Shown piece by piece: positions 1-64,000 of a DNA stretch of 64,000 bases (its first letter is position 1; each line of letters begins with the position of its first letter). The translations under genes and the position numbers were made by a program. The DNA is taken from assembly GCA_965215335.1 (NCBI GenBank), contig CBDCDA010000002.1:259682-323681 (forward strand), read 5' to 3'. The notes beneath the pieces are model-generated. The model worked only from the letters and a program-made list of their open reading frames with translations, did no database searches and was not told the DNA's origin. Source of the DNA: an uncultured Candidatus Entotheonella sp. (GTDB lineage: Bacteria; Tectomicrobia; Entotheonellia; Entotheonellales; Entotheonellaceae).

Positions 1-497
1 CGGGGCCGTTGTTCGACCGCCTCGACGGCCGCGGCCGCGCCGCTCGCCACCAAGCCCGCCGCCAGACCCGCCAGGGTGCCTTCGAGCATGTACGGAAATA
101 CGTTGTTGGTGCCGGTGGACAGCGGCAGGAGCGGAACCGAGCCGCACGCCTTGGCGAGGGCACGGTTAGTGCCGTCGCCGCCAAGGCTGACCAGACAATC
201 GACGCCGAGGTCACGCATGCGCCTGGCAGCCCGAGTCGTGTCCGCCTGGGTGGCCTCGATCGGCATGTCGAGCTGCTGCACTTCGGCGCTCAGCTTGAGG
301 TTGTCCTGAGCTTTGCCGCAGATGTCGAACGTGTCGGGCATGGTGACGATACGGTCCACCCCCACCGCGTCAAGCCCCAGCATGACACGCCGCACGGTGT
401 TCACCTTCTCGTGGTTATTGAACACCGATCCGTGGGCGACCAGGCGCCGGATGTCCTTTCCCGAGGCCGGATTGGCGATGATGCCGACGCAAGCCAC
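1..497 (-). CDS. NAD-kinase-fold protein (NadK/AcoX-like), N-terminal part; C-terminus lies beyond the window start
   Basis: Own minus-strand translation (absent from the ORF track because there is no stop in the window). GTG at 495-497 follows AAGGGA. Sequence VACVGIIANPASGKD...LVSLGGDGTNRAL...LSTGTNNVFP carries the GGDGT motif of the NAD-kinase/DAG-kinase fold. Confidence 0.55.
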   Translation of the reverse strand, partial: MACVGIIANPASGKDIRRLVAHGSVFNNHEKVNTVRRVMLGLDAVGVDRIVTMPDTFDICGKAQDNLKLSAEVQQLDMPIEATQADTTRAARRMRDLGVDCLVSLGGDGTNRALAKACGSVPLLPLSTGTNNVFPYMLEGTLAGLAAGLVASGAAAAVEAVEQRP

Positions 498-523
498 GAT
501 GTCCCTTTCTCAGGCTGCCCGCG

Positions 524-1519
524 CTAAACGTGCAGCTCAATGACGTCCTCTTCCTGCACCACATAGTCGCGTTGCACCATCTGTCCGTCGTACGATTCCT
601 TGCCCCAGACGCGCGCGAACTTGAGCCGCACCGCGAATTCCTTGTGCACGGTGGCGGCCACGTCCGACACCGTGCTGCCGCGCGGCAGGGTGAACGGCGC
701 CGTCAGGTCCGGTTTCTTGCCCGGCGCCTTGGTGTACACCCGAATCTTGCCCAACAAGGCGTACAGCGCGGTGCGCAGATCCTCAAGGTTGTATCCGTCA
801 AAGGCCGATACTGCCAGCAACGGCCAACGCTCGCCATACAGCTCCTCAACCATAGCCCAGGTGGCCTCGCTGTCCGGGCTGTCGTATTTCGTCCCCAGCA
901 GCATCGTCGGCCGCTCCACCACGCCGGTCGGCAGATCGTCCGGGTCCGTTGAGGTGCCGAGCGCAATCGGTGACACCTTCCACTCGGCCAGCGTGGCGCA
1001 AGCGAACTCGACCGCCTCCAGCGCCTCGGCGTCGTTCAAATCCACGACCATGAGCAGGGCATCCGCGTTGCGTACGATCTGTTGCAGCCACGACTCCATG
1101 TAATCGCGGGAGATGGGTGGCAGATCGACGAGCTGGATCTGGATGTTCTCGTAGACCACCATGCCGGGAATGGGCTTGCGGGTCGTGAACGGGTAATCGG
1201 CGACCTCCGTGACGGCCTTGGAAAGCATCCCCACCAGCGCAGATTTGCCGGCGTTCGGAAGCCCGAGCAGAGCGATCTGCCCGGCGCCTTCTTTCACCAC
1301 CGACGGGCCGGCTGCCCGCCGCGCCCCCCCAGATTTCTGAGCCTCCTGACGCAGCTTGGACAAGCGCCGCTTCAGGTCGGCCTGCAGCTTGTCCGTCCCC
1401 TTGTGCTTGGGAATAACCCGCAGCATTTCCGCCAGACAAGCCACCTTCTCCTGGTGCGTGGCGGCCTGCTTGAAGCGTTGCTCGGCTTCCATGTATTGCG
1501 GCGTGAGATTGGCGGGCAT
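524..1519 (-). CDS. OBG/DRG-family GTPase with C-terminal TGS domain
   Basis: 331-aa ORF. P-loop GLPNAGKSAL, then DYPFTT and VDLPP. TGS-like C-terminus GQMVQRDYVVQEEDVIELHV. Confidence 0.8.
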   Translation of the reverse strand: MPANLTPQYMEAEQRFKQAATHQEKVACLAEMLRVIPKHKGTDKLQADLKRRLSKLRQEAQKSGGARRAAGPSVVKEGAGQIALLGLPNAGKSALVGMLSKAVTEVADYPFTTRKPIPGMVVYENIQIQLVDLPPISRDYMESWLQQIVRNADALLMVVDLNDAEALEAVEFACATLAEWKVSPIALGTSTDPDDLPTGVVERPTMLLGTKYDSPDSEATWAMVEELYGERWPLLAVSAFDGYNLEDLRTALYALLGKIRVYTKAPGKKPDLTAPFTLPRGSTVSDVAATVHKEFAVRLKFARVWGKESYDGQMVQRDYVVQEEDVIELHV

Positions 1520-1630
1520 GCGTCGTCCTCCGTCTCGGCAATGAACTCACCATCCGCCCCGCACGGGGTCACGGCGGATCAACCACTATACACAATCCGC
1601 CACGGGCGGGGCAAACCGCCGCAAACGGCC

Positions 1631-2815
1631 TCACCACGACTCGACGACGAGCCCTTTGAGGTAGCTCGTTTCGGGAATTGCCATGACCTCCGGATGATGC
1701 GCCGCCTGGCTCAGACGCTGCCGCACGATGAGTTGTCGGCGGGCATCACGGGCGGCCGTCTGCATCATCGCCTCGAAGCGCTCGCGTGAGATGTGATGCG
1801 AGCACGAAAAGGTCAGCAGGACGCCACCCTGGCGCAGCAACTTGAGCGCCTGCAAGTTGATTTCCCTATAACCGTCGAGGGCCTTGTCCACGGCGCCGCG
1901 CTGGTGGGTAAAGGCGGGCGGGTCGAGCACCACGACGTCGAACCGCCGCCCCTGCCGCTGCAGGTGCCTCAGGCGATTGAACACGTTGCCATTCTCAAAC
2001 CGACAACGGTCACCGAAGCCGTTCAATTCGGCGTTGCGCTGCGCCTGTTCCAGGGCGGGCGTCGAGCTATCCACGCCCAGCACCTCGGCCGCCCCGGCCG
2101 CCCCGGCGTGCAGGCTGAAAGCGCCGGTGTAGCAGAAAGCGTCCAGCACTGTGCCGGCAGCGGGAACCAAGGTGCCCAAGACGAGATGGTTGTCGGCCTG
2201 ATCCAGGTAGAAACCCGTCTTATGTCCGCCAGCCACATCGACTCCGAGGGCGACCTGCCGCATCTGTATCGACATGGTGGTCTCAAAGGGCGCCGTGATG
2301 AATCCCTTACCCAACTCCAAGCCGTCGAGCCGTCGAGGCGCCAGATCGTTGCGCGCATAGAGGCGACCAAGACCGGTCAGTTCCTGCAGCAGCCGCTCGA
2401 CGGTCTCCCGACGCCGGTCAAGACCCAGCGAGGCGTATTGCAACACCAGGGCCGTACCGTACCGGTCTACCGTCAGGCCGGGCAGCCCGTCCCCTTCGGC
2501 GTGTACCAGCCGCAGACTGGTTGCCCCCGGATACAGCCGGCGGCGGCGCCCCAAGGCGGTCACAAGACGGCGGCGCAGCAGCGCGTCGTCGACATCCTCG
2601 GCAATGTGGCGGGTGAGCACTCGCAAGCGAATCTTGGAGCGGCTGTTGAAGTAGCCGCGCCCGAGGAACACGTCATCGTGGCTGTAGCAATCCGCCACCC
2701 CGCCGTCGCGTGGCGTGCCTTTGACGCGGGCAATTTCGCCCTCGTAGACCCAAGGATGGCCTTGCAGTTGGCGCTGTTCGCGGCCTTTGCGCAGAATCAG
2801 ACGTGGCTGCGGCAT
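1631..2815 (-). CDS. rlmI: SAM-dependent rRNA (cytosine-C5) methyltransferase, RlmI/RlmK family
   Basis: ORF 1631-2911 with the start moved to ATG 2815. MPQPRLILRKGREQRQLQGHPWVYEGEI is the PUA-type N-terminus of the family. Class I SAM fold: VLDAFCYTGAFS, VVLDPPAF. Confidence 0.75.
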   Translation of the reverse strand: MPQPRLILRKGREQRQLQGHPWVYEGEIARVKGTPRDGGVADCYSHDDVFLGRGYFNSRSKIRLRVLTRHIAEDVDDALLRRRLVTALGRRRRLYPGATSLRLVHAEGDGLPGLTVDRYGTALVLQYASLGLDRRRETVERLLQELTGLGRLYARNDLAPRRLDGLELGKGFITAPFETTMSIQMRQVALGVDVAGGHKTGFYLDQADNHLVLGTLVPAAGTVLDAFCYTGAFSLHAGAAGAAEVLGVDSSTPALEQAQRNAELNGFGDRCRFENGNVFNRLRHLQRQGRRFDVVVLDPPAFTHQRGAVDKALDGYREINLQALKLLRQGGVLLTFSCSHHISRERFEAMMQTAARDARRQLIVRQRLSQAAHHPEVMAIPETSYLKGLVVESW

Positions 2816-2972
2816 GCTGACACTCTTCTTCGCCGCCCTGTGCCGGGGGCGTGATCTGGCGTTCCGTTGGAGGAAGCAATTGGAGACCCTGGCCTTGAAC
2901 GCGCTTGACACGTCCGGGGCGAGTTGCTAGATTCTGCCCCCTTGTTATGCAACGAAAGACAACATGGTTCCG

Positions 2973-3046
2973 GGGCCTGTAGCTCAGTTGGTGAGAGCGC
3001 ACGCCTGATAAGCGTGAGGTCGGTAGTTCGACTCTACCCAGGCCCA
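2973..3046 (+). tRNA. tRNA-Ile (anticodon GAT)
   Basis: Hand-folded cloverleaf: acceptor GGGCCTG/CAGGCCC, D arm GCTC-AGTTGGTGA-GAGC, anticodon arm CACGC-CTGATAA-GCGTG, T arm GGTAG-TTCGACT-CTACC, discriminator A. CCA is not encoded. Confidence 0.95.
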
Positions 3047-3076
3047 TCTTCCCTGTCTATCCCTATCTCTGCCGTT

Positions 3077-3150
3077 GGGGAATTAGCTCAGTTTGGGAGA
3101 GCGCCGCCCTTGCAAGGCGGAGGTCGCGGGTTCGAATCCCGCATTCTCCA
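3077..3150 (+). tRNA. tRNA-Ala (anticodon TGC)
   Basis: Hand-folded: acceptor GGGGAAT/ATTCTCC with the G3:U70 wobble identity pair, anticodon arm CCGCC-CTTGCAA-GGCGG, T arm GCGGG-TTCGAAT-CCCGC. CCA is not encoded. Confidence 0.95.
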
Positions 3151-3197
3151 TCGCCTCCCCTTCGCGTAACGTCTTGAAAGACCACGCGTTACCCTCG

Positions 3198-4090
3198 TCA
3201 CCAGCAACCATCGCCGTCTCCTCGGGCACCCCGCCAATTCCCTACCAAGTCCGCCATTTCCTGTACCAACGCCTGCTGCCGCTTCATCCGCGCCTGCACG
3301 TACCGCTGCATCGTCAGCATGGGCGTCGCATGGCGCATGAGTTCCTGTGTCTCTTTGGCGCTCGCCCCCAGCGAGTCCAGCAGGGTTCCGTACGTGCCTC
3401 GCCAAGAGTGAAACACCATCACGCCTGCCTCGGTGACTTTCTCGATTCCTGCCGCTCGAAGGTCCCTGTCGAAAGACGCGCGTCAGTTGCGGTTGTGATA
3501 GAACACGCAGCAGCGGAAGGTACTCCGTAGCCCGCGCCAGCTTGGCAACGAGGTGTGCCGGCAGGGGCTGGAATCCGGGTCGGCGGTTCTTCGTCCACTC
3601 GGGGTCCAGCCGCACACCGCCGCGTTCGATGTCAAGGTGTTTCCCCCGCAGATTCCTCAACTCCCCAAGCCGCAGTCCGGTAAAAAGGGCCATCTCGTAC
3701 AACAAGGCGGCGTTCCGGCGGCGCCACCGCCATGATGACCGCAATGTCCGGCAGCGCCAAGACACGCCGCCGGGTGCGGAGGCGTGGCATCGAATTTGCG
3801 CAGGCGGGCCAGCGGGTTGGCCGCAAGGTAGCCGTGGTCGAGGCACCCCCTGCAGAACGCCGATGGCGTCTCCTGATAACTCCGTAGCGTCCTGCCACTT
3901 CTGATCATCGGGCGCCCGGATCACCCCCGCCAAGATGCGGTCTTCGTGCACCTGGTGCTGACGGGCCAGGGTTTCATGGCGATAGCGCGGGCCGGTGAGT
4001 TTCACGGTCTTGCGGCGGCCGTCCGGACGTTTGTTGTGGCTTTTGTACCAAACCCGCCACCTGCCGTGTACAAAATGAGGGGGTATCCAG
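3198..4090 (-). pseudogene. Tyrosine recombinase (phage-type integrase), at least 2 frameshifts
   Basis: Integrase pieces lie in three minus frames. N-terminal part: HFVHGRWRVWYKS...; CLDHGYLAANPLARLRKFDA. Box I: ALFTGLRLGELRNLRGKHLD. C-terminal part: HSWRGTYGTLLDSLGASAKETQELMRHATPMLTMQRY, giving the H-x-x-R...H...Y catalytic signature. Confidence 0.8.
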
Positions 4091-4139
4091 GGACATCGCT
4101 CCTGTGTTGTAAGATGGCAAGTTCCTACTTGAAGTGCGT

Positions 4140-4690
4140 TCACTTTGATACCAAGAATTTCTCGAACTCCGGGTTGAGTTCGAATCTTGGCGACAAGCGC
4201 GGCACCAGCCGGAGTGGGTCCCCGTTGATACGGTCGATGAAGGCTTTGCAGGCATCAAGGGGATGACGCATGGAGGCATGGCAGAAAGTGCGCGTCACCT
4301 CTTCGCGCATCCACTTCCAGAGACCTTCAATCGGATTGATGAAATACTGGCCAGCGAAGAAATCGTAGGCACCGTGCCAGTTGATGCGTTCAGCCAAAGA
4401 GCCACAGCCGCTCGCACGCCGGGCGGGTTTGCCTTCGGGCGCCCAAGTGTAGCCCAGGTCCATGTCACGGTGCAGATGGGCTTCATCGAGATCAAGCAGG
4501 CGGATTTCCTTGCGGCAAAGCCGCACAAACAAGTCTTGCAGGTATTGCACAAAGGCGGCACGACGTTGCGGATCGGCTTTCTTGAACACCTTCTGGCAAT
4601 TTCTTCCAACTCAGTCTTTGGAGCGCGCAGGAGTCGGTGCAAGGTCGTGCGGTTGCATGCGTAGCCCGTGACCTGGGTCTCAATGATCTA
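4140..4690 (-). pseudogene. IS630-family transposase remnant (internally deleted/frameshifted)
   Basis: 149-aa ORF with LDEAHLHRDMDLGYTWAPEGKP and NPIEGLWKWMRE (DDE domain), but shortened between them. Upstream pieces (TTLHRLL, LSWKK) lie in other frames up to about 4690. Confidence 0.6.
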
Positions 4691-4949
4691 CATTAACTGG
4701 CTGTTCTCGAATTGAATGCCAGAGGTGGCCAAGTCTGGAGATCTGCGGAGCATCCTTGATCCGATTCTCCATCGACTTGTCGAGAAGAGGCCGGTGGCTC
4801 GACGGCCGGTGCCACTGAAAAAACCAAGGAAGTTCTGCTGCGCCACGCCCCCTCGACCCTGACGCACAAACGCTACGTGAAAGTCCGACCCGGGCGCCCC
4901 AACGAAGCCGTCAATCGGGTGGCGGATCTGCTCGGATTGGCAGATTTGT

Positions 4950-5330
4950 ATGCCAATAGCATGCCAACGCCCCAAAAAATGGCCGTCGGGAAAAACACGC
5001 AACTATATGAAAAAACAGATAGTTAAGTATGGGAAAAGGAAGGTCGGGGCGCCCGGATTTGAACCCACTTCCGTGATCGACGCGGAACCACAACCTGACC
5101 ACAACTCCTTGTCAAACAAGCCACAACTCGCCGTGGTTCAAAACTGTCCCACCGCCGATTCGACAGCCGAACCCCAGCCTGACGACACCCAAACACACCA
5201 ATTGTACGCCAATAGCATGCCAATGTCCGGGTACACAGCCTTGGCTCATGTGGTCGCCGCCTGGCCTAGCCTGTCTTCGGAAGACCGGCAGCGTATCCTG
5301 GCGATTGTCCAAGGTGGAGATGCGCCTTAA
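4950..5330 (+). CDS. Hypothetical protein with duplicated AEPQPD segment (doubtful)
   Basis: 126-aa ORF in island DNA. C-terminus ALAHVVAAWPSLSSEDRQRILAIVQG looks protein-like. It overlaps a tRNA-like fragment and 24-bp repeats, so coding status is uncertain. Confidence 0.2.
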   Translation: MPIACQRPKKWPSGKTRNYMKKQIVKYGKRKVGAPGFEPTSVIDAEPQPDHNSLSNKPQLAVVQNCPTADSTAEPQPDDTQTHQLYANSMPMSGYTALAHVVAAWPSLSSEDRQRILAIVQGGDAP

Positions 5331-5392
5331 GGATGGGAAATTGTAAATTCCGACAGGACCCATTCGGGGACTCGATGGGTGAAAAAACGACT

Positions 5393-6236
5393 AGGCTCAG
5401 GACCTATAAAGGGTTATCATTGAACATATCGGATTCAAGACCCTGACTCCATGGGGAGGTTCATCATGCCCGATCATCACTTCTGGCTCTCCGATGCGCA
5501 GTTTGCCCGACTCCAACCCCTGCTACCCAACAAGGTGCGCGGCGTCCCGCGCGTCGATGACCGAAAGGTCATCAGCGGCATCATCCACGTCATTCGATAC
5601 GGTCTGATGTGGCGCCACGCGCCCGCCTGCTACGGTCCCCACAAGACGCTCTACAACCGCTTCGTGCGCTGGAGCAAGGACGGTGTCTTCGACCGCATCT
5701 TCCAAACCCTGGCCGCCGACAGCACGGCCACCGAGACCGTCATGATCGACAGCACGCATCTCAAGGCGCATCGCACCGCTGCCAGCCTGCTCGAGGGGGG
5801 CTTTTCCGCGCCATGTCGGGCGTACCCGAGGCGGCCTCAACTCGAAACTTCACGCCGTCTGCGACGGCGACGGCAAGCCCGTCGTCATGGTGTTGACTGC
5901 GGGCCGGGTCAGCGACTATCGCGGGGCGGACATGGCGCCGCCCGCATTGCCGGAGGCCGACGTGCTGATTGCCGACAAGGGTTATGACAGCAACCGGCTG
6001 CGCAAGGCGCTTGCCGAGCGCAAGATCAAGCCCTGTATTCCAGGCCGTGCCAATCGTAAAGAGCCGATTGTCTACGACACGGAGCTCTACAAGAGCCGTA
6101 ATCTCATCGAGCGCCTGTTCGGTCGCCTCAAGGATTGGCGCCGTATCGCCACACGCCATGATCGCTGTGCGCACACTTTCTACAGCGCCATCTGTATTGC
6201 TGCCACGGTCATCTTCTGGTTATGAGTCCTGAACCT
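5393..6236 (+). mobile_element. IS5-family insertion sequence (IS427-like size), copy A
   Basis: Imperfect terminal inverted repeats: AGGCTCAGGACCTATAA (5393-) against the reverse complement of 6220-6236, AGGTTCAGGACTCATAA. The left end recurs at 9256-9372 and the right end at 53097-. No clear target duplication. Confidence 0.75.
5451..6225 (+). CDS. IS5-family DDE transposase in two frames (frame change needed at G6 run 5795-5800)
   Basis: Frame 0: MPDHHFWLSDAQFARLQPLLPNKVRGVPRVDDRKVISGIIHV...THLKAHRTAASLLEGG. Frame +1: AFPRHVGRTRGGLNSKLHAVCDGDGKPVVMVLTAGRVSDYRGA...LKDWRRIATRHDRCAHTFYSAICIAATVIFWL. Confidence 0.8.
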
Positions 6237-6316
6237 GCTCACTCTGGCAGGAATGAGGGCAGCAAATTCTGCCACAGAACTATAACAGCAATCTACCATG
6301 CAGAGGAAGGCTTACC

Positions 6317-7728
6317 ATGCAGCGGCAGGAAACGCCACCAGCAATTTCCATGGGACCGCAGATGTTCAAGGACACCCTGTACGGCGAAGCGGGGACCGGC
6401 TGGCTTACCATCTTCTATACCCCAAGCAAGCAGACCATCTGGTTTCCCGTCACCGCGCCCGTCCCCGACCTCGACCTTGAGCAGAACTGTTACCTCGGCT
6501 TGGGCATCCGGCGACAGCGACCGGACAATGACCGTGCACGCGGCAAGACCGACGACATCATCGGTATTCCCGGACTCTGGCTTGACCTGGACTATGAAAG
6601 CCCCGGTGCCCACAAGGTGAAACACCCTCTGCCACCAAACGAAGATGCGGTGCTCTCTCTGCTCGACGCAGCGCCCTGCAACCCCTCGCTCATCGTGCAC
6701 TCCGGGCACGGGCTCGGTCTATTGGCTGTTCAAGGAAATCGCCTGCTTCGACACCGACCGGGATACCTTCGCACGACTGTGCCGTGGCTGGCAGCAACTT
6801 TTCCAACAGGCTGGCCGCGACAAGGGCTGGCACGTTGACAGCACCGCCGACCTCGCCCGCGTGTTGCGCATCCCCGGCACCCGAAACCTCAAGACCAACG
6901 AAGCCCGTGAAGTGACGGTGCGTGAGGTCAATCGATTCCGCTACGATCCCTCCGACTTCGCCGACTTCGCCGACTTCGCCGAACCCGACACCCCGCCAGC
7001 GTTGCCGACACCTCGAATCTCTCAGCCGTCCAACGGTCATCTCGACCTGCGCACCCTGCGCGTCTCGTCCCGCATCAAGTACCTCATCCAGCACGGCGAC
7101 ACCATCGGCCAGTACCCATACCGCTCAGAAGCATTATTCGCCGTCCTCATGGTCCTGCTCGGCATCGGTTATGATGACCGCGACATCGCCCGCCTGTGCC
7201 TGCTGGAGACGCACGGCATCTCGGCCTTGCCAAGAGAGAAGGGCCAGACGTGGCTGGCGCAGGAACTCAAGCGGGCGCGCCACAAGGCCAACGGCCTGGC
7301 CCGGCCGGCCGACGCCCTGCACCACCAGCGGGCCACGGATTTGCTGGCCAAGGTCTTCGCGCCCCCGCGGCCCATTGTCGATGGCCTGCTGCATGAAGAC
7401 ATGTTGCTGTTCGGCGGCAAGAGCAAGCGCGGCAAGTCCTGGCTCATGCTCGACCTAGCCCTGGCCGTCGCCACCGGCAACCGCGTCTGGCCGCATTCCC
7501 CACCGCCAGGCCGCAACCCGTGCTCTATCTGGCTCTGGAAGACGGCGAGGCACGCATCCAGCAGCGCCTGCGGGACATCCAGCCCGGCATCGAAGCTGCC
7601 GACCACCTCCACCTGGTCTACGATTTCCCGTTGCTCAGCAACGGTGGCGTCGACAAGCTGCGACGCCATATCGAGCGCGACCCCTACCGTCTCATCGTCA
7701 TCGACATCCTGGCCATGGTCGAGCCTGC
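6317..7728 (+). pseudogene. Bifunctional prim-pol / AAA (RepA-like, AAA_25) replication protein, 2 frameshifts, 3' end cut by IS66 element
   Basis: The HSGHGL prim-pol motif at about 6700 is followed out of frame by VYWLFKE. Walker A is LFGGKSKRGKSWLMLDLALAVATG. A second frame change at about 7500 leads into LYLALEDGEARIQQRL...RLIVIDILAMVEPA, which ends exactly at the IS66 inverted repeat (7729). Confidence 0.7.
6954..6980 (+). repeat. Perfect 3x tandem 9-bp repeat (GACTTCGCC)3
   Basis: Read directly; it encodes DFADFADFA inside the prim-pol pseudogene. Confidence 0.9.
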
Positions 7729-9255
7729 GTAAGCGTTCAGAGGGCCGTGCAATGGGAGGGGTTATCGTAGAGCCAAGAGAGGTCAGGCGGACGATCGTGC
7801 ATGAACGCCTCAAGGGCGTCAACCAACACCGAGAAGGTCGATTGTTCCAGTTGCCGACATGTCTGACGCAGCGACAGACTCCGTTGCACCCAGGCATTGC
7901 CCTTGATACTCGCCGTACCCAAGGAACTCTTGCGCCACAACACGCCAAAGCGCAAGGCGCGCTCCGCCCGGTTGTTGGTCGGCTCAACTCCCGACTCGTT
8001 GAGAAACACCCACAACGAACCCAACTCGCGCCGTAAGCACCTCACCAGACGACCGCCATCATCAGGGCGCAGCCCATGGCGTTTCATCAGACGACACAAC
8101 CGCGCATACCATGCCTGCCATTGCCCCCCACTTGGCGGCGCGTGAGCCATCTGACACAAACGCTGGAGTTCCTGCAAGACCGCCTTGCCACAGGCAGCAA
8201 GGCCAGGAACCTGTCGCTGCGACAACTCCCGGGCACGGCGAATGAGATGCGCCAGGCAGGTCTGACGAGCATTGCCCCAGGCTTGATACACCCCGTAGCC
8301 GTCACTGACCAGGATGCCGCGACAATCCTTGATCAAAGACCCGAAGGCTTCCTGCGAACGCTTGGAATGAATACGGTACAGGGCGACGGTATCCGTGACC
8401 ATGCTCCAGAGCCATTGCAAGGCATGGCGGCAGTACCAGGGCGGCTCGTCAACGTAGCCCACCCGTGTCTTGCGGGCCAAGCGAGCAATGGCCGCATCGT
8501 GCGGCACAATAGCCAGGGAGGTACGGTCGATGAGACGCTGAATCGCCCCCAGGCTGATTGGCACACCCAACACCGAGCGACAGAAATCCTGTACGCCGCG
8601 CCGGGAGATGCGGTGCATGGCACTGAGTTCGCCAATCAAGGCCGTCAGACGCGGGCCATGGCCGGTTTGCTGCGCCTTGGGGAGGCGGGCCTTGAGCAGC
8701 CGGCCACAGCCTGAACATCGGCCTTGGTGCAAGACCCAGTGGGTGACGTGCAACGCCATGGGTGGCAACTCCATGACCTGATGGAGGTGATACGGCGCTG
8801 TCTGGCCAGGTACGCCCTGGCCGCAGGCACAAGGTCCGGGATGGATGGCCCGCCGCTCGGTGGGACGGAGCAATCTGGAGCCTGACCCAGGATGGCCCAT
8901 TCGTGCGCCCCGTTTGCCTGGGGGCTTGTCTTGCTTGCTGACAGGTCTTTGGAAGGGTGAATCCGACGAGGGTGGTTTGTCGGATGTCTTGGACGTGCGT
9001 TGCAAGCGCTTTTGGAGTTGGTCGATTTGTTCCTGGAGTTGGGCCAGGCGTTGGTGCAGGGTGAAGAGACAGGCTTGTACAGCCGGTGGTGTGTGCTGCC
9101 AATCGGTTTGCGACAGCGACTCAGGCGGTATCGACGGTTCCATTCGGGACTTCCTGAGAAGGACAACGGGAGAGCGAAAAACGAGTGTGACCGTAGCCCA
9201 TAATAGGGCCGTCATGCAATAGATACCTGCACACTTGGCCCCCCTGAACGCTTAC
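7729..9255 (-). mobile_element. IS66-family insertion sequence, single-ORF (ISBst12-like) type
   Basis: Terminal inverted repeats begin with the IS66 hallmark GTAAGCG: 7729 GTAAGCGTTCAGAGGGCC and the reverse complement of 9238-9255, GTAAGCGTTCAGGGGGGCC. There is one transposase ORF. The flanking 8-mers differ (GAGCCTGC against GGGCAAAC). Confidence 0.85.
7737..9143 (-). CDS. IS66-family transposase (TnpC-type)
   Basis: ORF 7737-9215, with the likely ATG at 9143 (MEPSIPPESL). Leucine-zipper-like QLQEQIDQLQKRL, a Cys-rich zinc-finger-like segment CACG...CSGCG, and the DDE region with GVEPTNNRAERALR typical of IS66. Confidence 0.85.
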   Translation of the reverse strand: MEPSIPPESLSQTDWQHTPPAVQACLFTLHQRLAQLQEQIDQLQKRLQRTSKTSDKPPSSDSPFQRPVSKQDKPPGKRGARMGHPGSGSRLLRPTERRAIHPGPCACGQGVPGQTAPYHLHQVMELPPMALHVTHWVLHQGRCSGCGRLLKARLPKAQQTGHGPRLTALIGELSAMHRISRRGVQDFCRSVLGVPISLGAIQRLIDRTSLAIVPHDAAIARLARKTRVGYVDEPPWYCRHALQWLWSMVTDTVALYRIHSKRSQEAFGSLIKDCRGILVSDGYGVYQAWGNARQTCLAHLIRRARELSQRQVPGLAACGKAVLQELQRLCQMAHAPPSGGQWQAWYARLCRLMKRHGLRPDDGGRLVRCLRRELGSLWVFLNESGVEPTNNRAERALRFGVLWRKSSLGTASIKGNAWVQRSLSLRQTCRQLEQSTFSVLVDALEAFMHDRPPDLSWLYDNPSHCTAL

Positions 9256-9372
9256 GGGCAAACTGCGCATCGGAGAGCCAGAAGTGATGATCGGGCATGA
9301 TGAGCCTCCCCATGGAGTCAGAGTCTTGAATCCGATATGTTCAATGATAACCCTTTATAGGTCCTGAGCCTA
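9256..9372 (-). mobile_element. IS5-family left-end fragment (copy B), truncated by the IS66 element
   Basis: The reverse complement is nearly identical to 5393-5508 of copy A (inverted repeat plus the first transposase codons, MPDHHFWLSDAQFA). It breaks exactly at the IS66 end. Confidence 0.85.
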
Positions 9373-9969
9373 GCCCCATCTCGTGTAGTCGTGGCGCTGC
9401 AGATAGCGGATGAGCGCCATGTAGGCGGCCAGGCGGGTCATTTCCGGGCGATCGATGTGGCCAGCGGCGAGCACGCCGACGATACCGCCCTGCTGTTCGA
9501 CGTCGGGGCTGGTGGTGATGTATTGGCGGGCGGCCTGGAAGGGTTGCCGGTGCAGGAAGATGTCTCGCACCAGACGGCGAGGGTATTCGAAGCCGGGCGA
9601 GATGCCGAAGTAGTCGCAACTGCCGTCGGACAGGCAGCAGACGTCAAAATTGTAGAGCGTGAAGGCGGTGGGGGTCACCTCGATGAAGCCGCTCTCGACA
9701 CCGATGCCGAGCGCGACGTGTCCGGCCTGGGTGTCTTCCGTTGCAAGGCACTCATACGCTGCACGGGCACGGTTTTGGGCGCCCCGAATGGTAGCGGGAA
9801 ATCCCCAAGGCTCTTCGCTGACCCCGGTTTCAACCTGGCAGGTCCAGGTCTCCGGCGATTGCAGGTCGGGACCTTGAAGCGCCGCCCGCAGCCTGTCGAA
9901 GGCGGCCCGTACGCCCCGGACCTTGGCGCCGTTCCGCGAGCCCAGCATGACACGGTGGATCATCTCCAT
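9370..9969 (-). CDS. yjjX: Inosine/xanthosine triphosphatase (YjjX/DUF84 family NTPase)
   Basis: 199-aa ORF: VMLGSRNGAKVRGVRAAF...GIGVESGF...GGIVGVLAAGHIDRPEMTRLAAYMAL. The stop codon lies inside the IS5 terminal repeat. Confidence 0.65.
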   Translation of the reverse strand: MEMIHRVMLGSRNGAKVRGVRAAFDRLRAALQGPDLQSPETWTCQVETGVSEEPWGFPATIRGAQNRARAAYECLATEDTQAGHVALGIGVESGFIEVTPTAFTLYNFDVCCLSDGSCDYFGISPGFEYPRRLVRDIFLHRQPFQAARQYITTSPDVEQQGGIVGVLAAGHIDRPEMTRLAAYMALIRYLQRHDYTRWG

Positions 9970-9970
9970 C

Positions 9971-11203
9971 CTAGAACTCGAACGGCACGTCCACCAGGCG
10001 CACGCCGATCTCGCGCACGATGTCCCTCTCTTCCTCCGGCGAAGCCGCCTGGAACGTCACCGAGAATCGCACGTACGGCCCGGCGTCGTCCCACGGCACG
10101 GCGCAGATCAGCTTCTCGCGGATGAGAAACTGCGAGAAGTCCTCCCCGGTGTCGAACCGCTGGCCGCCCGCGACGCCCCGAGGCGCCCGCACGTACAGGA
10201 AGAAAGAGGCCGCCGGCTTTTTCGCCTCGAAGCCCAGGGCGCTGAGGGCGTCCGCCAGCATCGCCAGACGACGGTTGTACTTTTCGGCAATCTGCGCGGT
10301 GATCTCGGGGTGCTGCAAGGCGTACATGGACGCCTTCTGGATGGCCTTGAACTGGCCCGAGTCGAAATTGTCCTTGGTGTCGGCGAAGGCGCGCACCGCC
10401 AATTCATTGCCACAAATCCAGGCCAGGCGCCACCCGGTCATGTTGAATGCCTTGGACATGCTGTGGATTTCCACCCCGACCTCCTTTGCGCCCGGGATGG
10501 AAAGAAAACTAAGCGGCTGTCCCTCGAACACCAGGGCGGCGTAGGCGGCATCCTGCACCACCAGCAGCTTGTGCTGCTTGGCAAATGCCACGACGTCTTT
10601 GAAGAAGTCGGGTGTCGCCACGGCGCCGGTCGGGTTGTTCGGGTAGTTGAACAGGAGGATTTTGGCCCGCCTCAACTGCTCGTCGCCGAGGCTGTCGAGG
10701 TCGGGCAGGTAGTCGTTCTCCGCCAGCAGCGGCAGGGTGTAGACCTCGCCCCCGTACCAGCGACAGTGGGTGCCGAGAACCGGGTAGCCCGGCACGGTCG
10801 TGATGACCGCGTCGCCCGGGTTGATGAAGCATGTTGGCAGGAAAGCCAGGGCGTTCTTGGCGCCGACGGCGTGGGTGATCTCGGTGTCCGGGTCGAGCTC
10901 CACCCCGTAGACGCGCGCCATGTACTGCGCCACGGCTTCCTTGAACTCCGGCAGGCCGTTGTCGGAATAGCCGCGGTTTTCGGACATCGCCGCCTGCTTG
11001 CTGAGCGCATTCACGATGCCCGGATAGGCCATGCCGTCCGGCTCGCCAACGCCCATGTCGATCAGTGTCACGTCGGGACGCGCCGCAACGGCGGCATCGC
11101 GGGCGCGGCGGATCTTTTCGAACTTGTACACCGCCGTGTCCTTGCCGTAGTTCCGGCCGCCGATGCGCTCGGCGAACAACTCCTGTAGGTAGCTTTCCTG
11201 CAT
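9971..11203 (-). CDS. dapL: LL-diaminopimelate aminotransferase (DapL, class I/II aminotransferase)
   Basis: 410 aa. FAERIGG..YGKDTAVYKFEKIRRAR...LIDMGVGEPD...FNYPNNPTG...SMSKAFNMTGWR (PLP lysine context). Confidence 0.75.
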   Translation of the reverse strand: MQESYLQELFAERIGGRNYGKDTAVYKFEKIRRARDAAVAARPDVTLIDMGVGEPDGMAYPGIVNALSKQAAMSENRGYSDNGLPEFKEAVAQYMARVYGVELDPDTEITHAVGAKNALAFLPTCFINPGDAVITTVPGYPVLGTHCRWYGGEVYTLPLLAENDYLPDLDSLGDEQLRRAKILLFNYPNNPTGAVATPDFFKDVVAFAKQHKLLVVQDAAYAALVFEGQPLSFLSIPGAKEVGVEIHSMSKAFNMTGWRLAWICGNELAVRAFADTKDNFDSGQFKAIQKASMYALQHPEITAQIAEKYNRRLAMLADALSALGFEAKKPAASFFLYVRAPRGVAGGQRFDTGEDFSQFLIREKLICAVPWDDAGPYVRFSVTFQAASPEEERDIVREIGVRLVDVPFEF

Positions 11204-11369
11204 GCTGTGTCTCCGCGGGCAGAGGCAGTTGGCCCTTTTGCCATATGGACGATTGATTTACGATGGCTTGTGGCGTGCCTCGGACGTTAGAGGCGCTGGC
11301 AAGTCAACCTCGCAACCCATCTGGGCAGTACCAGAACGGGCGGTCATCTTAGCATGAGAAAGTGAAGCA

Positions 11370-11780
11370 GTGAAAGCGACGCGCATCGATCACGTGGCGG
11401 TGGTGGTGAAGGATCTGGGGGCTGCCGTGGCGACGTATCAGCACAACTTCGATCTGGAAAAAGTCAGCGGCGGAGAGGTACCGTCGCTGGGCATCCACAA
11501 CGCCTTTCTGCAGATCGGCGGCGCCCGCATCGAGCTGATGGCGCCGACCTCGGCAGCTGGCCCGGTGGCGGAATTTCTCGAGCAGCGTGGCGAGGGGATG
11601 TATCTCCTGTCGCTGCAAGTCGAGGACCTGGACGAGGCCGTGGCGCACCTGCAAGGCACGGGCACACGGGTCAGGATCGCCGAGGGCTCGACGGGACGAC
11701 GCCTGGCCTTCGTCAGCCCGAAGGCGACGCACGGCGTGCTGTTGCAACTGGTTGGACGGGAAGGGGCTCCGGACACCTGA
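11370..11780 (+). CDS. VOC-family protein, methylmalonyl-CoA epimerase-like
   Basis: 136 aa, GTG start. IDHVAVVVKDL...GARIELMAP...GEGMYLLSLQVEDLD...GVLLQLV. Confidence 0.7.
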   Translation: MKATRIDHVAVVVKDLGAAVATYQHNFDLEKVSGGEVPSLGIHNAFLQIGGARIELMAPTSAAGPVAEFLEQRGEGMYLLSLQVEDLDEAVAHLQGTGTRVRIAEGSTGRRLAFVSPKATHGVLLQLVGREGAPDT

Positions 11781-11792
11781 GAGGGGCGGGTT

Positions 11793-12791
11793 TCAGAAGC
11801 CGGTGAGATCCTTGAGGCACAGGGTCCCCAGAACCCGCCGCGTTTCCGGGTCGAGCACCGGCAGGTCCTCGGTCTGCGTGTTCTGGAAGAGCTTGAGCGC
11901 GTCGGCAATCGAGGTGTCGTACAAGACGAAATGGCAGGGGAGGCTGGCAAATTGCTCGACCGCACCTTCCAGCACGGCGCTGCCTCGCAGCAGCGCCCGG
12001 CGCAGGTCGCCGTCGGTGAAGATGCCCACCAGCACGCCGGCAGCGTCGACCAGGATGGCCGAGCCGGTTTTGGCGTCGCTGACCAACTGGATCACGCGCT
12101 TGAGTTGTGCGGCGGGATCGACGCACACGATCTTGTCGCCGGTGCGCATGAAATCCTGTACGTAACGGAACCGCTGTCCGAGGCTGCCGGCCGGGTGGTT
12201 CAGACCGAAGTCCATCTCGCCAAACCCTTGCGCCTCGGCCATCGCCAGAGCCAGTGCGTCGCCGATGGCGAGCATCACCGTCGTGCTCGACGATGGCGCC
12301 AGGCCGAGATGGCACGCCTCTCGTACCTCGCCCGTTTCGAGGCAAACCGTTGCCATCCGCCCCAGGGTGCTGGTACGGCGGCTGGTAATTGCCACCGCGG
12401 CGCAGCCGATACGCTGCAACTCCCTCGCCAGGCGAATCACCTCGACGCTCTCGCCGGAATACGAGAACAGCAGGGCGCAGTCGTGCTCGCTCACGAACCC
12501 CAGGTCGCCGTGCAGGGCTTCAACGGGGTGCATGAAGACGGCGGCGCTGCCGGTGGACGACAGGGTGGAAGCGACCTTCATGGCCACGATACCAGCCTTG
12601 CCCACGCCGCTTACGATGATGCGATTGCGGCCGCGCCGTTCCCTGTCATTCAGCAGGGTCTCACACGCCTCGGCGATGACCCTGTCATCGCCGCTGAATT
12701 TGTGGACGACGCGCGCCAGGGCCTCCTCCTCGTGACGCAGCACGTTGAGGAAGCTGGCCGTCATGTTGTCGCGTCTCCGATCGGTGCTCAC
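11793..12791 (-). CDS. kdsD: Arabinose-5-phosphate isomerase (KdsD/KpsF; SIS plus 2 CBS domains)
   Basis: 332 aa. RIIVSGVGKAGIVAMKVASTLSSTG, SYSGES, and a C-terminal CBS pair (GILVGIFTDGDLRR). Confidence 0.85.
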   Translation of the reverse strand: MSTDRRRDNMTASFLNVLRHEEEALARVVHKFSGDDRVIAEACETLLNDRERRGRNRIIVSGVGKAGIVAMKVASTLSSTGSAAVFMHPVEALHGDLGFVSEHDCALLFSYSGESVEVIRLARELQRIGCAAVAITSRRTSTLGRMATVCLETGEVREACHLGLAPSSSTTVMLAIGDALALAMAEAQGFGEMDFGLNHPAGSLGQRFRYVQDFMRTGDKIVCVDPAAQLKRVIQLVSDAKTGSAILVDAAGVLVGIFTDGDLRRALLRGSAVLEGAVEQFASLPCHFVLYDTSIADALKLFQNTQTEDLPVLDPETRRVLGTLCLKDLTGF

Positions 12792-12812
12792 GCGTCCTCC
12801 CGGTGTTGGCGC

Positions 12813-13655
12813 CTATTGCAAGGCGACCGGCGGCGACGCCTGAAACGCTTCGCGCACCCGCAACACCTGTTGCAGAACCCCTTCGAGCCGGTGCAGCGGG
12901 ACCATGTTCGGCCCGTCGCTCGGGGCGTTGTCGGGGTCCTGGTGAATTTCCATGAACAGCGCGTCGATGCCGAGCGCCGCGGCGGCGCGCGCCAGATGCG
13001 GCACGAACTGTCGCTGGCCGCCCGAGCGGTTGCCCTGCCCGCCCGGCATCTGCACGCTGTGCGTGGCGTCGAAAACGACCGGGTAGCCGAGCTCGCGCAT
13101 TTGCGGCAGGGCGCGAAAATCGACCACCAGCGTGTTGTACCCGAAGCAGGTGCCGCGCTCGGTCAGGAGAATGTCGCGCGCGCCGCCGGATTCCAGCTTG
13201 CCCACCACGTGCCGCATGTCCCAGGGGGCGAGGAACTGGCCTTTCTTCACGTTGACGGTCCGGCCCGTGGCGGCGGCGGCCAGCAGCAGGTCGGTCTGGC
13301 GGCAGAGAAACGCCGGGATCTGCAGCACGTCCACGACCTCCGCCACGGTCGCCGCCTGGTCGCTTTCGTGCACGTCCGTCAGTACCGGCACCCCGACCTC
13401 GTCCTTGACGCGCTGCAGAATCTTGAGGCCGACATCCAGCGGGTGGCCCCGAAAGGCGCCGATGGACGTCCGGTTGGCCTTGTCGAAAGACGACTTGAAG
13501 ATCATCGGGATGCCCAGACGCTCGCAGACCTCGCGGATGCCATCGGCCATCCTGAGGGTAAAGTCCTCGGACTCGATGACGCACGGGCCGCCGATCAGCG
13601 CCAGCTGGCAACCGTCGCCAACGTGCAGGGTGTCGGTAATTCTGCTCCGGATCAC
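12813..13655 (-). CDS. kdsA: 3-deoxy-8-phosphooctulonate (Kdo-8-P) synthase
   Basis: 280 aa. [13 protein letters not shown]...[13 protein letters not shown]...VLTDVHE...[14 protein letters not shown]...[12 protein letters not shown]. Confidence 0.9.
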
Positions 13656-13702
13656 GGTAGGACTCCTTGTTCAAATACGTTGGGGTCGAATCCCGGCGCA
13701 CC

Positions 13703-15163
13703 TTAACGATAGCGCTGCAGCAGCTCGTTAACGAGTTCAGTGGTCGAAACGCCCTCGATGTAGGGCACGAGGTGCACCGCGCCGCCGGATGCTTCGACTT
13801 CTTCTCTGCCCACCACAGTCTCGAGCGTATAGTCGCCGCCCTTGACGAGAACGTCCGGCCTGAGGGACCTGATCAGCGCCAACGGGGTCGCTGCACCGAA
13901 CAGAACCACGTAGTCCACGCAGGCGAGGGCGGCCAGCATGCGCGCCCGCTCGTCCTGCGGACGCAATGGGCGCCCCTCCCCTTTCAGCAGACGTACGGAA
14001 GCGTCGTCGTTCAGCGCCACGACCAGGCAGTCGCCAAGCGCCCGCGCCTGCTGGAGGTAGTGAAGGTGCCCACCGTGCAGCAGATCGAAGCAGCCGTTCG
14101 CGAAGACGATTCGCTCGCCCCGCTGGCGATGCTGCTGAAGCGCCCTCGACAGCTCGGCACAAGTTCGCAATTTGTTCTGCCAGGGGGCGTTGCGCGCCCG
14201 TATATGGGCTTCCAGTTCCTCCCGCTGCACGACCGCCGTGCCCGCCTTGCCGACGACGATGCCTGCCGCCACGTTGGCCAGCCGCGCGGCCTCCACGTAT
14301 GGCAGGCCACCGATGGCCGCCGCCGCAAAGGCGGCGATGACGGTATCCCCGGCTCCGGTCACGTCGTACACGTCGCGGGTGTGGGCAGGGAGGTGCTGCG
14401 GGGTTTCCGGGGGATGAAACAGGCTCATGCCCGCCGCGCCGCGCGTCACCAGAAGAGCCCGTGCCTCGCTTTGTTGCAGCAACGATTCGGCGGCGGCAAT
14501 CAGTGATGGCTCGTCTTCCAGGACATCGCCCGTCGCGTGCCTGACCTCGGCCAGGTTGGGGGTCAGCACGGTGACGCCGCGATACTGGGCGAAGTCCCGC
14601 GCCTTGGGATCGACAAAAATCGGCAGGTTGGCAGCCTTCGCCTTGGCAAAGAGGGGCACGAGCAGCTCCGGCGTGCAGACGCCTTTGTTGTAATCGGAGC
14701 AAATGAGGCCATCCACCTCGGCCAGGATGGATTCGGCTTTCGCCATCGTTTGAGCAATTAGCCTGGCCGGCAACGGCCGGCGGCTTTCCTGATCCAGCCG
14801 TACCAGCTGTTGGTGCCGGGCGATGAGGCGCGTTTTTTCGGTGGTCGGGCGTCCGGCGTCCTGCACCAGCAGGTCGTCGGCGATGCCTTGCGTCCGTACC
14901 TGCTCCCGCACGTACCGCCCCGTGACGTCGTCGCCGAGCACGCCCGCCAGGCGCACCTCGCAACCCAGGGCGCGAAGGTTCGCCGCCACGTTGGCGGCGC
15001 CACCCAGGACGTGCCGCTTTTCGGTGCTTTCGAATACGGGGACCGGGGCCTCGGGGGAAATGCGGGAGACGCGCCCGGACAGGTACGTGTCGCACATGAC
15101 GTCGCCGACAACGAGGACCGTTATCGGATTTTGTGACCAAGGTTTGTGCGGCAGTGTGTTCAT
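13703..15163 (-). CDS. hldE: Bifunctional D-beta-D-heptose 7-phosphate kinase / heptose 1-phosphate adenylyltransferase
   Basis: 486 aa. N-terminal ribokinase-like domain (VGDVMCDTY...GGAANVAANL, VYDVTGAGDT) and C-terminal cytidylyltransferase domain (VFANGCFDLLHGGHLHYL). Confidence 0.9.
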   Translation of the reverse strand: MNTLPHKPWSQNPITVLVVGDVMCDTYLSGRVSRISPEAPVPVFESTEKRHVLGGAANVAANLRALGCEVRLAGVLGDDVTGRYVREQVRTQGIADDLLVQDAGRPTTEKTRLIARHQQLVRLDQESRRPLPARLIAQTMAKAESILAEVDGLICSDYNKGVCTPELLVPLFAKAKAANLPIFVDPKARDFAQYRGVTVLTPNLAEVRHATGDVLEDEPSLIAAAESLLQQSEARALLVTRGAAGMSLFHPPETPQHLPAHTRDVYDVTGAGDTVIAAFAAAAIGGLPYVEAARLANVAAGIVVGKAGTAVVQREELEAHIRARNAPWQNKLRTCAELSRALQQHRQRGERIVFANGCFDLLHGGHLHYLQQARALGDCLVVALNDDASVRLLKGEGRPLRPQDERARMLAALACVDYVVLFGAATPLALIRSLRPDVLVKGGDYTLETVVGREEVEASGGAVHLVPYIEGVSTTELVNELLQRYR

Positions 15164-15178
15164 GGGCGGTACGAGGCG

Positions 15179-15760
15179 TCAGTTTCCGAACAGGGCGTCT
15201 TCCACCAGTTCGCACAAGATATGAATGATGGTGATATGGCCCTCCTGGATGTGCTGCGTCGAACGCGACGGCACCACGATGCTCAGGACGCCATCCATCT
15301 TTCCAATGTGGCCGCCGCCGTTTCCCGTCAGGGCCAGCCGTTGCATTCCGGCGCTCGCGGCGGCCTCGAACGCCCTGATGACGTTCGCCGAATTGCCCGA
15401 CGTCGAGATGCCGACGAGCACGTCATCGGCCGCGCCGATGGCTTCTACCTGCCTGGCAAACACCTCTTCATAACCGAAGTCGTTGGCGCACGCGGTCAGG
15501 ATGGAGGTGTCGGTCGTCAGCGCCACGCACGGCAGGCCGCGCCGCTCCTTCTGGAACCGGCCGACCAGTTCGCCGGCCATGTGCTGGGCGTCGGCGGCGG
15601 AGCCGCCGTTGCCACAGACCAGGATCTTGTGGCCCTTGGCCAGCGCGTCGATGAGCAGGCGCGCGGACCGTTCGATGTGCTCTGCATGGCCGGCCAGCCG
15701 CTGCTTGGTGCGGATGGCGTCCTGCAGGATGTCGACTATTCTGCTTTGCATGGGGTCCAT
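15179..15760 (-). CDS. gmhA: D-sedoheptulose 7-phosphate isomerase (SIS domain)
   Basis: ORF 15179-15802 with the start moved to ATG 15760 (MDPMQSRIVDIL). CGNGGSAADAQHMAGELVGRF, GISTSGNS. Confidence 0.85.
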   Translation of the reverse strand: MDPMQSRIVDILQDAIRTKQRLAGHAEHIERSARLLIDALAKGHKILVCGNGGSAADAQHMAGELVGRFQKERRGLPCVALTTDTSILTACANDFGYEEVFARQVEAIGAADDVLVGISTSGNSANVIRAFEAAASAGMQRLALTGNGGGHIGKMDGVLSIVVPSRSTQHIQEGHITIIHILCELVEDALFGN

Positions 15761-15764
15761 GTCG

Positions 15765-16709
15765 TCAGTCAGCGGCGGAAAGCGCCAACAGCTGCGCTTC
15801 AACCAGCGCGCGGCGCAGCGTTTCCCGCTCGGCCGGGGTGATGGGAAGCAGAGGCGGGCGCACGACCGCGCGCGGTTGTCGTCCCAACAGGACCAGGGCT
15901 TCCTTCATGCGATTGTGCATGTCCACGGCTGGCGCGGCGTAGAAAACCTGCACCAGCGGGCGCAGCAGCTCGTGCAGGCGCTGGCCCTCGGCTAGGTCGC
16001 AGCGTTGCACCGCCTGCCAGAGGGCCACTTGCAGGTCGGCCACGACGCTGCCCATGCCGGACAGCAGGCCATCGCAGCCCAGCACCAGCGAGGAGAGCAG
16101 CCAGGCGCTGTGCGTGCTGAGTACCGAGAAGGGGCGTCCGAGGTTATGCAGGGTGTTGATGTTGGTGGTGTGCTGTAACCCGTCGTTGCACCAGTCCTTC
16201 ATGGCGACGACGGCGGGAACCGTTTCCGCGAGGCGGACGAGGGTGTCCGTCGTATAGCCCTGGCCGCCGGCCAGCGGGTAATTGAAGGCGATGAGCGGCA
16301 GGTCGGTCGCCGAAGCGATGGTGGCGAAATGGTTCAGGACCATCTCGGGGCGAAGCTGGGCACCCAGGATGAAGGGTTGCGGCGGCAAAATCAGCAGGCA
16401 GCGGGCGCCGGCGGTCTGGGCCAGGCGGCCCAGCCGGGCGCCTTGCAGGGAGGCGTCCGCGTAGATGCCGGCGATGATGGGCAGGCTGTCGCCCAGTTCG
16501 TCCAGGGTGATGTCCAGCACCTCTCGCTGCTCGTCCACCGACAGCGCGTGCACCTCGGCGGCGTGGCCGTTGGTGGTGATGGCCGTGATGCCTTCCACCA
16601 CGGCCAGGTCGCGCAGGTGGCGGCGATACGCCGGAGCGTCGATTTTCCAATCCGGCGTAAATGGCAGCAGGTTGGCGGGAATCACGCCGCGCGGGATGTA
16701 GGCCGTCAT
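15765..16709 (-). CDS. Dihydrodipicolinate synthase/N-acetylneuraminate lyase family (DapA-like) aldolase
   Basis: ORF with ATG 16709 (MTAYIPRGVIPANLLPF) after GAAGGAGA. TTNGHAAEVHALSVDEQREVL, and the LPLIAFNYP context. Substrate not assignable. Confidence 0.65.
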   Translation of the reverse strand: MTAYIPRGVIPANLLPFTPDWKIDAPAYRRHLRDLAVVEGITAITTNGHAAEVHALSVDEQREVLDITLDELGDSLPIIAGIYADASLQGARLGRLAQTAGARCLLILPPQPFILGAQLRPEMVLNHFATIASATDLPLIAFNYPLAGGQGYTTDTLVRLAETVPAVVAMKDWCNDGLQHTTNINTLHNLGRPFSVLSTHSAWLLSSLVLGCDGLLSGMGSVVADLQVALWQAVQRCDLAEGQRLHELLRPLVQVFYAAPAVDMHNRMKEALVLLGRQPRAVVRPPLLPITPAERETLRRALVEAQLLALSAAD

Positions 16710-16728
16710 CGTGTCTCCTTCATGCCGG

Positions 16729-17571
16729 CTACGCCGGCGGCTGGCCGGACAGCAGCGCCCCCACCGCGGACGGCTCGAAGCGAATACCGACATAGAAGGC
16801 GCCGAACAGGGCGTAGTGCGAACTGGCGGGGTCGAAGCGCATCTCGTAGATCAGCTTCTTGAACACCAGCGGGTCATCGGCAAACAGCGTCACGCCCCAC
16901 TCCCAGTCGTCGAATCCCACCGAGCCGCTGATGATCTGCGTGACCTTGCCGGCGTACTTGCGCCCCACCATGCCGTGGCCACGCATCAACTGACGGCGTT
17001 CTTCCATGGGCAGCGCGTACCAGTTGTAGGTCTCGCCGCGCTTCTTGTCCATGGGGTAGAAGCACACGTAGCGGCCGGCCGGAACGGCGGGATACAGGCG
17101 GGGGTGCAGCGCCTCTTTCTGGGCCGCCAGCTCGCGTTCGCGGGCGGCCTCGTAGCCCTCGGCGCCGGGCTCCAGACCCTCTGCGGCGAGCTTGCGATTG
17201 ACGACGCCCAGCACCTCGTACAAGCCCAACTCGACGACGGACAGATAGCTGTAGGCAGGCTGTAAATACGGAAACAGCTCGGTCTGGCGCAGGCCGAGCT
17301 CAGCACCGTTGAGGGCTTCCAGCGTCGGCCGGAAATGTACCGCCAGGAGGTCCGCCTTGTGGCCCAGGACGCTGAAAAAGGCACTCAGCCCCTGGCTGGC
17401 AGGTTTTGTCCCACCCACCCCGGCCTGCGCGGCCAGCCAGTCGGTGCTCTCGGCGATGACGGCCTCGCGCTCCGCCGGCGCCACGGCGCGCCACTCCGGC
17501 CATTTTACCGTATACATGTCGTGCTGGATGTACCAGCCTTCCAGGGTTTCGGGTGCCTCCGAGCGGGTCAT
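16729..17571 (-). CDS. hemQ: Coproheme decarboxylase / hydrogen-peroxide-dependent heme synthase (HemQ/ChdC, chlorite-dismutase fold)
   Basis: 280 aa, no signal peptide. TLEGWYIQHD..., YVCFYPMDKKRGETYNWY, RGHGMVGRKYAGKVTQIISGSVGFDDWEWGVTLFADDPLVFKKLIYEMRFD closely track my recollection of Bacillus HemQ. Confidence 0.85.
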   Translation of the reverse strand: MTRSEAPETLEGWYIQHDMYTVKWPEWRAVAPAEREAVIAESTDWLAAQAGVGGTKPASQGLSAFFSVLGHKADLLAVHFRPTLEALNGAELGLRQTELFPYLQPAYSYLSVVELGLYEVLGVVNRKLAAEGLEPGAEGYEAARERELAAQKEALHPRLYPAVPAGRYVCFYPMDKKRGETYNWYALPMEERRQLMRGHGMVGRKYAGKVTQIISGSVGFDDWEWGVTLFADDPLVFKKLIYEMRFDPASSHYALFGAFYVGIRFEPSAVGALLSGQPPA

Positions 17572-17677
17572 GGGGACGCCTCCTCTTCTATGCGGCGATC
17601 AGGGGTGATTTCCCGGAAAACACTCCATGCCGATAACATTTATCCACTCTACCCGATATAATTGCGAAGCTACAAAA

Positions 17678-18700
17678 TCAGAGGGCCTGCGCATTTGTTC
17701 CATATCTCGCTTCCAGTTCGCTGATCATCAGATCCATCTGCTCAGGCTCTGTACGGTATACATCGACTGACCTCAGAGCCTTTCTTGCGATTTCTACCGA
17801 CCTTCTTTCTTTGTCAATGCCAATATATCTTCTTCCCACGCTCAAGGCCGCCAGAGCAGTCGTACCGCTTCCCATGAAACAGTCCAGCACGATTTCACCT
17901 GGGTCCGTAAAGAGCTTGATAGCTCTCCGTGGCAGTTCAACAGGAAATTTGGAATCATGATTTGAATTGCTTCTTACGGAAGGAATTTCCCACACCCCCC
18001 TGGAACCCCAGTTCCACCACTCCTGTTTGGTAAGCCTTTCTCTGTCGACCTTTGTTATCCCGGGTTTCCAGAACACATAGACATACTCTGATTCATCGAC
18101 AGAACGGTATGATATCGTGTGCCATTTCGAATTTTCCCAGGTCGCATCTTTTACCCATATCCGCCGGTCATATAAATAGAAACCAGCGTCCATGGCGGCT
18201 TTTTCTACTAATCCGCCGACGAGATAGACACGTGTTTGAGCCTGATATTTTCCGCCCCTGATATTGTTGCCATGCAAGCGCCGGTCAATGGTTTGTTCAC
18301 TGCATCCAAAATATTCTGCAAGTTTGTATCTGTTCCAGCAGGGGTTCCGTTGTTTAGCCAAAAGAATCTCCTCTTTTGTAATCTTGATTTTTCTACGAGA
18401 TACATTCTCCGCCATGACTTTTGGCATATTTTCGTCTTGAAAACACAATATATCCGCAATGTTTATTACCAAAAAACCACCTGTTTTGACAATCGGAAAG
18501 TGTAACTTTATTACCTCGTACAAAAGTGATTTCCAGTCCTCAAAAGACAGATATTTCTCGTACTCTTTCCCGACGTAATATGGAGGAGACCAGATGCTCA
18601 GCGCGATGGATTCGCTCGCTATTCTGTGTAAGAGTTGTCGAGAGTCCCCGTGATAGATCTCGTCCGGCGTCAACGTCTCATCTGTGCTTACGCTTGCCAT
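17678..18700 (-). CDS. Type II DNA methyltransferase, beta class (motif IV SPPY before motif I FMGSGTT), probably N4-cytosine; carries an internal HTH-like insert
   Basis: ORF 17678-18754. The likely ATG at 18700 overlaps the end of the endonuclease gene by 13 nt. SIWSPPYY, FPVELPRRAIKLFT, LDCFMGSGTTALAA. AT-rich relative to both flanks. Confidence 0.8.
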   Translation of the reverse strand: MASVSTDETLTPDEIYHGDSRQLLHRIASESIALSIWSPPYYVGKEYEKYLSFEDWKSLLYEVIKLHFPIVKTGGFLVINIADILCFQDENMPKVMAENVSRRKIKITKEEILLAKQRNPCWNRYKLAEYFGCSEQTIDRRLHGNNIRGGKYQAQTRVYLVGGLVEKAAMDAGFYLYDRRIWVKDATWENSKWHTISYRSVDESEYVYVFWKPGITKVDRERLTKQEWWNWGSRGVWEIPSVRSNSNHDSKFPVELPRRAIKLFTDPGEIVLDCFMGSGTTALAALSVGRRYIGIDKERRSVEIARKALRSVDVYRTEPEQMDLMISELEARYGTNAQAL

Positions 18701-19407
18701 GACCCGGTACACACCTGTTTTTCCGGGTTGTAGATAAGCGTTTGTATGCGCCACGGAGCCTTGGCTTTCAACTTGTCGAAACTTGCTCTTACCCTGAAAT
18801 CCTCGCCTAAAGTTGGGGCGTTTCTGCCAGCCAGCCAGATGCCATCATCGACATTCGGATTGTATTTTGATTGTAATTTTCCATTCGGGATCATTGCAAT
18901 TGTGACTTCATTCAAATGATGAATACCATTCTTGTCGTCATGGTACTTGAAGTGAATAAGGCCCGTTGTCGTCAGGTAGTTCTTGCCACTGTATGTGGAT
19001 ATTTCCGGCAAAAAACCTTTCTCATCAATCTCAATACCTGATCGTCTTTGTATCACCCGCATGGACAATTGTGACATCTGAATGGTTGCAGAGCGATTTT
19101 CCTTTTCTGCTTTTGAGTCAATGAACAATGCTTGTCTAACGGTTTGATCAGGTAGAATGACATATCGGGCTTTCTTGTAGTCAACCGTTCCATATATCCT
19201 CTGTTGCACGTTGAATCCGGCAAGCCGATCAAGTAATTCCCGCGTGATGTCCTCAGCAATATCTTTGACGCTATCAGGCGAATTCAGGAATATCTCATAT
19301 GCCTCCATACCAAAGTCGTAGACTGCCTGAAATATCCACCGTGACGTGAGTTCTTCAATCGTCTCGATGTCATCCAAGGAAAGCCTATCCGGGTCTTTTT
19401 CTGTCAT
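18688..19407 (-). CDS. Type II restriction endonuclease, SfiI-like (family assignment from memory, unverified)
   Basis: Only the last 239 codons of track ORF 18688-20529 (from MTEKDPDRLSLDD). PD-(D/E)XK elements VDYK and FIDSKAEK. Colinear similarity to my recollection of SfiI (LSLD.E, AEDIT, DYK, D.KA.EKNR.T.Q.SQL.M, YNP, FD.LK...PWR.Q.L). AT-rich. Confidence 0.6.
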   Translation of the reverse strand: MTEKDPDRLSLDDIETIEELTSRWIFQAVYDFGMEAYEIFLNSPDSVKDIAEDITRELLDRLAGFNVQQRIYGTVDYKKARYVILPDQTVRQALFIDSKAEKENRSATIQMSQLSMRVIQRRSGIEIDEKGFLPEISTYSGKNYLTTTGLIHFKYHDDKNGIHHLNEVTIAMIPNGKLQSKYNPNVDDGIWLAGRNAPTLGEDFRVRASFDKLKAKAPWRIQTLIYNPEKQVCTGSWQA

Positions 19408-19439
19408 GCGGTTGCTTCTTGTGCTTTTGGCTGTCGCGG

Positions 19440-20078
19440 TCAGGACGACCGGTTCGGCACTTCCAGAATCGCCTGCACCATGCGGCGTTCCAGCGCCTGG
19501 CCCAGGCGCTGGACGAGGGGCTGCTGGGTGTAATTGCCCAGTGTGACCACGTACGCCACGCCCAGCAAACGACCCACCCGGAAATCTACCACCGTCGACG
19601 ATACCGGGCCTTCCGGGCTGCTCTGCAGCACGCGCAGTCCGGCGGTCTCGTCCGCAAAGCCCTCGAATCGCAGGCGCTCCGCCACCAACAAATGCTGCCC
19701 CGGATGAATCTCCGCGTCGCGTCGCGACTCGAAATCCCGCAAAAAGACCTCCTCGATCCAGCGCGACACGGACTGTGTTTCGTCGAACAGATGCACCACG
19801 GTGGAGGCCGCCAGGAGGAACCCCGGCGGGACCTTGCGGCTCTCGGGCGCCACCGGCAGGAATTCCTGCCGGTATCCCGTCAGGCGGCCCGCCTCCCGGA
19901 AACGCTCGGCGGTGCTGCCGGGCAGTCCCTGCTCCGCCAGGCTGTGGTTGTCCAGAAAGCCCGAACGCGCCGGTGAGAAGTCGCGCAGCGGCGCCGGCAG
20001 GTCCGTGCGGCTCAGGACCATGCGCGGCAGGTCGTCCGCGGTAATCGCCTGGGTGACCTGATGGAGCGCCTCGGACAT
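19440..20078 (-). CDS. Hypothetical protein (GC-rich, native)
   Basis: ORF 19440-20096. ATG 20078 (MSEALHQV) is preceded by AAGGTG. No motif recognised. Confidence 0.5.
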   Translation of the reverse strand: MSEALHQVTQAITADDLPRMVLSRTDLPAPLRDFSPARSGFLDNHSLAEQGLPGSTAERFREAGRLTGYRQEFLPVAPESRKVPPGFLLAASTVVHLFDETQSVSRWIEEVFLRDFESRRDAEIHPGQHLLVAERLRFEGFADETAGLRVLQSSPEGPVSSTVVDFRVGRLLGVAYVVTLGNYTQQPLVQRLGQALERRMVQAILEVPNRSS

Positions 20079-20178
20079 TGGGAACACCTTGATCAATCGG
20101 GCAGGGACCGCCAGTTATGGTATCCTGTCGTCTGTCTTCAGACTTGCGTATTTCGTTGCCACCGTCAGGGGAGAGGCC

Positions 20179-20577
20179 ATGAAAGCAACCAAAATCGTCA
20201 AGACAGACGCGGAATGGCGCCAGCAGTTGACTCCGGCGCAATACGAGGTCTGCCGCCGCAAGGGTACGGAGCGCGCCTTCACCGGGGCGTATCACGACTC
20301 GAAGGACCCCGGTGTTTATCAATGCGTGTGCTGCGGCAGCGACCTGTTCAGTTCCGACACCAAATTCGATTCGGGAACCGGCTGGCCAAGCTTCTGGGAG
20401 CCGATTGCGCCCGAGAACGTCGAGTACGAAGAGGACCGCAGTTTTTTCATGCGCCGCACCGAGGTCATGTGCGGCACCTGCGACGCTCACCTCGGCCACG
20501 TCTTCGACGACGGCCCGGCACCCACCCACAAACGCTATTGCCTCAATTCCGTGTCGCTCAAGCGGGTGCCGAAGTAG
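20179..20577 (+). CDS. msrB: Peptide-methionine (R)-S-oxide reductase
   Basis: ATG 20179 after GGGGAGAGG. CxxC pairs (YQCVCCGSDLF, MCGTCDAHLGHVFDDGP) and GTGWPSF, ending in RYCLNS. Confidence 0.9.
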   Translation: MKATKIVKTDAEWRQQLTPAQYEVCRRKGTERAFTGAYHDSKDPGVYQCVCCGSDLFSSDTKFDSGTGWPSFWEPIAPENVEYEEDRSFFMRRTEVMCGTCDAHLGHVFDDGPAPTHKRYCLNSVSLKRVPK

Positions 20578-20585
20578 GCTTCCCT

Positions 20586-23432
20586 CTATCCCGTACCTGC
20601 CTGCTCGGCTATTTTCTCGACCCGCACGGCGCAGAACTTGAACTCGGGAATTTTGCCGTGCGGGTCGAGGGCGTCGATGGTCAGCAGATTGGCGGCGGCT
20701 TCCTTGAAATGGAACGGCAGGAAGACACTGCCCGTTGACGGCTTGGTCGACGCCGTCACCCGGACCGTGATCTCGCCCCGCCGCGATACCACTCGCACCC
20801 GCTCACCATCCACGATGTCCAACGCCGTCATGTCCGCAGGCGTCATTTCCAGCAACGCTTCCGGCACCATGGCGTCCAGGGCCCTGGCGCGCCGCGTCAT
20901 GGTGCCCGTGTGCCAGTGCTGCAGCACCCGGCCGGTATTCAGCACCAGGGGATAAGCCGCGTCCGGCAGCTCCTTGGCGGGGGCGAACTCGGCGGGCGCA
21001 AACTTGCCCTTGCCGCGCGGAAAGACGTCGGTAAAGCGGATCGGCACGCCCGGATGCCGGGGTTCCGGGCACGGCCACGGAATGCCCTCCTCCGCCAGCC
21101 GCTCGTAGGTGATGCCGGTGAACACGGGCGTCAGGGACACGATCTCCCGCCAGATGGCCTCCTCCGAGGCGTACGACATCGGGTATCCCATGCGTGCGGC
21201 GAGGTCGACGATGATCCGCCAGTCGTCGCGCACCTGTCCCGGTGGCTCGATGGCCTGCCGGGCGAGTTGCACGCGCGAATCCGTGTTGGTAAAGGTGCCG
21301 GTTTTCTCGGGAAAGCTCGTTCCCGGCAGGACCACGTCGGCGTACGCCGCGGTTTCGGTGAGGAAGATGTCCTGCACCGCCAGGAAGTCCATGCTGGCCA
21401 AGCACTGCTTCACCTTGTTGATGTTGGGGTCGCTCAGGAAGGGGTTCTCGCCCATCATGAACATCGCCCGGATGTCACCCTCCAGCACCGCGGACATGAT
21501 TTCCACCACCGTAAGGCCCGGCTCGGGGGCGAGGCCGACGCCCCAGACGGCCTCGAATTTCCGCTGCACATCGGGGTCCGCGACGCTCTGATAGCCGGTG
21601 TAGACCATGGGAATGAGGCCGACGTCCGAGGCGCCTTGCACGTTGTTCTGGCCGCGCAATGGGTGCAGGCCGGTGCCGGGCCGGCCGATGTTGCCGGTGA
21701 GCAGTGCCAGGTTGATGAGGCAGCGGGCGTTGTCGGTGCCGGTGGTGTGCTGCGAGATGCCCATGCCCCAGAAGATCATGGCGCGCTCGGCCTGCCCGTA
21801 GGCCCGGGCGACGTCGATCAGCCGCTGTTCCGGCACCCCGGTGAGGCGTGACACCAGGCGCGGCGTGTAGGTGACCACCGTATCGCGCAGGCGGTCGAAA
21901 GCCTCGGTGCGCTCTTCGATGAACTCGGCGTCGTAAAGCGCTTCGCGGATGATGACGTGCATGAGGCCGTTGAGGAACGCCACGTCGGTGCCGGGGTTGA
22001 AGCGAACGTAATGGTCGGCGTGGTCGGCGATCTCGGGCCGCCGCGGGTCGGCGACGATCAGCGTGGCGCCGGCGTTGGCGGCCTGTTTGATGAACGTTGC
22101 TGCCACCGGGTGGTTGTGCGTGGTGTTGGAACCGATGATGAAAATGGCGTCGGTTTCCAGCGCGTCGGAAAATGGGTTCGACACCGAGCCGCCACCGATC
22201 TGGTCGAGCAGGGCGGCCACCGAAGAGGCATGGCACAGTCGCGTGCAGTGATCGACGTTGTTGGTGCCGAAGACGGCCCGGATGAGTTTCTGGAACAGGT
22301 AGTTGTCCTCGTTCGAGCACTTGGCGGAGCCGAAACCGGCCAGCGCCTGGCTGCCGTGCGCCTCGCGGATGGCCATGAAGCGCTGCGCCGCCAGGTCGAG
22401 GGCCTCGTCCCAGGTCGCTTCCCGGAACGCTTGGCGCGGCTCGGCGGGCGGCTCGGGGGACTTCGGGTAGTGCTCCGGCTTGCGAATCAGCGGCACCAAC
22501 AGGCGCTCGCCGTGGTGCACGTAATCGAAGCCGTAGCGGCCTTTGACGCACAGCCGGCCGTGGTTCACCGGGCTGGCGCGGCCGGACACCTGCACAATGG
22601 TGTTGGCCTCCGGGTTGATCGTGTAGGTGATGCTGCATCCGACGCCGCAGTAGGGGCACAGGGAGGCGACCCGTTTGTGGTCGGTGTCCGCCAGTAACGG
22701 CAGTGTCAGAGGCTTGTCGGTCAGGGCGCCGGTCGGGCAGGCGGCCATGCACTCGCCACAGGAAACGCAGCTCGACTGCCCCATTGGCAGGTCGTTGTCG
22801 AAGGAAATGCGCGCCGTGTAGCCCTTGCCGGCGCGCCCGATGACCTCGTTGCACTGCACGTCGTCGCAGGCGCGGATGCAGCGGTCGCACAGGATGCAGG
22901 CGTTGTGATCAACGGCGATGACCGACGATGACAGGTCGTGTCCGTTATCAAAGCTTGCCAGCGATTGGCGGGCGGGAAAGCGGGGCGTCGTGACGTCCAG
23001 CGCGGCGGCCAGTTCCAGCAGCAGGTCGGGCTTGCCGGCGCTGCGCGACGGCATGGGCTTGCCGTTGGCGGTGGGATAGTCGGCCATGAGCAGTTCGGTC
23101 AGCATGGCCCGCGACCGCGTTGTCTTTTCGTTGTTCGTGTGCACGACCATGCCGTCCTCGGCTTGACGCACGCAGGCGGCCGGCAGCACGCGACTGCCCT
23201 CCACTTCGACTACGCACATGCGGCAGACGCCAACCGGTTCCAGCTTGGGCGAGTGGCACAGCACCGGGATATCGATCCCTGCCCGTCGGGCGGCCTCGTA
23301 CAGGGTGGTGCCGGGCACCACGTCGAGCGTCCGACCGTCCATGGTGATGCGGACAGCACGCACCGCGTTCGTGCCGATGTGTCCTGTACTCTCGCTGGCG
23401 TTCGCTGCGACGTTTGCGCTGGCCTTGGACAT
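20586..23432 (-). CDS. fdsA: Formate dehydrogenase alpha subunit (NuoG-like N-terminal Fe-S domains plus molybdopterin domain), Cys-type
   Basis: 948 aa. 2Fe-2S (CHSPKLEPVGVCRMCVVE), 4Fe-4S ferredoxin repeats (CILCDRCIRAC, CVSCGECMAACP), and MopB (CPYCGVGCS...). No in-frame TGA. The true start may be an internal Met (MDGRTLDV). Confidence 0.8.
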   Translation of the reverse strand: MSKASANVAANASESTGHIGTNAVRAVRITMDGRTLDVVPGTTLYEAARRAGIDIPVLCHSPKLEPVGVCRMCVVEVEGSRVLPAACVRQAEDGMVVHTNNEKTTRSRAMLTELLMADYPTANGKPMPSRSAGKPDLLLELAAALDVTTPRFPARQSLASFDNGHDLSSSVIAVDHNACILCDRCIRACDDVQCNEVIGRAGKGYTARISFDNDLPMGQSSCVSCGECMAACPTGALTDKPLTLPLLADTDHKRVASLCPYCGVGCSITYTINPEANTIVQVSGRASPVNHGRLCVKGRYGFDYVHHGERLLVPLIRKPEHYPKSPEPPAEPRQAFREATWDEALDLAAQRFMAIREAHGSQALAGFGSAKCSNEDNYLFQKLIRAVFGTNNVDHCTRLCHASSVAALLDQIGGGSVSNPFSDALETDAIFIIGSNTTHNHPVAATFIKQAANAGATLIVADPRRPEIADHADHYVRFNPGTDVAFLNGLMHVIIREALYDAEFIEERTEAFDRLRDTVVTYTPRLVSRLTGVPEQRLIDVARAYGQAERAMIFWGMGISQHTTGTDNARCLINLALLTGNIGRPGTGLHPLRGQNNVQGASDVGLIPMVYTGYQSVADPDVQRKFEAVWGVGLAPEPGLTVVEIMSAVLEGDIRAMFMMGENPFLSDPNINKVKQCLASMDFLAVQDIFLTETAAYADVVLPGTSFPEKTGTFTNTDSRVQLARQAIEPPGQVRDDWRIIVDLAARMGYPMSYASEEAIWREIVSLTPVFTGITYERLAEEGIPWPCPEPRHPGVPIRFTDVFPRGKGKFAPAEFAPAKELPDAAYPLVLNTGRVLQHWHTGTMTRRARALDAMVPEALLEMTPADMTALDIVDGERVRVVSRRGEITVRVTASTKPSTGSVFLPFHFKEAAANLLTIDALDPHGKIPEFKFCAVRVEKIAEQAGTG

Positions 23433-23454
23433 GTGTGCTACCTCGCTCCACGGA

Positions 23455-25083
23455 TCACGCCGCCATGTAGCGGGTGATGTCGTCCCTGAAGTGCTTGATG
23501 ACCGACGAGATGGGGTTTGGCGCCGCCTGGCCCAGGCCGCAGATCGAGGTCAGCGCCATGGTTGCCGACAGTTCCTCGATGAGTTCCAGATCGGCCCACG
23601 AGCCGTTTCCCGCCAGAATATCCTCCAGAAGCAGGACGATCTTCTCGGCACCGACCCGGCAGGGCACGCACTTGCCGCACGATTCGTTACGAAAGAAGCG
23701 CCCGACGTTGAGGGCCAGTTCCAGCATGCAGACGTCGTCACCGATGATCACCACGGCACCCGATCCGAGCATCGAGCCGGCCGCCGCCAGGGTGCGGAAG
23801 TCCAGGGGGATATCGGCCATGCTGGCGGGCAGAAAGCCGGACGATGCGCCGCCGGGGGCAAAGGCTTTGAGGGCGCGGCCGTACCGCATGCCGCCGGCGC
23901 GTTCGATCAATTCGCGCACCGTCAGGCCGAGCGGCACCTCGTACACGCCGGGGTGCTTGACCTGACCGCTGACCGCCAGAAATTTCAGGCCCTTGGCGCC
24001 GTTCTCGCCGTGTTCGGCCCACCACTCGCCGCCGTTGAGCACGATGCCGGGTACCATGGCGAAGGTCTCGACGTTGTTCAGCAGCGTGGGGGCGCCAAAC
24101 AGCCCGTGCGTGCCCGGAAAGGGTGGCTTGTGGCGCGGCTCGGCCCGCTTGTCCTCCAGGACTTCGAGGAGTGCGGTTTCCTCGCCGCAGATGTAGCCGC
24201 CGGGACTCTCGAAAATCTCGAAGTCCACGTGGTACGGGGACCCCATCATGTATGGGCCGAGGATGCCCTCGTCCTGCCGTTGCCGCAGCGTCTTGAGCAG
24301 CACGTCTCGTTGCCGGGCGTATTCATGGCGGATGTAGATGATGGACTTGCGTGCGCCCACGGTCACCGCCGCCAGGGCCATGCCCTCCAGCACCAGATCA
24401 GGCAGCGTCTGCAAGATGACGCGGTCCTTGAACGTCCCCGGCTCGCTCTCGTCCGCGTTGCAGATGACGTACTTCACCTCACCCGGCGCCTGCCGCACCA
24501 ACTCCCACTTGACGCCGGTGGGAAATCCGGCGCCACCCATGCCGCGTAAGCCGCTCGCCTTGAGGGCTTCGAGCACCGCGGTGCTATCGCCGCCGTGGAC
24601 CAGACGACGCAACGCATCGTAAGTCGATACGCCGTCGTAGGGATCAGAGACGAACGTCGTATCGGGTGCGGAGAAACGCTGGCGCCGCAGGGTGCGCCCC
24701 CTGGCCAGCGACTCGAGAAGGGACATGATGCGCTGGGCGTTCGCCTCGGTGTAGACCTGGTCGTTCACGACGATGGCGGGCGCGCCGTCACATTGTCCCA
24801 GACACGCCGTGGTGCCCACCTGTGCGTCCGTCAGGGGCGAGGCATCCAGCGCGGTGCGGGCGATGGCCTGCAAATCCGTGGCGCCGCGCAACAGGCAAGC
24901 CATGTCGTGGCATACCCGGATGTCGACCTTGGGGGGCGGCTGTAAGCGAAAATGGGGGTAGAAGCTGGCCAGTCCGTGCAGGCGGTACAAGGGCACGTTG
25001 AGGCGGCGGGAAAGGGCCTGCAACGCTTCTGCAGGCAGGTACGAGTGGGTTTTCTGGATCAGGTTGAGTTCCTGAATAATCAT
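23455..25083 (-). CDS. fdsB: Formate dehydrogenase diaphorase subunit: fused NuoE-like (2Fe-2S) and NuoF-like (FMN/NAD, 4Fe-4S) domains
   Basis: ATG 25083 (MIIQELNLIQKTHSYLP). CHDMACLLRGA...CLGQCDGAP, then GGAGFPTGVKW and ESCGKCVPCRVG. Confidence 0.8.
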   Translation of the reverse strand: MIIQELNLIQKTHSYLPAEALQALSRRLNVPLYRLHGLASFYPHFRLQPPPKVDIRVCHDMACLLRGATDLQAIARTALDASPLTDAQVGTTACLGQCDGAPAIVVNDQVYTEANAQRIMSLLESLARGRTLRRQRFSAPDTTFVSDPYDGVSTYDALRRLVHGGDSTAVLEALKASGLRGMGGAGFPTGVKWELVRQAPGEVKYVICNADESEPGTFKDRVILQTLPDLVLEGMALAAVTVGARKSIIYIRHEYARQRDVLLKTLRQRQDEGILGPYMMGSPYHVDFEIFESPGGYICGEETALLEVLEDKRAEPRHKPPFPGTHGLFGAPTLLNNVETFAMVPGIVLNGGEWWAEHGENGAKGLKFLAVSGQVKHPGVYEVPLGLTVRELIERAGGMRYGRALKAFAPGGASSGFLPASMADIPLDFRTLAAAGSMLGSGAVVIIGDDVCMLELALNVGRFFRNESCGKCVPCRVGAEKIVLLLEDILAGNGSWADLELIEELSATMALTSICGLGQAAPNPISSVIKHFRDDITRYMAA

Positions 25084-25201
25084 CCGAGGGTTGCCCTGCA
25101 GCGTGTGACCGGGAGGGGAACGTATCGGGCGCAACCTTACCGTGCTTTGGGGCCATCGTCAACACTGCCGTGGGGCTGTAGGCGGGCGTGCCAGGCGCCG
25201 T

Positions 25202-25231
25202 TTGACAGTTTTTGAAGCGGCGTTTTACACT
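25202..25231 (+). promoter_or_regulatory. Candidate sigma70-type promoter for mobA
   Basis: TTGACA (25202-25207), 18-nt spacer, TACACT (25226-25231), about 75 nt upstream of ATG 25305. Pattern match only. Confidence 0.3.
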
Positions 25232-25304
25232 GCCCGCGCCCTCCGGCGCAGCCGGCATCCGAAAACCCCGCCGCGCCGTCCGGCGCGGCAAGGAGCGAGC
25301 CCCC

Positions 25305-25916
25305 ATGAAAGCTTCACCCGCTGGCGTCACGGGCGTCCTGCTTGCCGGCGGCAACAGCAGCCGCATGGGCCGCAACAAGGCCCTCATGTCGCTCGCCGGA
25401 CACCGCCTCGTCGACCGCGTCCTGGCTGTCCTGCGCGGCATCTTTGACGACCTGCTGATGGTCACCAACAGCCCCGACCTGTACGCCGACCTCGGCGTTC
25501 GCATGGTGCCCGACCTCGTCGCCGACAAGGGCGCCCTCGGCGGCATCCACAGCGCCATCCACCACGCCGCCACGCCGCATTGTCTCGTCGTGGCCTGCGA
25601 CATGCCGTTCCTGAACGCCGCCGTCTTGCGTTATCTGGCGGAGCAACGGGCGGGTTGCGACGTCGTCGTGCCCAGCTTGCACGGCAAGCCGCAGCCGCTG
25701 CACGCCGTCTACGGCAAAGCCTGCTTACAGCCCATCGCCCGGCGTCTGGGGACGGATCGCCTGCACGTCGTGGGTTTTTTCCCGGATGTACGGGTGCGGG
25801 AGGTAACGGCAAAGGAATTGGCGGGCTTTGACCCGGACGGTCTGTCGTTTCGCAACTTGAACACCCCGGAAGAATTCGCCGCCGCGGCGCGCCGGCTCGG
25901 TCCGGCGTTTAGCTGA
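25305..25916 (+). CDS. mobA: Molybdenum cofactor guanylyltransferase
   Basis: ATG 25305 after AAGGAG. GVLLAGGNSSRMGRNKAL, VVACDMPFL. Confidence 0.8.
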   Translation: MKASPAGVTGVLLAGGNSSRMGRNKALMSLAGHRLVDRVLAVLRGIFDDLLMVTNSPDLYADLGVRMVPDLVADKGALGGIHSAIHHAATPHCLVVACDMPFLNAAVLRYLAEQRAGCDVVVPSLHGKPQPLHAVYGKACLQPIARRLGTDRLHVVGFFPDVRVREVTAKELAGFDPDGLSFRNLNTPEEFAAAARRLGPAFS

Positions 25917-26472
25917 CGCGCGACACGTACCGACCGTCCGTCGTGTCCACGCGCACCACATCACCCTCCTTGACGAACTGCGGCACCTGTGTCACCAGGC
26001 CGGTTTCCAGGGTGGCGGGTTTCATGGACGCGCTGGCCGTGGCGCCGCGCAGGGCGGGTTCGGTGGTGCTGACCGTCAAATCCACCGTTGTCGGCAGGGT
26101 GACGCCGATGACGTTGCCCTCGAAAACGTCAACGGTCGTTCGCGTGTTGGGCAGCAGATAGGGCAGGCTGTCTGCCAGCAGGTCCTTGTGCAGGTTGATC
26201 TGCTCGTAGGTCTCGGGGTGCATGAAAACATAATCGTCGCCGTCGGCGTAGAGGTACTCCATTTCCGGCGACTCGACGGTTACCCGCTCCACCCGGTCGG
26301 TACTGCGCAGCCGTTTTTCCACCTTGCTGCCGTTGGCGAGGTTGCGCATCGTCGTCTGCATGGCGCCGCGCACGTTGCCGGGCGCCACGTGATGCGTCTT
26401 CATGACGCGAAACAGGGCGCCGTCGATCTGCAGAATCATCCCTGTCCGCACCTGGGTTGCCGAAATCAGCAT
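25909..26472 (-). CDS. efp: Elongation factor P
   Basis: 187 aa. MLISATQVRTGMILQIDGALFRVMKTHHVAPGNVRGAMQTTMRNL.... Confidence 0.9.
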   Translation of the reverse strand: MLISATQVRTGMILQIDGALFRVMKTHHVAPGNVRGAMQTTMRNLANGSKVEKRLRSTDRVERVTVESPEMEYLYADGDDYVFMHPETYEQINLHKDLLADSLPYLLPNTRTTVDVFEGNVIGVTLPTTVDLTVSTTEPALRGATASASMKPATLETGLVTQVPQFVKEGDVVRVDTTDGRYVSRVS

Positions 26473-26543
26473 CGTGATGAAACTCCTCTGAAATTACCGT
26501 CCTCCACGCCGGGTACCTCCTGACGAGAGGCATGCCGGCAGAA

Positions 26544-27566
26544 TCAGCCCGGTCTTTGGCCGTCGGCAAGGCGGACGAGCATTTTGCCCATGTTGTCGCC
26601 GGTAAACAGGCCGATGAACGCCTTGGGGGTGTTTTCCAGGCCGTCGACGACGGTCTCTTCCCACTTGAGCTTGCCGGCTTGAATCCAGGCGGTCATGTCG
26701 GCGTGAAATTGGGGTTGGCGGTCGGGGTGGTCGGAGACGATGAAGCCTTGCAGGGTGAGGCGCTTGCGAACGGCGTGGGTCAGGTTGCCGGGGCCAGGGG
26801 CAGTCTGGTTGTACTGCGAGATCATGCCGCACAGGGCGATGCGGCCGAAGGGGTTCATGTGCTCCAGTGCTGCTTCCAGGTGGGTGCCGCCGACGTTTTC
26901 AAAGTAAACATCGATACCGTTCGGGCACAGCCGCCCGAGTTCTTCAATCAGGGAGGACGCCTCTTTGTAGTTCAAGGCATCGACGCCGGCGACTTCCCGC
27001 AGCCACTGCACCTTGGCTGCCGAGCCGGCGCTGCCCACCACACGACAGCCTTTGATCTTGGCGATCTGGCATACCACCATGCCGACGGCACCGGCGGCGC
27101 CCGACACGAACACCGTTTCGCCTTCCCGCGGTTTGCCGATGTCGAGCAGCCCGACGTAGGCCGTCAGACCCGGCATGCCCAGGGTGCCGAGGTAGGCTTG
27201 CAACGGCACACCTTGTGGCTCGACCTTGGTCAGGTCGCGGCCGGCGGAAACGTAGCACTCGCGCCATCCGGAGCGGCTCGAGACGTAGTCGCCCTCCCGA
27301 AAATCCGCGTTCCCCCGTGACGCAACGACCTGCCCGACGCAGCCGCCCTCAAGCACCTGGCCGACCTGAAACGGCGGCACGTAGCTGGGACGGTCGGCCA
27401 TGCGGCCGCGCATGTAGGGATCGACGGACAAGTAATGGTTCCGCACCAGGACCTCGCCCGCCGCCAGATCGGGAAGCGTCACTTCGACAAGGGCGAAGTC
27501 GTCCTCGGTCGGCAGGCCGACAGGGCGACGTTGGAGATGGATTTCGCGGCTGCAGGTGGCGGTCAT
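26544..27566 (-). CDS. NADP-dependent medium-chain oxidoreductase (YncB/CurA/prostaglandin-reductase-like)
   Basis: 340 aa. GMPGLTAYVGLLDIGKPREGETVFVSGAAGAVG, and the C-terminus GENMGKMLV. Confidence 0.75.
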   Translation of the reverse strand: MTATCSREIHLQRRPVGLPTEDDFALVEVTLPDLAAGEVLVRNHYLSVDPYMRGRMADRPSYVPPFQVGQVLEGGCVGQVVASRGNADFREGDYVSSRSGWRECYVSAGRDLTKVEPQGVPLQAYLGTLGMPGLTAYVGLLDIGKPREGETVFVSGAAGAVGMVVCQIAKIKGCRVVGSAGSAAKVQWLREVAGVDALNYKEASSLIEELGRLCPNGIDVYFENVGGTHLEAALEHMNPFGRIALCGMISQYNQTAPGPGNLTHAVRKRLTLQGFIVSDHPDRQPQFHADMTAWIQAGKLKWEETVVDGLENTPKAFIGLFTGDNMGKMLVRLADGQRPG

Positions 27567-27708
27567 CGGGTCACTCCTCGGGTATTCCGGTTACGAAATG
27601 GTGTGTGTCGAACAGCTGGGTGCACCTCGGCAGGATGCGGCATCTTACGTTACATGTCAGCGGCTCACAAGGGCATTAAACGGCCCTCTGGCAGGCTGAT
27701 TTTAGGAT

Positions 27709-27737
27709 TTGCAGCGGGCATGTCAACGCGCTATAGT
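27709..27737 (+). promoter_or_regulatory. Candidate sigma70-type promoter upstream of the bd-like gene (about 260-nt leader)
   Basis: TTGCAG (27709-27714), 17-nt spacer, TATAGT (27732-27737). The leader contains a perfect 7-bp hairpin GTGCACG-ATTTCC-CGTGCAC (27823-27842). Confidence 0.3.
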
Positions 27738-27999
27738 ATGCTCCGTTCAGTCAATGATCTGCTCCGAACCCCTCCGCACGTTGTCGGTTGCTGTCCGAGT
27801 AGCCTGCCGGCCTCGACGCTCAGGTGCACGATTTCCCGTGCACCAAGGTAACGCCCGCGAGCTAGGGTCTGCGAGCAGTACGAGCAGTAGTAGAAAGTTG
27901 ATGACACTCCTCAACAATCAAGCGGCGCAAGGCACGGCCAAGACGCACCGGCGGCTCGCAAGTCCACGGAGGTTTCCGTCGGAATGGAGATTTGAGGTT

Positions 28000-30213
28000 A
28001 TGAGACGTTACCGAGCCAACAACGCACAAGAGCAGGCGGCAACGCGCCGCTCCTTGGCTCTGGCGTTTCTTGTGAGTCTGTTGCTACTCGGTGTCGGCGC
28101 CGAAATGGTCCAGGCGGTGGAGGTGCCGCTGCCGACCAAGGAAGACATGGTTTACGGCGATTTCCCGGTCGTCGGGCGCCGCGTCGCGGTTTGGGTGATC
28201 GCGCAGTTGCACCTGATGTTCGGCGCCTTTGTGGTCGGCGTGCCGCTATTCATCTTGATCATTGAAATCTTGGGCGCCGCGACGAAGAACCAGCGGTACG
28301 ACGACCTGGCGCACGAGTTCACCCGCCTGCTCAGCGTCTCCTTTTCCACCACCGCCATCTTCGGCGGCATCCTGGTGTTCTTCCTGATTGGCCTCTACCC
28401 CACCTTCATGAATTTCCTGGCCAGTATCTTCTTCCCCTCCATGGTGGTCTACGTCTTCCTGTTCTTCGGCGAAAGCTTCAGCATGTACCTTTACTACTTC
28501 GGCTGGGACAGCCTGAAGGGCACGACACGCAGCGTCGGGGCGGTAATCGGCACGTCGGTCCTGAGCGTGCTGGTTCTGTATCCGGGGCTATTGCTGCTGC
28601 TGGCGCTTCCGTCCCTGTTCACGGGCGGCGGCTGGGCGGTGAGCTTCCCGGTGTCATACGGACTGGCCGGGGTGCTGTTCGTCGCACTGCTGGTGCATGG
28701 GTTGCGACCGGGCAAGAGCAGTTTTGTCCAGAGCCGCAAATGGATGCACATCTGCTTCGGTATCCTGCTGAACTACTTTGGCCTGATTCTTATGATGATT
28801 TCCAACTCGTGGGCGACGTTCATGACGTCGCCGTCGGGGATCAACCTGGACACCGGGGTGTTCCAGGGCACGACTTGGGACGCGATGCGCAACTTCACGT
28901 GGATGCCGGTCAACCTGCATCGGTTCATTGCCAACATCGCCTTTGGTGGTTCGGTGGTGGCGGCGTACGCGGCCTTTCGGTTTCTGTCGGCGGCCCGCAA
29001 TTCCCCCGAGCGGGCGCACTATGACTGGATGGGATACATCGGCAATTTCATCGCCCTGATCGGGCTGATCCCGCTACCCTTCGCGGGCTACTGGCTGGGC
29101 CGGGAAATCTATGGCTACGACCAGCAGCTCGGCATCACCATGATGGGCGGCATCTTTTCCTGGTTGTTCATCCTGCAGGCGGTGCTGATCGGCGCATTGT
29201 TCCTGGGCGCCAACTACTACCTGTGGCTGGGCATGGAACGCATCCCGGGTTCGGAACGTTACCGCAAGTTTACGCCCGTCATGCTCGGCGTGCTGACGGT
29301 GTGCTTCCTGGTATGGCTGACGCCGCACAGCCTCGTGGCCAGCCTGGAAGAGGCCCGCAAGATGGGCGGCGCGCACCACCCGATGCTCGGCGTCTTCGGA
29401 GTCATGTCGGCCAAGAACACCGTCGTCAATCTGATGATTCTCACTACGTTCCTGAGTTTCCTGCTGTATCGCCGCGGCAACAAGGGTGATCGGCTGCCCT
29501 TTGCCCGGCAAAGTGGCGCGTCGAAAGTCACGCTCATGGTCATCGCGGCCTTGGGGATCGTCCTCATGTGGCAGCTCAATGCGCCGCTGGCCGACCCGGC
29601 TCTGATGACCGGGCGTCTGGTGCTGTGGGCTTTCGAGGCCCTGACAGTGATTGCCGCGGTGGCCCTCACCCTGAGCGACCGCGGCACCTTGGGGCAGGCG
29701 CTGCTCTTTGCCATGTCGGCGGTAGTGGTGGTGTTCTACGGGGTTTACGGATACTACGTTGAAGCCATCGTGCGCATCGGCTTTTCCATCCTGCAGGTGT
29801 CCTCGGTGCTGCTGGTGCTGGTGGTGGGTACGACCATCGACATCGTGATCTTCCGCGGCGCGCCACTCGTCGGCGAAATCAATTGGGGCCGGATTCCCGA
29901 GCGGGCGCAATACGTCCTGTTCCTGCTCGCCACGTCCTTCACTTGGCTCATGGGCCTGATGGGCTACGCACGTTCGGGCTTGCGTACGCACTGGCATATT
30001 TTCAATGTGATGCGGGACTATTCGTCGGATGCCTTTACCCCGACGCTGGGTTATGCCTGCGGGGTGATCTCGATCATCGTGCTGGTGTTTCTGCTCTTGG
30101 TGAGTTTCATTTTCTGGCTGGCCCATATGGGCTCGGTGGGACACGCGCAGGAGGAAGCGGTGCTACACGGGGGCGCGTCCCCGGTTCTGCAACCCGGTGG
30201 CGGCGCAGACTAG
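28000..30213 (+). CDS. Cytochrome bd subunit-I-like (CydA-like, bd-like oxidase) polytopic membrane protein, 737 aa, no CydB partner
   Basis: ATG 28000 after GGAGATTTGAGG; the 97 upstream codons of the track ORF are discarded. First helix VIAQLHLMFGAFVVGVPLF resembles CydA helix 1 with its heme-ligand His. Further conserved-looking His are in WMHICFGILLN and PVNLHRFIANIAFGG. By eye there are more than 14 hydrophobic segments. Confidence 0.6.
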   Translation: MRRYRANNAQEQAATRRSLALAFLVSLLLLGVGAEMVQAVEVPLPTKEDMVYGDFPVVGRRVAVWVIAQLHLMFGAFVVGVPLFILIIEILGAATKNQRYDDLAHEFTRLLSVSFSTTAIFGGILVFFLIGLYPTFMNFLASIFFPSMVVYVFLFFGESFSMYLYYFGWDSLKGTTRSVGAVIGTSVLSVLVLYPGLLLLLALPSLFTGGGWAVSFPVSYGLAGVLFVALLVHGLRPGKSSFVQSRKWMHICFGILLNYFGLILMMISNSWATFMTSPSGINLDTGVFQGTTWDAMRNFTWMPVNLHRFIANIAFGGSVVAAYAAFRFLSAARNSPERAHYDWMGYIGNFIALIGLIPLPFAGYWLGREIYGYDQQLGITMMGGIFSWLFILQAVLIGALFLGANYYLWLGMERIPGSERYRKFTPVMLGVLTVCFLVWLTPHSLVASLEEARKMGGAHHPMLGVFGVMSAKNTVVNLMILTTFLSFLLYRRGNKGDRLPFARQSGASKVTLMVIAALGIVLMWQLNAPLADPALMTGRLVLWAFEALTVIAAVALTLSDRGTLGQALLFAMSAVVVVFYGVYGYYVEAIVRIGFSILQVSSVLLVLVVGTTIDIVIFRGAPLVGEINWGRIPERAQYVLFLLATSFTWLMGLMGYARSGLRTHWHIFNVMRDYSSDAFTPTLGYACGVISIIVLVFLLLVSFIFWLAHMGSVGHAQEEAVLHGGASPVLQPGGGAD

Positions 30214-30225
30214 GAAAGCGGCGAC

Positions 30226-31062
30226 ATGTTGACATTTCTGAAGGTTTTGGCGTTTAACGGCCTGGTCATCCTGTTCTTCTGGTACGTCGGTAACAGCATT
30301 CCGCAGCAGCGCAAAGACCCGCCCAAGGAGTCCGACCTGACGGCGGACATGACGCCCGAAGCATTCGTGGCGGCCGGGCAGGATATCTTCTACGGCAAGG
30401 GCACCTGCGCGCTGTGCCACACGATCGGCGAAAAGGGCGAGCGTTGCCCGAATCTGGCCGGTATCGGCGAGCTGGCCGACGTGCGGGTGCAGGAGGCCGG
30501 TTACCAGGGCGATGCGAGCAACGGCCCGGAGTACGTGGTGGAGTCGTTGCACAACCCGGCGGTGTACGTGGTTGACGGCTACCAGCCCACCATGCCGGCT
30601 CTGGGGCGCCAGTTGAACGATCTCGAAATGGTTGCTGTGGTTGCCTTCTTGCAGTCGCTCGGCGGTGACGTGACCGTAACGGGCGAGACGCGGTTTCCCA
30701 AGTATCGCGGGGAGGGCGATTCGGCGGTTGCGGCGGCGCCGGCCGCCGAGACGGCGCCGGCCGCGGTTGCGGCGGCGGGCGGCACGGGCCCGGAACTGGC
30801 GGCGCAATGGGGCTGCATCGCCTGTCACAGCTTGGACGCGCCGGTTCGCCTGGTGGGTCCCAGCCTGTGGGACATCGGGGTGCGTCAGGACGAGAATTTC
30901 ATTCGCGAATCCATCCTCGAGCCGGACGCCGTGATCGCGGAAGGCTTCCCGCCGGCGCTGATGAAATTGACGCTGGACGGCACGGGCTTTTACCAAAAGC
31001 TGGCGATACAGGACCTCAACACGCTGGTGGATTACCTGGCGTCGCTCAAGGGTGGCGAATAG
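30226..31062 (+). CDS. Membrane-anchored dihaem c-type cytochrome
   Basis: 278 aa. N-terminal TM helix, two CxxCH motifs (CALCH, CIACH) separated by an Ala/Pro-rich linker. Confidence 0.8.
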   Translation: MLTFLKVLAFNGLVILFFWYVGNSIPQQRKDPPKESDLTADMTPEAFVAAGQDIFYGKGTCALCHTIGEKGERCPNLAGIGELADVRVQEAGYQGDASNGPEYVVESLHNPAVYVVDGYQPTMPALGRQLNDLEMVAVVAFLQSLGGDVTVTGETRFPKYRGEGDSAVAAAPAAETAPAAVAAAGGTGPELAAQWGCIACHSLDAPVRLVGPSLWDIGVRQDENFIRESILEPDAVIAEGFPPALMKLTLDGTGFYQKLAIQDLNTLVDYLASLKGGE

Positions 31063-31100
31063 GCCCGGCCGCCGGGTTTCGGTGCGGAATTGGAGCAACC

Positions 31101-31880
31101 ATGAGACTGTCCATTCATCTTAAATCCCTGCTCACCCTGCTCGTGGCGATTTTTGTTTTCAGCGTCGTGGTGCCCTTCGTTTCCGCACCGATTCCCGGTC
31201 AGCTTTACGGCTGGTACGTGATCACGACGTTGTGCGTGATTTTCCTCTACGTCTCGTCCAGCGAGGTGTCGTGGGAAGAGTTCATCGTACCGGTTCGGCA
31301 TCTCCTGCTGGCCCGTACGGCCCTCATGAAGCCACTGCGCATCGTCGTGTTCATTGCCGTGCCGCTGTTGTGCGGCTGGTATTTTTCCACCTGGGCGGCG
31401 GGCGGCGCCACGCCGCCGGGCGGCCTGCGGGTCATTCACCCGACGCCTCCCTCATCGGTCAATTTCCAGGGCAAACGGCTGGTGCTGCAGGATATTTCGA
31501 TCAGCCCCATTCGCGAGGACGAGGCGCATCTCGCCGAGCACATCGAGAAGGGCCGCATTATCTATTACGAAAATTGCTTCTTCTGCCACGGTGACGCCCT
31601 GGATGGCAAGGGGCACTTCGCCAATGGGTTCAACCCGCCGCCGGCGGATTTTCAGGCCAGCGGGACGATTGCGCAGTTGTCGGAGTCCTACCTGTTCTGG
31701 CGTATTGCCAAGGGCGGGCCGGGATTGCCGGGTGAGTCGGCACCGTGGGATTCGGCCATGCCGGTTTGGGAGGACTTTCTCACGGAAGAGGAAATCTGGC
31801 AGGTCATTGCTTACTTGTATGACACCACGGGACACGAGCCGCGCGTCATGGACCACGGCGAAGGTGGTGGCGGACACTAG
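31101..31880 (+). CDS. Membrane-anchored (about 3 TM) monohaem c-type cytochrome with His/Gly-rich tail
   Basis: ATG 31101 after GGAGCAACC. CFFCH, then YLFWRIAKGGPG...MPVWEDFLTEEEIWQVIAYL (class I cytochrome c fold). Confidence 0.75.
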   Translation: MRLSIHLKSLLTLLVAIFVFSVVVPFVSAPIPGQLYGWYVITTLCVIFLYVSSSEVSWEEFIVPVRHLLLARTALMKPLRIVVFIAVPLLCGWYFSTWAAGGATPPGGLRVIHPTPPSSVNFQGKRLVLQDISISPIREDEAHLAEHIEKGRIIYYENCFFCHGDALDGKGHFANGFNPPPADFQASGTIAQLSESYLFWRIAKGGPGLPGESAPWDSAMPVWEDFLTEEEIWQVIAYLYDTTGHEPRVMDHGEGGGGH

Positions 31881-31895
31881 GTACGGGGAGCGACG

Positions 31896-33515
31896 GTGAG
31901 CGAGCAACGGAAAGCACGGGGTCGAAGCGTGAGGGCGCTGGCATGCTGCATGGGCGTGGGGCTATGGCTGTCGATAGCGCTGTTCGGCACCCCCCCTGTA
32001 AACGCCCAACCCACGGCAGCGGATCTCGAAGCCGGCGAGCAGCTATACCTCCAGTACTGTGCGCACTGCCACGGCGTGGAAGGCGACGGGGTAGGGGCTT
32101 CGACGGATGTCGTCTATCCCAAGCCGCGTGACTTCACCTCCGGCGTCTACAAGTTCCGTACCCGCCATGAAACCGAGGACGGTAATTGGTTGGCCGCCGA
32201 CTCTGACATCGCCCGCAGCATCCGCGAGGGCTTGCACGGCTCGTCCATGCCGGGCTGGGAAACGGTTCTGACCGGCCGGCAGATCGACCAGTTGGTGCAT
32301 TACATCAAGACGTTTGCCGAGGTGTTCGAGGAAGACACGCCGGGGCTGGAACTCAGTTTCGCCAACGAGATTCCGTGGTCGCCGGAAAGCATTGCCAAGG
32401 GCAAGGAGATTTTCGAAGCCGTCTTTGAATGCCACACCTGCCACGGAACGGACGGCCGCGGCAACGGCCAGCAGGCCCTCGACGGCCTGGAAGATGACTG
32501 GGGCTATCGCATCTGGCCGGCCAATCTGACCAAGCCCTGGACGTACCGTGGCGGCAGCGGGCGGCGTGACATCTTCCGTAACATCTCCTTGGGCATTGCG
32601 GGCACGCCCATGCCGCCTTTTGCCGACCCTGATCCGATGGCCGAGGCCCTCGAGACGGACGACCCGGAAGAGAAACAGGAGATCGAGGCGCTGGCGCGCG
32701 AGTTGCGAGAAAGCATCTGGCACACCGTGAATTACGTCCAATCGCTGTGGACCTATCCGCAGGAGCCCGAAGTCAGGGCGTCGCTGACGGCCAGGCGGGT
32801 CGACGGTGCGCTGCCCTCGAATCCCGATGACGCGGCGTGGCAGGCGGCGGCGATCAACTACTACCCGCTGGTCGGTCAGGTCGTCCAGGAGCCGCGGCTG
32901 TTTGCGCCCATGACCGTCGGCGTGGAAGTCCAGGCGCTGCACAACGGCGAGGAAGTTGCCTTCCGGCTGGTCTGGGACGACCGTACCGAGAGCGCGCCGG
33001 GCGAGAGCGACGAGACGGAGACCTACGTGGACGCCATCGCCCTGCAGTTCTCTTCCGAGCCGCTGTCCGGCATGGAGAAGCCGTACTTCCTCATGGGCGA
33101 CGCCTCCTATCCGACCGACCTGTGGTATTGGCGCAACGACCCTGGCGATGCGGTGCTGATTCAAACCCAGGGCGCCGGGACGTTCCAGGTTGGTGATACC
33201 ACCGGCGGGCTGGTCAGCCAGGGGCAGTTCGACAACGGGCAATACCGCGTAGTGATCAAGCGGGCTTTGCAGACGGAGCAAGCTGATACGGAAGTCCAGT
33301 TTCCGATCGGCGCCTTCATCCCGTTCAGCGTAACGGGATGGGACGGCTCGAACGGCGAGGCCGGCGGCTACCAGCGAACGGTGATGGCTTGGTACAACCT
33401 GTACCTGGAGCCGGAGCCTTCGAAGGCGCCAATCTATCTTTTGCTGGCCGGCATTGGCTTTGGATTGATCGTGGAATTCTCGGCGCTGTATGTGACACGG
33501 AAAAATCACGGCTGA
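31896..33515 (+). CDS. Dihaem cytochrome c fused to an EB_dh/DOMON-type haem-b domain, with C-terminal TM anchor (NxrC/EbdC-like)
   Basis: GTG start. Signal peptide, CAHCH and CHTCH, then VDAIALQFSSEPLSGMEKPYFLMGD...DLWYWRND and ...FSVTGWDGSNGE, ending in the hydrophobic helix IYLLLAGIGFGLIVEFSALYV. Confidence 0.65.
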   Translation: MSEQRKARGRSVRALACCMGVGLWLSIALFGTPPVNAQPTAADLEAGEQLYLQYCAHCHGVEGDGVGASTDVVYPKPRDFTSGVYKFRTRHETEDGNWLAADSDIARSIREGLHGSSMPGWETVLTGRQIDQLVHYIKTFAEVFEEDTPGLELSFANEIPWSPESIAKGKEIFEAVFECHTCHGTDGRGNGQQALDGLEDDWGYRIWPANLTKPWTYRGGSGRRDIFRNISLGIAGTPMPPFADPDPMAEALETDDPEEKQEIEALARELRESIWHTVNYVQSLWTYPQEPEVRASLTARRVDGALPSNPDDAAWQAAAINYYPLVGQVVQEPRLFAPMTVGVEVQALHNGEEVAFRLVWDDRTESAPGESDETETYVDAIALQFSSEPLSGMEKPYFLMGDASYPTDLWYWRNDPGDAVLIQTQGAGTFQVGDTTGGLVSQGQFDNGQYRVVIKRALQTEQADTEVQFPIGAFIPFSVTGWDGSNGEAGGYQRTVMAWYNLYLEPEPSKAPIYLLLAGIGFGLIVEFSALYVTRKNHG

Positions 33516-33541
33516 CCCTGTGAGACACCGGAGGGAAATGG

Positions 33542-34312
33542 ATGCTTGAGCAGCTTATCGATCTTATGAACCGGCTGAACGTCAATATGTTGGGTTGGCT
33601 GCCGGAGGCCGCCTCGACGTACGCGCAGGCAATCGACGAGGTCTTCTACATTATCTATATCATCACCGGGCTGGCGTTCCTGCTGGTGACGGTGCTGATG
33701 TTCTGGTTTCTTCTCCAGTTCAAGGCCCGGCCCGGCCGCAGGGCGCGTTATTCGCACGGCAACGTGGCCCTGGAGTTGATATGGACCATCGTCCCGACCC
33801 TCGTGTTCCTGGGCATCTTCTTCTACAGCCAGTCCACGTGGTCCATCATCAAGTACCCCTCCGCGTTTCCCGAATTCGACGTACAAGTACGGGTCGTCGC
33901 CAAGCAGTTTGCCTGGGAGTTTCATTACCCCGGCCCGGACGGCGAATTCGACACCGGTGACGACAAGATGTTCGACGGTGACATGGTCGTGCCGGTGAAC
34001 CAGATCGTAGGGCTGACGCTGCGTGGTTCGGATGTGATTCACAGCTTTTTCGTGCCGGAGTTTCGCTTCAAGCAGGACATCTTGCCGCGCCGGGACATCC
34101 CGGCGTGGTTCAACGCCACCCGGACCGGACGCTTCGAAGCGCCCTGCGCCGAGTTGTGCGGTCCGGGGCATTCAGGCATGAAGGGATGGGTGAACGTCTA
34201 CGACGCTGCCGAGTATCAGGCTTGGGTTGCCGAGCAGTGGCCGGCGCTCGTGGATACCGGTGCGGAGGAAATGGACCAAGGGGACAGTGACCAGGCCGAT
34301 ACCGTGCAATAG
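33542..34312 (+). CDS. coxB: Cytochrome c oxidase subunit II (CuA)
   Basis: 256 aa, two N-terminal TM helices, CuA motif HSFFVPEF...CAELCGPGHSGM. Confidence 0.9.
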   Translation: MLEQLIDLMNRLNVNMLGWLPEAASTYAQAIDEVFYIIYIITGLAFLLVTVLMFWFLLQFKARPGRRARYSHGNVALELIWTIVPTLVFLGIFFYSQSTWSIIKYPSAFPEFDVQVRVVAKQFAWEFHYPGPDGEFDTGDDKMFDGDMVVPVNQIVGLTLRGSDVIHSFFVPEFRFKQDILPRRDIPAWFNATRTGRFEAPCAELCGPGHSGMKGWVNVYDAAEYQAWVAEQWPALVDTGAEEMDQGDSDQADTVQ

Positions 34313-34341
34313 CGTTTTCGCACTTGTTGAAGGGGAGAATC

Positions 34342-36123
34342 ATGAGTGAATCCAGCGTCGTTACGCACGCCGGGCATCACCGAGAGGGTTTTGTAAAGCA
34401 TTATCTGTTCTCGCTCGATCACAAGATGATCGGTCGTCAGTTTCTCTTCACCGGCCTGTTCATGCTGGTCATCGGCGGGCTGCTGGCCATGATGGTCCGC
34501 TGGCAGCTTGGTTATCCGGAAGAGCCGTTGCCCTTCATGGGCGGTTTCTCGGAGGACTTCTGGGATGGTGATTCGTGGTGGGCGCAGACCGCTCCCTTCG
34601 GGATCGTGACGTCCGAGTTCTACAACACGCTATTCACCATGCACGCCACCATCATGATCTTCTTCGTGGTCATGCCGATCATGGTCGGCGGCTTCGGCAA
34701 CTTCCTCATCCCTATCTGCATTGGCGCCAAGGACATGGCGTTCCCGACGCTGAACATGCTGTCGTACTGGACCTTCGTGCCCGGCGTCCTGCTGATGCTG
34801 CTGTCGTTCTTCGTGCCTGGCGGCGCGGCTGGTGGCGGCTGGACCAATTACGCCCCCCTGTCGGCGGTGCCGGATTACGCCGGCGTTGAGGGACACTGGG
34901 GCGTCACGCTATGGTGCATCAGCCTGTTCATCATCAGCTTCTCCTCCCTGATGGGCTCCATCAACTACATCACCACCATCATCAACATGCGGGCGCCGGG
35001 CATGACCCTGTTCCGCATGCCGCTGACCATCTGGTCCCTGTTCATCGTCGCCGTCCTGTTGCTGCTGGCCCTGCCGGTGCTGACCTCGGCGCTGGCCATG
35101 ATGGTCTTCGACCGCATGTTCGGCACGCACTTCTTCATCCCCGACGGCGGGGGCGAGCCGTTGCTGTGGCAGCACCTGTTCTGGTTCTTCGGCCATCCCG
35201 AGGTGTACGTCCTGGTGTTGCCCGCCATGGGCGTGACCTCCGACGTGCTGGCCGTGTTCGCCCGCAAGCCGATCTTCGGCTACCGCGCCATGGTCTACTC
35301 GATGTGCGCCATTGCCTTTCTGTCGTGGGTCGTCTGGGGCCATCACATGTTCCAGAGCGGCATGGACCCGGTTCTCGGCACGGCCTTCACGCTGACCACC
35401 ATGCTGATCGCGGTGCCGTCGGCGATCAAGACGTTCAACTGGCTCGGTACCCTGTGGGGCAGTTCGATCCGGTTTACCACGCCCATGTGGTTCGCCCTGG
35501 GATTCGTGTCGTTGTTCACCATCGGCGGGCTCAGCGGCATCTTCATGGCGTCGACGCCGGTGGACATTTTCATCCACGACACCTACTACATCGTGGCCCA
35601 CATCCATTACGTGGTGGCCGGGATCATTTTCGGCATCTTTGCCGGGTTGTACTTCTGGTTTCCGAAAATGTTCGGGCGCATGATGAGCGAGGCCCTGGGC
35701 AAGCTGCACTTCCTGCTGACCTTCGTGTTTTTCAACCTCACCTTCTTCCCCATGCACTTCCTCGGTGTGGGCGGCCACATGCGGCGCATTTACAACCCGG
35801 AGCAGTATGAATTTCTGCAGCCGTGGCAGGAGATGAACACGTTCATCACGATGATGGCGCTTTGCCTGGGCGCCTCGCAGATTTTCTTCGTCATCAACTT
35901 TATCGGCTCCCTGATGTGGGGCCGGCGTGCCGAAGCCAACCCCTGGGAGGCCAACACGCTGGAGTGGGATGCGCCCTCGCCGCCGCCACACGGAAATTTC
36001 TTCGAGGATCCGGTGGTGTACCGCGGCGCCTACGAATACAGTTCACCTGAGGTCGAAGAGGATTGGTTGCCGCAAAGCGTGCGTTTGGAGCCGGTGGCAG
36101 CCGAGCCGGAGGGTCGCCGTTAG
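34342..36123 (+). CDS. coxA: Cytochrome c oxidase subunit I, A1-type haem-copper oxidase
   Basis: ATG 34342 after GGGGAG. WFFGHPEVYVLVLP (CuB His, cross-linked Tyr, D-channel Glu), WGHHMF, HDTYYIVAHIHYV. Confidence 0.95.
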   Translation: MSESSVVTHAGHHREGFVKHYLFSLDHKMIGRQFLFTGLFMLVIGGLLAMMVRWQLGYPEEPLPFMGGFSEDFWDGDSWWAQTAPFGIVTSEFYNTLFTMHATIMIFFVVMPIMVGGFGNFLIPICIGAKDMAFPTLNMLSYWTFVPGVLLMLLSFFVPGGAAGGGWTNYAPLSAVPDYAGVEGHWGVTLWCISLFIISFSSLMGSINYITTIINMRAPGMTLFRMPLTIWSLFIVAVLLLLALPVLTSALAMMVFDRMFGTHFFIPDGGGEPLLWQHLFWFFGHPEVYVLVLPAMGVTSDVLAVFARKPIFGYRAMVYSMCAIAFLSWVVWGHHMFQSGMDPVLGTAFTLTTMLIAVPSAIKTFNWLGTLWGSSIRFTTPMWFALGFVSLFTIGGLSGIFMASTPVDIFIHDTYYIVAHIHYVVAGIIFGIFAGLYFWFPKMFGRMMSEALGKLHFLLTFVFFNLTFFPMHFLGVGGHMRRIYNPEQYEFLQPWQEMNTFITMMALCLGASQIFFVINFIGSLMWGRRAEANPWEANTLEWDAPSPPPHGNFFEDPVVYRGAYEYSSPEVEEDWLPQSVRLEPVAAEPEGRR

Positions 36124-37082
36124 TGTCTTTCGCGCCAACGCCCCTATGGGTGCATCGCTTGGCGGTGGCGCTGATGGTCGCCACGTTGCTGCTGATCGCT
36201 ATCGGTGCCTCCGTTACCAGCACCGGCTCCGGCTTGGCGGTGCCCGATTGGCCGCTGTCCTTCGGGCAGGTATTCCCGCCGATGGTCGGCGGCGTGCTGT
36301 ACGAGCACAGCCATCGCGTGGCGGCGGCCGTTGTCGGCATGCTGACCATCACGCTGATGGTCGTGATGACGCGCTGGGAATCGCGGGCGTGGCTGCGGTG
36401 GATGTCCCGCACTGCGGCGGTGGCGGTGGTGTTGCAGGGGCTGCTCGGCGGCATCACGGTGCTGTGGTTGTTGCCGACCGCGATATCGGTCAGCCACGCG
36501 TGCCTGGCGCAGGCGTTCCTCTGCCTTGCCGTCACGCTTGCGGTGTGCACGGGGCCGAGTTGGCAACAGCGGTGGGCCAGTCGCGAGGAAGTCGCGCAAC
36601 CGCGCCTCGTCGTACTGGCTGGTGTCACCACGGGGATGATCTACGTGCAGCTTGTTCTGGGCGCCCTCATGCGGCACACCGGCGCCGGTTTGGCGATTGC
36701 CGATTTTCCGCTCGCCTTCGGCCGCTTGCTGCCGCCTCTGGACTCCCCGGCGGTGCGTATCCATTTCCTGCATCGCGTCGGTGCCGTGGCGGTGACGCTG
36801 TGCGTCGTCTGGACCGTCACGCGGGTCATTCGCCAGCACGCCGAGGAGCGACAATTGCTGCGGCCCGCGCTGACGTTGAGCGGTTTGCTGCTGGCGCAGC
36901 TCACGCTGGGAGCGCTGACCATCTGGACGCGCCGGGCGGTTCTGCCGGTAACCGCGCACGTGGCGGTGGGCGCTGCGGTTCTGGCGATGAGTCTGTTCCT
37001 CACCCTGCGAAGTGTGCACTTGCTGACCTTTCGGGTTGGGGCTCACGAGCGGCATTTCTTGACTGAGCAGGTATCGGCATGA
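36123..37082 (+). CDS. ctaA: Haem A synthase (COX15/CtaA)
   Basis: Frame of track ORF 36063-37082. A plausible GTG at 36123 overlaps the coxA stop (TAGTG). VPDWPLSFG, EHSHRVAAAV, SHACLAQAF, HRVGAV, AHVAVGA (conserved His pairs). Start uncertain. Confidence 0.8.
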   Translation: MSFAPTPLWVHRLAVALMVATLLLIAIGASVTSTGSGLAVPDWPLSFGQVFPPMVGGVLYEHSHRVAAAVVGMLTITLMVVMTRWESRAWLRWMSRTAAVAVVLQGLLGGITVLWLLPTAISVSHACLAQAFLCLAVTLAVCTGPSWQQRWASREEVAQPRLVVLAGVTTGMIYVQLVLGALMRHTGAGLAIADFPLAFGRLLPPLDSPAVRIHFLHRVGAVAVTLCVVWTVTRVIRQHAEERQLLRPALTLSGLLLAQLTLGALTIWTRRAVLPVTAHVAVGAAVLAMSLFLTLRSVHLLTFRVGAHERHFLTEQVSA

Positions 37083-37990
37083 CAGGACTGCAACTGGCCA
37101 CACCGCGCGTTGAGGTTGCACCTCTCGTTCACAAGCTGCGCGACTATCTGGTGCTCGCCAAGCCGCGTGTCGTGGTCATGGTGCTGGCGGTGACCGCGAT
37201 GGGTTATTATCTGGGCGTGCTTGGCGCTCCGGACTGGATACGCCTGCTGCACCTCATGCTGGGCACGGCCTTGGCGACGGGCGGCACCCTGGCCCTGAAC
37301 GCCTATGTCGAGCGCACCGAGGACGCCATGATGAGTCGCACGGCGTTGCGGCCTTTGCCGGATGGCCGCCTGGAACCGGCCGCTGCTCTGCGCTTTGGCC
37401 TTGCCGCCGTCCTGGGCGGTTGCGCCTATCTGTTGATCAGGGTGCATCCCCTGTGCTCCGTTCTCATCGCGCTTACCACCTTGGTCTACCTGTTCGGCTA
37501 CACCCCGCTCAAGCGCAAGACTTCCCTCTGTACGCTCGTCGGGGCCATTCCCGGTGCCTTGCCACCCATGGTCGGATGGGCCGCGGCGCGTGGTACTCTG
37601 GGGGGCGAGGTCTGGATTTTGTTTGCCATCCTGTTTTTGTGGCAACTGCCCCATTCGCTAGCCATTGCTTGGCTGTACCGCGAGGACTACACGCGCGCCG
37701 GCTTCCGTCTCCTGCCGGTGATTCACCCGGACGGCCGCAGCACGGGACGCCACATCGTCATGAATAACCTGGCCCTGCTGGCTGTCGGCCTGCTGCCGAC
37801 CTTGGTCGGCCTTGCCGGCACTGCTTACTTTGTCGCCGCCTTTGTCCTCGGCCTGATTTTTCTGGGATTTGGTCTCGATCTGGCGCTCGCCCGCACCACC
37901 AACGCGGCGCGGCGCCTGTTGCTGGCCTCATTGGTGTATCTGCCGGTGATGTTCTTGTTCATGGCACTCGATAAAGTGCCGCAGTTTTAG
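37079..37990 (+). CDS. ctaB: Protohaem IX farnesyltransferase (haem O synthase)
   Basis: 303 aa, ATGA overlap with ctaA. ALNAYVERTEDAMMSRTALRPLP, YTPLKRKT, and WQLPHSLAIAW. Confidence 0.9.
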   Translation: MTGLQLATPRVEVAPLVHKLRDYLVLAKPRVVVMVLAVTAMGYYLGVLGAPDWIRLLHLMLGTALATGGTLALNAYVERTEDAMMSRTALRPLPDGRLEPAAALRFGLAAVLGGCAYLLIRVHPLCSVLIALTTLVYLFGYTPLKRKTSLCTLVGAIPGALPPMVGWAAARGTLGGEVWILFAILFLWQLPHSLAIAWLYREDYTRAGFRLLPVIHPDGRSTGRHIVMNNLALLAVGLLPTLVGLAGTAYFVAAFVLGLIFLGFGLDLALARTTNAARRLLLASLVYLPVMFLFMALDKVPQF

Positions 37991-38001
37991 CGGGTAACGA
38001 G

Positions 38002-38109
38002 ATGGCCTCCGACACGAAACGGCAGCAGAATCGCTGGACGGCGGGCGCCTTGGTGCTGTTTCTGCTGGTGTTGTTTGGGGCCGCTTTCAGCCTGATGTTG
38101 TCGCGTTGA
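38002..38109 (+). CDS. Candidate 35-aa single-TM protein (not in ORF track)
   Basis: Own translation: MASDTKRQQNRWTAGALVLFLLVLFGAAFSLMLSR, a basic N-terminus plus one hydrophobic helix. It fills the ctaB-coxC gap on the same strand. Confidence 0.35.
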   Translation: MASDTKRQQNRWTAGALVLFLLVLFGAAFSLMLSR

Positions 38110-38145
38110 TGCAACGGGCGTTCGTGGTTTCCGAAGGGTGAAGCG

Positions 38146-38850
38146 ATGGCCGAAGACATGTCCGCAACCGCCACGCTGGAGCCCAGGCTTGAAGAGGTTG
38201 AATCGGAGGTTCGTCCGCAGGGGCCGCCGTTCTTCCCCGAGCCGCCTGGCGGCTCGGGGGGCGATGATCGCCCGGGTGACGACGATGATCACGCTGGTCC
38301 GCCGTTAAGCAATGCCTACTTGGGGCTGCTGATTTTCCTGGGCGCCGAGACGATGTTCTTCGCCGGACTGGTCGGCTCTTTCCTGGTGTTCCGGTTGGCC
38401 CATGAGGTGTGGCCGCCGGCAACCCTGCCGCGCTTGCCGGTGGGGGTTACGGGTGTCAACACGCTGATTTTGCTGGCCAGCGCCTTGACGATGCGACGGG
38501 CAAAAGCCGCGATCCGCGGCGGCGGACAGCGCGAGCTGGTCCGCATGCTCCTGGTCACCGCGGCGTTGGGCGTCACGTTTCTCCTCGTGCAGGGGTACGA
38601 GTGGATCGGGCTCCTGCGGTACGGGCTGACCTTGGCGTCGGGCGTTTACGGGGCCACGTTTTACGTTCTGGTCGGCTGCCACGCCGTGCACGTGTTCGGC
38701 GCCGTGATCTGGCTGTTGTGCGTGTTGTGGCTGGCCGCGCGACGCCGTTACACCGCCAAGGGTTTTATGGGTGTGGCGCTGTGCGCCCTGTACTGGTACT
38801 ACGTGGTCGCCCTGTGGCCCATTCTTTACGGACTGGTTTACCTGTATTGA
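38146..38850 (+). CDS. coxC: Cytochrome c oxidase subunit III family protein (paralog 1)
   Basis: 234 aa. LGLLIFLGAETMFFAGL...FYVLVGCHAVHVFGAVIWL...YWYYVVALWPILY. Confidence 0.8.
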   Translation: MAEDMSATATLEPRLEEVESEVRPQGPPFFPEPPGGSGGDDRPGDDDDHAGPPLSNAYLGLLIFLGAETMFFAGLVGSFLVFRLAHEVWPPATLPRLPVGVTGVNTLILLASALTMRRAKAAIRGGGQRELVRMLLVTAALGVTFLLVQGYEWIGLLRYGLTLASGVYGATFYVLVGCHAVHVFGAVIWLLCVLWLAARRRYTAKGFMGVALCALYWYYVVALWPILYGLVYLY

Positions 38851-38900
38851 GCGCAGGGGTGTCTGGGATCGCCTGCTTTTTCAGGATAAGGAGGTAGACG

Positions 38901-39176
38901 TTGCAGAGGCGCAGGCCAGTCAAGCGGGTTGTCGCGGCGGCAGTGTTCGCGGGGGGGTTGCTGCCGGCGATGGCGCACGCCTGCAGCGTATGCTGGGGAG
39001 CGGATGACGCCCTCGCGCATGGCCTGAACGTCAGTATTCTCTTTTTGATGTCGATGCCCTTTTTGATTGGCGGGTCGATTGTGGGCGTTCTGTTCGTTGC
39101 TCAGCGACAGCATAAGGGCCGGCGTCGATCGCTATTCGGAAGTCTCATCCCGATGCAGAAGGAGCGTGTAAAGTGA
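38901..39176 (+). CDS. Small exported/membrane protein with N-terminal CxxC (CSVCWG)
   Basis: TTG start 7 nt after AAGGAGG. Signal-like VVAAAVFAGGLLPAMAHA, then CSVCWG, one TM helix and a basic tail. TGA/GTG-type overlap with the next gene. Confidence 0.55.
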   Translation: MQRRRPVKRVVAAAVFAGGLLPAMAHACSVCWGADDALAHGLNVSILFLMSMPFLIGGSIVGVLFVAQRQHKGRRRSLFGSLIPMQKERVK

Positions 39177-39784
39177 GCGAAGCGGTTGCGGTGCATAACG
39201 AGTCTTATGAAACGCCTCTGACTCCCGAAAGTTGGGGCAAGCTCGGGATGTGGATTTTTCTGGTTGGCGACGCAATGTCATTCGGAACGCTGCTGGCGGC
39301 ATACGGCGCCATGCGCTACAGCAGCGGCGACTGGCCCATGCCGGCTGATATTCTCGGCATCACCTTGTCGGGTTTCATGACCTTTCTGCTGATCTGCAGC
39401 AGCGTGACGATGGTGAAGGGGCTTGAGGCGGCGCAGAAAAACGATCTCGACGGCTTCCTGCGCTTCATCGGTCTCACCATCTTCGGTGGCGCGGTCTTCC
39501 TGGGCTTGCAGGTCTATGAGTGGACACACTTCATCCACGGCGGCCTGGGGTTTGCCGCTAATCCGTGGGGCTCGCCGCTGTTTGGCACCACGTTTTTCGT
39601 CATCACGGGCTTCCACGGCATGCACGTGACCGGTGGGGTCATCTATCTGGCGTGCATCTGGTTCAAGGGCCGCAACGGCGCCTATTGCGGCGAAAACGCT
39701 TCACACGTCGAAATCGCCGGGCTGTACTGGCACTTTGTCGATCTGGTGTGGATCATGGTTTTTACCTTCATTTACCTGTTGTAG
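39173..39784 (+). CDS. coxC: Cytochrome c oxidase subunit III family protein (paralog 2)
   Basis: 203 aa. WGKLGMWIFLVGDAMSFG...FFVITGFHGMHVTGGVIYL...YWHFVDLVWIMVF. Confidence 0.85.
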   Translation: MSEAVAVHNESYETPLTPESWGKLGMWIFLVGDAMSFGTLLAAYGAMRYSSGDWPMPADILGITLSGFMTFLLICSSVTMVKGLEAAQKNDLDGFLRFIGLTIFGGAVFLGLQVYEWTHFIHGGLGFAANPWGSPLFGTTFFVITGFHGMHVTGGVIYLACIWFKGRNGAYCGENASHVEIAGLYWHFVDLVWIMVFTFIYLL

Positions 39785-39806
39785 GACGGAGGAGGAGAGC
39801 AACAGC

Positions 39807-40130
39807 ATGGCCGAGCACCATCGGGCACCTAACTACTGGGCGGTGTGGATCTGGTTAGCCGTTCTCACCATTCTTGAAGTCGGCGTGACGCTGATTCCGG
39901 ACCTCGCGACGCTGTATAAGGCGATTCTGCTGGTCGCCCTGGCGGTCGGCAAGGCGTTGCTGGTGGCGCTGTACTTCATGCACCTGCGCTTTGAAACGCG
40001 TACCCTGGGGGCGATCGTGCTGACGCCCTTCGTGATCTGTGTGTTTCTCGTCTTCATGCTGATGCCCGATGTCGGTTTCGATCTGCGCGAGTCGCCCATA
40101 CGCACCGAGCATGTGGAATCGAGTCACTGA
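39807..40130 (+). CDS. Cytochrome c oxidase subunit IV (prokaryotic COX4_pro family)
   Basis: ATG 39807 after GGAGGAGGAG. YWAVWIWLAVLTILEV...GKALLVALYFMHLRFE. Confidence 0.75.
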   Translation: MAEHHRAPNYWAVWIWLAVLTILEVGVTLIPDLATLYKAILLVALAVGKALLVALYFMHLRFETRTLGAIVLTPFVICVFLVFMLMPDVGFDLRESPIRTEHVESSH

Positions 40131-40185
40131 TGTCCCGGAGCGATGGCGTCGGACCCGGGCGGGAAAGGTGGCGGACGGATTCGTT

Positions 40186-40602
40186 ATGGTCACCCTGGCG
40201 ACTTGGCCGCTATTGAACGCCGTCCTGAATGGCACCAGCGCTCTGCTCCTCAGCGGTGGCTTTGTCGCCATTCGCCGCTGCCGCATAGCGCTTCACAAGG
40301 CGTGCATGCTGGCCGCCTGCGTGACCTCGATTCTGTTTCTCGTTTCGTACCTGCTGTATCACCACCAGGTCGGCTCCACGGCTTTTACCGGACAGGGGGC
40401 GATCCGGGTCGTGTACTTCACGGTGCTGATCTCGCACACCGTTCTCGCGGTGGTGATCGTGCCGCTGGTCATCATGACGCTGTATCGGGCATGGCGGGAG
40501 CAGTGGCCGCGTCATCGACGGCTGGCGCGTTGGACGCTTCCCCTGTGGCTTTATGTATCCGTAACCGGTGTGGTCATCTACATCATGTTGTATCAACTGT
40601 AA
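40186..40602 (+). CDS. DUF420 (CtaM-like) membrane protein
   Basis: Track ORF 40069-40602; the start is uncertain (ATG 40111 or 40186). LLNAVLNGTSALLLSGGFVAIRR...ILFLVSYLLYH...YFTVLISHTVLA...LWLYVSVTGVVIYIMLY. Confidence 0.65.
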   Translation: MVTLATWPLLNAVLNGTSALLLSGGFVAIRRCRIALHKACMLAACVTSILFLVSYLLYHHQVGSTAFTGQGAIRVVYFTVLISHTVLAVVIVPLVIMTLYRAWREQWPRHRRLARWTLPLWLYVSVTGVVIYIMLYQL

Positions 40603-40613
40603 GCGCTTCGGGT

Positions 40614-40625
40614 CCCCCCCCCCCC
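40614..40625 (+). repeat. Poly-C tract (12 C) in the intergenic region
   Basis: Counted directly (c40614-c40625). It is followed by GCTCTTGGGGG, which can pair with the tract. It lies 37 nt upstream of ATG 40662. Confidence 0.9.
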
Positions 40626-40661
40626 GCTCTTGGGGGAGCCACGTAAAATCTGGAGGGTAGT

Positions 40662-41003
40662 ATGAGACGCGTCTGGCATCTCCTCGACGTTTTCTTCTTC
40701 GCTATTGTGCTCCTGGCCTTGGCGGTCTGGCAGTTCATGCACGGCACCAGCGGCGAAATGGTCGTTTCCGTGCTGGCGATTCTTGGCGGCATCGGCTTGC
40801 TGTTTACCGGTCGATGGGGCCTCGTTCTCACCTGCATCGCACTGCTTTTGGCGATCGGAGTCTATTTCTGGCAGATGTGGTACCAGCCGATTATCGAAGA
40901 AGATATCAACCTGATGCTGCCAAACGCCTGGAAGATGCTCGTCGCCATCGTCTTGTTCATCTACATCGGTCGCGAACGTATTGACCACCGCATGGCCTCT
41001 TAG
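40662..41003 (+). CDS. Hypothetical 4-TM membrane protein
   Basis: 113-aa ORF after GGAGGG, uniformly hydrophobic helices. No motif recognised. Confidence 0.5.
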   Translation: MRRVWHLLDVFFFAIVLLALAVWQFMHGTSGEMVVSVLAILGGIGLLFTGRWGLVLTCIALLLAIGVYFWQMWYQPIIEEDINLMLPNAWKMLVAIVLFIYIGRERIDHRMAS

Positions 41004-41049
41004 GCGAGCCAGTGGTTGAACGCCGGCAGGTCCCGGTTCGGGGGCCGGG

Positions 41050-41493
41050 ATGATGTTGAAGCGGGTGCTGGGATTGCTTGCTCGCGGCCTGCGGCTGTGC
41101 TGTCCGCGATGTGGCGCCAAGACGCTCTTCCGCAAGGGTTTCGCCATGCACGAGCGCTGCCGTGCCTGCGCCTACCGCTTTGAGCGCGAGCAGGGCTACT
41201 ACGTCGGGGCGATGTACATCAATTACGGCGCCACGGTGCTCATCATCGTGGCCGGCTACTTCGCTCTGGAATGGTGGACGCCGATTACCCTGGCCCAGCA
41301 ACTCGCCCTGTGGTGCGGTGTCGGTATCCTCCTGCCCGTGGTCTTCTTCCGGCAAGCGCGTGGATTGTGGTTAGGATTCGACTACATCTTCAATCCCGGT
41401 GAGGACGGCCGATCCGAAACCACCGGGGACGAACCCCTGGAGCGGCCATGTCCACGGGCGTCTTTGACCTGTTCGTGTCCTTCCGGGTGTTGA
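41050..41493 (+). CDS. DUF983 family zinc-ribbon membrane protein
   Basis: CPRCGAKTLF...CRACAYRFEREQGYYVGAMYINYG, followed by two TM helices. Confidence 0.65.
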   Translation: MMLKRVLGLLARGLRLCCPRCGAKTLFRKGFAMHERCRACAYRFEREQGYYVGAMYINYGATVLIIVAGYFALEWWTPITLAQQLALWCGVGILLPVVFFRQARGLWLGFDYIFNPGEDGRSETTGDEPLERPCPRASLTCSCPSGC

Positions 41494-41978
41494 TTCTTTT
41501 CCTTCACGTACTGGCTGTGTTGACCTGGGTCGGGGGTCTGATCTACCAGGTCATCGTCGTCGCGCCGGTGATTGGCAAAGGAATCGCCAGCGTCGCTTCC
41601 CTGCGCCTGGTCTTGGGCTGCGAGGCGCGCTTTCGGACCGTGATGTGGCCCGCGGTGGGCATTGCGCTGTTCACCGGACTGGTGAACGTGATGAACATCT
41701 GGGACGGCCTGCGTCAGGTTGGCGCCAGCCTGCCGGCGACTTTCGTGTCGCTGCTGATTGTCAAGTTGTTGCTCGTCGCGGTCATGATCGTTTTGCAGGC
41801 CGGTCAGCAGTTCGTGGTGTATCCCAAACGCCTGGGCTTGGTGGCTCGGGTGGCGCCGGATGCGGTCGCGCTGCCGGCCGAGATGGCGGTCTGGCAACGG
41901 CGGGCATTCTGGCTGCACGTTGCCACGGTTTGTCTGGCCGTTCCGGCCATTCTGTGCGCCCTTCTGTTACGCGGCTAG
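41448..41978 (+). CDS. CopD/HemJ-like polytopic membrane protein
   Basis: 176 aa. LILFLHVLAVLTWVGGLIYQVIVV resembles the first helix of the CopD/DUF-type families. About 4-5 TM helices. Confidence 0.45.
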   Translation: MSTGVFDLFVSFRVLILFLHVLAVLTWVGGLIYQVIVVAPVIGKGIASVASLRLVLGCEARFRTVMWPAVGIALFTGLVNVMNIWDGLRQVGASLPATFVSLLIVKLLLVAVMIVLQAGQQFVVYPKRLGLVARVAPDAVALPAEMAVWQRRAFWLHVATVCLAVPAILCALLLRG

Positions 41979-42002
41979 AGGTTGCGGCAGGCGCCTTTCG
42001 CC

Positions 42003-42032
42003 TTGACGAAGCCCGCGTGGGTTGCATACAAT
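42003..42032 (+). promoter_or_regulatory. Candidate sigma70-type promoter for the cytochrome c / Usp-PCP_red genes
   Basis: TTGACG (42003-42008), 18-nt spacer, TACAAT (42027-42032). The inverted repeat CGTTAC-GTGGG-GTAACG at 42077-42093 lies in the leader. Confidence 0.35.
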
Positions 42033-42147
42033 GACGGAGCTTTTTCATCCATTCACAATCCTGGCCGAATTTGCGTTACGTGGGGTAACGCGTGGCATTC
42101 GAGTGACCTGTCAGCGGGTACAGGTGAGGAAAGGAGAAGTAGGAACC

Positions 42148-42762
42148 ATGCGAGTGTTAGTGGGGCTTATTTGTCTTGGCTTGTTCGTTCTTCCGGCACA
42201 GGCTGCCGACAAGATTGCCGAGCGAGTTGCCAAGTTGGAAATTTCAGAAGAGGAACTGCTCAAAATTGGTGAAGTGCTTTTTAACACGGAAGGCGCGAAT
42301 ACGTGCCTGAAGTGTCATGGTGCCGGCGGACACGGCGGTGACCAGACCGGCGCGGCCGACCTGCGGCATCCGCGCACTTGGCGCTCCTACCAGGCCTTGG
42401 GGGGAGACGAGGCTTTTAATGCGGACAAAGAACAGTTCCTCAGCCACATGTCTGCCATCATCCACGCTCTCATTCGCGATGGGGCGCCGGCCTGGAATCT
42501 GCGTTTTGCAAAATCGCACAAGAATATCAAGCTGGATTGGTCGAAAGTGACGATTCCCAACACGGCCGACAAGTACGACGCGATGATGAAGGGCATCACC
42601 TCCGGCCCGATGAAAAAAGCCGTCAAAGCCATGGGCAAGGAACTGGCCGGCAACGGTAAAAAACTCAAATCCTCGCGGCAGCGGGACGTGGCGGCCGTCG
42701 CTTCGTTTCTCTACGTCCGTTCCTTCGATGATGGCAGCGACAAGGCCGGGGTGTTCAAATAA
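42148..42762 (+). CDS. Exported monohaem c-type cytochrome
   Basis: ATG 42148 after AAGGAGAAG. Signal peptide MRVLVGLICLGLFVLPAQA, and CLKCH. Confidence 0.75.
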   Translation: MRVLVGLICLGLFVLPAQAADKIAERVAKLEISEEELLKIGEVLFNTEGANTCLKCHGAGGHGGDQTGAADLRHPRTWRSYQALGGDEAFNADKEQFLSHMSAIIHALIRDGAPAWNLRFAKSHKNIKLDWSKVTIPNTADKYDAMMKGITSGPMKKAVKAMGKELAGNGKKLKSSRQRDVAAVASFLYVRSFDDGSDKAGVFK

Positions 42763-42829
42763 CCGCGCGTGGGGGGAGTGCAGGCGAGGGCTTGGTGGTT
42801 AGTTGGAAAGTTCAAACGAAGGAGAGGCG

Positions 42830-44656
42830 ATGTTCAAGAAAATCTACGTGCCTGTTGATAATTCCGAATACGCGAATCGCGCTATTGATCTCGCGCTGAC
42901 ACTTGCCAGGCCCTGGAATGCCACCCTCGTGGGCAGCCACGTCTATGCCGCCAAGATGCACGATTACCGCTTCAAGCAAATGGAATACACGCTGCCGGAG
43001 GAGTATCAGGACGAGGCCGAGTTGGAGCGCCAGCGTAAAATTCACGACTCGCTCATTACGCTGGGATTGCAGTTGATCTCCGATTCCTACCTTGATGTCC
43101 TGAAAGCCCGTTGTGAAGAAGCGTCCCTGCCGTTCGAGGCCAAGACGTTCGACGGCAAACACCACAAGGTCCTCGTGGACGACATCATCCAGAGCGATTA
43201 TGACCTGGTCGTGATGGGCGCCCTCGGCATTGGCGCCGTCAAGGAAAGCCAACTCGGCAGCGTGTGCGAGCGCGTCGTTCGGCGGGTACAGCGCGACGTG
43301 CTGGTGGTCAAGAACTTCCAGTCCCCCACCGCCGGGGACAAAATCCTCGTTGGTATCGACGGCAGCCCGCAGTCCTTCGGCGGCCTCAAGACGGCTATCG
43401 AGTTGAGCAAAACATACGGCAAGCCGATCGAAGCCATCGCCGTTTACGATCCCTTCCTGCATTACGTCGCGTTCAACGGCATCGTCGACGTGCTGTCGGA
43501 GCAGGCCTCCAAGGTATTCCGCTTCAAGGAACAGGAACAGTTGCACGAGGAGATCATCGACACCGGCCTGGCCAAGATCTACCAGTCCCACCTGGAAGTG
43601 GCCCGCGACATCGCCCGGCAGGAGGGCGTTGACATCGAGTTGACGCTGCTGCCCGGCAAGGTGTTCGAAAAAGTGTTGCAGCATGCCCGCAAGACACAGC
43701 CATGGCTATTGCTCCTCGGTCGCATCGGCATTCACAGCCAGCGCGACGAGATGGATCTCGGCAGCAATACCGAGAATCTCCTGCGGCTGGCCCCCTGCCA
43801 CGTCCTGCTCTCCAGCAGCGTGTACGTGCCGCCGCTGGATCAGCGGGCCGAGGAAAGCGTGATCTGGACGGAAGAGGCCGAGGCGCGCATGGATCGCGTG
43901 CCGCCTCTGGTGAAGGGCATTGCCCGTACGGCCATCCTGCGGTTCGCCATGGAGGGCGGCCATTCGGTGGTCACGTCGGACATCATCGAACAGGCGATGG
44001 TCGCCTTCATGCCGGGATATACCGGCAAGATGATGGGCAAGGCGGCCAAGGTTCTGGCCATCGACAAGGTGCGGCAGGAAACCACGCTGACCTGCATCTG
44101 CTCGGCGTGCGGCTACACCGCCAGGTCGGAAAATCCGGCACAATGCCCGGTCTGCGGCGCCACTGCCGAGCAGTTCCAGGTTATTGATCGTCAAGTCGTG
44201 GAGGCGATTGCCGCGGCCGAGGGGACGGCCCTGGAAGAGGCCGCCTTCGACGGCAAGAAGCTGAAATGGACAGCGGAAGCGCGGCGCGCCCTGCGCCAAG
44301 TACCGGACGCCTATCTCAGGCGGCGCGCCAAGGCACGCATCGAGAAAGCGGCGCGCATGCAGAAGCTGCCGACCATTACCCGCGATTTGGCGCTGCCACT
44401 CATTGACGAGGCGGTCGGCAGCGACCGCCTCGTCAATGGCTCTGCCGAGCCGGTTACGCCCGCGCAGTCTGAAGGCAACGGGCATCGTCCCGTGCCGCGG
44501 CCGTCGCAGCCGCTGCGCACCCAGCCCAGCATTTCCGCTGATCCCACCCTGAACTGGACCGATGACGACGGCAACCTGAACGAGGTTGGCGCCGGCCGGG
44601 TCGTGGTCACCTCCCTGCCGGCGCACGGCGAGGCGGATGCGGGCGAGCAGGGCTGA
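42830..44656 (+). CDS. Multidomain protein: UspA, UspA, PCP_red-like, Zn-ribbon/rubredoxin-like, PCP_red-like
   Basis: ATG 42830 after AAGGAGAGG. Two Usp domains (KKIYVPVDNSEYANRAIDLAL...VVMGALG; ILVGIDGSPQS...LLGRIG). IWTEEAEARMDRVPPLVKGIARTAILRFAMEGG. CICSACGY...CPVCGA. LKWTAEARRALRQVPDAYLRRRAKARIEKAA. Confidence 0.65.
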   Translation: MFKKIYVPVDNSEYANRAIDLALTLARPWNATLVGSHVYAAKMHDYRFKQMEYTLPEEYQDEAELERQRKIHDSLITLGLQLISDSYLDVLKARCEEASLPFEAKTFDGKHHKVLVDDIIQSDYDLVVMGALGIGAVKESQLGSVCERVVRRVQRDVLVVKNFQSPTAGDKILVGIDGSPQSFGGLKTAIELSKTYGKPIEAIAVYDPFLHYVAFNGIVDVLSEQASKVFRFKEQEQLHEEIIDTGLAKIYQSHLEVARDIARQEGVDIELTLLPGKVFEKVLQHARKTQPWLLLLGRIGIHSQRDEMDLGSNTENLLRLAPCHVLLSSSVYVPPLDQRAEESVIWTEEAEARMDRVPPLVKGIARTAILRFAMEGGHSVVTSDIIEQAMVAFMPGYTGKMMGKAAKVLAIDKVRQETTLTCICSACGYTARSENPAQCPVCGATAEQFQVIDRQVVEAIAAAEGTALEEAAFDGKKLKWTAEARRALRQVPDAYLRRRAKARIEKAARMQKLPTITRDLALPLIDEAVGSDRLVNGSAEPVTPAQSEGNGHRPVPRPSQPLRTQPSISADPTLNWTDDDGNLNEVGAGRVVVTSLPAHGEADAGEQG

Positions 44657-44752
44657 GCCGTTTTCCTCTTGCCGTTTCCCCGGGTCGAGCCCGGGGGCAG
44701 GCTCTGCGAGGGGTGCGGCCAGCCGTGCCCCTCGTTTTCGTTTGGGAGTCTC

Positions 44753-45673
44753 ATGCCAAAGCGTTATCGGGATATCGTCGGGGACGGCGGCTCGAACGTC
44801 GCCGCGCAGGTATCGGCGCAGGCCGAGCGTCTCAAGGCCCGCATGGCCGGTGTCCGGCACACCATCGCGGTGATGAGCGGCAAGGGCGGCGTCGGCAAGA
44901 GCGCCGTCACCACCAATCTGGCGGTGTACTTCGCCAAGGAAGGCTGGCGCGTTGGGGTCGTTGACGCGGACATCAACGGACCCTCGATCGCCAAGATGCT
45001 CGGGGTGCGCGGCCACTCGCTGAACCTCGACGCCGGCGGCGTTTACCCGGCCATCGGCCCCCTCGATATCCGTGTGATTTCCATGGACCTGTTCCTCGAG
45101 GCGGACCACACCCCCGTCGTGTGGGCCGGTCCGCAAGCCGAGACCTTCGTCTGGCGTGGCACCATGGAAATGCACACCCTGCGCGAGTTTCTCACCGACG
45201 TGCATTGGGGCGAGCTGGACATCCTGCTGCTCGACCTGCCGCCGGGCACCGACCGCCTGGCTACCCTCAATGACCTGCTCCCCGACCTGCACGGCAGCGT
45301 CGTCGTAACCATCCCGTCGGCTGTTTCCCGCTTGATCGTCTCGAAGTCGATTACCATGGCGCGCGACCTTTTGCGTACACCCGTCATCGGCCTGGTGGAA
45401 AACATGACGGCCTACGTCTGCCCCACCTGTGGAACCACGCACCCGCTTTTCGCCCAGACGCCGCAGGCCGAAACCCCCGGATCGAGTCTAGGGCAGGCTC
45501 TCGCCGGCGTGCCGCTGCTGGGTCGCGTGCCCTTCGACCCCCGCATGGCGCTGGCCGGCGACAAGGGGGTGCCGTTTATCCTCGAAGACGCTGCGTCCCC
45601 GGCCGCCCAGGCCCTCGCACAAGTGGGGGAGGGCGTCCTGAACTTTGTCAACTCCGGGAGTCCCGTATCATGA
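44753..45673 (+). CDS. mrp: Mrp/NBP35/ApbC-family P-loop ATPase (Fe-S cluster carrier type)
   Basis: ATG 44753. AVMSGKGGVGKSAVTTNLAV (deviant Walker A), and ENMTAYVCPTCGTTHPLF (CxxC). Confidence 0.85.
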   Translation: MPKRYRDIVGDGGSNVAAQVSAQAERLKARMAGVRHTIAVMSGKGGVGKSAVTTNLAVYFAKEGWRVGVVDADINGPSIAKMLGVRGHSLNLDAGGVYPAIGPLDIRVISMDLFLEADHTPVVWAGPQAETFVWRGTMEMHTLREFLTDVHWGELDILLLDLPPGTDRLATLNDLLPDLHGSVVVTIPSAVSRLIVSKSITMARDLLRTPVIGLVENMTAYVCPTCGTTHPLFAQTPQAETPGSSLGQALAGVPLLGRVPFDPRMALAGDKGVPFILEDAASPAAQALAQVGEGVLNFVNSGSPVS

Positions 45674-46164
45674 AATTCGTCTGTATCGAGTGTGACGAGC
45701 CGATGAGGTTTGCCAGGAACGACGGCCTGGATGACGATGGCTCGCTGTCCGTGAACTTCATATGCTCCAGTTGCGAGTGGGGTGTGACGCTCTTGACCAA
45801 CCCGCAGGAAACGCAGATGGTGCGCTCGCTGGGCGTGAAGATCGGCGGCAGCACCGTGCCCCCCAAGCCGATGGAGATGTTGCAAACGCATCTGGCCGGA
45901 CGCGCTGCCCAGGAGGTGGCCGAGCAGGAGCCCGCCAGCGGCTCGGCCTGCCCGTTTTCCGCTCTGGCGCAGGACGCGTTTCAGGAGACCGAGGCGCCGG
46001 CCGCTCTGCTGTGGTCCACCGAGGCGACCGAACGCCTGCAACGGGTGCCGGAGTTCATTCGGCCCATGGCGCGGCAGGGAATCGAAACGTATGCCCGTGA
46101 GCAGGGCGTCGCCGAGATCACACCGAACGTGATGGAGGCAGCCCGCGAACACCTGGGCATGTGA
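45670..46164 (+). CDS. Zn-ribbon plus PCP_red-like domain protein
   Basis: ATGA overlap with mrp. CIECDEPM...CSSCEWG, and the C-terminus LLWSTEATERLQRVPEFIRPMARQGIETYAREQG. Confidence 0.6.
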   Translation: MKFVCIECDEPMRFARNDGLDDDGSLSVNFICSSCEWGVTLLTNPQETQMVRSLGVKIGGSTVPPKPMEMLQTHLAGRAAQEVAEQEPASGSACPFSALAQDAFQETEAPAALLWSTEATERLQRVPEFIRPMARQGIETYAREQGVAEITPNVMEAAREHLGM

Positions 46165-46187
46165 GGCGCGAGGGGCGGGGGTTGGCG

Positions 46188-46673
46188 TTATTCCGTGTGC
46201 ATGTAGCGTAGCAGGCGACGCACCGAGCGGTAGTATTCCTGTATGCTGCAGCGGCTGCAAACCTGGTCTTTCTTCTCGATGCCCCTGTCGCTGGCGCGCG
46301 TCATGTAGAGCCAGTTGAAATAGCCCTCGTCCACGTGGTAGAGCCGGTAGACCACCGCCACGTCCAGTTTCTCACGCACCTGCACCAGGCAGTCGTCCTC
46401 GTTGCACTCCGCCGCCTGCGCTTCCGCTTCGGCCTGCTGCACCTGCTCGCGCGGCAGCAGCGTGTAGTACTCCGATAACGCCGCCCACAACCCGTCCGTC
46501 ACGGCCTTCTTTTCCTCCGATCCCACGCCCTTCATCAGGGTGGTCATCACCGCCGCGTGCGGCTTCTCCGTCTCAATCTGCGCAAAAGGCCCTGCGAGAC
46601 ACGTCAGCAGCACCATGCCGCAGGCCAGTCCCAGCTTCCATCCCATCCGATATTTCTCCTTCGTCATCGACAA
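46188..46673 (-). CDS. Hypothetical lipoprotein/exported protein
   Basis: Signal/lipobox-like MGWKLGLACGMVLLTCLAG (alternative start 46646). Cys-containing soluble part. No family recognised. Confidence 0.5.
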   Translation of the reverse strand: MSMTKEKYRMGWKLGLACGMVLLTCLAGPFAQIETEKPHAAVMTTLMKGVGSEEKKAVTDGLWAALSEYYTLLPREQVQQAEAEAQAAECNEDDCLVQVREKLDVAVVYRLYHVDEGYFNWLYMTRASDRGIEKKDQVCSRCSIQEYYRSVRRLLRYMHTE

Positions 46674-46794
46674 TCAACCGCGGTGTCATTTGGCGACTGC
46701 GCCAAAAGCGAGAATGGCCAAGAGCGAGCCACCGACCGTACCAAGTATTCCCGCCGGGCAGGGGATTTGTCAACCAGCCGCGTCACCCCGGCCG

Positions 46795-49212
46795 TCACGC
46801 CTCGCCGTGCATCCGCCAGAATGCCGCGATGTCCTGCTGGAAATCGCTCGTGACCAGTTCGCGGGGCGTTCTGGCGTACCAATGGGACGGGAACAGTGAC
46901 GCATAATTGCTGTGGGAAAACCGTTTGTCCACCAGCACGACGATGCCGACGTCCGTCTCCGAGCGAATCACCCGCCCTGCCGACTGCACCACGCGGTTCA
47001 TGCCGGGGTAGAGATAGGCGTAGGCAAACCCCTGCGTGTACTTCTCCTCGTAGTAGGCGCGAATCAACTCCTGTTCGCCGTCGACGCGCGGCAGGCCGGG
47101 ACCCACCACGATGACGCCCGACAGCATGGCGCCCGGATAATCGACGCCCTCCGCAAAAATCCCGCCCTGTACGCCAAGCAGCAGGAGTGGCTCGGCGTCT
47201 CGCTGCCGCAGGCGCTGCAACACCCGCTCGCGATCCGCTTCCGGCATCGTCCTCGCCTGCTCGATCACCCGGTGGGCGGGGACCTGCCGCATGAAGGCGC
47301 GCACCATGCGCAGGTACGCGAAGCTGGGAAAGAACACGCCGTAATTGCCGGGTCGCTGGGCCACGATGGTCTCGATAATCTGCGCCGCCCGCGGCGCGTC
47401 CCGCTGCCGCTCCCGGTACGTGGTGGCAATGTCCGGCACGACCAGAATCCGCCGGTTGCGTTCGGGGAACGGCGACGGGAACTCCGCCGTCGTGCTGCAC
47501 TCGGGCGGCATGCCCAGCACGTCCTGGTAAAACGGGAACGGCGTCAGGGTGGCCGACATGGCAATGACGCTGTGGAACCCTCGCAGCCGCTCGTGCAGGA
47601 AGCGGGACGCGTCCTTGCACAGGATCTTGAACGCCGCACCCTCGGGATGGTGCTGGTAGAGGCAGGCAAACTCGTCGCCCTCCAGGACCAGGACGTCGCA
47701 GAAGCGCTGGAACAGATAGTAGAACTCCTGCACCGGGTCGCCGTCGGCAGCGGTGGGCCCGGCCCGGCGCCGGTAGACGGCGTAATCGACCATCAGCCCT
47801 TCGAGTTGCCGCCGCAACTCGGCGAAGCGCTCCACAGGCGGCTCGACCCGGAGCAGCACCGCGCCTTCGGCGGCGTCCTCGGAGCTGAGCGGCAGTAGCG
47901 TGATCAGGTCGTCCAGGGCTTGCAAGAATACCTCGAAGTCGCGGAACAGGCGCGCCGGCTGGTTGGCGCAGAATGTCAGCAGATGACGCAGGGCCTGCTG
48001 GCGCAGCACCGGGGAGTAATAGTCGCGGCCGCGGCTGTACAGGTTGTGGGCTTCGTCGATGATGAGAACACAGTCGTCGTAAGGCTCGTCCTGAAAGAAC
48101 CGCCGCAGGTGAGCCCCGGGGTCGAAGACGTAGTTGTAATCGCCGATGATGACGTCCGCCTCCACGGCGGCGTCCAGGGACAGCTCGAAGGGGCAGACGC
48201 GGTGCCGGAAGGCCGCCTCGGCACACACCGCCGGGCCGATCAGCGGCAGTTCGAGCAGCGCGTCCACAACCCCGGCGCGTTCCAGCTTGCCGGTGTAATC
48301 GTGCGCGAACTCGCATACGCTCTCGTGGCAATAGAACACCTCGTTGACACAGCTCTTGGCCTTGGCCCGCAGGTGCACGGCGGTGAACGCGGCACCGTTG
48401 GCGGCAAACCGTTGCAGGGTGTCGGCGGCGAGGATTTGCTGGGTGGTCTTGGCGGTGACGAAAAACACCCGCAGGCCGTCACGCAGGGCGTGCTGCAAGG
48501 CCGGGTAGAGGGCCGCCACGGTCTTGCCGATACCCGTCGGCGCCGTGATGAGCGTGCATTCGTGGTCACGGATGGTCTTGTCCACGTGCTCCATCATCGC
48601 CGCCTGGTACGGACGCGCCGTGTTGAAGGGAAACCGAAGCGCTTCCGGGTTGCGCCTGGCCGCCCGCGCGGCGCGCGCCTCATAGCGCGCCAGAATGCGC
48701 CGCACGGGCTCGACGACCAGCGTCTCGTCGTCCCCGGCCTCCACAACCCGCACGATGCAGGCGTTGTCAGTCAGATTGATCAGCACCAGGTGGCCGCGCA
48801 CCGACCCGTCGTGCTGCCGCTGCAGCAGCGCAACATACAGGGCGAGTTGGCGCTCGTAGGTGGGATACTGCCCCGGGGCAATGGCGTCGAACTGCTCTTG
48901 CGGCACCAGCAGGCTCTTGATTTCCTCCACTACCAAGGCATCCTCGGCCTCATAAAGCCCGTCGAGGCGTCCGTGCACGTGTACCGTGTAGTCGTCCACC
49001 CGCAGTTGCTGCCGGAGGGTGACTTCGGCCCGATAGGAGGCGATGCGGGATTGCTGCGCCGCCTGGTAGCGGGCGTGCAGGTCGCGGCCCATCGCCGCCC
49101 GGCTGCGCAGCCGCGGCGCGAGCTGGACGCTGCCCGGGAAGGTCATCCCGGCGAGAAGGTCGCCAATGCTCAGCCACAGGGTGCGGGATGCGGGGTCAAA
49201 TCGAATCGTCAT
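46795..49212 (-). CDS. RecB/Cas4-like PD-(D/E)XK nuclease domain fused to an XPD/DinG-family Fe-S helicase
   Basis: 805 aa. N-terminus HGRLDGLYE...VVEEIKS...YERQLALYVALL (D, ExK, QxxxY). Walker A ITAPTGIGKT. Four-Cys cluster region KSCVNEVFYCHESVCEF...RVCPFE. DEAH box IIDEAHNL. C-terminal helicase motifs (GGIFAEGVDYPG, QSAGRVIRS). Confidence 0.8.
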   Translation of the reverse strand: MTIRFDPASRTLWLSIGDLLAGMTFPGSVQLAPRLRSRAAMGRDLHARYQAAQQSRIASYRAEVTLRQQLRVDDYTVHVHGRLDGLYEAEDALVVEEIKSLLVPQEQFDAIAPGQYPTYERQLALYVALLQRQHDGSVRGHLVLINLTDNACIVRVVEAGDDETLVVEPVRRILARYEARAARAARRNPEALRFPFNTARPYQAAMMEHVDKTIRDHECTLITAPTGIGKTVAALYPALQHALRDGLRVFFVTAKTTQQILAADTLQRFAANGAAFTAVHLRAKAKSCVNEVFYCHESVCEFAHDYTGKLERAGVVDALLELPLIGPAVCAEAAFRHRVCPFELSLDAAVEADVIIGDYNYVFDPGAHLRRFFQDEPYDDCVLIIDEAHNLYSRGRDYYSPVLRQQALRHLLTFCANQPARLFRDFEVFLQALDDLITLLPLSSEDAAEGAVLLRVEPPVERFAELRRQLEGLMVDYAVYRRRAGPTAADGDPVQEFYYLFQRFCDVLVLEGDEFACLYQHHPEGAAFKILCKDASRFLHERLRGFHSVIAMSATLTPFPFYQDVLGMPPECSTTAEFPSPFPERNRRILVVPDIATTYRERQRDAPRAAQIIETIVAQRPGNYGVFFPSFAYLRMVRAFMRQVPAHRVIEQARTMPEADRERVLQRLRQRDAEPLLLLGVQGGIFAEGVDYPGAMLSGVIVVGPGLPRVDGEQELIRAYYEEKYTQGFAYAYLYPGMNRVVQSAGRVIRSETDVGIVVLVDKRFSHSNYASLFPSHWYARTPRELVTSDFQQDIAAFWRMHGEA

Positions 49213-49230
49213 GCGCTGGATTATACGTTA
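49171..49230. repeat. Direct repeat copy a (helicase start codon region)
   Basis: Matches 51116-51174 at about 55 of 61 hand-aligned positions (one 1-nt indel). It covers the first 14 helicase codons plus 18 nt upstream. Confidence 0.85.
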
Positions 49231-49312
49231 TGTGAAGAGAGCAGAAGAGGACAGATAAAGGACAGAGGCTTGCTCGATTCGCCTTGCGTTCGAGCAGTCC
49301 GGCTTTCCGACG

Positions 49313-50002
49313 TCAGGCCCAAATGTCTTTCCTCAATTCCCAATGCTTCCTTATCATGTTGAAGCGATCAATCCGATCCCGGATCTTGGCGATCTCTCTT
49401 GGATAGAACTCGCTCATCACCTCACATAGCTGCAGCATCCACTTCTTTCGTGAGTAGCGGTCTATCACACGGATGTCATTGGAATTTGCGATCTGGATTT
49501 GACCCCAGCCCAGTGCGCCTATGGTCAGGCATTCCCAGTCCAAAAACTCGATTGGCGAGAACAAGACTTCCGAAACGGTGAGGGTCGTGCCTTCAACCGA
49601 ATAGCTGATCATCATAATCGAGAAGACATTGGTATCAGACTCGTAGAATCGAGTCAGTCGCTCCACTGACGTAAGGTTAGGCATATTGAATCGGGTGTCT
49701 TCCCGGTGTGTCTTGACGTCTATCACGGAATAAATGCCTTCCTTGTCGGTAAACGCCATATCGGCCATGGCGCGGCGCGCAAAATCGCTCGAATACTCGC
49801 TGCACCAATCCCCAAGAAAGATGCTGAACCTTTCGGACACGAGCGATTCGAGCGCATCACCGACAGCCCTTGGGCTGCGAGCCGTTTGCGGGGAAAGGAA
49901 GTCTCGTGACGTATTGATATACTCTTTGATGTTCAAAGCCACCTCTTGATGATGGCCTTCGTAGTAAAAGCTTGACCTCACGTGAACAGAGTCCGCTGAC
50001 AA
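49313..50002 (-). CDS. Type II restriction endonuclease (family not assigned)
   Basis: AT-rich ORF. The TTG at 50002 or, more likely, the GTG at 49981 overlapping the MTase stop (GTGA) is the start. Candidate PD-(D/E)XK elements are MADMAF...VIDVKTH. Positioned directly after a DPPY methyltransferase. Confidence 0.55.
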   Translation of the reverse strand: MSADSVHVRSSFYYEGHHQEVALNIKEYINTSRDFLSPQTARSPRAVGDALESLVSERFSIFLGDWCSEYSSDFARRAMADMAFTDKEGIYSVIDVKTHREDTRFNMPNLTSVERLTRFYESDTNVFSIMMISYSVEGTTLTVSEVLFSPIEFLDWECLTIGALGWGQIQIANSNDIRVIDRYSRKKWMLQLCEVMSEFYPREIAKIRDRIDRFNMIRKHWELRKDIWA

Positions 50003-50946
50003 TTATCAATCTCCTTGCGTTGATTGGAGAGTGAGTTTCGTTCCCAAAATACGCCGTTTTCGTATCCTTGGATGGTTGTATCAGCTCTTGCCGCAGCGAC
50101 GCGCTTCAGCGCCCAACAAAGATACTCCAGGTTGACCTCAACCCCACACCAGCGTCTTTGCAGTTTCTCCGCCACGACTGCAGTGGTGCCGCTACCAAGG
50201 AACGGGTCGAACACAAAATCCCCCTGCCGCGAGCTCGCAAGCACCAGTTTCGCAACCAATTTCTCTGGTTTTTGGGTGGGATGGTCGGTATTTTCCGGCA
50301 TCGACCAGAACGGGACTGTTATATCGGTCCAAATGTTCGACGGGTGCGTCAGCCGGTAGTTGCCTCCCTCTTCCTGCCTCCAGTCCTTTGGCTGTCCCTT
50401 GCTTCTGTACGGTGCAAGAACCTTGCGCTTCAGTTTTACCGCTTCAACGTCAAAATAATACCGGTCCGACTTTGTGCAGAACCAAATATCCTCCGCGTTA
50501 TTCTTCCAGTTCATCTTCGCCCCGCGCCCTTTTTCGCGTTCCCAGGTAATTCGGTTTTGCACGTGAAACGTTGATTCCAAAATCGGCAACACAAGCGCGG
50601 ACATGCTCCAATCCGAGCATACGTAGATTGTCGCCTCGGCTTTCATCCATGGAACCAACAAGTCGATAACGCCCTGGAACCACGCGATGTATTCGTCCTT
50701 TTCCTTTTTCCTGAATGAATTGCCGTGAAAATTCTTGGACAGGTTGTAGGGAGGGTCCAGAACGAGGAGGTCGATAAACGCAGCGGGGAGATACGTCGCC
50801 ACTGTGAAGATATCTCCCGCGATGAGTCGACCCGTGATGTCCGACCGGGTAACCCTTGTTTCCAACCGCATGATATCGCGAGACAGTCGGACGATTTCTT
50901 CACCCGTGCATGACAGCGTTTGATTCCTGGGGGCACGTTCTCGCAT
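49978..50946 (-). CDS. Type II DNA methyltransferase, beta class, N6-adenine type (DPPY)
   Basis: Track ORF 49978-51075 with the start moved to ATG 50946 (MRERAPRNQ). LVLDPPYNL (motif IV) lies before PTQKPEKLVAKL and FDPFLGSGTTAVVA (motif I). AT-rich. Confidence 0.8.
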   Translation of the reverse strand: MRERAPRNQTLSCTGEEIVRLSRDIMRLETRVTRSDITGRLIAGDIFTVATYLPAAFIDLLVLDPPYNLSKNFHGNSFRKKEKDEYIAWFQGVIDLLVPWMKAEATIYVCSDWSMSALVLPILESTFHVQNRITWEREKGRGAKMNWKNNAEDIWFCTKSDRYYFDVEAVKLKRKVLAPYRSKGQPKDWRQEEGGNYRLTHPSNIWTDITVPFWSMPENTDHPTQKPEKLVAKLVLASSRQGDFVFDPFLGSGTTAVVAEKLQRRWCGVEVNLEYLCWALKRVAAARADTTIQGYENGVFWERNSLSNQRKEIDNCQRTLFT

Positions 50947-51115
50947 GTGGATTCTCGCGTCGAGAGATGACTCCAAACAGATCGTAAGCGACCGAAACGA
51001 CCGACAACAAATATGACCCAGGTTCGCACTCAATTCCAATGCGACACATTCGATGGTTACACTGACCACCACCAAGGCGTCATCGGCCTGATAGGAGGGA
51101 TGTGGGCCTGCTGTT

Positions 51116-51219
51116 CAGCCACAGGTGCGGGATGCGTGGTCAAATCGAATCGCCATGCGGTGGATTATATGTTACAACGCAGCGGGGAGATACGGCGGCA
51201 CTGCGAAGATATGTTCCGC
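51116..51219. repeat. Direct repeat copy b (51116-51174), immediately followed by a 44-bp diverged copy (51176-51219) of an internal MTase segment (50777-50820)
   Basis: Hand alignment. Copy b matches 49171-49230. The adjoining segment matches 50777-50820 at 39 of 44 positions and on the minus strand reads HIFAVPPYLPAAL, against DIFTVATYLPAAF in the MTase. Confidence 0.8.
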
Positions 51220-51353
51220 ATGTTCACACCGTCTTTCGCGACGCTTGCAGATACGTATATCTTGCCGAAAACCGGACATCTCTCCGTGCCGTTGACACCT
51301 TGTCCGCAGGACCGCCGATTGGACGTGTCTGGCGGGCGAGTTTGATGTCTTGT

Positions 51354-51659
51354 TCAGGGCGTGGGCGCGTCGACGGTCTGGATTTGTTCCCTGATGGCGT
51401 CGATCCGTTCCTCGGCGCGGGAGAGGCGGTCGCTGAGCTTGCGGATTTCGGAGACCTCGCCGGTGAGCTGGTGCAGGCGCTGGTCCTGGGCATCAAAGCG
51501 CTGGTTGATGTATTTGTCCTGGGCGTCGAAGCGCTGCTCGATGTATCTGTCCTGAACGTCAAGGCGTTGGTGAATGGAGTTGGTGGACGTCAGGATGACG
51601 GTGAGAATTGCAGTGAGGGCTATGAGTGCGGTGCCGTTGTCTTTCAGCCAGTTCCACAT
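51354..51659 (-). CDS. Small N-terminally anchored coiled-coil protein with internal tandem repeats
   Basis: 101 aa. TM helix GTALIALTAILTVILT, then QRLDVQDRYIEQRFDAQDKYINQRFDAQDQRLHQL. Confidence 0.5.
   Translation of the reverse strand: MWNWLKDNGTALIALTAILTVILTSTNSIHQRLDVQDRYIEQRFDAQDKYINQRFDAQDQRLHQLTGEVSEIRKLSDRLSRAEERIDAIREQIQTVDAPTP
51483..51581. repeat. 3 x 33-bp tandem repeat (third unit diverged)
   Basis: Units at 51483-51515, 51516-51548 and 51549-51581. They encode the QRFDAQD(K/R)YI(E/N) heptad-rich repeats. Confidence 0.8.
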
Positions 51660-51798
51660 GGCATTTCGTCTCCAGGGCGGTGGGTGCTACGCTATCGTAT
51701 CACAGATCGGGTAGATTCGGACCTCGGTGCGAGGCCCGCGCAAGGGAGTTGTGAATTGCACGCCGGCATCGGTTAGCTACAATGAAGGTAGTTGGCAC

Positions 51799-53097
51799 TT
51801 AGGAATTTGATCCAATTTAGGTTTCCAACTTCATCGTGGGTGTAACTCATAGTTCCAGTCGCCGTGGAACACGTTGCGATGGAGCGACAGGGCGTCCATC
51901 TCGGCGTTCGTCGTCACCACTGCGGTCGGGTATGTTCTTGCGTCAAGTTCGGCTCTGACCCGAAGACCTGCGTTGGTACGCGTATTGCCGATCAAATCGA
52001 CTATGGTCTCAAAGGTCCGCAACGGCTTGCCTCGCCAATTCTGCGTGATGTGGCAGAACAGACGATGCTCGATCTTGTTCCATTTGCTGGTACCGGGCGG
52101 GAAGTGGCTGACGTGGATGCGCACACCCGTCTCGTCGGCAAACTGTTGCAGTCCGTGCTTCCAGGCGCGACAGCGATACCCGTTGCTACCGCCCGCATCG
52201 GCAGTGATGAATAGCTCACGAGCCTCGGAGTAGCGACGCTTGCCCATCTCGTCCCACCACCGCCGCAGCGAGGCCACCGCGAACGCCGACGTGTCGTGGT
52301 CACACCCAACACTGACCCATGCTTCGTTGCCTCCCATATCATAGATGCCATAGGGAATGGTCTTGCCCGTCGCGTCCTGAGGAAAGTCGTGAACCCGTGA
52401 TTGCTCGGGCTGCCCCTTCGGTTGCCACTCCCGGCCAGCGTTCTTGAAATCACCCACCAACTCCTTCTTCTTGGTGTCGACCGATACCACCGGCTGAGCG
52501 CGTTGCAAAAACTCATCTGCCTTTGAATTGATATGTTCGAACTGTGCGTTGCGATCGGGGTGCGACGCCCCTTCTCGACTCTTGCGCACCGATTGCAGGC
52601 GATAGCCGAGCTCATGCAGTAAACGGCCCACCGTCGTCGAACTGACCTTCCAGCCAGCCTTCGACAGCGCCACGGTGAGCTTCGCTTTGCTCTTGCACGT
52701 CCACCTCAACGGCGACTGCGGGTCGCCGCGAGTCAACGGATCAACCAACTGCTCCAGCGCTTGCTTGATGCCCGGCTGAGACTGCTCGATGCCCGGTCGT
52801 CCAGCGCCCGGTCGGCGCACCCGGCCAAACTCAGTGCCACCACCTGCCAGCTCTCGGCGTCCCGCCCGAATGGTCGGGCGCGACAATCCTGTCGCATCCG
52901 ACACCAGGGCATCTCCTCCATAGCCGATGGCACGCGACTCCGTGGCTGCCCAGATACGACGCCCACGCTCATCAAGAAACGCTTCGATCGCCGCGTACTT
53001 CTCAACAATGGTGGCTTCGAGTTCGTGATCGCGCCTCATGGAACAATTGAAACACAAAACTCAAAACATGAAAAACTAATTTGCGACAAATTCCTTA
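51799..53097 (-). mobile_element. ISAzo13-type insertion sequence
   Basis: About 25-bp imperfect terminal inverted repeats: TTAGGAATTTGATCCAAATTTAGGTTT at 51799-, against the reverse complement of the right end, TAAGGAATTTGTCGCAAATTAGTTT. Single transposase ORF. Confidence 0.7.
51831..53039 (-). CDS. ISAzo13-family (DDE_Tnp_ISAZ013) transposase
   Basis: ATG 53039 (MRRDHELEATIVEKY). VDTKKKELVGDFKNAGREW, FITADAGGSNGYRCRAWK, VSHFPPGTSKWNKIEHRLF. Confidence 0.8.
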   Translation of the reverse strand: MRRDHELEATIVEKYAAIEAFLDERGRRIWAATESRAIGYGGDALVSDATGLSRPTIRAGRRELAGGGTEFGRVRRPGAGRPGIEQSQPGIKQALEQLVDPLTRGDPQSPLRWTCKSKAKLTVALSKAGWKVSSTTVGRLLHELGYRLQSVRKSREGASHPDRNAQFEHINSKADEFLQRAQPVVSVDTKKKELVGDFKNAGREWQPKGQPEQSRVHDFPQDATGKTIPYGIYDMGGNEAWVSVGCDHDTSAFAVASLRRWWDEMGKRRYSEARELFITADAGGSNGYRCRAWKHGLQQFADETGVRIHVSHFPPGTSKWNKIEHRLFCHITQNWRGKPLRTFETIVDLIGNTRTNAGLRVRAELDARTYPTAVVTTNAEMDALSLHRNVFHGDWNYELHPR

Positions 53098-53530
53098 GGC
53101 TCAGGACTCACAACCAGAGGATGACCGTGGCAGCAAGGCAGGGGGTGCTGAAAAAGGGGTGCGCACACCGGTCATAGCGCGTGGCGATACGACACCAATC
53201 CTTGAGTCCCAAACAGGCGCTCGATGAGGTTGCGACTCTTGTAAAGCTCACTGTCATGGACGATCGGCTCTTTACGGTTGGCATGGCCCGGAATGCACGA
53301 CGCGATGCCTCGCGCTTGGCAAGCGCCTGGCGCAACCGGTTACTGTCGCAGCCCTTGTCGGCAATCAGGACCCTGGACGCCGGTAGAGCAGGCACAATCG
53401 TATCAGCCCCACGATAGTCGCTGACCTGACCCGCCGTCAACAACAGCACGATGGGCTTGCCATCGCCGTCACAGACCGTGTGGAGCTTGGAGTTCAGACT
53501 GCCTCGGGTGCGTTCGATCTGACGCAAAAG
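53097..53530 (-). pseudogene. IS5-family element, right-half fragment (copy C), frameshifted
   Basis: Terminal repeat AGGCTCAGGACTCA at 53097. RTRGSLNSKLHTVCDGDGKPIVLLLTAGQVSDYRGA...LKDWCRIATRYDRCAHPFF...AATVILWL, with an out-of-frame middle. It abuts the ISAzo13 end. Confidence 0.75.
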
Positions 53531-53540
53531 AGCCCCTTTT

Positions 53541-54270
53541 TCAGCAGGCTGGCAGCGGCTTTCGGCGGGATCGCGCTTTCAGCATGTTCAGGGCCTCGTC
53601 GACCAAGGCACGTCTGCCACCCTCGCGCCGATGTGCAGCGGTCCGGCCTGGGTAGCCGGTTTCGGGTTGAAGCTGCCGCACGTCCTCGGACGGCGGTTCA
53701 TACGGCCCGAAACGGCGCTCCAGGGATGCGCGGAAAAACTGCCGGCCCAAGGCACTGGCCTTGGCCGCCGCCCGGCCTTGGCGGGTGGCGACCGCCAGCC
53801 CTGCGCCGTGCTGCCGAAGATCCAGGTCGAAGCGGGCGAAGGACCGGCGTAGCTCATCCCATGAGACGGCCTTTTCCAGCGCCTCGGCAAGCGCCGCCTT
53901 CGGCTCGTCGGCACTCCAGCCCTCGAACGAAACCAGTCTTCCGTGCGCCTCCATGTCGCGGGTCCGCGCGGATACCGCCTTCCCTTATCGTCCTTTCCCT
54001 TGGCGTTGGCTGCGGCCGATGCGATTGCCCCGCGACAACCCATGCCGTTGCTCCAGAACACGGCAAGCCTCGTCCAGCTTGTAGAAGTCCTTCAGCGGGG
54101 TGACGTCGCGCAACGTGTCCGGGTACGCCTTTGTTGATGGCGACGTGCATGTGGGCGTGCTCGGTGTCGGTGTGGACGACGCTGACGCGCTGGTGATCGC
54201 CGTAACCCAGCGCCCGGCACAACTCGTCTTTGCAGTCTGCGAGCTGCTCAGGCGTCGGGCTGTCCTCGGC
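53541..54270 (-). pseudogene. MobA/VirD2 (IncP TraI-like) relaxase fragment, frameshifted and 5'-truncated
   Basis: Motif III HTDTEHAHMHVAINK (frame of ORF 53854-54222). Continuation AYPDTLRDVTPLKDFYKLDEACRVLEQRHGLS in another frame. Further C-terminal part in ORF 53541-53954. Confidence 0.7.
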
Positions 54271-54500
54271 GCGGCATGAACCGCACGATCAAGGAGGCCA
54301 CCGTCAAGCGTTTCCACAACGAGAGTCATGCCCGACTACGCAGCCACCTGGATGACTTTCTGTCGGCCTGCAACTTCGCGCGCCGTCTCAAGATCCTCCA
54401 AGGCCTTACACCCTACGAATACATCTGCAAGGTCTGGACATTGGAGCCGCAAGGATTCAAAATCGATCCATACCATCAAATCACGGGACTATGCAATGGC
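54270..54500 (+). pseudogene. IS481-family transposase C-terminal fragment
   Basis: MNRTIKEATVKRFHNESHARLRSHLDDFLSACNFARRLKILQGLTPYEYICKVW is the typical rve-domain C-terminus. No upstream catalytic region is present. Confidence 0.65.
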
Positions 54501-54512
54501 AGCATGTCAGCT

Positions 54513-56450
54513 TCAAGGGGCCGCGGCGAAAGAACCGCCCGGTAGTATCGGGCTGATAACCAGCGTCAGGCCCCAGGTGGGCGGCGCGCCGGCGCCGGGC
54601 TGTATGGTGCCGGGGGTGAGGAACCAGCCGCTGAGGAACGGGGTGTCGTGGTCGGCAAGGCGGCGGTCATCGAAATAGTGGCGCAGCAGCACCTCCTGCA
54701 TGTAGGCGAGGCGCCGGCTGCCGGACAGCCGGCTGTGCGCGAACACGGTCTGCCACAGGCGTTCGTGCGGTGGCGGTTCCGGGCCTTGCGGCGCGTCGGG
54801 CAGAGCCACGGAGACAGCCTGCCCGGGAGCGATGCTGCCGAGTGGCGACGGCTTGCCGCGGTGCATGAGGGTCGCCGCGTGCAAGGGCAGGGCGCCGGGG
54901 TTGTCGACCTGCACGTTCAGGCCGCCCGTCTGCCGTTCGGCGTGCGCCCGTATGGGTGCGGGGACCATGCCCTCCAGCGAGAACGCCCGCAGCGTCCAGG
55001 GCCCGAGGTCGACGTGGCGAATCGCCGTCGATCCGGCGGCGTCGACCTCAAGGGCCTCGCCGGCCGGCCCGGCGCCGCGCGTGAAGGTGTGGCGCATCAT
55101 CATTTCGGGCTGTTGCAGCGGCAGGGTGTAGCGCCCACCATGCACGGAAAACACCCCGACCGCGCCGCGCAAACGGCTGTAACCGGTGGCGGGCAGCACT
55201 TCCAGGGTGGTGAGATCAAACGCCATGGCCGGGCGGTGCAGGCTGTGTTGCGTCAGCAGGCCGTAGCCCGCGGCGGTGAACGCCAGGAGCAGCAGCGCCA
55301 CGCCGAGCCCCGCCGCGGCGGGGCGCAGACGCCGCCGCTTGATGATCCAGAAGAGGCCGCCGAGGGCGCTGCAGTAGGCGATCAGGAGAACGCCGAGGGT
55401 GACGTGTGAGGGGTAGAGCAGAATCGGGCGCGACAGGATTTCGACCGCTGGGTGCCGCTCATCGAGCAGCCCGAGCTCGGCGAACACGCGGCTGAAGTCG
55501 ATGCGTTCGTCGGGTTGCAGCATGTCACGCCACAGGGCCTGGTTGCCGATCCAGCCGGCCAGGGGCCGGATGGCGTAATCGACCGCCAGAAAGACGACCC
55601 GGCCGTTGCCGAAGGCGCGTTGCGCCAGCAGCGGCGCATCCGCGCTGCCGACCAGTACCTCCCCTTGCGTCAGGCGCGACTGCAGGGCGATGAGCGGCGC
55701 CGGCGGCAGCGGCACGCCGTAATGCGCCGCCAGCTCGGGCAGGCCGTCGCGCTGCTGAACGCCGAACACCTGCACCGGCAGCAACGCCTGCAGGCGCGGC
55801 TCGGCGAGCAGGGCGTAGCGCGAATCGCTGGCCACCACCAGGGTGCCGCCGCCGGCGATCCACTGCCGCAGCGCTCGCGCTTGGGCCTCCGACAGCGATT
55901 GCAGCGACAACCCCTTCAGCACCATGGCGGATACGCTGTCGTAGCCGTACCAGTGCTGTGGCAGCTCGTCTTGCGGCAGGTAGACGATACGGGTATGGGT
56001 CGGCAGCAGCGTCGCCAGAAAGTCCAGGCTCGGGTCGCGCGTCAGGCCGAGGATGACCTGCTCGGCGCTCACGGCCGTTCGCAGGTCGAGGCTCTGCTGT
56101 TGCAACACCGCCTCGCCATGGCGCAGAAACACCTCGACGGGACGGCTGATGCTGGTGATCGGCACCGTGAAGGCGAACCGCTTGCGCGCCCGGTGCGACA
56201 GCGACACCGGCTGCGTGAAGCTGGTGACGTGCAAATCTCCCCGCATCTCGCTGCCGCGCCAAACCCGCACGCCCAGCGTGCCGGTTACCGGTTGCCCGCT
56301 GTTGTGCAGCCGCACGATGATCCGATTCCATTTTTCCAGCCGTACTGTCCCCTGCAGGCCCAGCCGCGCCTCCATCGTCACCTCGGCTCCCGCCAAGCCC
56401 GGCACCGCAGCCCACCACAGGCAAAGCATGAGGCGCCGTGCCCATCGCAT
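54513..56450 (-). CDS. Large exported/membrane protein of unknown function
   Basis: ATG 56450 (MRWARRLMLCLWWAAVPGLAGA signal). A mid-protein pair of TM helices (HVTLGVLLIAYCSALGGLFWII; AAGLGVALLLLAFTAAGYGLL). No family recognised with confidence. Confidence 0.55.
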   Translation of the reverse strand: MRWARRLMLCLWWAAVPGLAGAEVTMEARLGLQGTVRLEKWNRIIVRLHNSGQPVTGTLGVRVWRGSEMRGDLHVTSFTQPVSLSHRARKRFAFTVPITSISRPVEVFLRHGEAVLQQQSLDLRTAVSAEQVILGLTRDPSLDFLATLLPTHTRIVYLPQDELPQHWYGYDSVSAMVLKGLSLQSLSEAQARALRQWIAGGGTLVVASDSRYALLAEPRLQALLPVQVFGVQQRDGLPELAAHYGVPLPPAPLIALQSRLTQGEVLVGSADAPLLAQRAFGNGRVVFLAVDYAIRPLAGWIGNQALWRDMLQPDERIDFSRVFAELGLLDERHPAVEILSRPILLYPSHVTLGVLLIAYCSALGGLFWIIKRRRLRPAAAGLGVALLLLAFTAAGYGLLTQHSLHRPAMAFDLTTLEVLPATGYSRLRGAVGVFSVHGGRYTLPLQQPEMMMRHTFTRGAGPAGEALEVDAAGSTAIRHVDLGPWTLRAFSLEGMVPAPIRAHAERQTGGLNVQVDNPGALPLHAATLMHRGKPSPLGSIAPGQAVSVALPDAPQGPEPPPHERLWQTVFAHSRLSGSRRLAYMQEVLLRHYFDDRRLADHDTPFLSGWFLTPGTIQPGAGAPPTWGLTLVISPILPGGSFAAAP

Positions 56451-56652
56451 CGGGTCGCTCCTATGTCGATCGGGTTCGCCGCAGGCGTAACCCGACGTTA
56501 CCGAAATTGAGGGTAGGGAATTGCTGACGATTTGCTCATTGTACTGCGTCATTTTACTTGCCATGATGGCATGACGAGTTGTCTAAAGTATGCCTGAGGC
56601 GGGGCGAAGGGGAAATGCGGCAACGCAGAGATCCTGATTAAAGGAGTCAGAC

Positions 56653-57444
56653 ATGACAACAACCATCGAACACGCCGCCGCCCTGTTGGCGCAGAACCGG
56701 CTGCGGAGCGAGCGCTTGCCGGGATTGCCGGCGGCGTGCCGTCCGGCGAGCGAGGAAGCGGCATATGCCGTGCAGTTGGCGCTGCGCGAGCAGTTGATCC
56801 GGGCCGGCGGCGGGGACTTGGCGGGCTACAAGGTCGGCGCCACGAGCCAGGTGATGCAGGACTACCTGGACATTCACAACCCGTGCGGCGGCGGGGTGCT
56901 GGCGAACGGGGTGCATCCGTCGCCCGCCGAGGTGGCGTATGGCGGTTACGTCCGTCCCGGCGTCGAGTGCGAGATCGCCGTGCGGCTGGCCGCCGACCTG
57001 CCGCCGGAGGCGGCGCCGTTTGCGCAGGCGCAGGTGGCCGAGGCAGTCGGAGCCTGCATGGCGGCCATCGAGATCGTCGATGATCGCTATGCCGACTGGC
57101 GCTCGCTGGACACGCCGACCCTGATTGCCGACGACTTCTTTCAAGCGGGCATCGTGCTGGGACCCGCCAACACGGAGTGGCGCCGGCTCGACCTCGCCGC
57201 GCTGCCGGGCATGATGGCCATCAACGGCCAGGAACGCGGCCGCGGCCTGGGCGGCGACGTGCTGGGGCACCCGTTCACGGCGCTGACGTGGCTGGCCAAT
57301 CAACTCGCGGCGTACGGAATCGGCTTGCGCAGCGGCCAGGTCGTCCTCACCGGCAGCGTCGTGGCCACCCAATGGGTCGAGCGGGGCGACCAGGTGCGGG
57401 TGGCTGTCGAGGGGCTGGACGCGGCCGGGGTCGTGTTCGTTTAA
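56653..57444 (+). CDS. 2-keto-4-pentenoate hydratase/decarboxylase family (FAH fold, MhpD-like)
   Basis: 263 aa after AAAGGAG. AYAVQ...GYKVGATS, and ECEIAV...GSV. Confidence 0.7.
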   Translation: MTTTIEHAAALLAQNRLRSERLPGLPAACRPASEEAAYAVQLALREQLIRAGGGDLAGYKVGATSQVMQDYLDIHNPCGGGVLANGVHPSPAEVAYGGYVRPGVECEIAVRLAADLPPEAAPFAQAQVAEAVGACMAAIEIVDDRYADWRSLDTPTLIADDFFQAGIVLGPANTEWRRLDLAALPGMMAINGQERGRGLGGDVLGHPFTALTWLANQLAAYGIGLRSGQVVLTGSVVATQWVERGDQVRVAVEGLDAAGVVFV

Positions 57445-57478
57445 TAGACCTTGAACGCAGTGGTTCCATAGTGAGGTC

Positions 57479-57499
57479 GGTGGCCTTGCCAAGGCCACC
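57479..57499 (+). terminator. Stem-loop downstream of the hydratase gene (no U-tract)
   Basis: GGTGGCCTT-GCC-AAGGCCACC, a perfect 9-bp stem 35 nt after the stop codon. Confidence 0.3.
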
Positions 57500-57704
57500 G
57501 AAAGGGAAGTCTCCAACATGCGTGGCAACGCCGACGGAAGGCGTGGACGGCCCTCCAACTCATGGCGGGTCCGGTCAACAGGAAAATCTCTCTCCCGGCT
57601 CGTGCAAGCAAAAGGAACCCCGATTCGTCGAATCAAAAACGCATGCTGGTCCTTTGGCGATCGAAAGCTGTACGCGTCCGACTTGGTGAGAGGGTTTAAC
57701 CGTT

Positions 57705-58313
57705 GTGGCCATTGCGGATGAGGAGAGAGGCTGGATCCGGCGGTCCCGAGAGGGAGATGCGCAGGCTTATCGTCATTTGGTGGAGCGTTACCAAGCCCAG
57801 ACTCACAGACTGGTTTCCGGTCTGCTGGGGCACGGGCACGGAAGTATCGACGATGTCGTTCAGGAGGTGTTCGTGAAGGCCTATTTTTCCCTCGAACGCT
57901 TCCGAGAAGAGGCCACTTTCGCAACCTGGATTTACCGGATCGCCGTCAATCGGGCGCGGGATGAGATCAGAAAGACATCAAGGCAGGTACCCCTGGACGC
58001 AAACCTCTCGGGGGAAACCGTACAGGCGCTGAGGGGCCTGTGGAATCAGGCCGCGGACGAGGAAGACGATGGTCCGGTCGCCTCGGAGTCCCTGCAGCGA
58101 TTCGTAAGCCAGGCGATTACCGCTCTGCCCGAGAAGCTGCGGACGGTCGTGACGCTGAAAGACCTGGAAGGACTATCGTATCAAGAGGTGAGCCAGGTTC
58201 TGAAATGTTCCGTGGGGACCGTGAAGTCGAGGCATTCCAGAGCACGGGAGAAACTTCGCGCCCTGCTCGTTCCCCATCTTCCTGATCTGCAAACACGAGG
58301 AAGCTCGTCATGA
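57705..58313 (+). CDS. ECF-type RNA polymerase sigma factor (sigma-70 regions 2 and 4)
   Basis: GTG start. GDAQAYRHLVERYQ, FATWIYRIAVNRARDEIRK, LKDLEGLSYQEVSQVLKCSVGTVKSRHSRAREKL. Confidence 0.85.
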   Translation: MAIADEERGWIRRSREGDAQAYRHLVERYQAQTHRLVSGLLGHGHGSIDDVVQEVFVKAYFSLERFREEATFATWIYRIAVNRARDEIRKTSRQVPLDANLSGETVQALRGLWNQAADEEDDGPVASESLQRFVSQAITALPEKLRTVVTLKDLEGLSYQEVSQVLKCSVGTVKSRHSRAREKLRALLVPHLPDLQTRGSSS

Positions 58314-58618
58314 GCCGTGAGGAGAACTTCTGGAGAAGGTTTTTCGCCAGTGCGGCCAAGGCGGAACCGGCTGGGTCCCTTTGGCCGGGAATCTTGGTGG
58401 AAATCGAGGCGGAAATCGAGCGGCGGGAGTCCTTCAGCGCAGCGGTGCTCTGGATGGGGCGCCGTCTGGCGCCCGCCTTTGCGCTGCTGCTTCTTGTCGT
58501 CGGAGGAACGGCCCTGTGGGGCGGAAGCGACACGAGTCTGCTGGATTCGGAGTCGGTTCTGGCAAGCTTGATGGTGCCGGATGCCATCCTGAGCCAGTGG
58601 GCGGGGGTGCTTGAATAA
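58310..58618 (+). CDS. Putative anti-sigma factor (single TM)
   Basis: 102 aa, ATGA overlap with the sigma gene, one TM helix (APAFALLLLVVGGTALW). Assigned by position only. Confidence 0.45.
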   Translation: MSREENFWRRFFASAAKAEPAGSLWPGILVEIEAEIERRESFSAAVLWMGRRLAPAFALLLLVVGGTALWGGSDTSLLDSESVLASLMVPDAILSQWAGVLE

Positions 58619-59038
58619 ATGCGACGGAAAGCGTTGTGGGTCCTGATCGGCGTGTTCATCCTCGGGGTGGGGACCGGCGTGTTCCTGGACCGGGCCAGTA
58701 TGAAATATCACTGGTGGGGACATCGGAGGGGCGGCTGGGAAGGCAGCCTCGAGAAGCGACAGGCCCGCATCCTCAATTTCATGGTCCACAAGCTGGATCT
58801 CAGTGATGATCAGCGGGCCAGGATCGAGCCTATCCTCAGAGAAACCTGGAACGAAGTCTCCATGCTCGGGTTGGGGTTTATCGAGAGAATGGAACAAGTG
58901 CTGCAACAAAATGCGGACCGCATCCGCTTGCACCTGCGACCCGAACAGGCCGCAAAATTCGACAGGCTCGTGGAAAAGTTCCATAACAAATCCCGCAACT
59001 GGCGGGAACGCCTGGGTGAAAAGACGCCTGTCCCCTGA
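58619..59038 (+). CDS. Spy/CpxP-family (LTxxQ-type) periplasmic protein
   Basis: Anchor/signal VLIGVFILGVGTGVF. LDLSDDQRARIEPIL and LRPEQAAKFDRL repeats. Confidence 0.6.
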   Translation: MRRKALWVLIGVFILGVGTGVFLDRASMKYHWWGHRRGGWEGSLEKRQARILNFMVHKLDLSDDQRARIEPILRETWNEVSMLGLGFIERMEQVLQQNADRIRLHLRPEQAAKFDRLVEKFHNKSRNWRERLGEKTPVP

Positions 59039-59129
59039 TGCCCCGGGACGCTGGAACCCCCCTGCGTCCAACATGCAGTTTCAAGGCGAAACCGCTTTGA
59101 GAAATAACCCGAACCAAGGAGCAGGAATC

Positions 59130-59672
59130 ATGGCAGACGTATCGAACGGCCAACCCCAGGCAGAAAACCCGCCCAAGCGGACATGCGGCGGATGGCTGAG
59201 GAAAAGGGCCAGGGTGCTGGCGCTCTTTTCCATCACCGTTCTGCTCGGTGTCGGCCTTCTGGGAGGGCTCGCTTCCAGTCATCCCATGTCCAAGATTCAA
59301 AAGGTGCTGAATCTGAAGGAACTGGCTCTGACCGACGAACAAGCGGACCGGATTATGAGCATCATGACCGAGACCCGCAAAGAGACCATTCAACTCCGGT
59401 CGGCGTTCAAGGTTGCCCGGATCGAGATGGGTGAACTACTGACGCAGGAGCAAGTGGACCAGGAAGCGGTCGCCCAAAAGGCCGATCAGATCGGCCAATC
59501 CGCGCAGCAACTGGTTCAACTCTGGACGGCCGCCGCAATCGACGTCCGCGGCATCCTGACACCTGAGCAGGTGGAAAAGGCCAAACCCTATCTCATGGAA
59601 TTTCTCTCGCATGGCCACGAGGGCCACGGGCACAGGAGATGGGGAAGAAAAGGAGGTCCTGAGGAGCGCTAG
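59130..59672 (+). CDS. Spy/CpxP/ZraP-like periplasmic protein with His-rich C-terminus
   Basis: ATG 59130 after AAGGAGCAGG. LALTDEQADRI, LLTQEQVDQEA, ILTPEQVEKAK, and the tail SHGHEGHGHRRWG. Confidence 0.6.
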   Translation: MADVSNGQPQAENPPKRTCGGWLRKRARVLALFSITVLLGVGLLGGLASSHPMSKIQKVLNLKELALTDEQADRIMSIMTETRKETIQLRSAFKVARIEMGELLTQEQVDQEAVAQKADQIGQSAQQLVQLWTAAAIDVRGILTPEQVEKAKPYLMEFLSHGHEGHGHRRWGRKGGPEER

Positions 59673-59684
59673 TGAAGTATCCGG

Positions 59685-59719
59685 GTTCCGCCTCTCCCTG
59701 TAGCAGGGAGAGGCGGAAC
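59685..59719. terminator. Strong hairpin between convergent genes (bidirectional terminator candidate)
   Basis: GTTCCGCCTCTCCCT-GTAGC-AGGGAGAGGCGGAAC, a perfect 15-bp stem 13 nt after the stop at 59672. Confidence 0.55.
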
Positions 59720-59867
59720 TCCCTGTGCGGGAACCTTTCCGGGGCCTTGAAAGTCGTAATCCACGATCTCCCGAGGCGGGGCACCATGTTTGTCAGAACG
59801 CGGGGCGAATAGTGGCGTATACGAGGCTGGCGGAGTTCCGCTCCCGTCAGGCGTTCGCGCCTCTGTT

Positions 59868-60500
59868 CTACTTGACCCGGTAGAAGAAGTACGTGCCGGA
59901 GGGGCAGCGGGTGCCCGAGATGACAGGGCCGGGCGGCGTGTATTGGAGAAGGGCTACTCGGCGGGGTTCGCTGAAGCCGCGGATGGTCAGGGTGCCGGTG
60001 GGTTCGATGCCGCAGGATTCGCCGGTTGGGGACCGGTCGTGACGGCCCTGGGGATGCAGCGGCGTGACCCATTGGCCTTCGTTGACATAAACCACGTCGC
60101 CGACCGCCCATCGCCTGCCGGCTGCGGTCATGACCCGGGGCCTGTTGCCGTCGAGAATCGCCTTGGCTTCGGCTGTCAGTGCCTTGAGCTGGTTTGCAGC
60201 GCCGATGTCTTCCGGCGTGGCGGCAAAGTCGGCGAGGGTCCTGGTGGATTTGACGGTAAGATGGCCGAGGTCTTCGAGGCGCTGGCCCACTTCTTCGAGG
60301 CGCTGCAGCGGCCCCACGGACACCGTGACGACGAGGATAACCGCAGTCAGCCCCAGCACGCCGCCGACCAGGGCCGCGACCCGTGCCACCGGGTCCACTC
60401 CGGTCGATGCCGCCCCCGACTCGGCTTGCCCCGGACGCCCAAGCACGCCGGCCAGCAGCGCCCCGACGACGCCGATCATGGCAACGACGACGGTTTCCAT
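59868..60500 (-). CDS. Hypothetical membrane protein
   Basis: 210 aa, two N-terminal TM helices, then a soluble domain. Chosen over the overlapping Arg/Pro-rich 303-aa frame. Confidence 0.5.
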   Translation of the reverse strand: METVVVAMIGVVGALLAGVLGRPGQAESGAASTGVDPVARVAALVGGVLGLTAVILVVTVSVGPLQRLEEVGQRLEDLGHLTVKSTRTLADFAATPEDIGAANQLKALTAEAKAILDGNRPRVMTAAGRRWAVGDVVYVNEGQWVTPLHPQGRHDRSPTGESCGIEPTGTLTIRGFSEPRRVALLQYTPPGPVISGTRCPSGTYFFYRVK

Positions 60501-60513
60501 TCACTTGCCTCCC

Positions 60514-60972
60514 TCAATTGCGCCTTGTCCCAATGGGGTGGCCTGAACCCAAACCGTTCTGTATCCGAATCATAAACCGATGGACGGATTGAAGGAAGAG
60601 GCGCCGGTGCGGTGCTCGACCGTTCCTGCTACAAGCTGCGTGTATAATCGCACAGTCATGCGAAAACCACTCTAAAATGTTCCAGGTTGCAGTGCCTTCA
60701 ACGGCAAGTAAATAGAGCGTCTGGGATTCTGCCTCCGTCTGCGCCCAAGTCCGATACTCGGCTTCAGCAGTCGCTCGCTGTGTTTCGGTAATCAGGCCAT
60801 CGGCTACCATCTGAAGGCCGCGTGCGGCTGCAACCTCTGGCCATATATCGACTCGGGCGGCAAAATCCGGGTCGCGCCGTGCCGTGACTTCATGCTGAGG
60901 CGTCTCTCGGTGGAAGGGCTGCCAAGCCTCACCACTCATGCAGGAGATTACACCGTGAAAGCACTCTACCAT
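60514..60972 (-). pseudogene. 3' fragment of a class I SAM-methyltransferase-like gene, 5' end replaced by an IS4 remnant
   Basis: ...RGLQMVADGLITETQRATAEAEYRTWAQTEAESQTLYLLAVEG resembles the C-terminal end of small-molecule methyltransferases. No N-terminal SAM motifs are present. Weak call. Confidence 0.3.
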
Positions 60973-61235
60973 GCTCGGCTGACCTGCTCCAATCCATCTT
61001 TGGTTTGCATCGCGCCCGTATCACCTGTCTGGCGACTCTCGTCATCGCCTTGTTCAAGGTCAAAACCGTCAATCCGACTCAACTCGCCACCGCCTTTCCA
61101 GGCTCTGCCGAGATCGACTCGCACTATCGGCGTCTGCAACGCTTTTCCAACACGTCCGACTCCAAGACGCATCGGTGGTGCCATTCGCAGCCGCCTTGGT
61201 GCCCCATCCTCCGCTCTACCCCATGTGATTTTTCG
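60971..61235 (+). pseudogene. IS4-family transposase N-terminal fragment
   Basis: LLQSIFGLHRARITCLATLVIALFKVKTVNPTQLATAFPGSAEIDSHYRRLQRF matches my recollection of the N-terminus of IS4-family (DDE_Tnp_1) transposases. It is frame-broken after codon 3 and lacks the catalytic domain. Confidence 0.55.
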
Positions 61236-61251
61236 TATACAGTGGCCGTCA

Positions 61252-62245
61252 TCATCCAATTTGAAAAGGCTTTTCGAGCAACCTCAAGATATGGTGAAAC
61301 ACCTCGTTGATGAATTGCTGCCACTTGTCGTCAAGATAGAGAATCTCCGAAAGATCGAAAAACCTTTCCACGTGCATCTGTTCCAGTTGGTAGCGCATTT
61401 CGTCAGTCGCCACACCCACAACCAGAAAGTTTCTGGATCTCACAGGCGTACGATCAAAGGACTTCTTGACCGCACCGAGCCGCTCCAGTGCTCCGGCGGG
61501 ATCTGTTCCACCCTTCACTTCGATGGTTGACACGATCTCCCAAGCGCCGTTTGGGGCCTTTCTCTCAAAGCAAATGTCTGGCTCAGACCCAAAAGATCAT
61601 GCGCAGACTTTCGTCATCGTCCAACATCCAGCTTGTGCGGGTCTCATCGGCTCTGCACGCCTTGCCGGAATGGGCGTCGAGCCAGTTGACAATTTTGTCC
61701 TTAACGGCCGTCTCGGCCTCCTGTCCGATGATGTTTCTCAGCGCCCCGTCTTCGGTGATTCCCATGGTGGCCAGAATGTTCCGGTAACCGTTCTGGAGCG
61801 TCCAATCCGTTGACTCACGAATGATGGAAGAAATAACCGTATTGTAGAGTCGTGCAACTCGCAGTGCGCGTTCTTCCGTGACACGTACGTGACTGGGCGC
61901 TTTCTCCCAGCGGTCCACGGAGCCGGCGATCTGTTGCACCCGTTTCAGGGACAGCGTGGCGACGCCTCGATAGTGCAACGACGTATCCGGGTGCGCGCGC
62001 AGCATACCGGGATGGGCGAAGACGAGGCGTCGTTTGACGCCGATTCCTCTCACGTAACGCCACGCCACGAGGTCAATACCAAATTCTTCCGGGCGTCCCG
62101 CCAGATCCCCGGAGAACGCCAGAATCTTGGCGCGCACCGCCTCATCGACTCGCAGCCGAAGGCGGCAGGAAATGATCTGCGCCCGTTTGCGGGCTTCTTC
62201 CAGCCTGTTTCTGTCTATTACGGCTTTACCCAGTGGTACACGCAT
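61252..62245 (-). pseudogene. Type II restriction endonuclease (PD-ExK), frameshifted in an A4/T4 run at 61591-61594, 3' end possibly truncated
   Basis: The N-terminal part lies in ORF 61583-62329 (likely ATG 62245, overlapping the MTase stop). The downstream frame reads SEPDICFERKAPNGAWEIVSTIEVKGGTDPAGALERLGA (PD...EVK). The two frames join only if 1 nt is added or removed near 61590. Confidence 0.65.
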
Positions 62246-63642
62246 TTGCGTATTTCTTCCCGCCCGAATCGGCCCATCTGCTGGCTGGAGTTGCCCTTGC
62301 CCCGTGGCAACGTCCAGATCGCCTTGCAACGGAATCCCGCCTGCTCGGCAAAGTCGGAAAGAATCAGGTCCACGGGGGCTTCCTCGCCATGATAACGCAC
62401 GTTGTCGTTGACCATGAAGACGTGTCCGCCTGCGGCGACAACACGCGCCAGTTCATGGATGACGACAGCCATTTCGGTGAAGTAATGCTCGAGCAGACAG
62501 ATGACGTGCCGGTTGCCGAGTTCGGCTGTGTGAGAGCGGAGGATATCGAGCACCTCGCACAATGCAGGGTTGCTGTCCACCCTATCGAATACCCCGGTCA
62601 GGCTGGCCGCCCTTGCTTGGTACATGGCCGCCAGCTCGGCGCGTTTCGAGTGATTCTCGACGGTTGCGGACAGCAGCGTTTGGCGCAATGTCTTGAAACG
62701 ATGTTCGTCGTAACCGAGCCAGGCCAACTCCAGCGCGTAGGTACGAGTGTAGTCATACCGATTCGCATATGGGGGAGACGTGATCACGGTATCGAACTCA
62801 CCGGATGCAAGCCGGCTCAACTCGGTCAGACAAGAACCATCGACAAAGCGGGGGGTTGGCCCCGCGTATTGGCGCTTAAGGGCCGGCAAATCGTCGGCGA
62901 TCTGGCCCAGGCGGCGTGTCAGTACGTCACCGAGCGTCGGCAGGGCTCCTTTGTCCAATCGGGTGCTCCCCGTCCGGCCCGACCGTGGGTCCCAACGCAG
63001 ATACTGACCATCCTTGCGCGTGTAGCTGATTTCCTCAAGGGCCGTGACGCAGGCAGTCGTCAGCACCAGGGCCAATTCTGCGTCAGCTATTTTCGAAACG
63101 AACGTGCGGGCCTTGGCGATGTCCGCCTCAGCCCGCGGCGAGAAGGCGCCACGGGTAATGCGAACGTGTGGGAAGGCGTGTTCCGCATCGGGAACGCCAT
63201 GTTGCAGGTAATCCAGGAGAGCCCGCGAGGCGTCTGCAAGGTGCCGAGGATGGATGCCACGGACAACGACGGTGATGGCTCTTGCGACGAGGTTGCCTAC
63301 CTGCATGACCTCGATGCCCGTCGCTTCATGGCCTGTCCGGCTGGCCGTGAGAGCAGTGGTTCCCATACCGGAGAAGGGGTCCAGTACGCCCCCGTCGCCG
63401 TTGTAGCCAAGGAAGCGCTCAACGAGGGGGGCGGAAAAACCCTCCTTGTACTTCATCCAGCGAAAACCCGGGAGGTACTTATTTCCTTGATACGAAACGA
63501 GGCGTCGCGTGAGGTCGTGGTCAACGCTAATGCGGTCCGCAAAACGCGCGTGCAGCGCGGCGCGAGCGGACGTTGGTCCACCATTTGGCGATCCGGACAC
63601 ACCCGAAGCGTTGCGAAGGAAAGCAAAGGCGCCCTGAGTCAT
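62218..63642 (-). CDS. DNA methyltransferase, motif I (FSGMGTT), a long TRD, then motif IV (TSPPY); probable N4-cytosine (or N6-adenine) alpha-class enzyme
   Basis: 474-aa intact ORF. VLDPFSGMGTTALTA ... FDTVITSPPYANRYDY. Confidence 0.75.
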   Translation of the reverse strand: MTQGAFAFLRNASGVSGSPNGGPTSARAALHARFADRISVDHDLTRRLVSYQGNKYLPGFRWMKYKEGFSAPLVERFLGYNGDGGVLDPFSGMGTTALTASRTGHEATGIEVMQVGNLVARAITVVVRGIHPRHLADASRALLDYLQHGVPDAEHAFPHVRITRGAFSPRAEADIAKARTFVSKIADAELALVLTTACVTALEEISYTRKDGQYLRWDPRSGRTGSTRLDKGALPTLGDVLTRRLGQIADDLPALKRQYAGPTPRFVDGSCLTELSRLASGEFDTVITSPPYANRYDYTRTYALELAWLGYDEHRFKTLRQTLLSATVENHSKRAELAAMYQARAASLTGVFDRVDSNPALCEVLDILRSHTAELGNRHVICLLEHYFTEMAVVIHELARVVAAGGHVFMVNDNVRYHGEEAPVDLILSDFAEQAGFRCKAIWTLPRGKGNSSQQMGRFGREEIRKCVYHWVKP

Positions 63643-63808
63643 TTTGGCTGGCTCTCAAGCAGGCTTCAGAATCGTTGCGACGTTCGCCACGGCAGGCGCG
63701 GCATGCACCGGTTCACCAGAAAAGCTTATCGCATCAGATGGGCCGACCGCCAGCCCCCCGGTTACACGCCCAGAGGCGCAGCCGGAACCCGATCCCTCTA
63801 GCAGAGGC

Positions 63809-63838
63809 TTGACCGGATTCTTGAACCCTGGGTAATAT
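63809..63838 (+). promoter_or_regulatory. Candidate sigma70-type promoter for the last (partial) gene
   Basis: TTGACC (63809-63814), 18-nt spacer, TAATAT (63833-63838), 35 nt upstream of ATG 63873. Confidence 0.35.
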
Positions 63839-63872
63839 GGCACGAAGACGACCGCGCAGAAAGCAGGACGCC

Positions 63873-64000
63873 ATGGCCTACGGAGACCCCATGACGGTAT
63901 CATCTCCCCATCCCAACGACCCCGGCTGGCTCACCAAGCTCAGCACCGACAGCCAGGAAACCGCGGCGTATACGATGCCTGGGCCGAAGACTATGACCAG
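63873..64000 (+). CDS. Partial ORF, possibly a class I SAM-methyltransferase N-terminus with an apparent 1-nt frame problem
   Basis: The ATG 63873 frame gives MAYGDPMTVSSPHPNDPGWLTKLSTDSQETAAY. From 63968 the +1 frame reads VYDAWAEDYDQ, a common methyltransferase N-terminal motif. The window ends here. Confidence 0.25.
   Translation, partial: MAYGDPMTVSSPHPNDPGWLTKLSTDSQETAAYTMPGPKTMT

Follow-up and report, generated by a model that had tools for sequence, protein, structure and literature searches.

An OR-N2-type cytochrome bd-like gene block joined to an aa3 oxidase operon in Candidatus Entotheonella: a candidate cytochrome c-fed oxygen reductase

Candidatus Entotheonella encodes, in the 64,000-nt stretch analysed here (the window), a four-gene block whose sequence identifies it as an operon of the OR-N2 subfamily of the cytochrome bd superfamily (Murali, Gennis and Hemp 2021). 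In our preferred reading, to which we assign a probability of about 0.5, the module is a cytochrome c-fed O2 reductase, and its tethered cytochromes supply the aa3 oxidase encoded next to it as well. The chief alternative is a quinol:cytochrome c oxidoreductase. The same block has been described under the names TO_1 (Ca. Manganitrophus; Yu and Leadbetter), bd-like_2/bd-like_3 with alt_NxrC and two cytochromes c (Nitrospira moscoviensis; Mundinger 2019), and kustd1709-1712 or kustd1712-1709 (Kuenenia stuttgartiensis). The operon type, including its EbdC-like subunit, has been catalogued (Murali et al. 2021, supplementary text) and OR-N has been recorded in Tectomicrobia; hence, the finding is not new in kind. 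No purification or assay of an OR-N member was found in the literature up to 2025-2026, and a copy of the PDB running to April 2026 yielded no OR-N structure, in agreement with an earlier sequence-only reading of this DNA that called bd-like proteins biochemically undefined. O2 reduction is therefore an assumption.

The first gene (28000..30213, + strand) encodes a 737-aa CydA homologue. Its Pfam match to Cyt_bd_oxida_I (PF01654) scored 48.9 bits against a cut-off of 26.2 and covered aa 62-178 only; phmmer matched PDB 5doq_A. H71, the histidine of the AQLHLMFG motif by which the sequence-only reading had recognised the protein as CydA-type, aligned to H21 of Geobacillus thermodenitrificans CydA and to H19 of Escherichia coli CydA (hhalign probability 94.8). 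It had been placed in the first helix, which holds for the CydA core but not for the whole protein, where an extra N-terminal helix (aa 14-36) lies ahead and H71 falls in the second predicted helix. The subunit has 14 core transmembrane (TM) helices and, unlike known OR-N2 blocks, four lineage-specific inserted helices (aa ~176-244 and ~499-555). Its AF2 model (pLDDT 81.5, pTM 0.83) gave significant Foldseek matches to CydA chains only, with a TM-score of 0.44-0.57 on the target, consistent with an overall CydA-like fold.

All eight OR-N2 signature residues (8/8; Murali Supp. Table 6) mapped exactly onto the protein. H71, Y151, E158, H250, and H307 were placed by hhalign, and M469/N473, S659, and W665 by spacing on Murali's reference with two window-specific insertions taken out; the haem-ligand positions sought by comparison with CydA (H71, H307, and, by spacing, M469) are thus present. 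These residues are invariant in 90-92 of 92 sequences (S659 in 86 of 92), whatever the genomic context, and H460 and H666 are conserved extra histidines. As in canonical cytochrome bd (CydABX; qOR1-3), the N-terminal four-helix core carries equivalents of H19, E107, H126, and H186. In contrast to cytochrome bd, the window protein has about nine additional helices, cannot be aligned to CydA past TM5, and lacks the Q-loop and all known CydA quinol-binding residues. CydA E99 is replaced by Y151 and the CydA ligand E445 by S659; an intact di-haem active site of the cytochrome bd type is excluded. The best tblastn hit of E. coli CydB and CydX queries in the 64 kb had an E value of 0.49, and no further cydA paralogue was found there. 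The kinship with Nitrospira-type bd-like proteins, proposed from the extra helices and the missing Q-loop and CydB, is therefore borne out by the signature residues and the published gene blocks.

The second gene (30226-31062, +) encodes a dihaem class I cytochrome c (CALCH61, CIACH197; Pfam Cytochrom_C; phmmer E 9e-28 to PDB 7zs0) with an N-terminal hydrophobic helix, either an anchor or a signal peptide. It is a homologue of the crystallised Kuenenia Kustd1711, whose His/Met haems have a measured Em of ~ +350 mV (PMC11791136), and both distal Met are conserved. The third gene (31101-31880, +) encodes a monohaem cytochrome c (CFFCH159; Pfam Cytochrome_CBB3/Cytochrom_C) found in 66 loci, with three N-terminal hydrophobic segments by hydropathy (about aa 8-30, 36-53, and 73-96). 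The product of the fourth (31896-33515, +) combines a dihaem cytochrome c (CAHCH55, CHTCH179) and an EB_dh (EbdC/NxrC-like) domain in one chain, which is anchored by a C-terminal TM segment (aa 510-534) and has an N-terminal helix resembling a cleavable signal (..PVNA/QP). Every countable feature given by the sequence-only reading was recovered; genes 2-4 total five CxxCH motifs, and the gaps between the block genes are 12, 38, and 15 nt. The distal Met is kept in 5/5 c-haem domains. The order of bd-like protein, dihaem c, monohaem c, and anchored dihaem c-EB_dh fusion, the signature residues, and the 14-TM core without a quinol site are those of OR-N2 operons under all their names. The proposed supply of electrons to a catalytic membrane subunit by membrane-anchored mono- and dihaem cytochromes c resembles cbb3 oxidase (CcoNOP), and gene 4 matches CcoP-type haem domains, whereas the catalytic subunits are unrelated (CydA fold versus haem-copper oxidase fold).

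The EB_dh domain scored 69.1 bits (Pfam cut-off 33.3). PDB matches of the gene 4 protein were 6h5l_B (E 1e-38), NxrC 7b04_C (6e-12), and EbdC 2ivf_C (1.5e-9), and its match to TIGR03477 (E 1.6e-30) lay under the NCBIfam family cut-off. The haem b earlier ascribed to the EB_dh domain is doubtful, because of the EbdC ligands Met108/Lys201 the Met is kept (M400) and the canonical Lys is Gln (Q493), a difference from known OR-N2 blocks. Homology to NxrC and EbdC suggests that the module could anchor a periplasmic molybdoenzyme to the membrane and serve as its electron outlet, with the enzyme docking on EB_dh as NxrAB docks on NxrC and electrons possibly being driven uphill to the quinone pool by reverse electron transport. 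Such a role was previously proposed for Nitrospira, Nitrospina, and anammox bacteria, and periplasmic Mo/FeS proteins adjoin the block elsewhere (Aio-like in 9 loci, ActB-like in 13). For Entotheonella we regard it as very improbable. Besides the Lys lost here, both EB_dh ligands are lost in some clades; unlike EbdC/NxrC, the domain is fused to a dihaem cytochrome and a TM anchor, and the window encodes neither an alpha nor a beta catalytic partner. The block has no gene for a periplasmic Mo enzyme in its vicinity there; the sole Mo enzyme of the window is an NAD-type formate dehydrogenase on the opposite strand, adjoining a NuoEF-like protein. A cytoplasm-side proton path would also have the wrong polarity for pmf-driven quinone reduction, and a heterotroph has no evident need of reverse electron transport.

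Only 26 nt separate gene 4 from coxB (33542-34312, +; Pfam COX2_TM/COX2), which retains the CuA motif and contains no CxxCH. It is followed by coxA of the same A-type aa3 oxidase (34324-36123, +; Pfam COX1, 512 bits). The remainder of the operon (36063..40602, +) was assigned by Pfam, tblastn, and synteny with a related locus, L001, and contains ctaA (36063-37082; COX15-CtaA in L001), ctaB (37079-37990; UbiA in L001), a COX3-family gene (38146-38850), COX3 (39173-39784), a COX4_pro-like gene (39807-40130; COX4_pro in L001), and DUF420 (40069-40602); a 91-aa ORF (38901-39176, +) lies within it. The block thus runs into coxB, as first noted, with a full aa3 operon after it. No convincing terminator was found in the 26-nt gap, and the module is very probably co-transcribed with the aa3 operon. 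Farther downstream, 42148..42762 (+) encodes a monohaem cytochrome c with a signal peptide and a CLKCH motif (translation and start position) and without a Pfam match at E <= 1e-4; it is probably a soluble cytochrome c and a candidate carrier for both oxidases. Three accessory genes identified by Pfam follow on the + strand, encoding Usp + PCP_red + rubredoxin-like domains (42803-44656), an Mrp/NUBPL P-loop NTPase (44669-45673), and Zn-ribbon + PCP_red domains (45670-46164). Their ORF clusters are common to 26, 18, and 12 related loci, and the set accompanies the block in other phyla, sitting directly after it in locus L065. The window differs from known OR-N2 blocks in that the aa3 operon stands between the block and these usual PCP_red genes, and in lacking the possibly cupredoxin-like fifth gene.

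The sequence-only reading had left co-conservation to be checked in relatives. Among 83 related loci, drawn from about 15 phylum-level groups, 71 showed the four genes in the same order; the block is therefore far beyond chance. Eleven of the other 12 loci were broken by a contig end and one had no detectable second gene. An A-type oxidase lay within 10 kb in 34/83 loci, downstream on the same strand in 24, and this pairing recurs in several phyla. All CoxB proteins directly downstream of the block lack CxxCH and a haem c domain, whereas the motif is present in CoxB of the ACIII-linked oxidases found in related loci. A cytochrome c-linked module joined to aa3, as initially proposed, is supported by these data; the epithet 'self-contained' is unproven since the sequence does not identify the electron donor.

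In the preferred reading, the four genes would form an OR-N2-type bd-like terminal oxidase complex. Up to five high-potential His/Met c-haems would take up electrons on the periplasmic side; they would lie on two membrane-tethered cytochromes, the monohaem protein with its 3 TM segments and the EB_dh fusion with its C-terminal anchor, and on the first dihaem protein. From there, electrons would reach a b558-like haem with H307 and M469 as ligands and then a haem held by H71, the putative site of O2 reduction. Protons would arrive from the cytoplasm via E158 and H250, CydA channel residues whose retention fits a proton-consuming reduction at that haem; Y151 would stand in for CydA Glu99, and the invariant H460 and H666 may bind Cu or haem as an additional cofactor. 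The use of cytoplasmic protons to reduce O2 is probably shared with canonical cytochrome bd, while the proposed donor is cytochrome c and not quinol. The tethered cytochromes would also pass electrons to CuA of aa3; the 26-nt gap, the linkage counts, and the CxxCH-less CoxB fit this coupling. An O2 substrate fits the absence of any oxygen reductase besides the OR-N type in some cultivated aerobic Nitrospirales, and the expression of TO_1 at the 98th percentile in Ca. Manganitrophus, an aerobic Mn oxidiser. Against this reading, two terminal oxidases in one operon are unusual, the E445 and E99 equivalents are replaced, and the slot upstream of a haem-c-less aa3 operon is normally that of a complex III-type donor.

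In ACIII-caa3 and bcc-aa3 systems, known as operons and as supercomplexes, this slot just before an A-type oxidase operon belongs to a multihaem, membrane-tethered cytochrome c module, and the window c-haems could plausibly wire to CuA in the same way. The module may accordingly be a third kind of 'complex III', with a new quinol-oxidising site close to the H307/M469 haem and c-haems that carry the electrons on to CuA, so that the operon would be a quinol-to-O2 chain; we consider this possible, at roughly one chance in four. Potentials would run downhill from quinol through the b haems to the c-haems at ~ +350 mV, and an ACIII-like role was earlier suggested for Nitrospina (PMC3578206) and Nitrospira bd-like_3. 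In 13 loci, mainly of Acidobacteriota, ActA/ActB-like genes and a monohaem c gene lie directly upstream of the block with no NrfD-like ActC or ActF within 10 kb, leaving the bd-like protein as the sole polytopic membrane subunit, an arrangement hard to explain if it has no quinone site. Unlike ACIII and bcc, however, the window encodes no NrfD-like, Rieske, or cytochrome b subunit, and its membrane subunit is a CydA homologue without a demonstrated quinol site. E158, H250, and the H19-equivalent ligand are invariant yet would be unneeded for periplasmic-side quinol oxidation, and proton release to the cytoplasm would waste energy. The role would be redundant in Rhodothermales, where the block adjoins both a complete set of ACIII genes (ActC, D, E, F) and a caa3 oxidase, and in the Nitrospirales above the OR-N protein must reduce O2.

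Occurrence in anaerobic anammox bacteria, among them the strict anaerobe Kuenenia with the block in its nxr cluster, favours quinol oxidation over the O2-reductase reading. Together with presence in nxr clusters of nitrite oxidisers, it is also compatible with reduction of NO, nitrite, or peroxide, or mainly detoxification, with cytochrome c electrons, the aa3 adjacency reflecting co-regulation only. The active-site replacements relative to cytochrome bd, two dihaem peroxidase (CCP/MauG) genes in the Aio-linked loci, and the implication of canonical cytochrome bd itself in NO and peroxide tolerance point the same way. We nevertheless hold this to be unlikely: most carriers surveyed come from ordinary heterotroph lineages, aerobic or facultative, and have no nitrogen-oxide genes at the locus, the catalytic-core residues are identical in all contexts, and no window gene points to NO or nitrite metabolism.

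The survey adds to the catalogued operon type the conservation of gene order, the linkage to A-type oxidases, the haem-c-less CoxB, and the co-travelling PCP_red accessory genes. A block known from nitrite oxidisers is found here in a sponge-symbiont-type Candidatus Entotheonella, a Tectomicrobia heterotroph with no NXR nearby, joined to an ordinary aa3 operon. In the preferred reading, one locus would provide this organism with a branched terminal segment comprising the bd-like enzyme and the proton-pumping aa3 oxidase.

The block consists of four genes on the plus strand. The first gene (28000-30213, +) encodes a polytopic CydA homologue of 737 aa, here called the bd-like protein. It is followed by a dihaem cytochrome c gene (gene 2, 30226-31062, +; CALCH61 and CIACH197), a monohaem cytochrome c gene whose product has three N-terminal hydrophobic segments (gene 3, 31101-31880, +; CFFCH159), and a gene whose product joins a dihaem cytochrome c to an EB_dh domain and has a C-terminal transmembrane (TM) helix (gene 4, 31896-33515, +; CAHCH55 and CHTCH179). 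As the sequence-only reading had described, the three cytochromes c carry five CxxCH motifs and run tightly into coxB; the intergenic gaps are 12, 38, and 15 nt within the block and 26 nt to coxB. The distal Met is kept in all five c-haem domains. The operon 3' of the block (+) contains coxB, coxA, ctaA, ctaB, two COX3-family genes, COX4_pro, and DUF420. It was identified by Pfam as an A-type aa3 oxidase operon (COX1, COX2 with the CuA motif, COX3, and haem A synthesis genes), and ctaA and ctaB were named through synteny with L001, one of the 83 related loci (L001-L083) compared with the window. The closest relative is a Candidatus Entotheonella chromosome (OZ244252.1), with 96% identity and identical gene order, which places the window in Entotheonella (Tectomicrobia).

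The bd-like protein matched PF01654 (Cyt_bd_oxida_I) at 48.9 bits (cut-off 26.2), over aa 62-178 only. Its sole sequence match in the PDB was to residues 4-130 of Geobacillus thermodenitrificans CydA (E 1.3e-7). A tblastn search of the window with the E. coli proteins gave neither CydB nor CydX (best E = 0.49), and no second CydA-like gene was found in the 64-kb window. The claim of a CydA-type gene with three cytochromes, a coxB junction, and no cydB or cydX was therefore confirmed. An ordinary split bd oxidase was considered and rejected, as CydB, CydX, and a second CydA are missing both in the 64 kb and in the syntenic loci.

Residue equivalences were taken from the profile alignment of 31 family representatives with E. 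coli CydA (hhalign probability 94.8). H71 corresponds to E. coli H19 (and to H21 of G. thermodenitrificans), and is the CydA-type first-helix His noticed before; Y151, E158, H250, and H307 correspond to E99, E107, H126, and H186, respectively. The canonical three-haem ligand set is incomplete; H71, H307, and M469 are present, and E99 and E445 are replaced by Y151 and S659. The alignment to E. coli CydA ends at about residue 211, and nothing aligns beyond TM5; the Q-loop is therefore absent, which agrees with what had been expected. The loop at the Q-loop position, between TM6 and TM7, is about 28 aa in the AF2 model. According to the literature, the Q-loop and quinol site are also missing in the OR-N-type family.

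The AF2 model of the bd-like protein (pLDDT 81.5, pTM 0.83) has 18 long helices, of which 14 are core helices and four are inserted. The insertions lie at aa ~176-244 and ~499-555 (28525-28731 and 29494-29664), and each has two predicted TM helices; the pLDDT of the first is low (47-59). Both insertions occur only in Tectomicrobia-type proteins, and account for the length of 737 aa against ~620 aa in most relatives. With the model as the Foldseek query, CydA chains alone were significant (E 2e-6 to 3e-4). The C-terminal half was also considered as a fused CydB, and CydB chains gave weak matches only (probability 0.4-0.7, E > 1).

The cytochrome bd superfamily has been divided into qOR, OR-C, and OR-N (Murali, Gennis and Hemp, bioRxiv 10.1101/2021.01.16.426971). 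The reference residues of the OR-N2 subfamily are H99, Y183, E190, H213, H269, M430/N434, S563, and W569 (Supp. Table 6 of bioRxiv 10.1101/2021.01.16.426971). Once both insertions are removed, H71, Y151, E158, H250, H307, M469/N473, S659, and W665 of the bd-like protein have exactly these spacings. The position of E158 separates the subfamilies, with Glu in OR-N2 and in the window and Gly in OR-N1. The 14 helices common to the family agree with the 14-TM character of OR-N2, and genes 2-4 supply the several cytochromes c and the EbdC homologue of an OR-N2 operon. Homologues from Nitrospirota and Nitrospinota were recovered at 40-46% identity. In contrast to the window, a canonical bd quinol oxidase (qOR) has the Q-loop, CydB/CydX, E99, and E445. 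Judged by these sequence characters, the block is a member of OR-N2, a bioinformatically catalogued and biochemically uncharacterised type. The earlier interpretation was thus essentially right; what it described had already been catalogued.

The same block has been described under several names. OR-N is already listed in Tectomicrobia in a phylum table (bioRxiv 10.1101/2021.01.16.426971). TO_1 of Ca. Manganitrophus comprises a bd-like protein, two cytochromes c, and a cytochrome b of the periplasm, and is expressed at the 98th percentile. In Nitrospira moscoviensis, bd-like_3 stands alongside two membrane cytochromes c and alt_NxrC_2, a protein of about 62 kDa with a TM helix and two haem c motifs. 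The same conserved cluster has been described for Nitrospina and Kuenenia, and in the latter it comprises kustd1712 (cydA-like), kustd1711 (dihaem), kustd1710 (monohaem), and kustd1709 (dihaem). The gene 2 product is directly homologous to Kustd1711, which has been crystallised (PDB 7zs0, E 9e-28) and whose two His/Met haems have an Em of about +350 mV (PMC11791136). A copy of the PDB up to April 2026 held no OR-N structure, and no biochemical characterisation of any OR-N member was found in the literature.

The family is widespread. An exhaustive search of cluster representatives gave 1053 clusters at E <= 1e-3, of which 203 reached E <= 1e-30. A motif scan of species-representative genomes, built from 13 closer sequences, gave at least 596 carriers. 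The best 80 of these fall into about 15 phylum-level groups, including Tectomicrobia, Rokubacteria/Methylomirabilota, Gemmatimonadota, Acidobacteriota, Rhodothermales, Poribacteria, Nitrospinota, Nitrospirota, Planctomycetota, Chloroflexota, Myxococcota, Latescibacterota, and proteobacterial MAGs. Nearly all carriers recovered are uncultivated MAGs. Two taxonomic labels look wrong: L007 (CAVZBC010000104.1), a locus labelled Gammaproteobacteria, is 83% identical to and fully syntenic with Entotheonella, and L043 (DASRAN010000028.1), labelled Patescibacteria, is an Acidobacteriota-type locus with ActAB plus the block. The proposed co-conservation of the four genes held, with the same order in 71 of the 83 loci; in 11 of the remaining 12, a contig end truncates the locus, and one has no detectable gene 2.

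The core residues of the bd-like protein are essentially invariant in every genomic context. Among 92 sequences, H250 and H307 were conserved in all (92/92), Y151, E158, M469, W665, and H666 in 91, H71, H460, and N473 in 90, and S659 in 86. H443 is variable (His in 58/92, Arg in 32/92). H460 and H666 have no CydA counterpart and are placed in periplasmic loops by the model topology; they are candidates for a Cu site or a further haem. A putative Cu site formed by histidines was reportedly proposed by Luecker and colleagues in 2010 for the NIDE0901-type bd-like oxidase of Nitrospira.

The EB_dh domain of gene 4 matched PF09459 at 69.1 bits (cut-off 33.3) and TIGR03477 at 106 bits, which is under its cut-off of 169.85. 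It also matched NxrC (7b04_C, E 6e-12) and EbdC (2ivf_C, E 1.5e-9). The haem b ligands of EbdC, Met108 and Lys201, correspond to M400 and Q493 of the gene 4 product. The putative haem b of the sequence-only reading is therefore doubtful; the Met ligand is kept as M400, but the Lys ligand is replaced by Q493. Across 56 orthologues, the M400 column holds M in 17, F in 14, and R in 11, and the Q493 column holds R in 18, K in 14, I in seven, and Q in four. The M/K pair occurs in Rokubacteria, two Tectomicrobia, and one Nitrospirota locus; M/Q in the window and in one related locus (L004); M/M in L001 and a second locus (L002); and F/R, with no evident ligand, in Rhodothermales and Acidobacteriota. 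One proteobacterial paralogue has an alternative H397 and M494 pair. The view that the EB_dh domain certainly binds haem b was rejected, because the ligand columns are not conserved across the 56 orthologues. A haem b in the window domain is possible, the canonical ligand test not supporting it. No Mo-bisPGD alpha or FeS beta subunit gene adjoins the block in the window, and a role as a molybdoenzyme anchor or a reverse-electron-transport device appears very improbable for this organism.

To survey the genomic partners of the block, the ORFs of the 83 loci were clustered all against all, and the recurrent clusters were then annotated. In 24 loci, namely those of Tectomicrobia, 11 of the 13 from Rokubacteria/Methylomirabilota, and six of the seven from Gemmatimonadota, an A-type oxidase lies downstream, on the strand of the block. 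It lies upstream of the block in eight loci, mainly Rhodothermales, and in another arrangement in two. Four of the eight upstream-oxidase loci (L039, L047, L054, and L072) also hold alternative complex III (ACIII) genes; in L054 and L047, the order is actC-D-E-F, SCO1, coxB, coxA, cox3, and then the block, so that the array extends to actC. Every CoxB encoded directly 3' of the block, including that of the window, keeps the CuA motif intact and lacks CxxCH. One CxxCH is present in the CoxB of four Rhodothermales oxidases linked to ACIII, and in that of a distal oxidase in a further locus (L082).

ActA-like, ActB-like, and monohaem cytochrome c genes lie directly 5' of the block in 13 loci, 12 of which are Acidobacteriota, and no NrfD-like ActC/ActF gene was found within 10 kb in these 13. 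In L065, for example, the genes (5309-9770) encode a QrcA/ActA-like multihaem cytochrome c, an ActB-like protein of 1018 aa with a TAT-variant signal, and a monohaem cytochrome c; the others are L043, L044, L051, L058, L059, L063, L064, L068, L070, L077, L079, and L081. This arrangement looks like the periplasmic arm of an ACIII on a CydA-type membrane subunit. The window differs from ACIII systems in having no ActB and no NrfD-like ActC/ActF subunits, and tblastn queries with ActA, B, C, D, and F gave no match in it. No statement on a bc1 complex or ACIII of Entotheonella was found in the literature search.

These contexts raise the tentative alternative that the block is a quinol:cytochrome c oxidoreductase, that is, a third 'complex III' architecture on the CydA scaffold, and not an oxidase. 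Its position upstream of aa3, the ActAB loci without ActC, and its occurrence in anaerobic anammox bacteria would all agree with such a role, but the quinol site is missing, the catalytic core is retained, and the Rhodothermales loci hold a complete ACIII besides the block. We regard it as the main rival reading, and as rather unlikely. If it were true, the block would be a portable unit that feeds the haem-c-less aa3 of the same operon in Tectomicrobia, Rokubacteria/Methylomirabilota, and Gemmatimonadota, and that replaces the NrfD-type ACIII subunits in Acidobacteriota. The anammox occurrence and the proposed role at NXR would also be explained.

A third context is an AioA-like Mo enzyme (Rieske_3 and Molybdopterin domains), encoded 5' of the block in nine loci from eight proteobacterial MAGs and one Planctomycetota. 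These loci also encode a Rieske protein, a HEAT-repeat protein of 750 aa, and a pair of CCP/MauG dihaem peroxidases, and two diverged copies of the block often stand in tandem there. They are L014 (1203-9978), L012, L019, L025, L027, L030, L035, L042, and L078. NXR is known only from the literature as a partner of the block, in nitrite oxidisers and anammox bacteria. A fifth gene of ~250 aa, absent from the window, occurs in 42 loci; its usual place is between the EB_dh gene and coxB (e.g., L033, ~15085-15700; L083, 384-1130, -). With its H..C-x2-H-x2-M motif and CarboxypepD_reg-like C-terminus, it is possibly a blue-copper protein. An assignment as a cupredoxin was not retained; the motif is the one feature pointing to it, and the Pfam and PDB searches gave only the CarboxypepD_reg-like C-terminus.

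An accessory gene set also co-occurs with the block. A Usp + PCP_red + rubredoxin-like gene was found in 26 loci and an Mrp/NUBPL gene in 18, and 12 loci have a small Zn-ribbon + PCP_red gene. In 22 loci, the set also includes a radical SAM/SPASM + PCP_red protein; its closest NCBIfam models are the AhbD haem b synthase and NirJ2, both under cut-off (TIGR04545, E 5e-88). In the window, the first three genes (42803-46164, +) come behind the cox operon and a soluble cytochrome c gene, and the radical SAM gene is lacking. The cox operon thus separates the block from its usual accessory genes. In L065, the accessory genes lie at 14437-21243. The set may serve cofactor maturation. The literature search found no paper linking PCP_red-domain genes to bd-like oxidases.

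Several other features of the window were recorded. Two COX3-family genes (234 and 203 aa) lie around a 91-aa ORF without a family match (38146-39784, +), an arrangement kept in Entotheonella, Rokubacteria, and other loci. Small membrane proteins encoded 3' of DUF420 (40662-41978, +), namely a 113-aa ORF, a DUF983 protein, and a CopD-like protein under the Pfam cut-off, may be oxidase or copper assembly factors. The gene after the cox operon (42148-42762, +) encodes a probable soluble monohaem cytochrome c with a signal peptide and CLKCH, without a Pfam match at E <= 1e-4; a promoter-like site lies nearby at 42003-42032. The scans of the window for promoters (five sites against 3.8 expected) and terminators (fewer than expected) were uninformative. 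A region 5' of the block (20586-25916) encodes a Mo enzyme like the NAD-type formate dehydrogenases (948 aa, -), a NuoE/NuoF-like fusion protein (559 aa, -), and MobA (+), and has no evident connection with the block. There are two low-GC islands (0.51-0.55 against ~0.63). An SfiI-like restriction enzyme is encoded with a DNA methylase in the first (17678-20529, -), and an ISAZ013-type DDE transposase with a second N6/N4 methylase in the other (49978-53057, -).

The block is best read, with a probability of about one half and from sequence characters, as a cytochrome-c-fed O2 reductase. This reading is favored by the bd superfamily core, in which the ligand equivalent to H19 and the proton-channel residues on the cytoplasmic side are invariant, by the high-potential c-haems, by the very high expression of TO_1 in an aerobic Mn oxidiser, and by reports of aerobes in which an OR-N type is the only oxygen reductase. 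E158 and H250 would conduct cytoplasmic protons as in CydA, and the haem chemistry would then consume protons and generate pmf. Such chemistry would suit O2 reduction and would be unsuited to periplasmic quinol oxidation or pmf-driven quinone reduction. A reductase for a substrate other than O2 is a further reading of the block, and an unlikely one. Alongside O2 reduction, the tethered cytochromes may also pass electrons to CuA of aa3, as suggested by the tight junction with a haem-c-less aa3 operon in three phyla.

What is new here is incremental. It comprises the Entotheonella membership with four inserted helices, the loss of the Lys ligand, the direct aa3 junction, the pattern of haem-c-less CoxB, the contexts with ActAB and Aio, and the accessory set of PCP_red and radical SAM genes. 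For Entotheonella, the gain is modest: an extra uncharacterised branch at the end of the aerobic respiratory chain. For the family, bd-like (OR-N) proteins are presumed to serve as terminal oxidases in Nitrospira, Nitrospina, and Mn-oxidising Nitrospirota and also occur in the anammox nxr cluster. The four-gene module is widespread and independent of nitrite oxidation, and the survey extends the possible source organisms past slow-growing nitrifiers. Three pairings are informative, with a haem-c-less aa3, with an ActAB-like pair without a quinol subunit, and with an arsenite-oxidase-like enzyme. Each predicts a different activity; therefore, the question 'oxidase or complex III?' becomes testable, and the new elements help in designing the experiment to assign the function of OR-N2.
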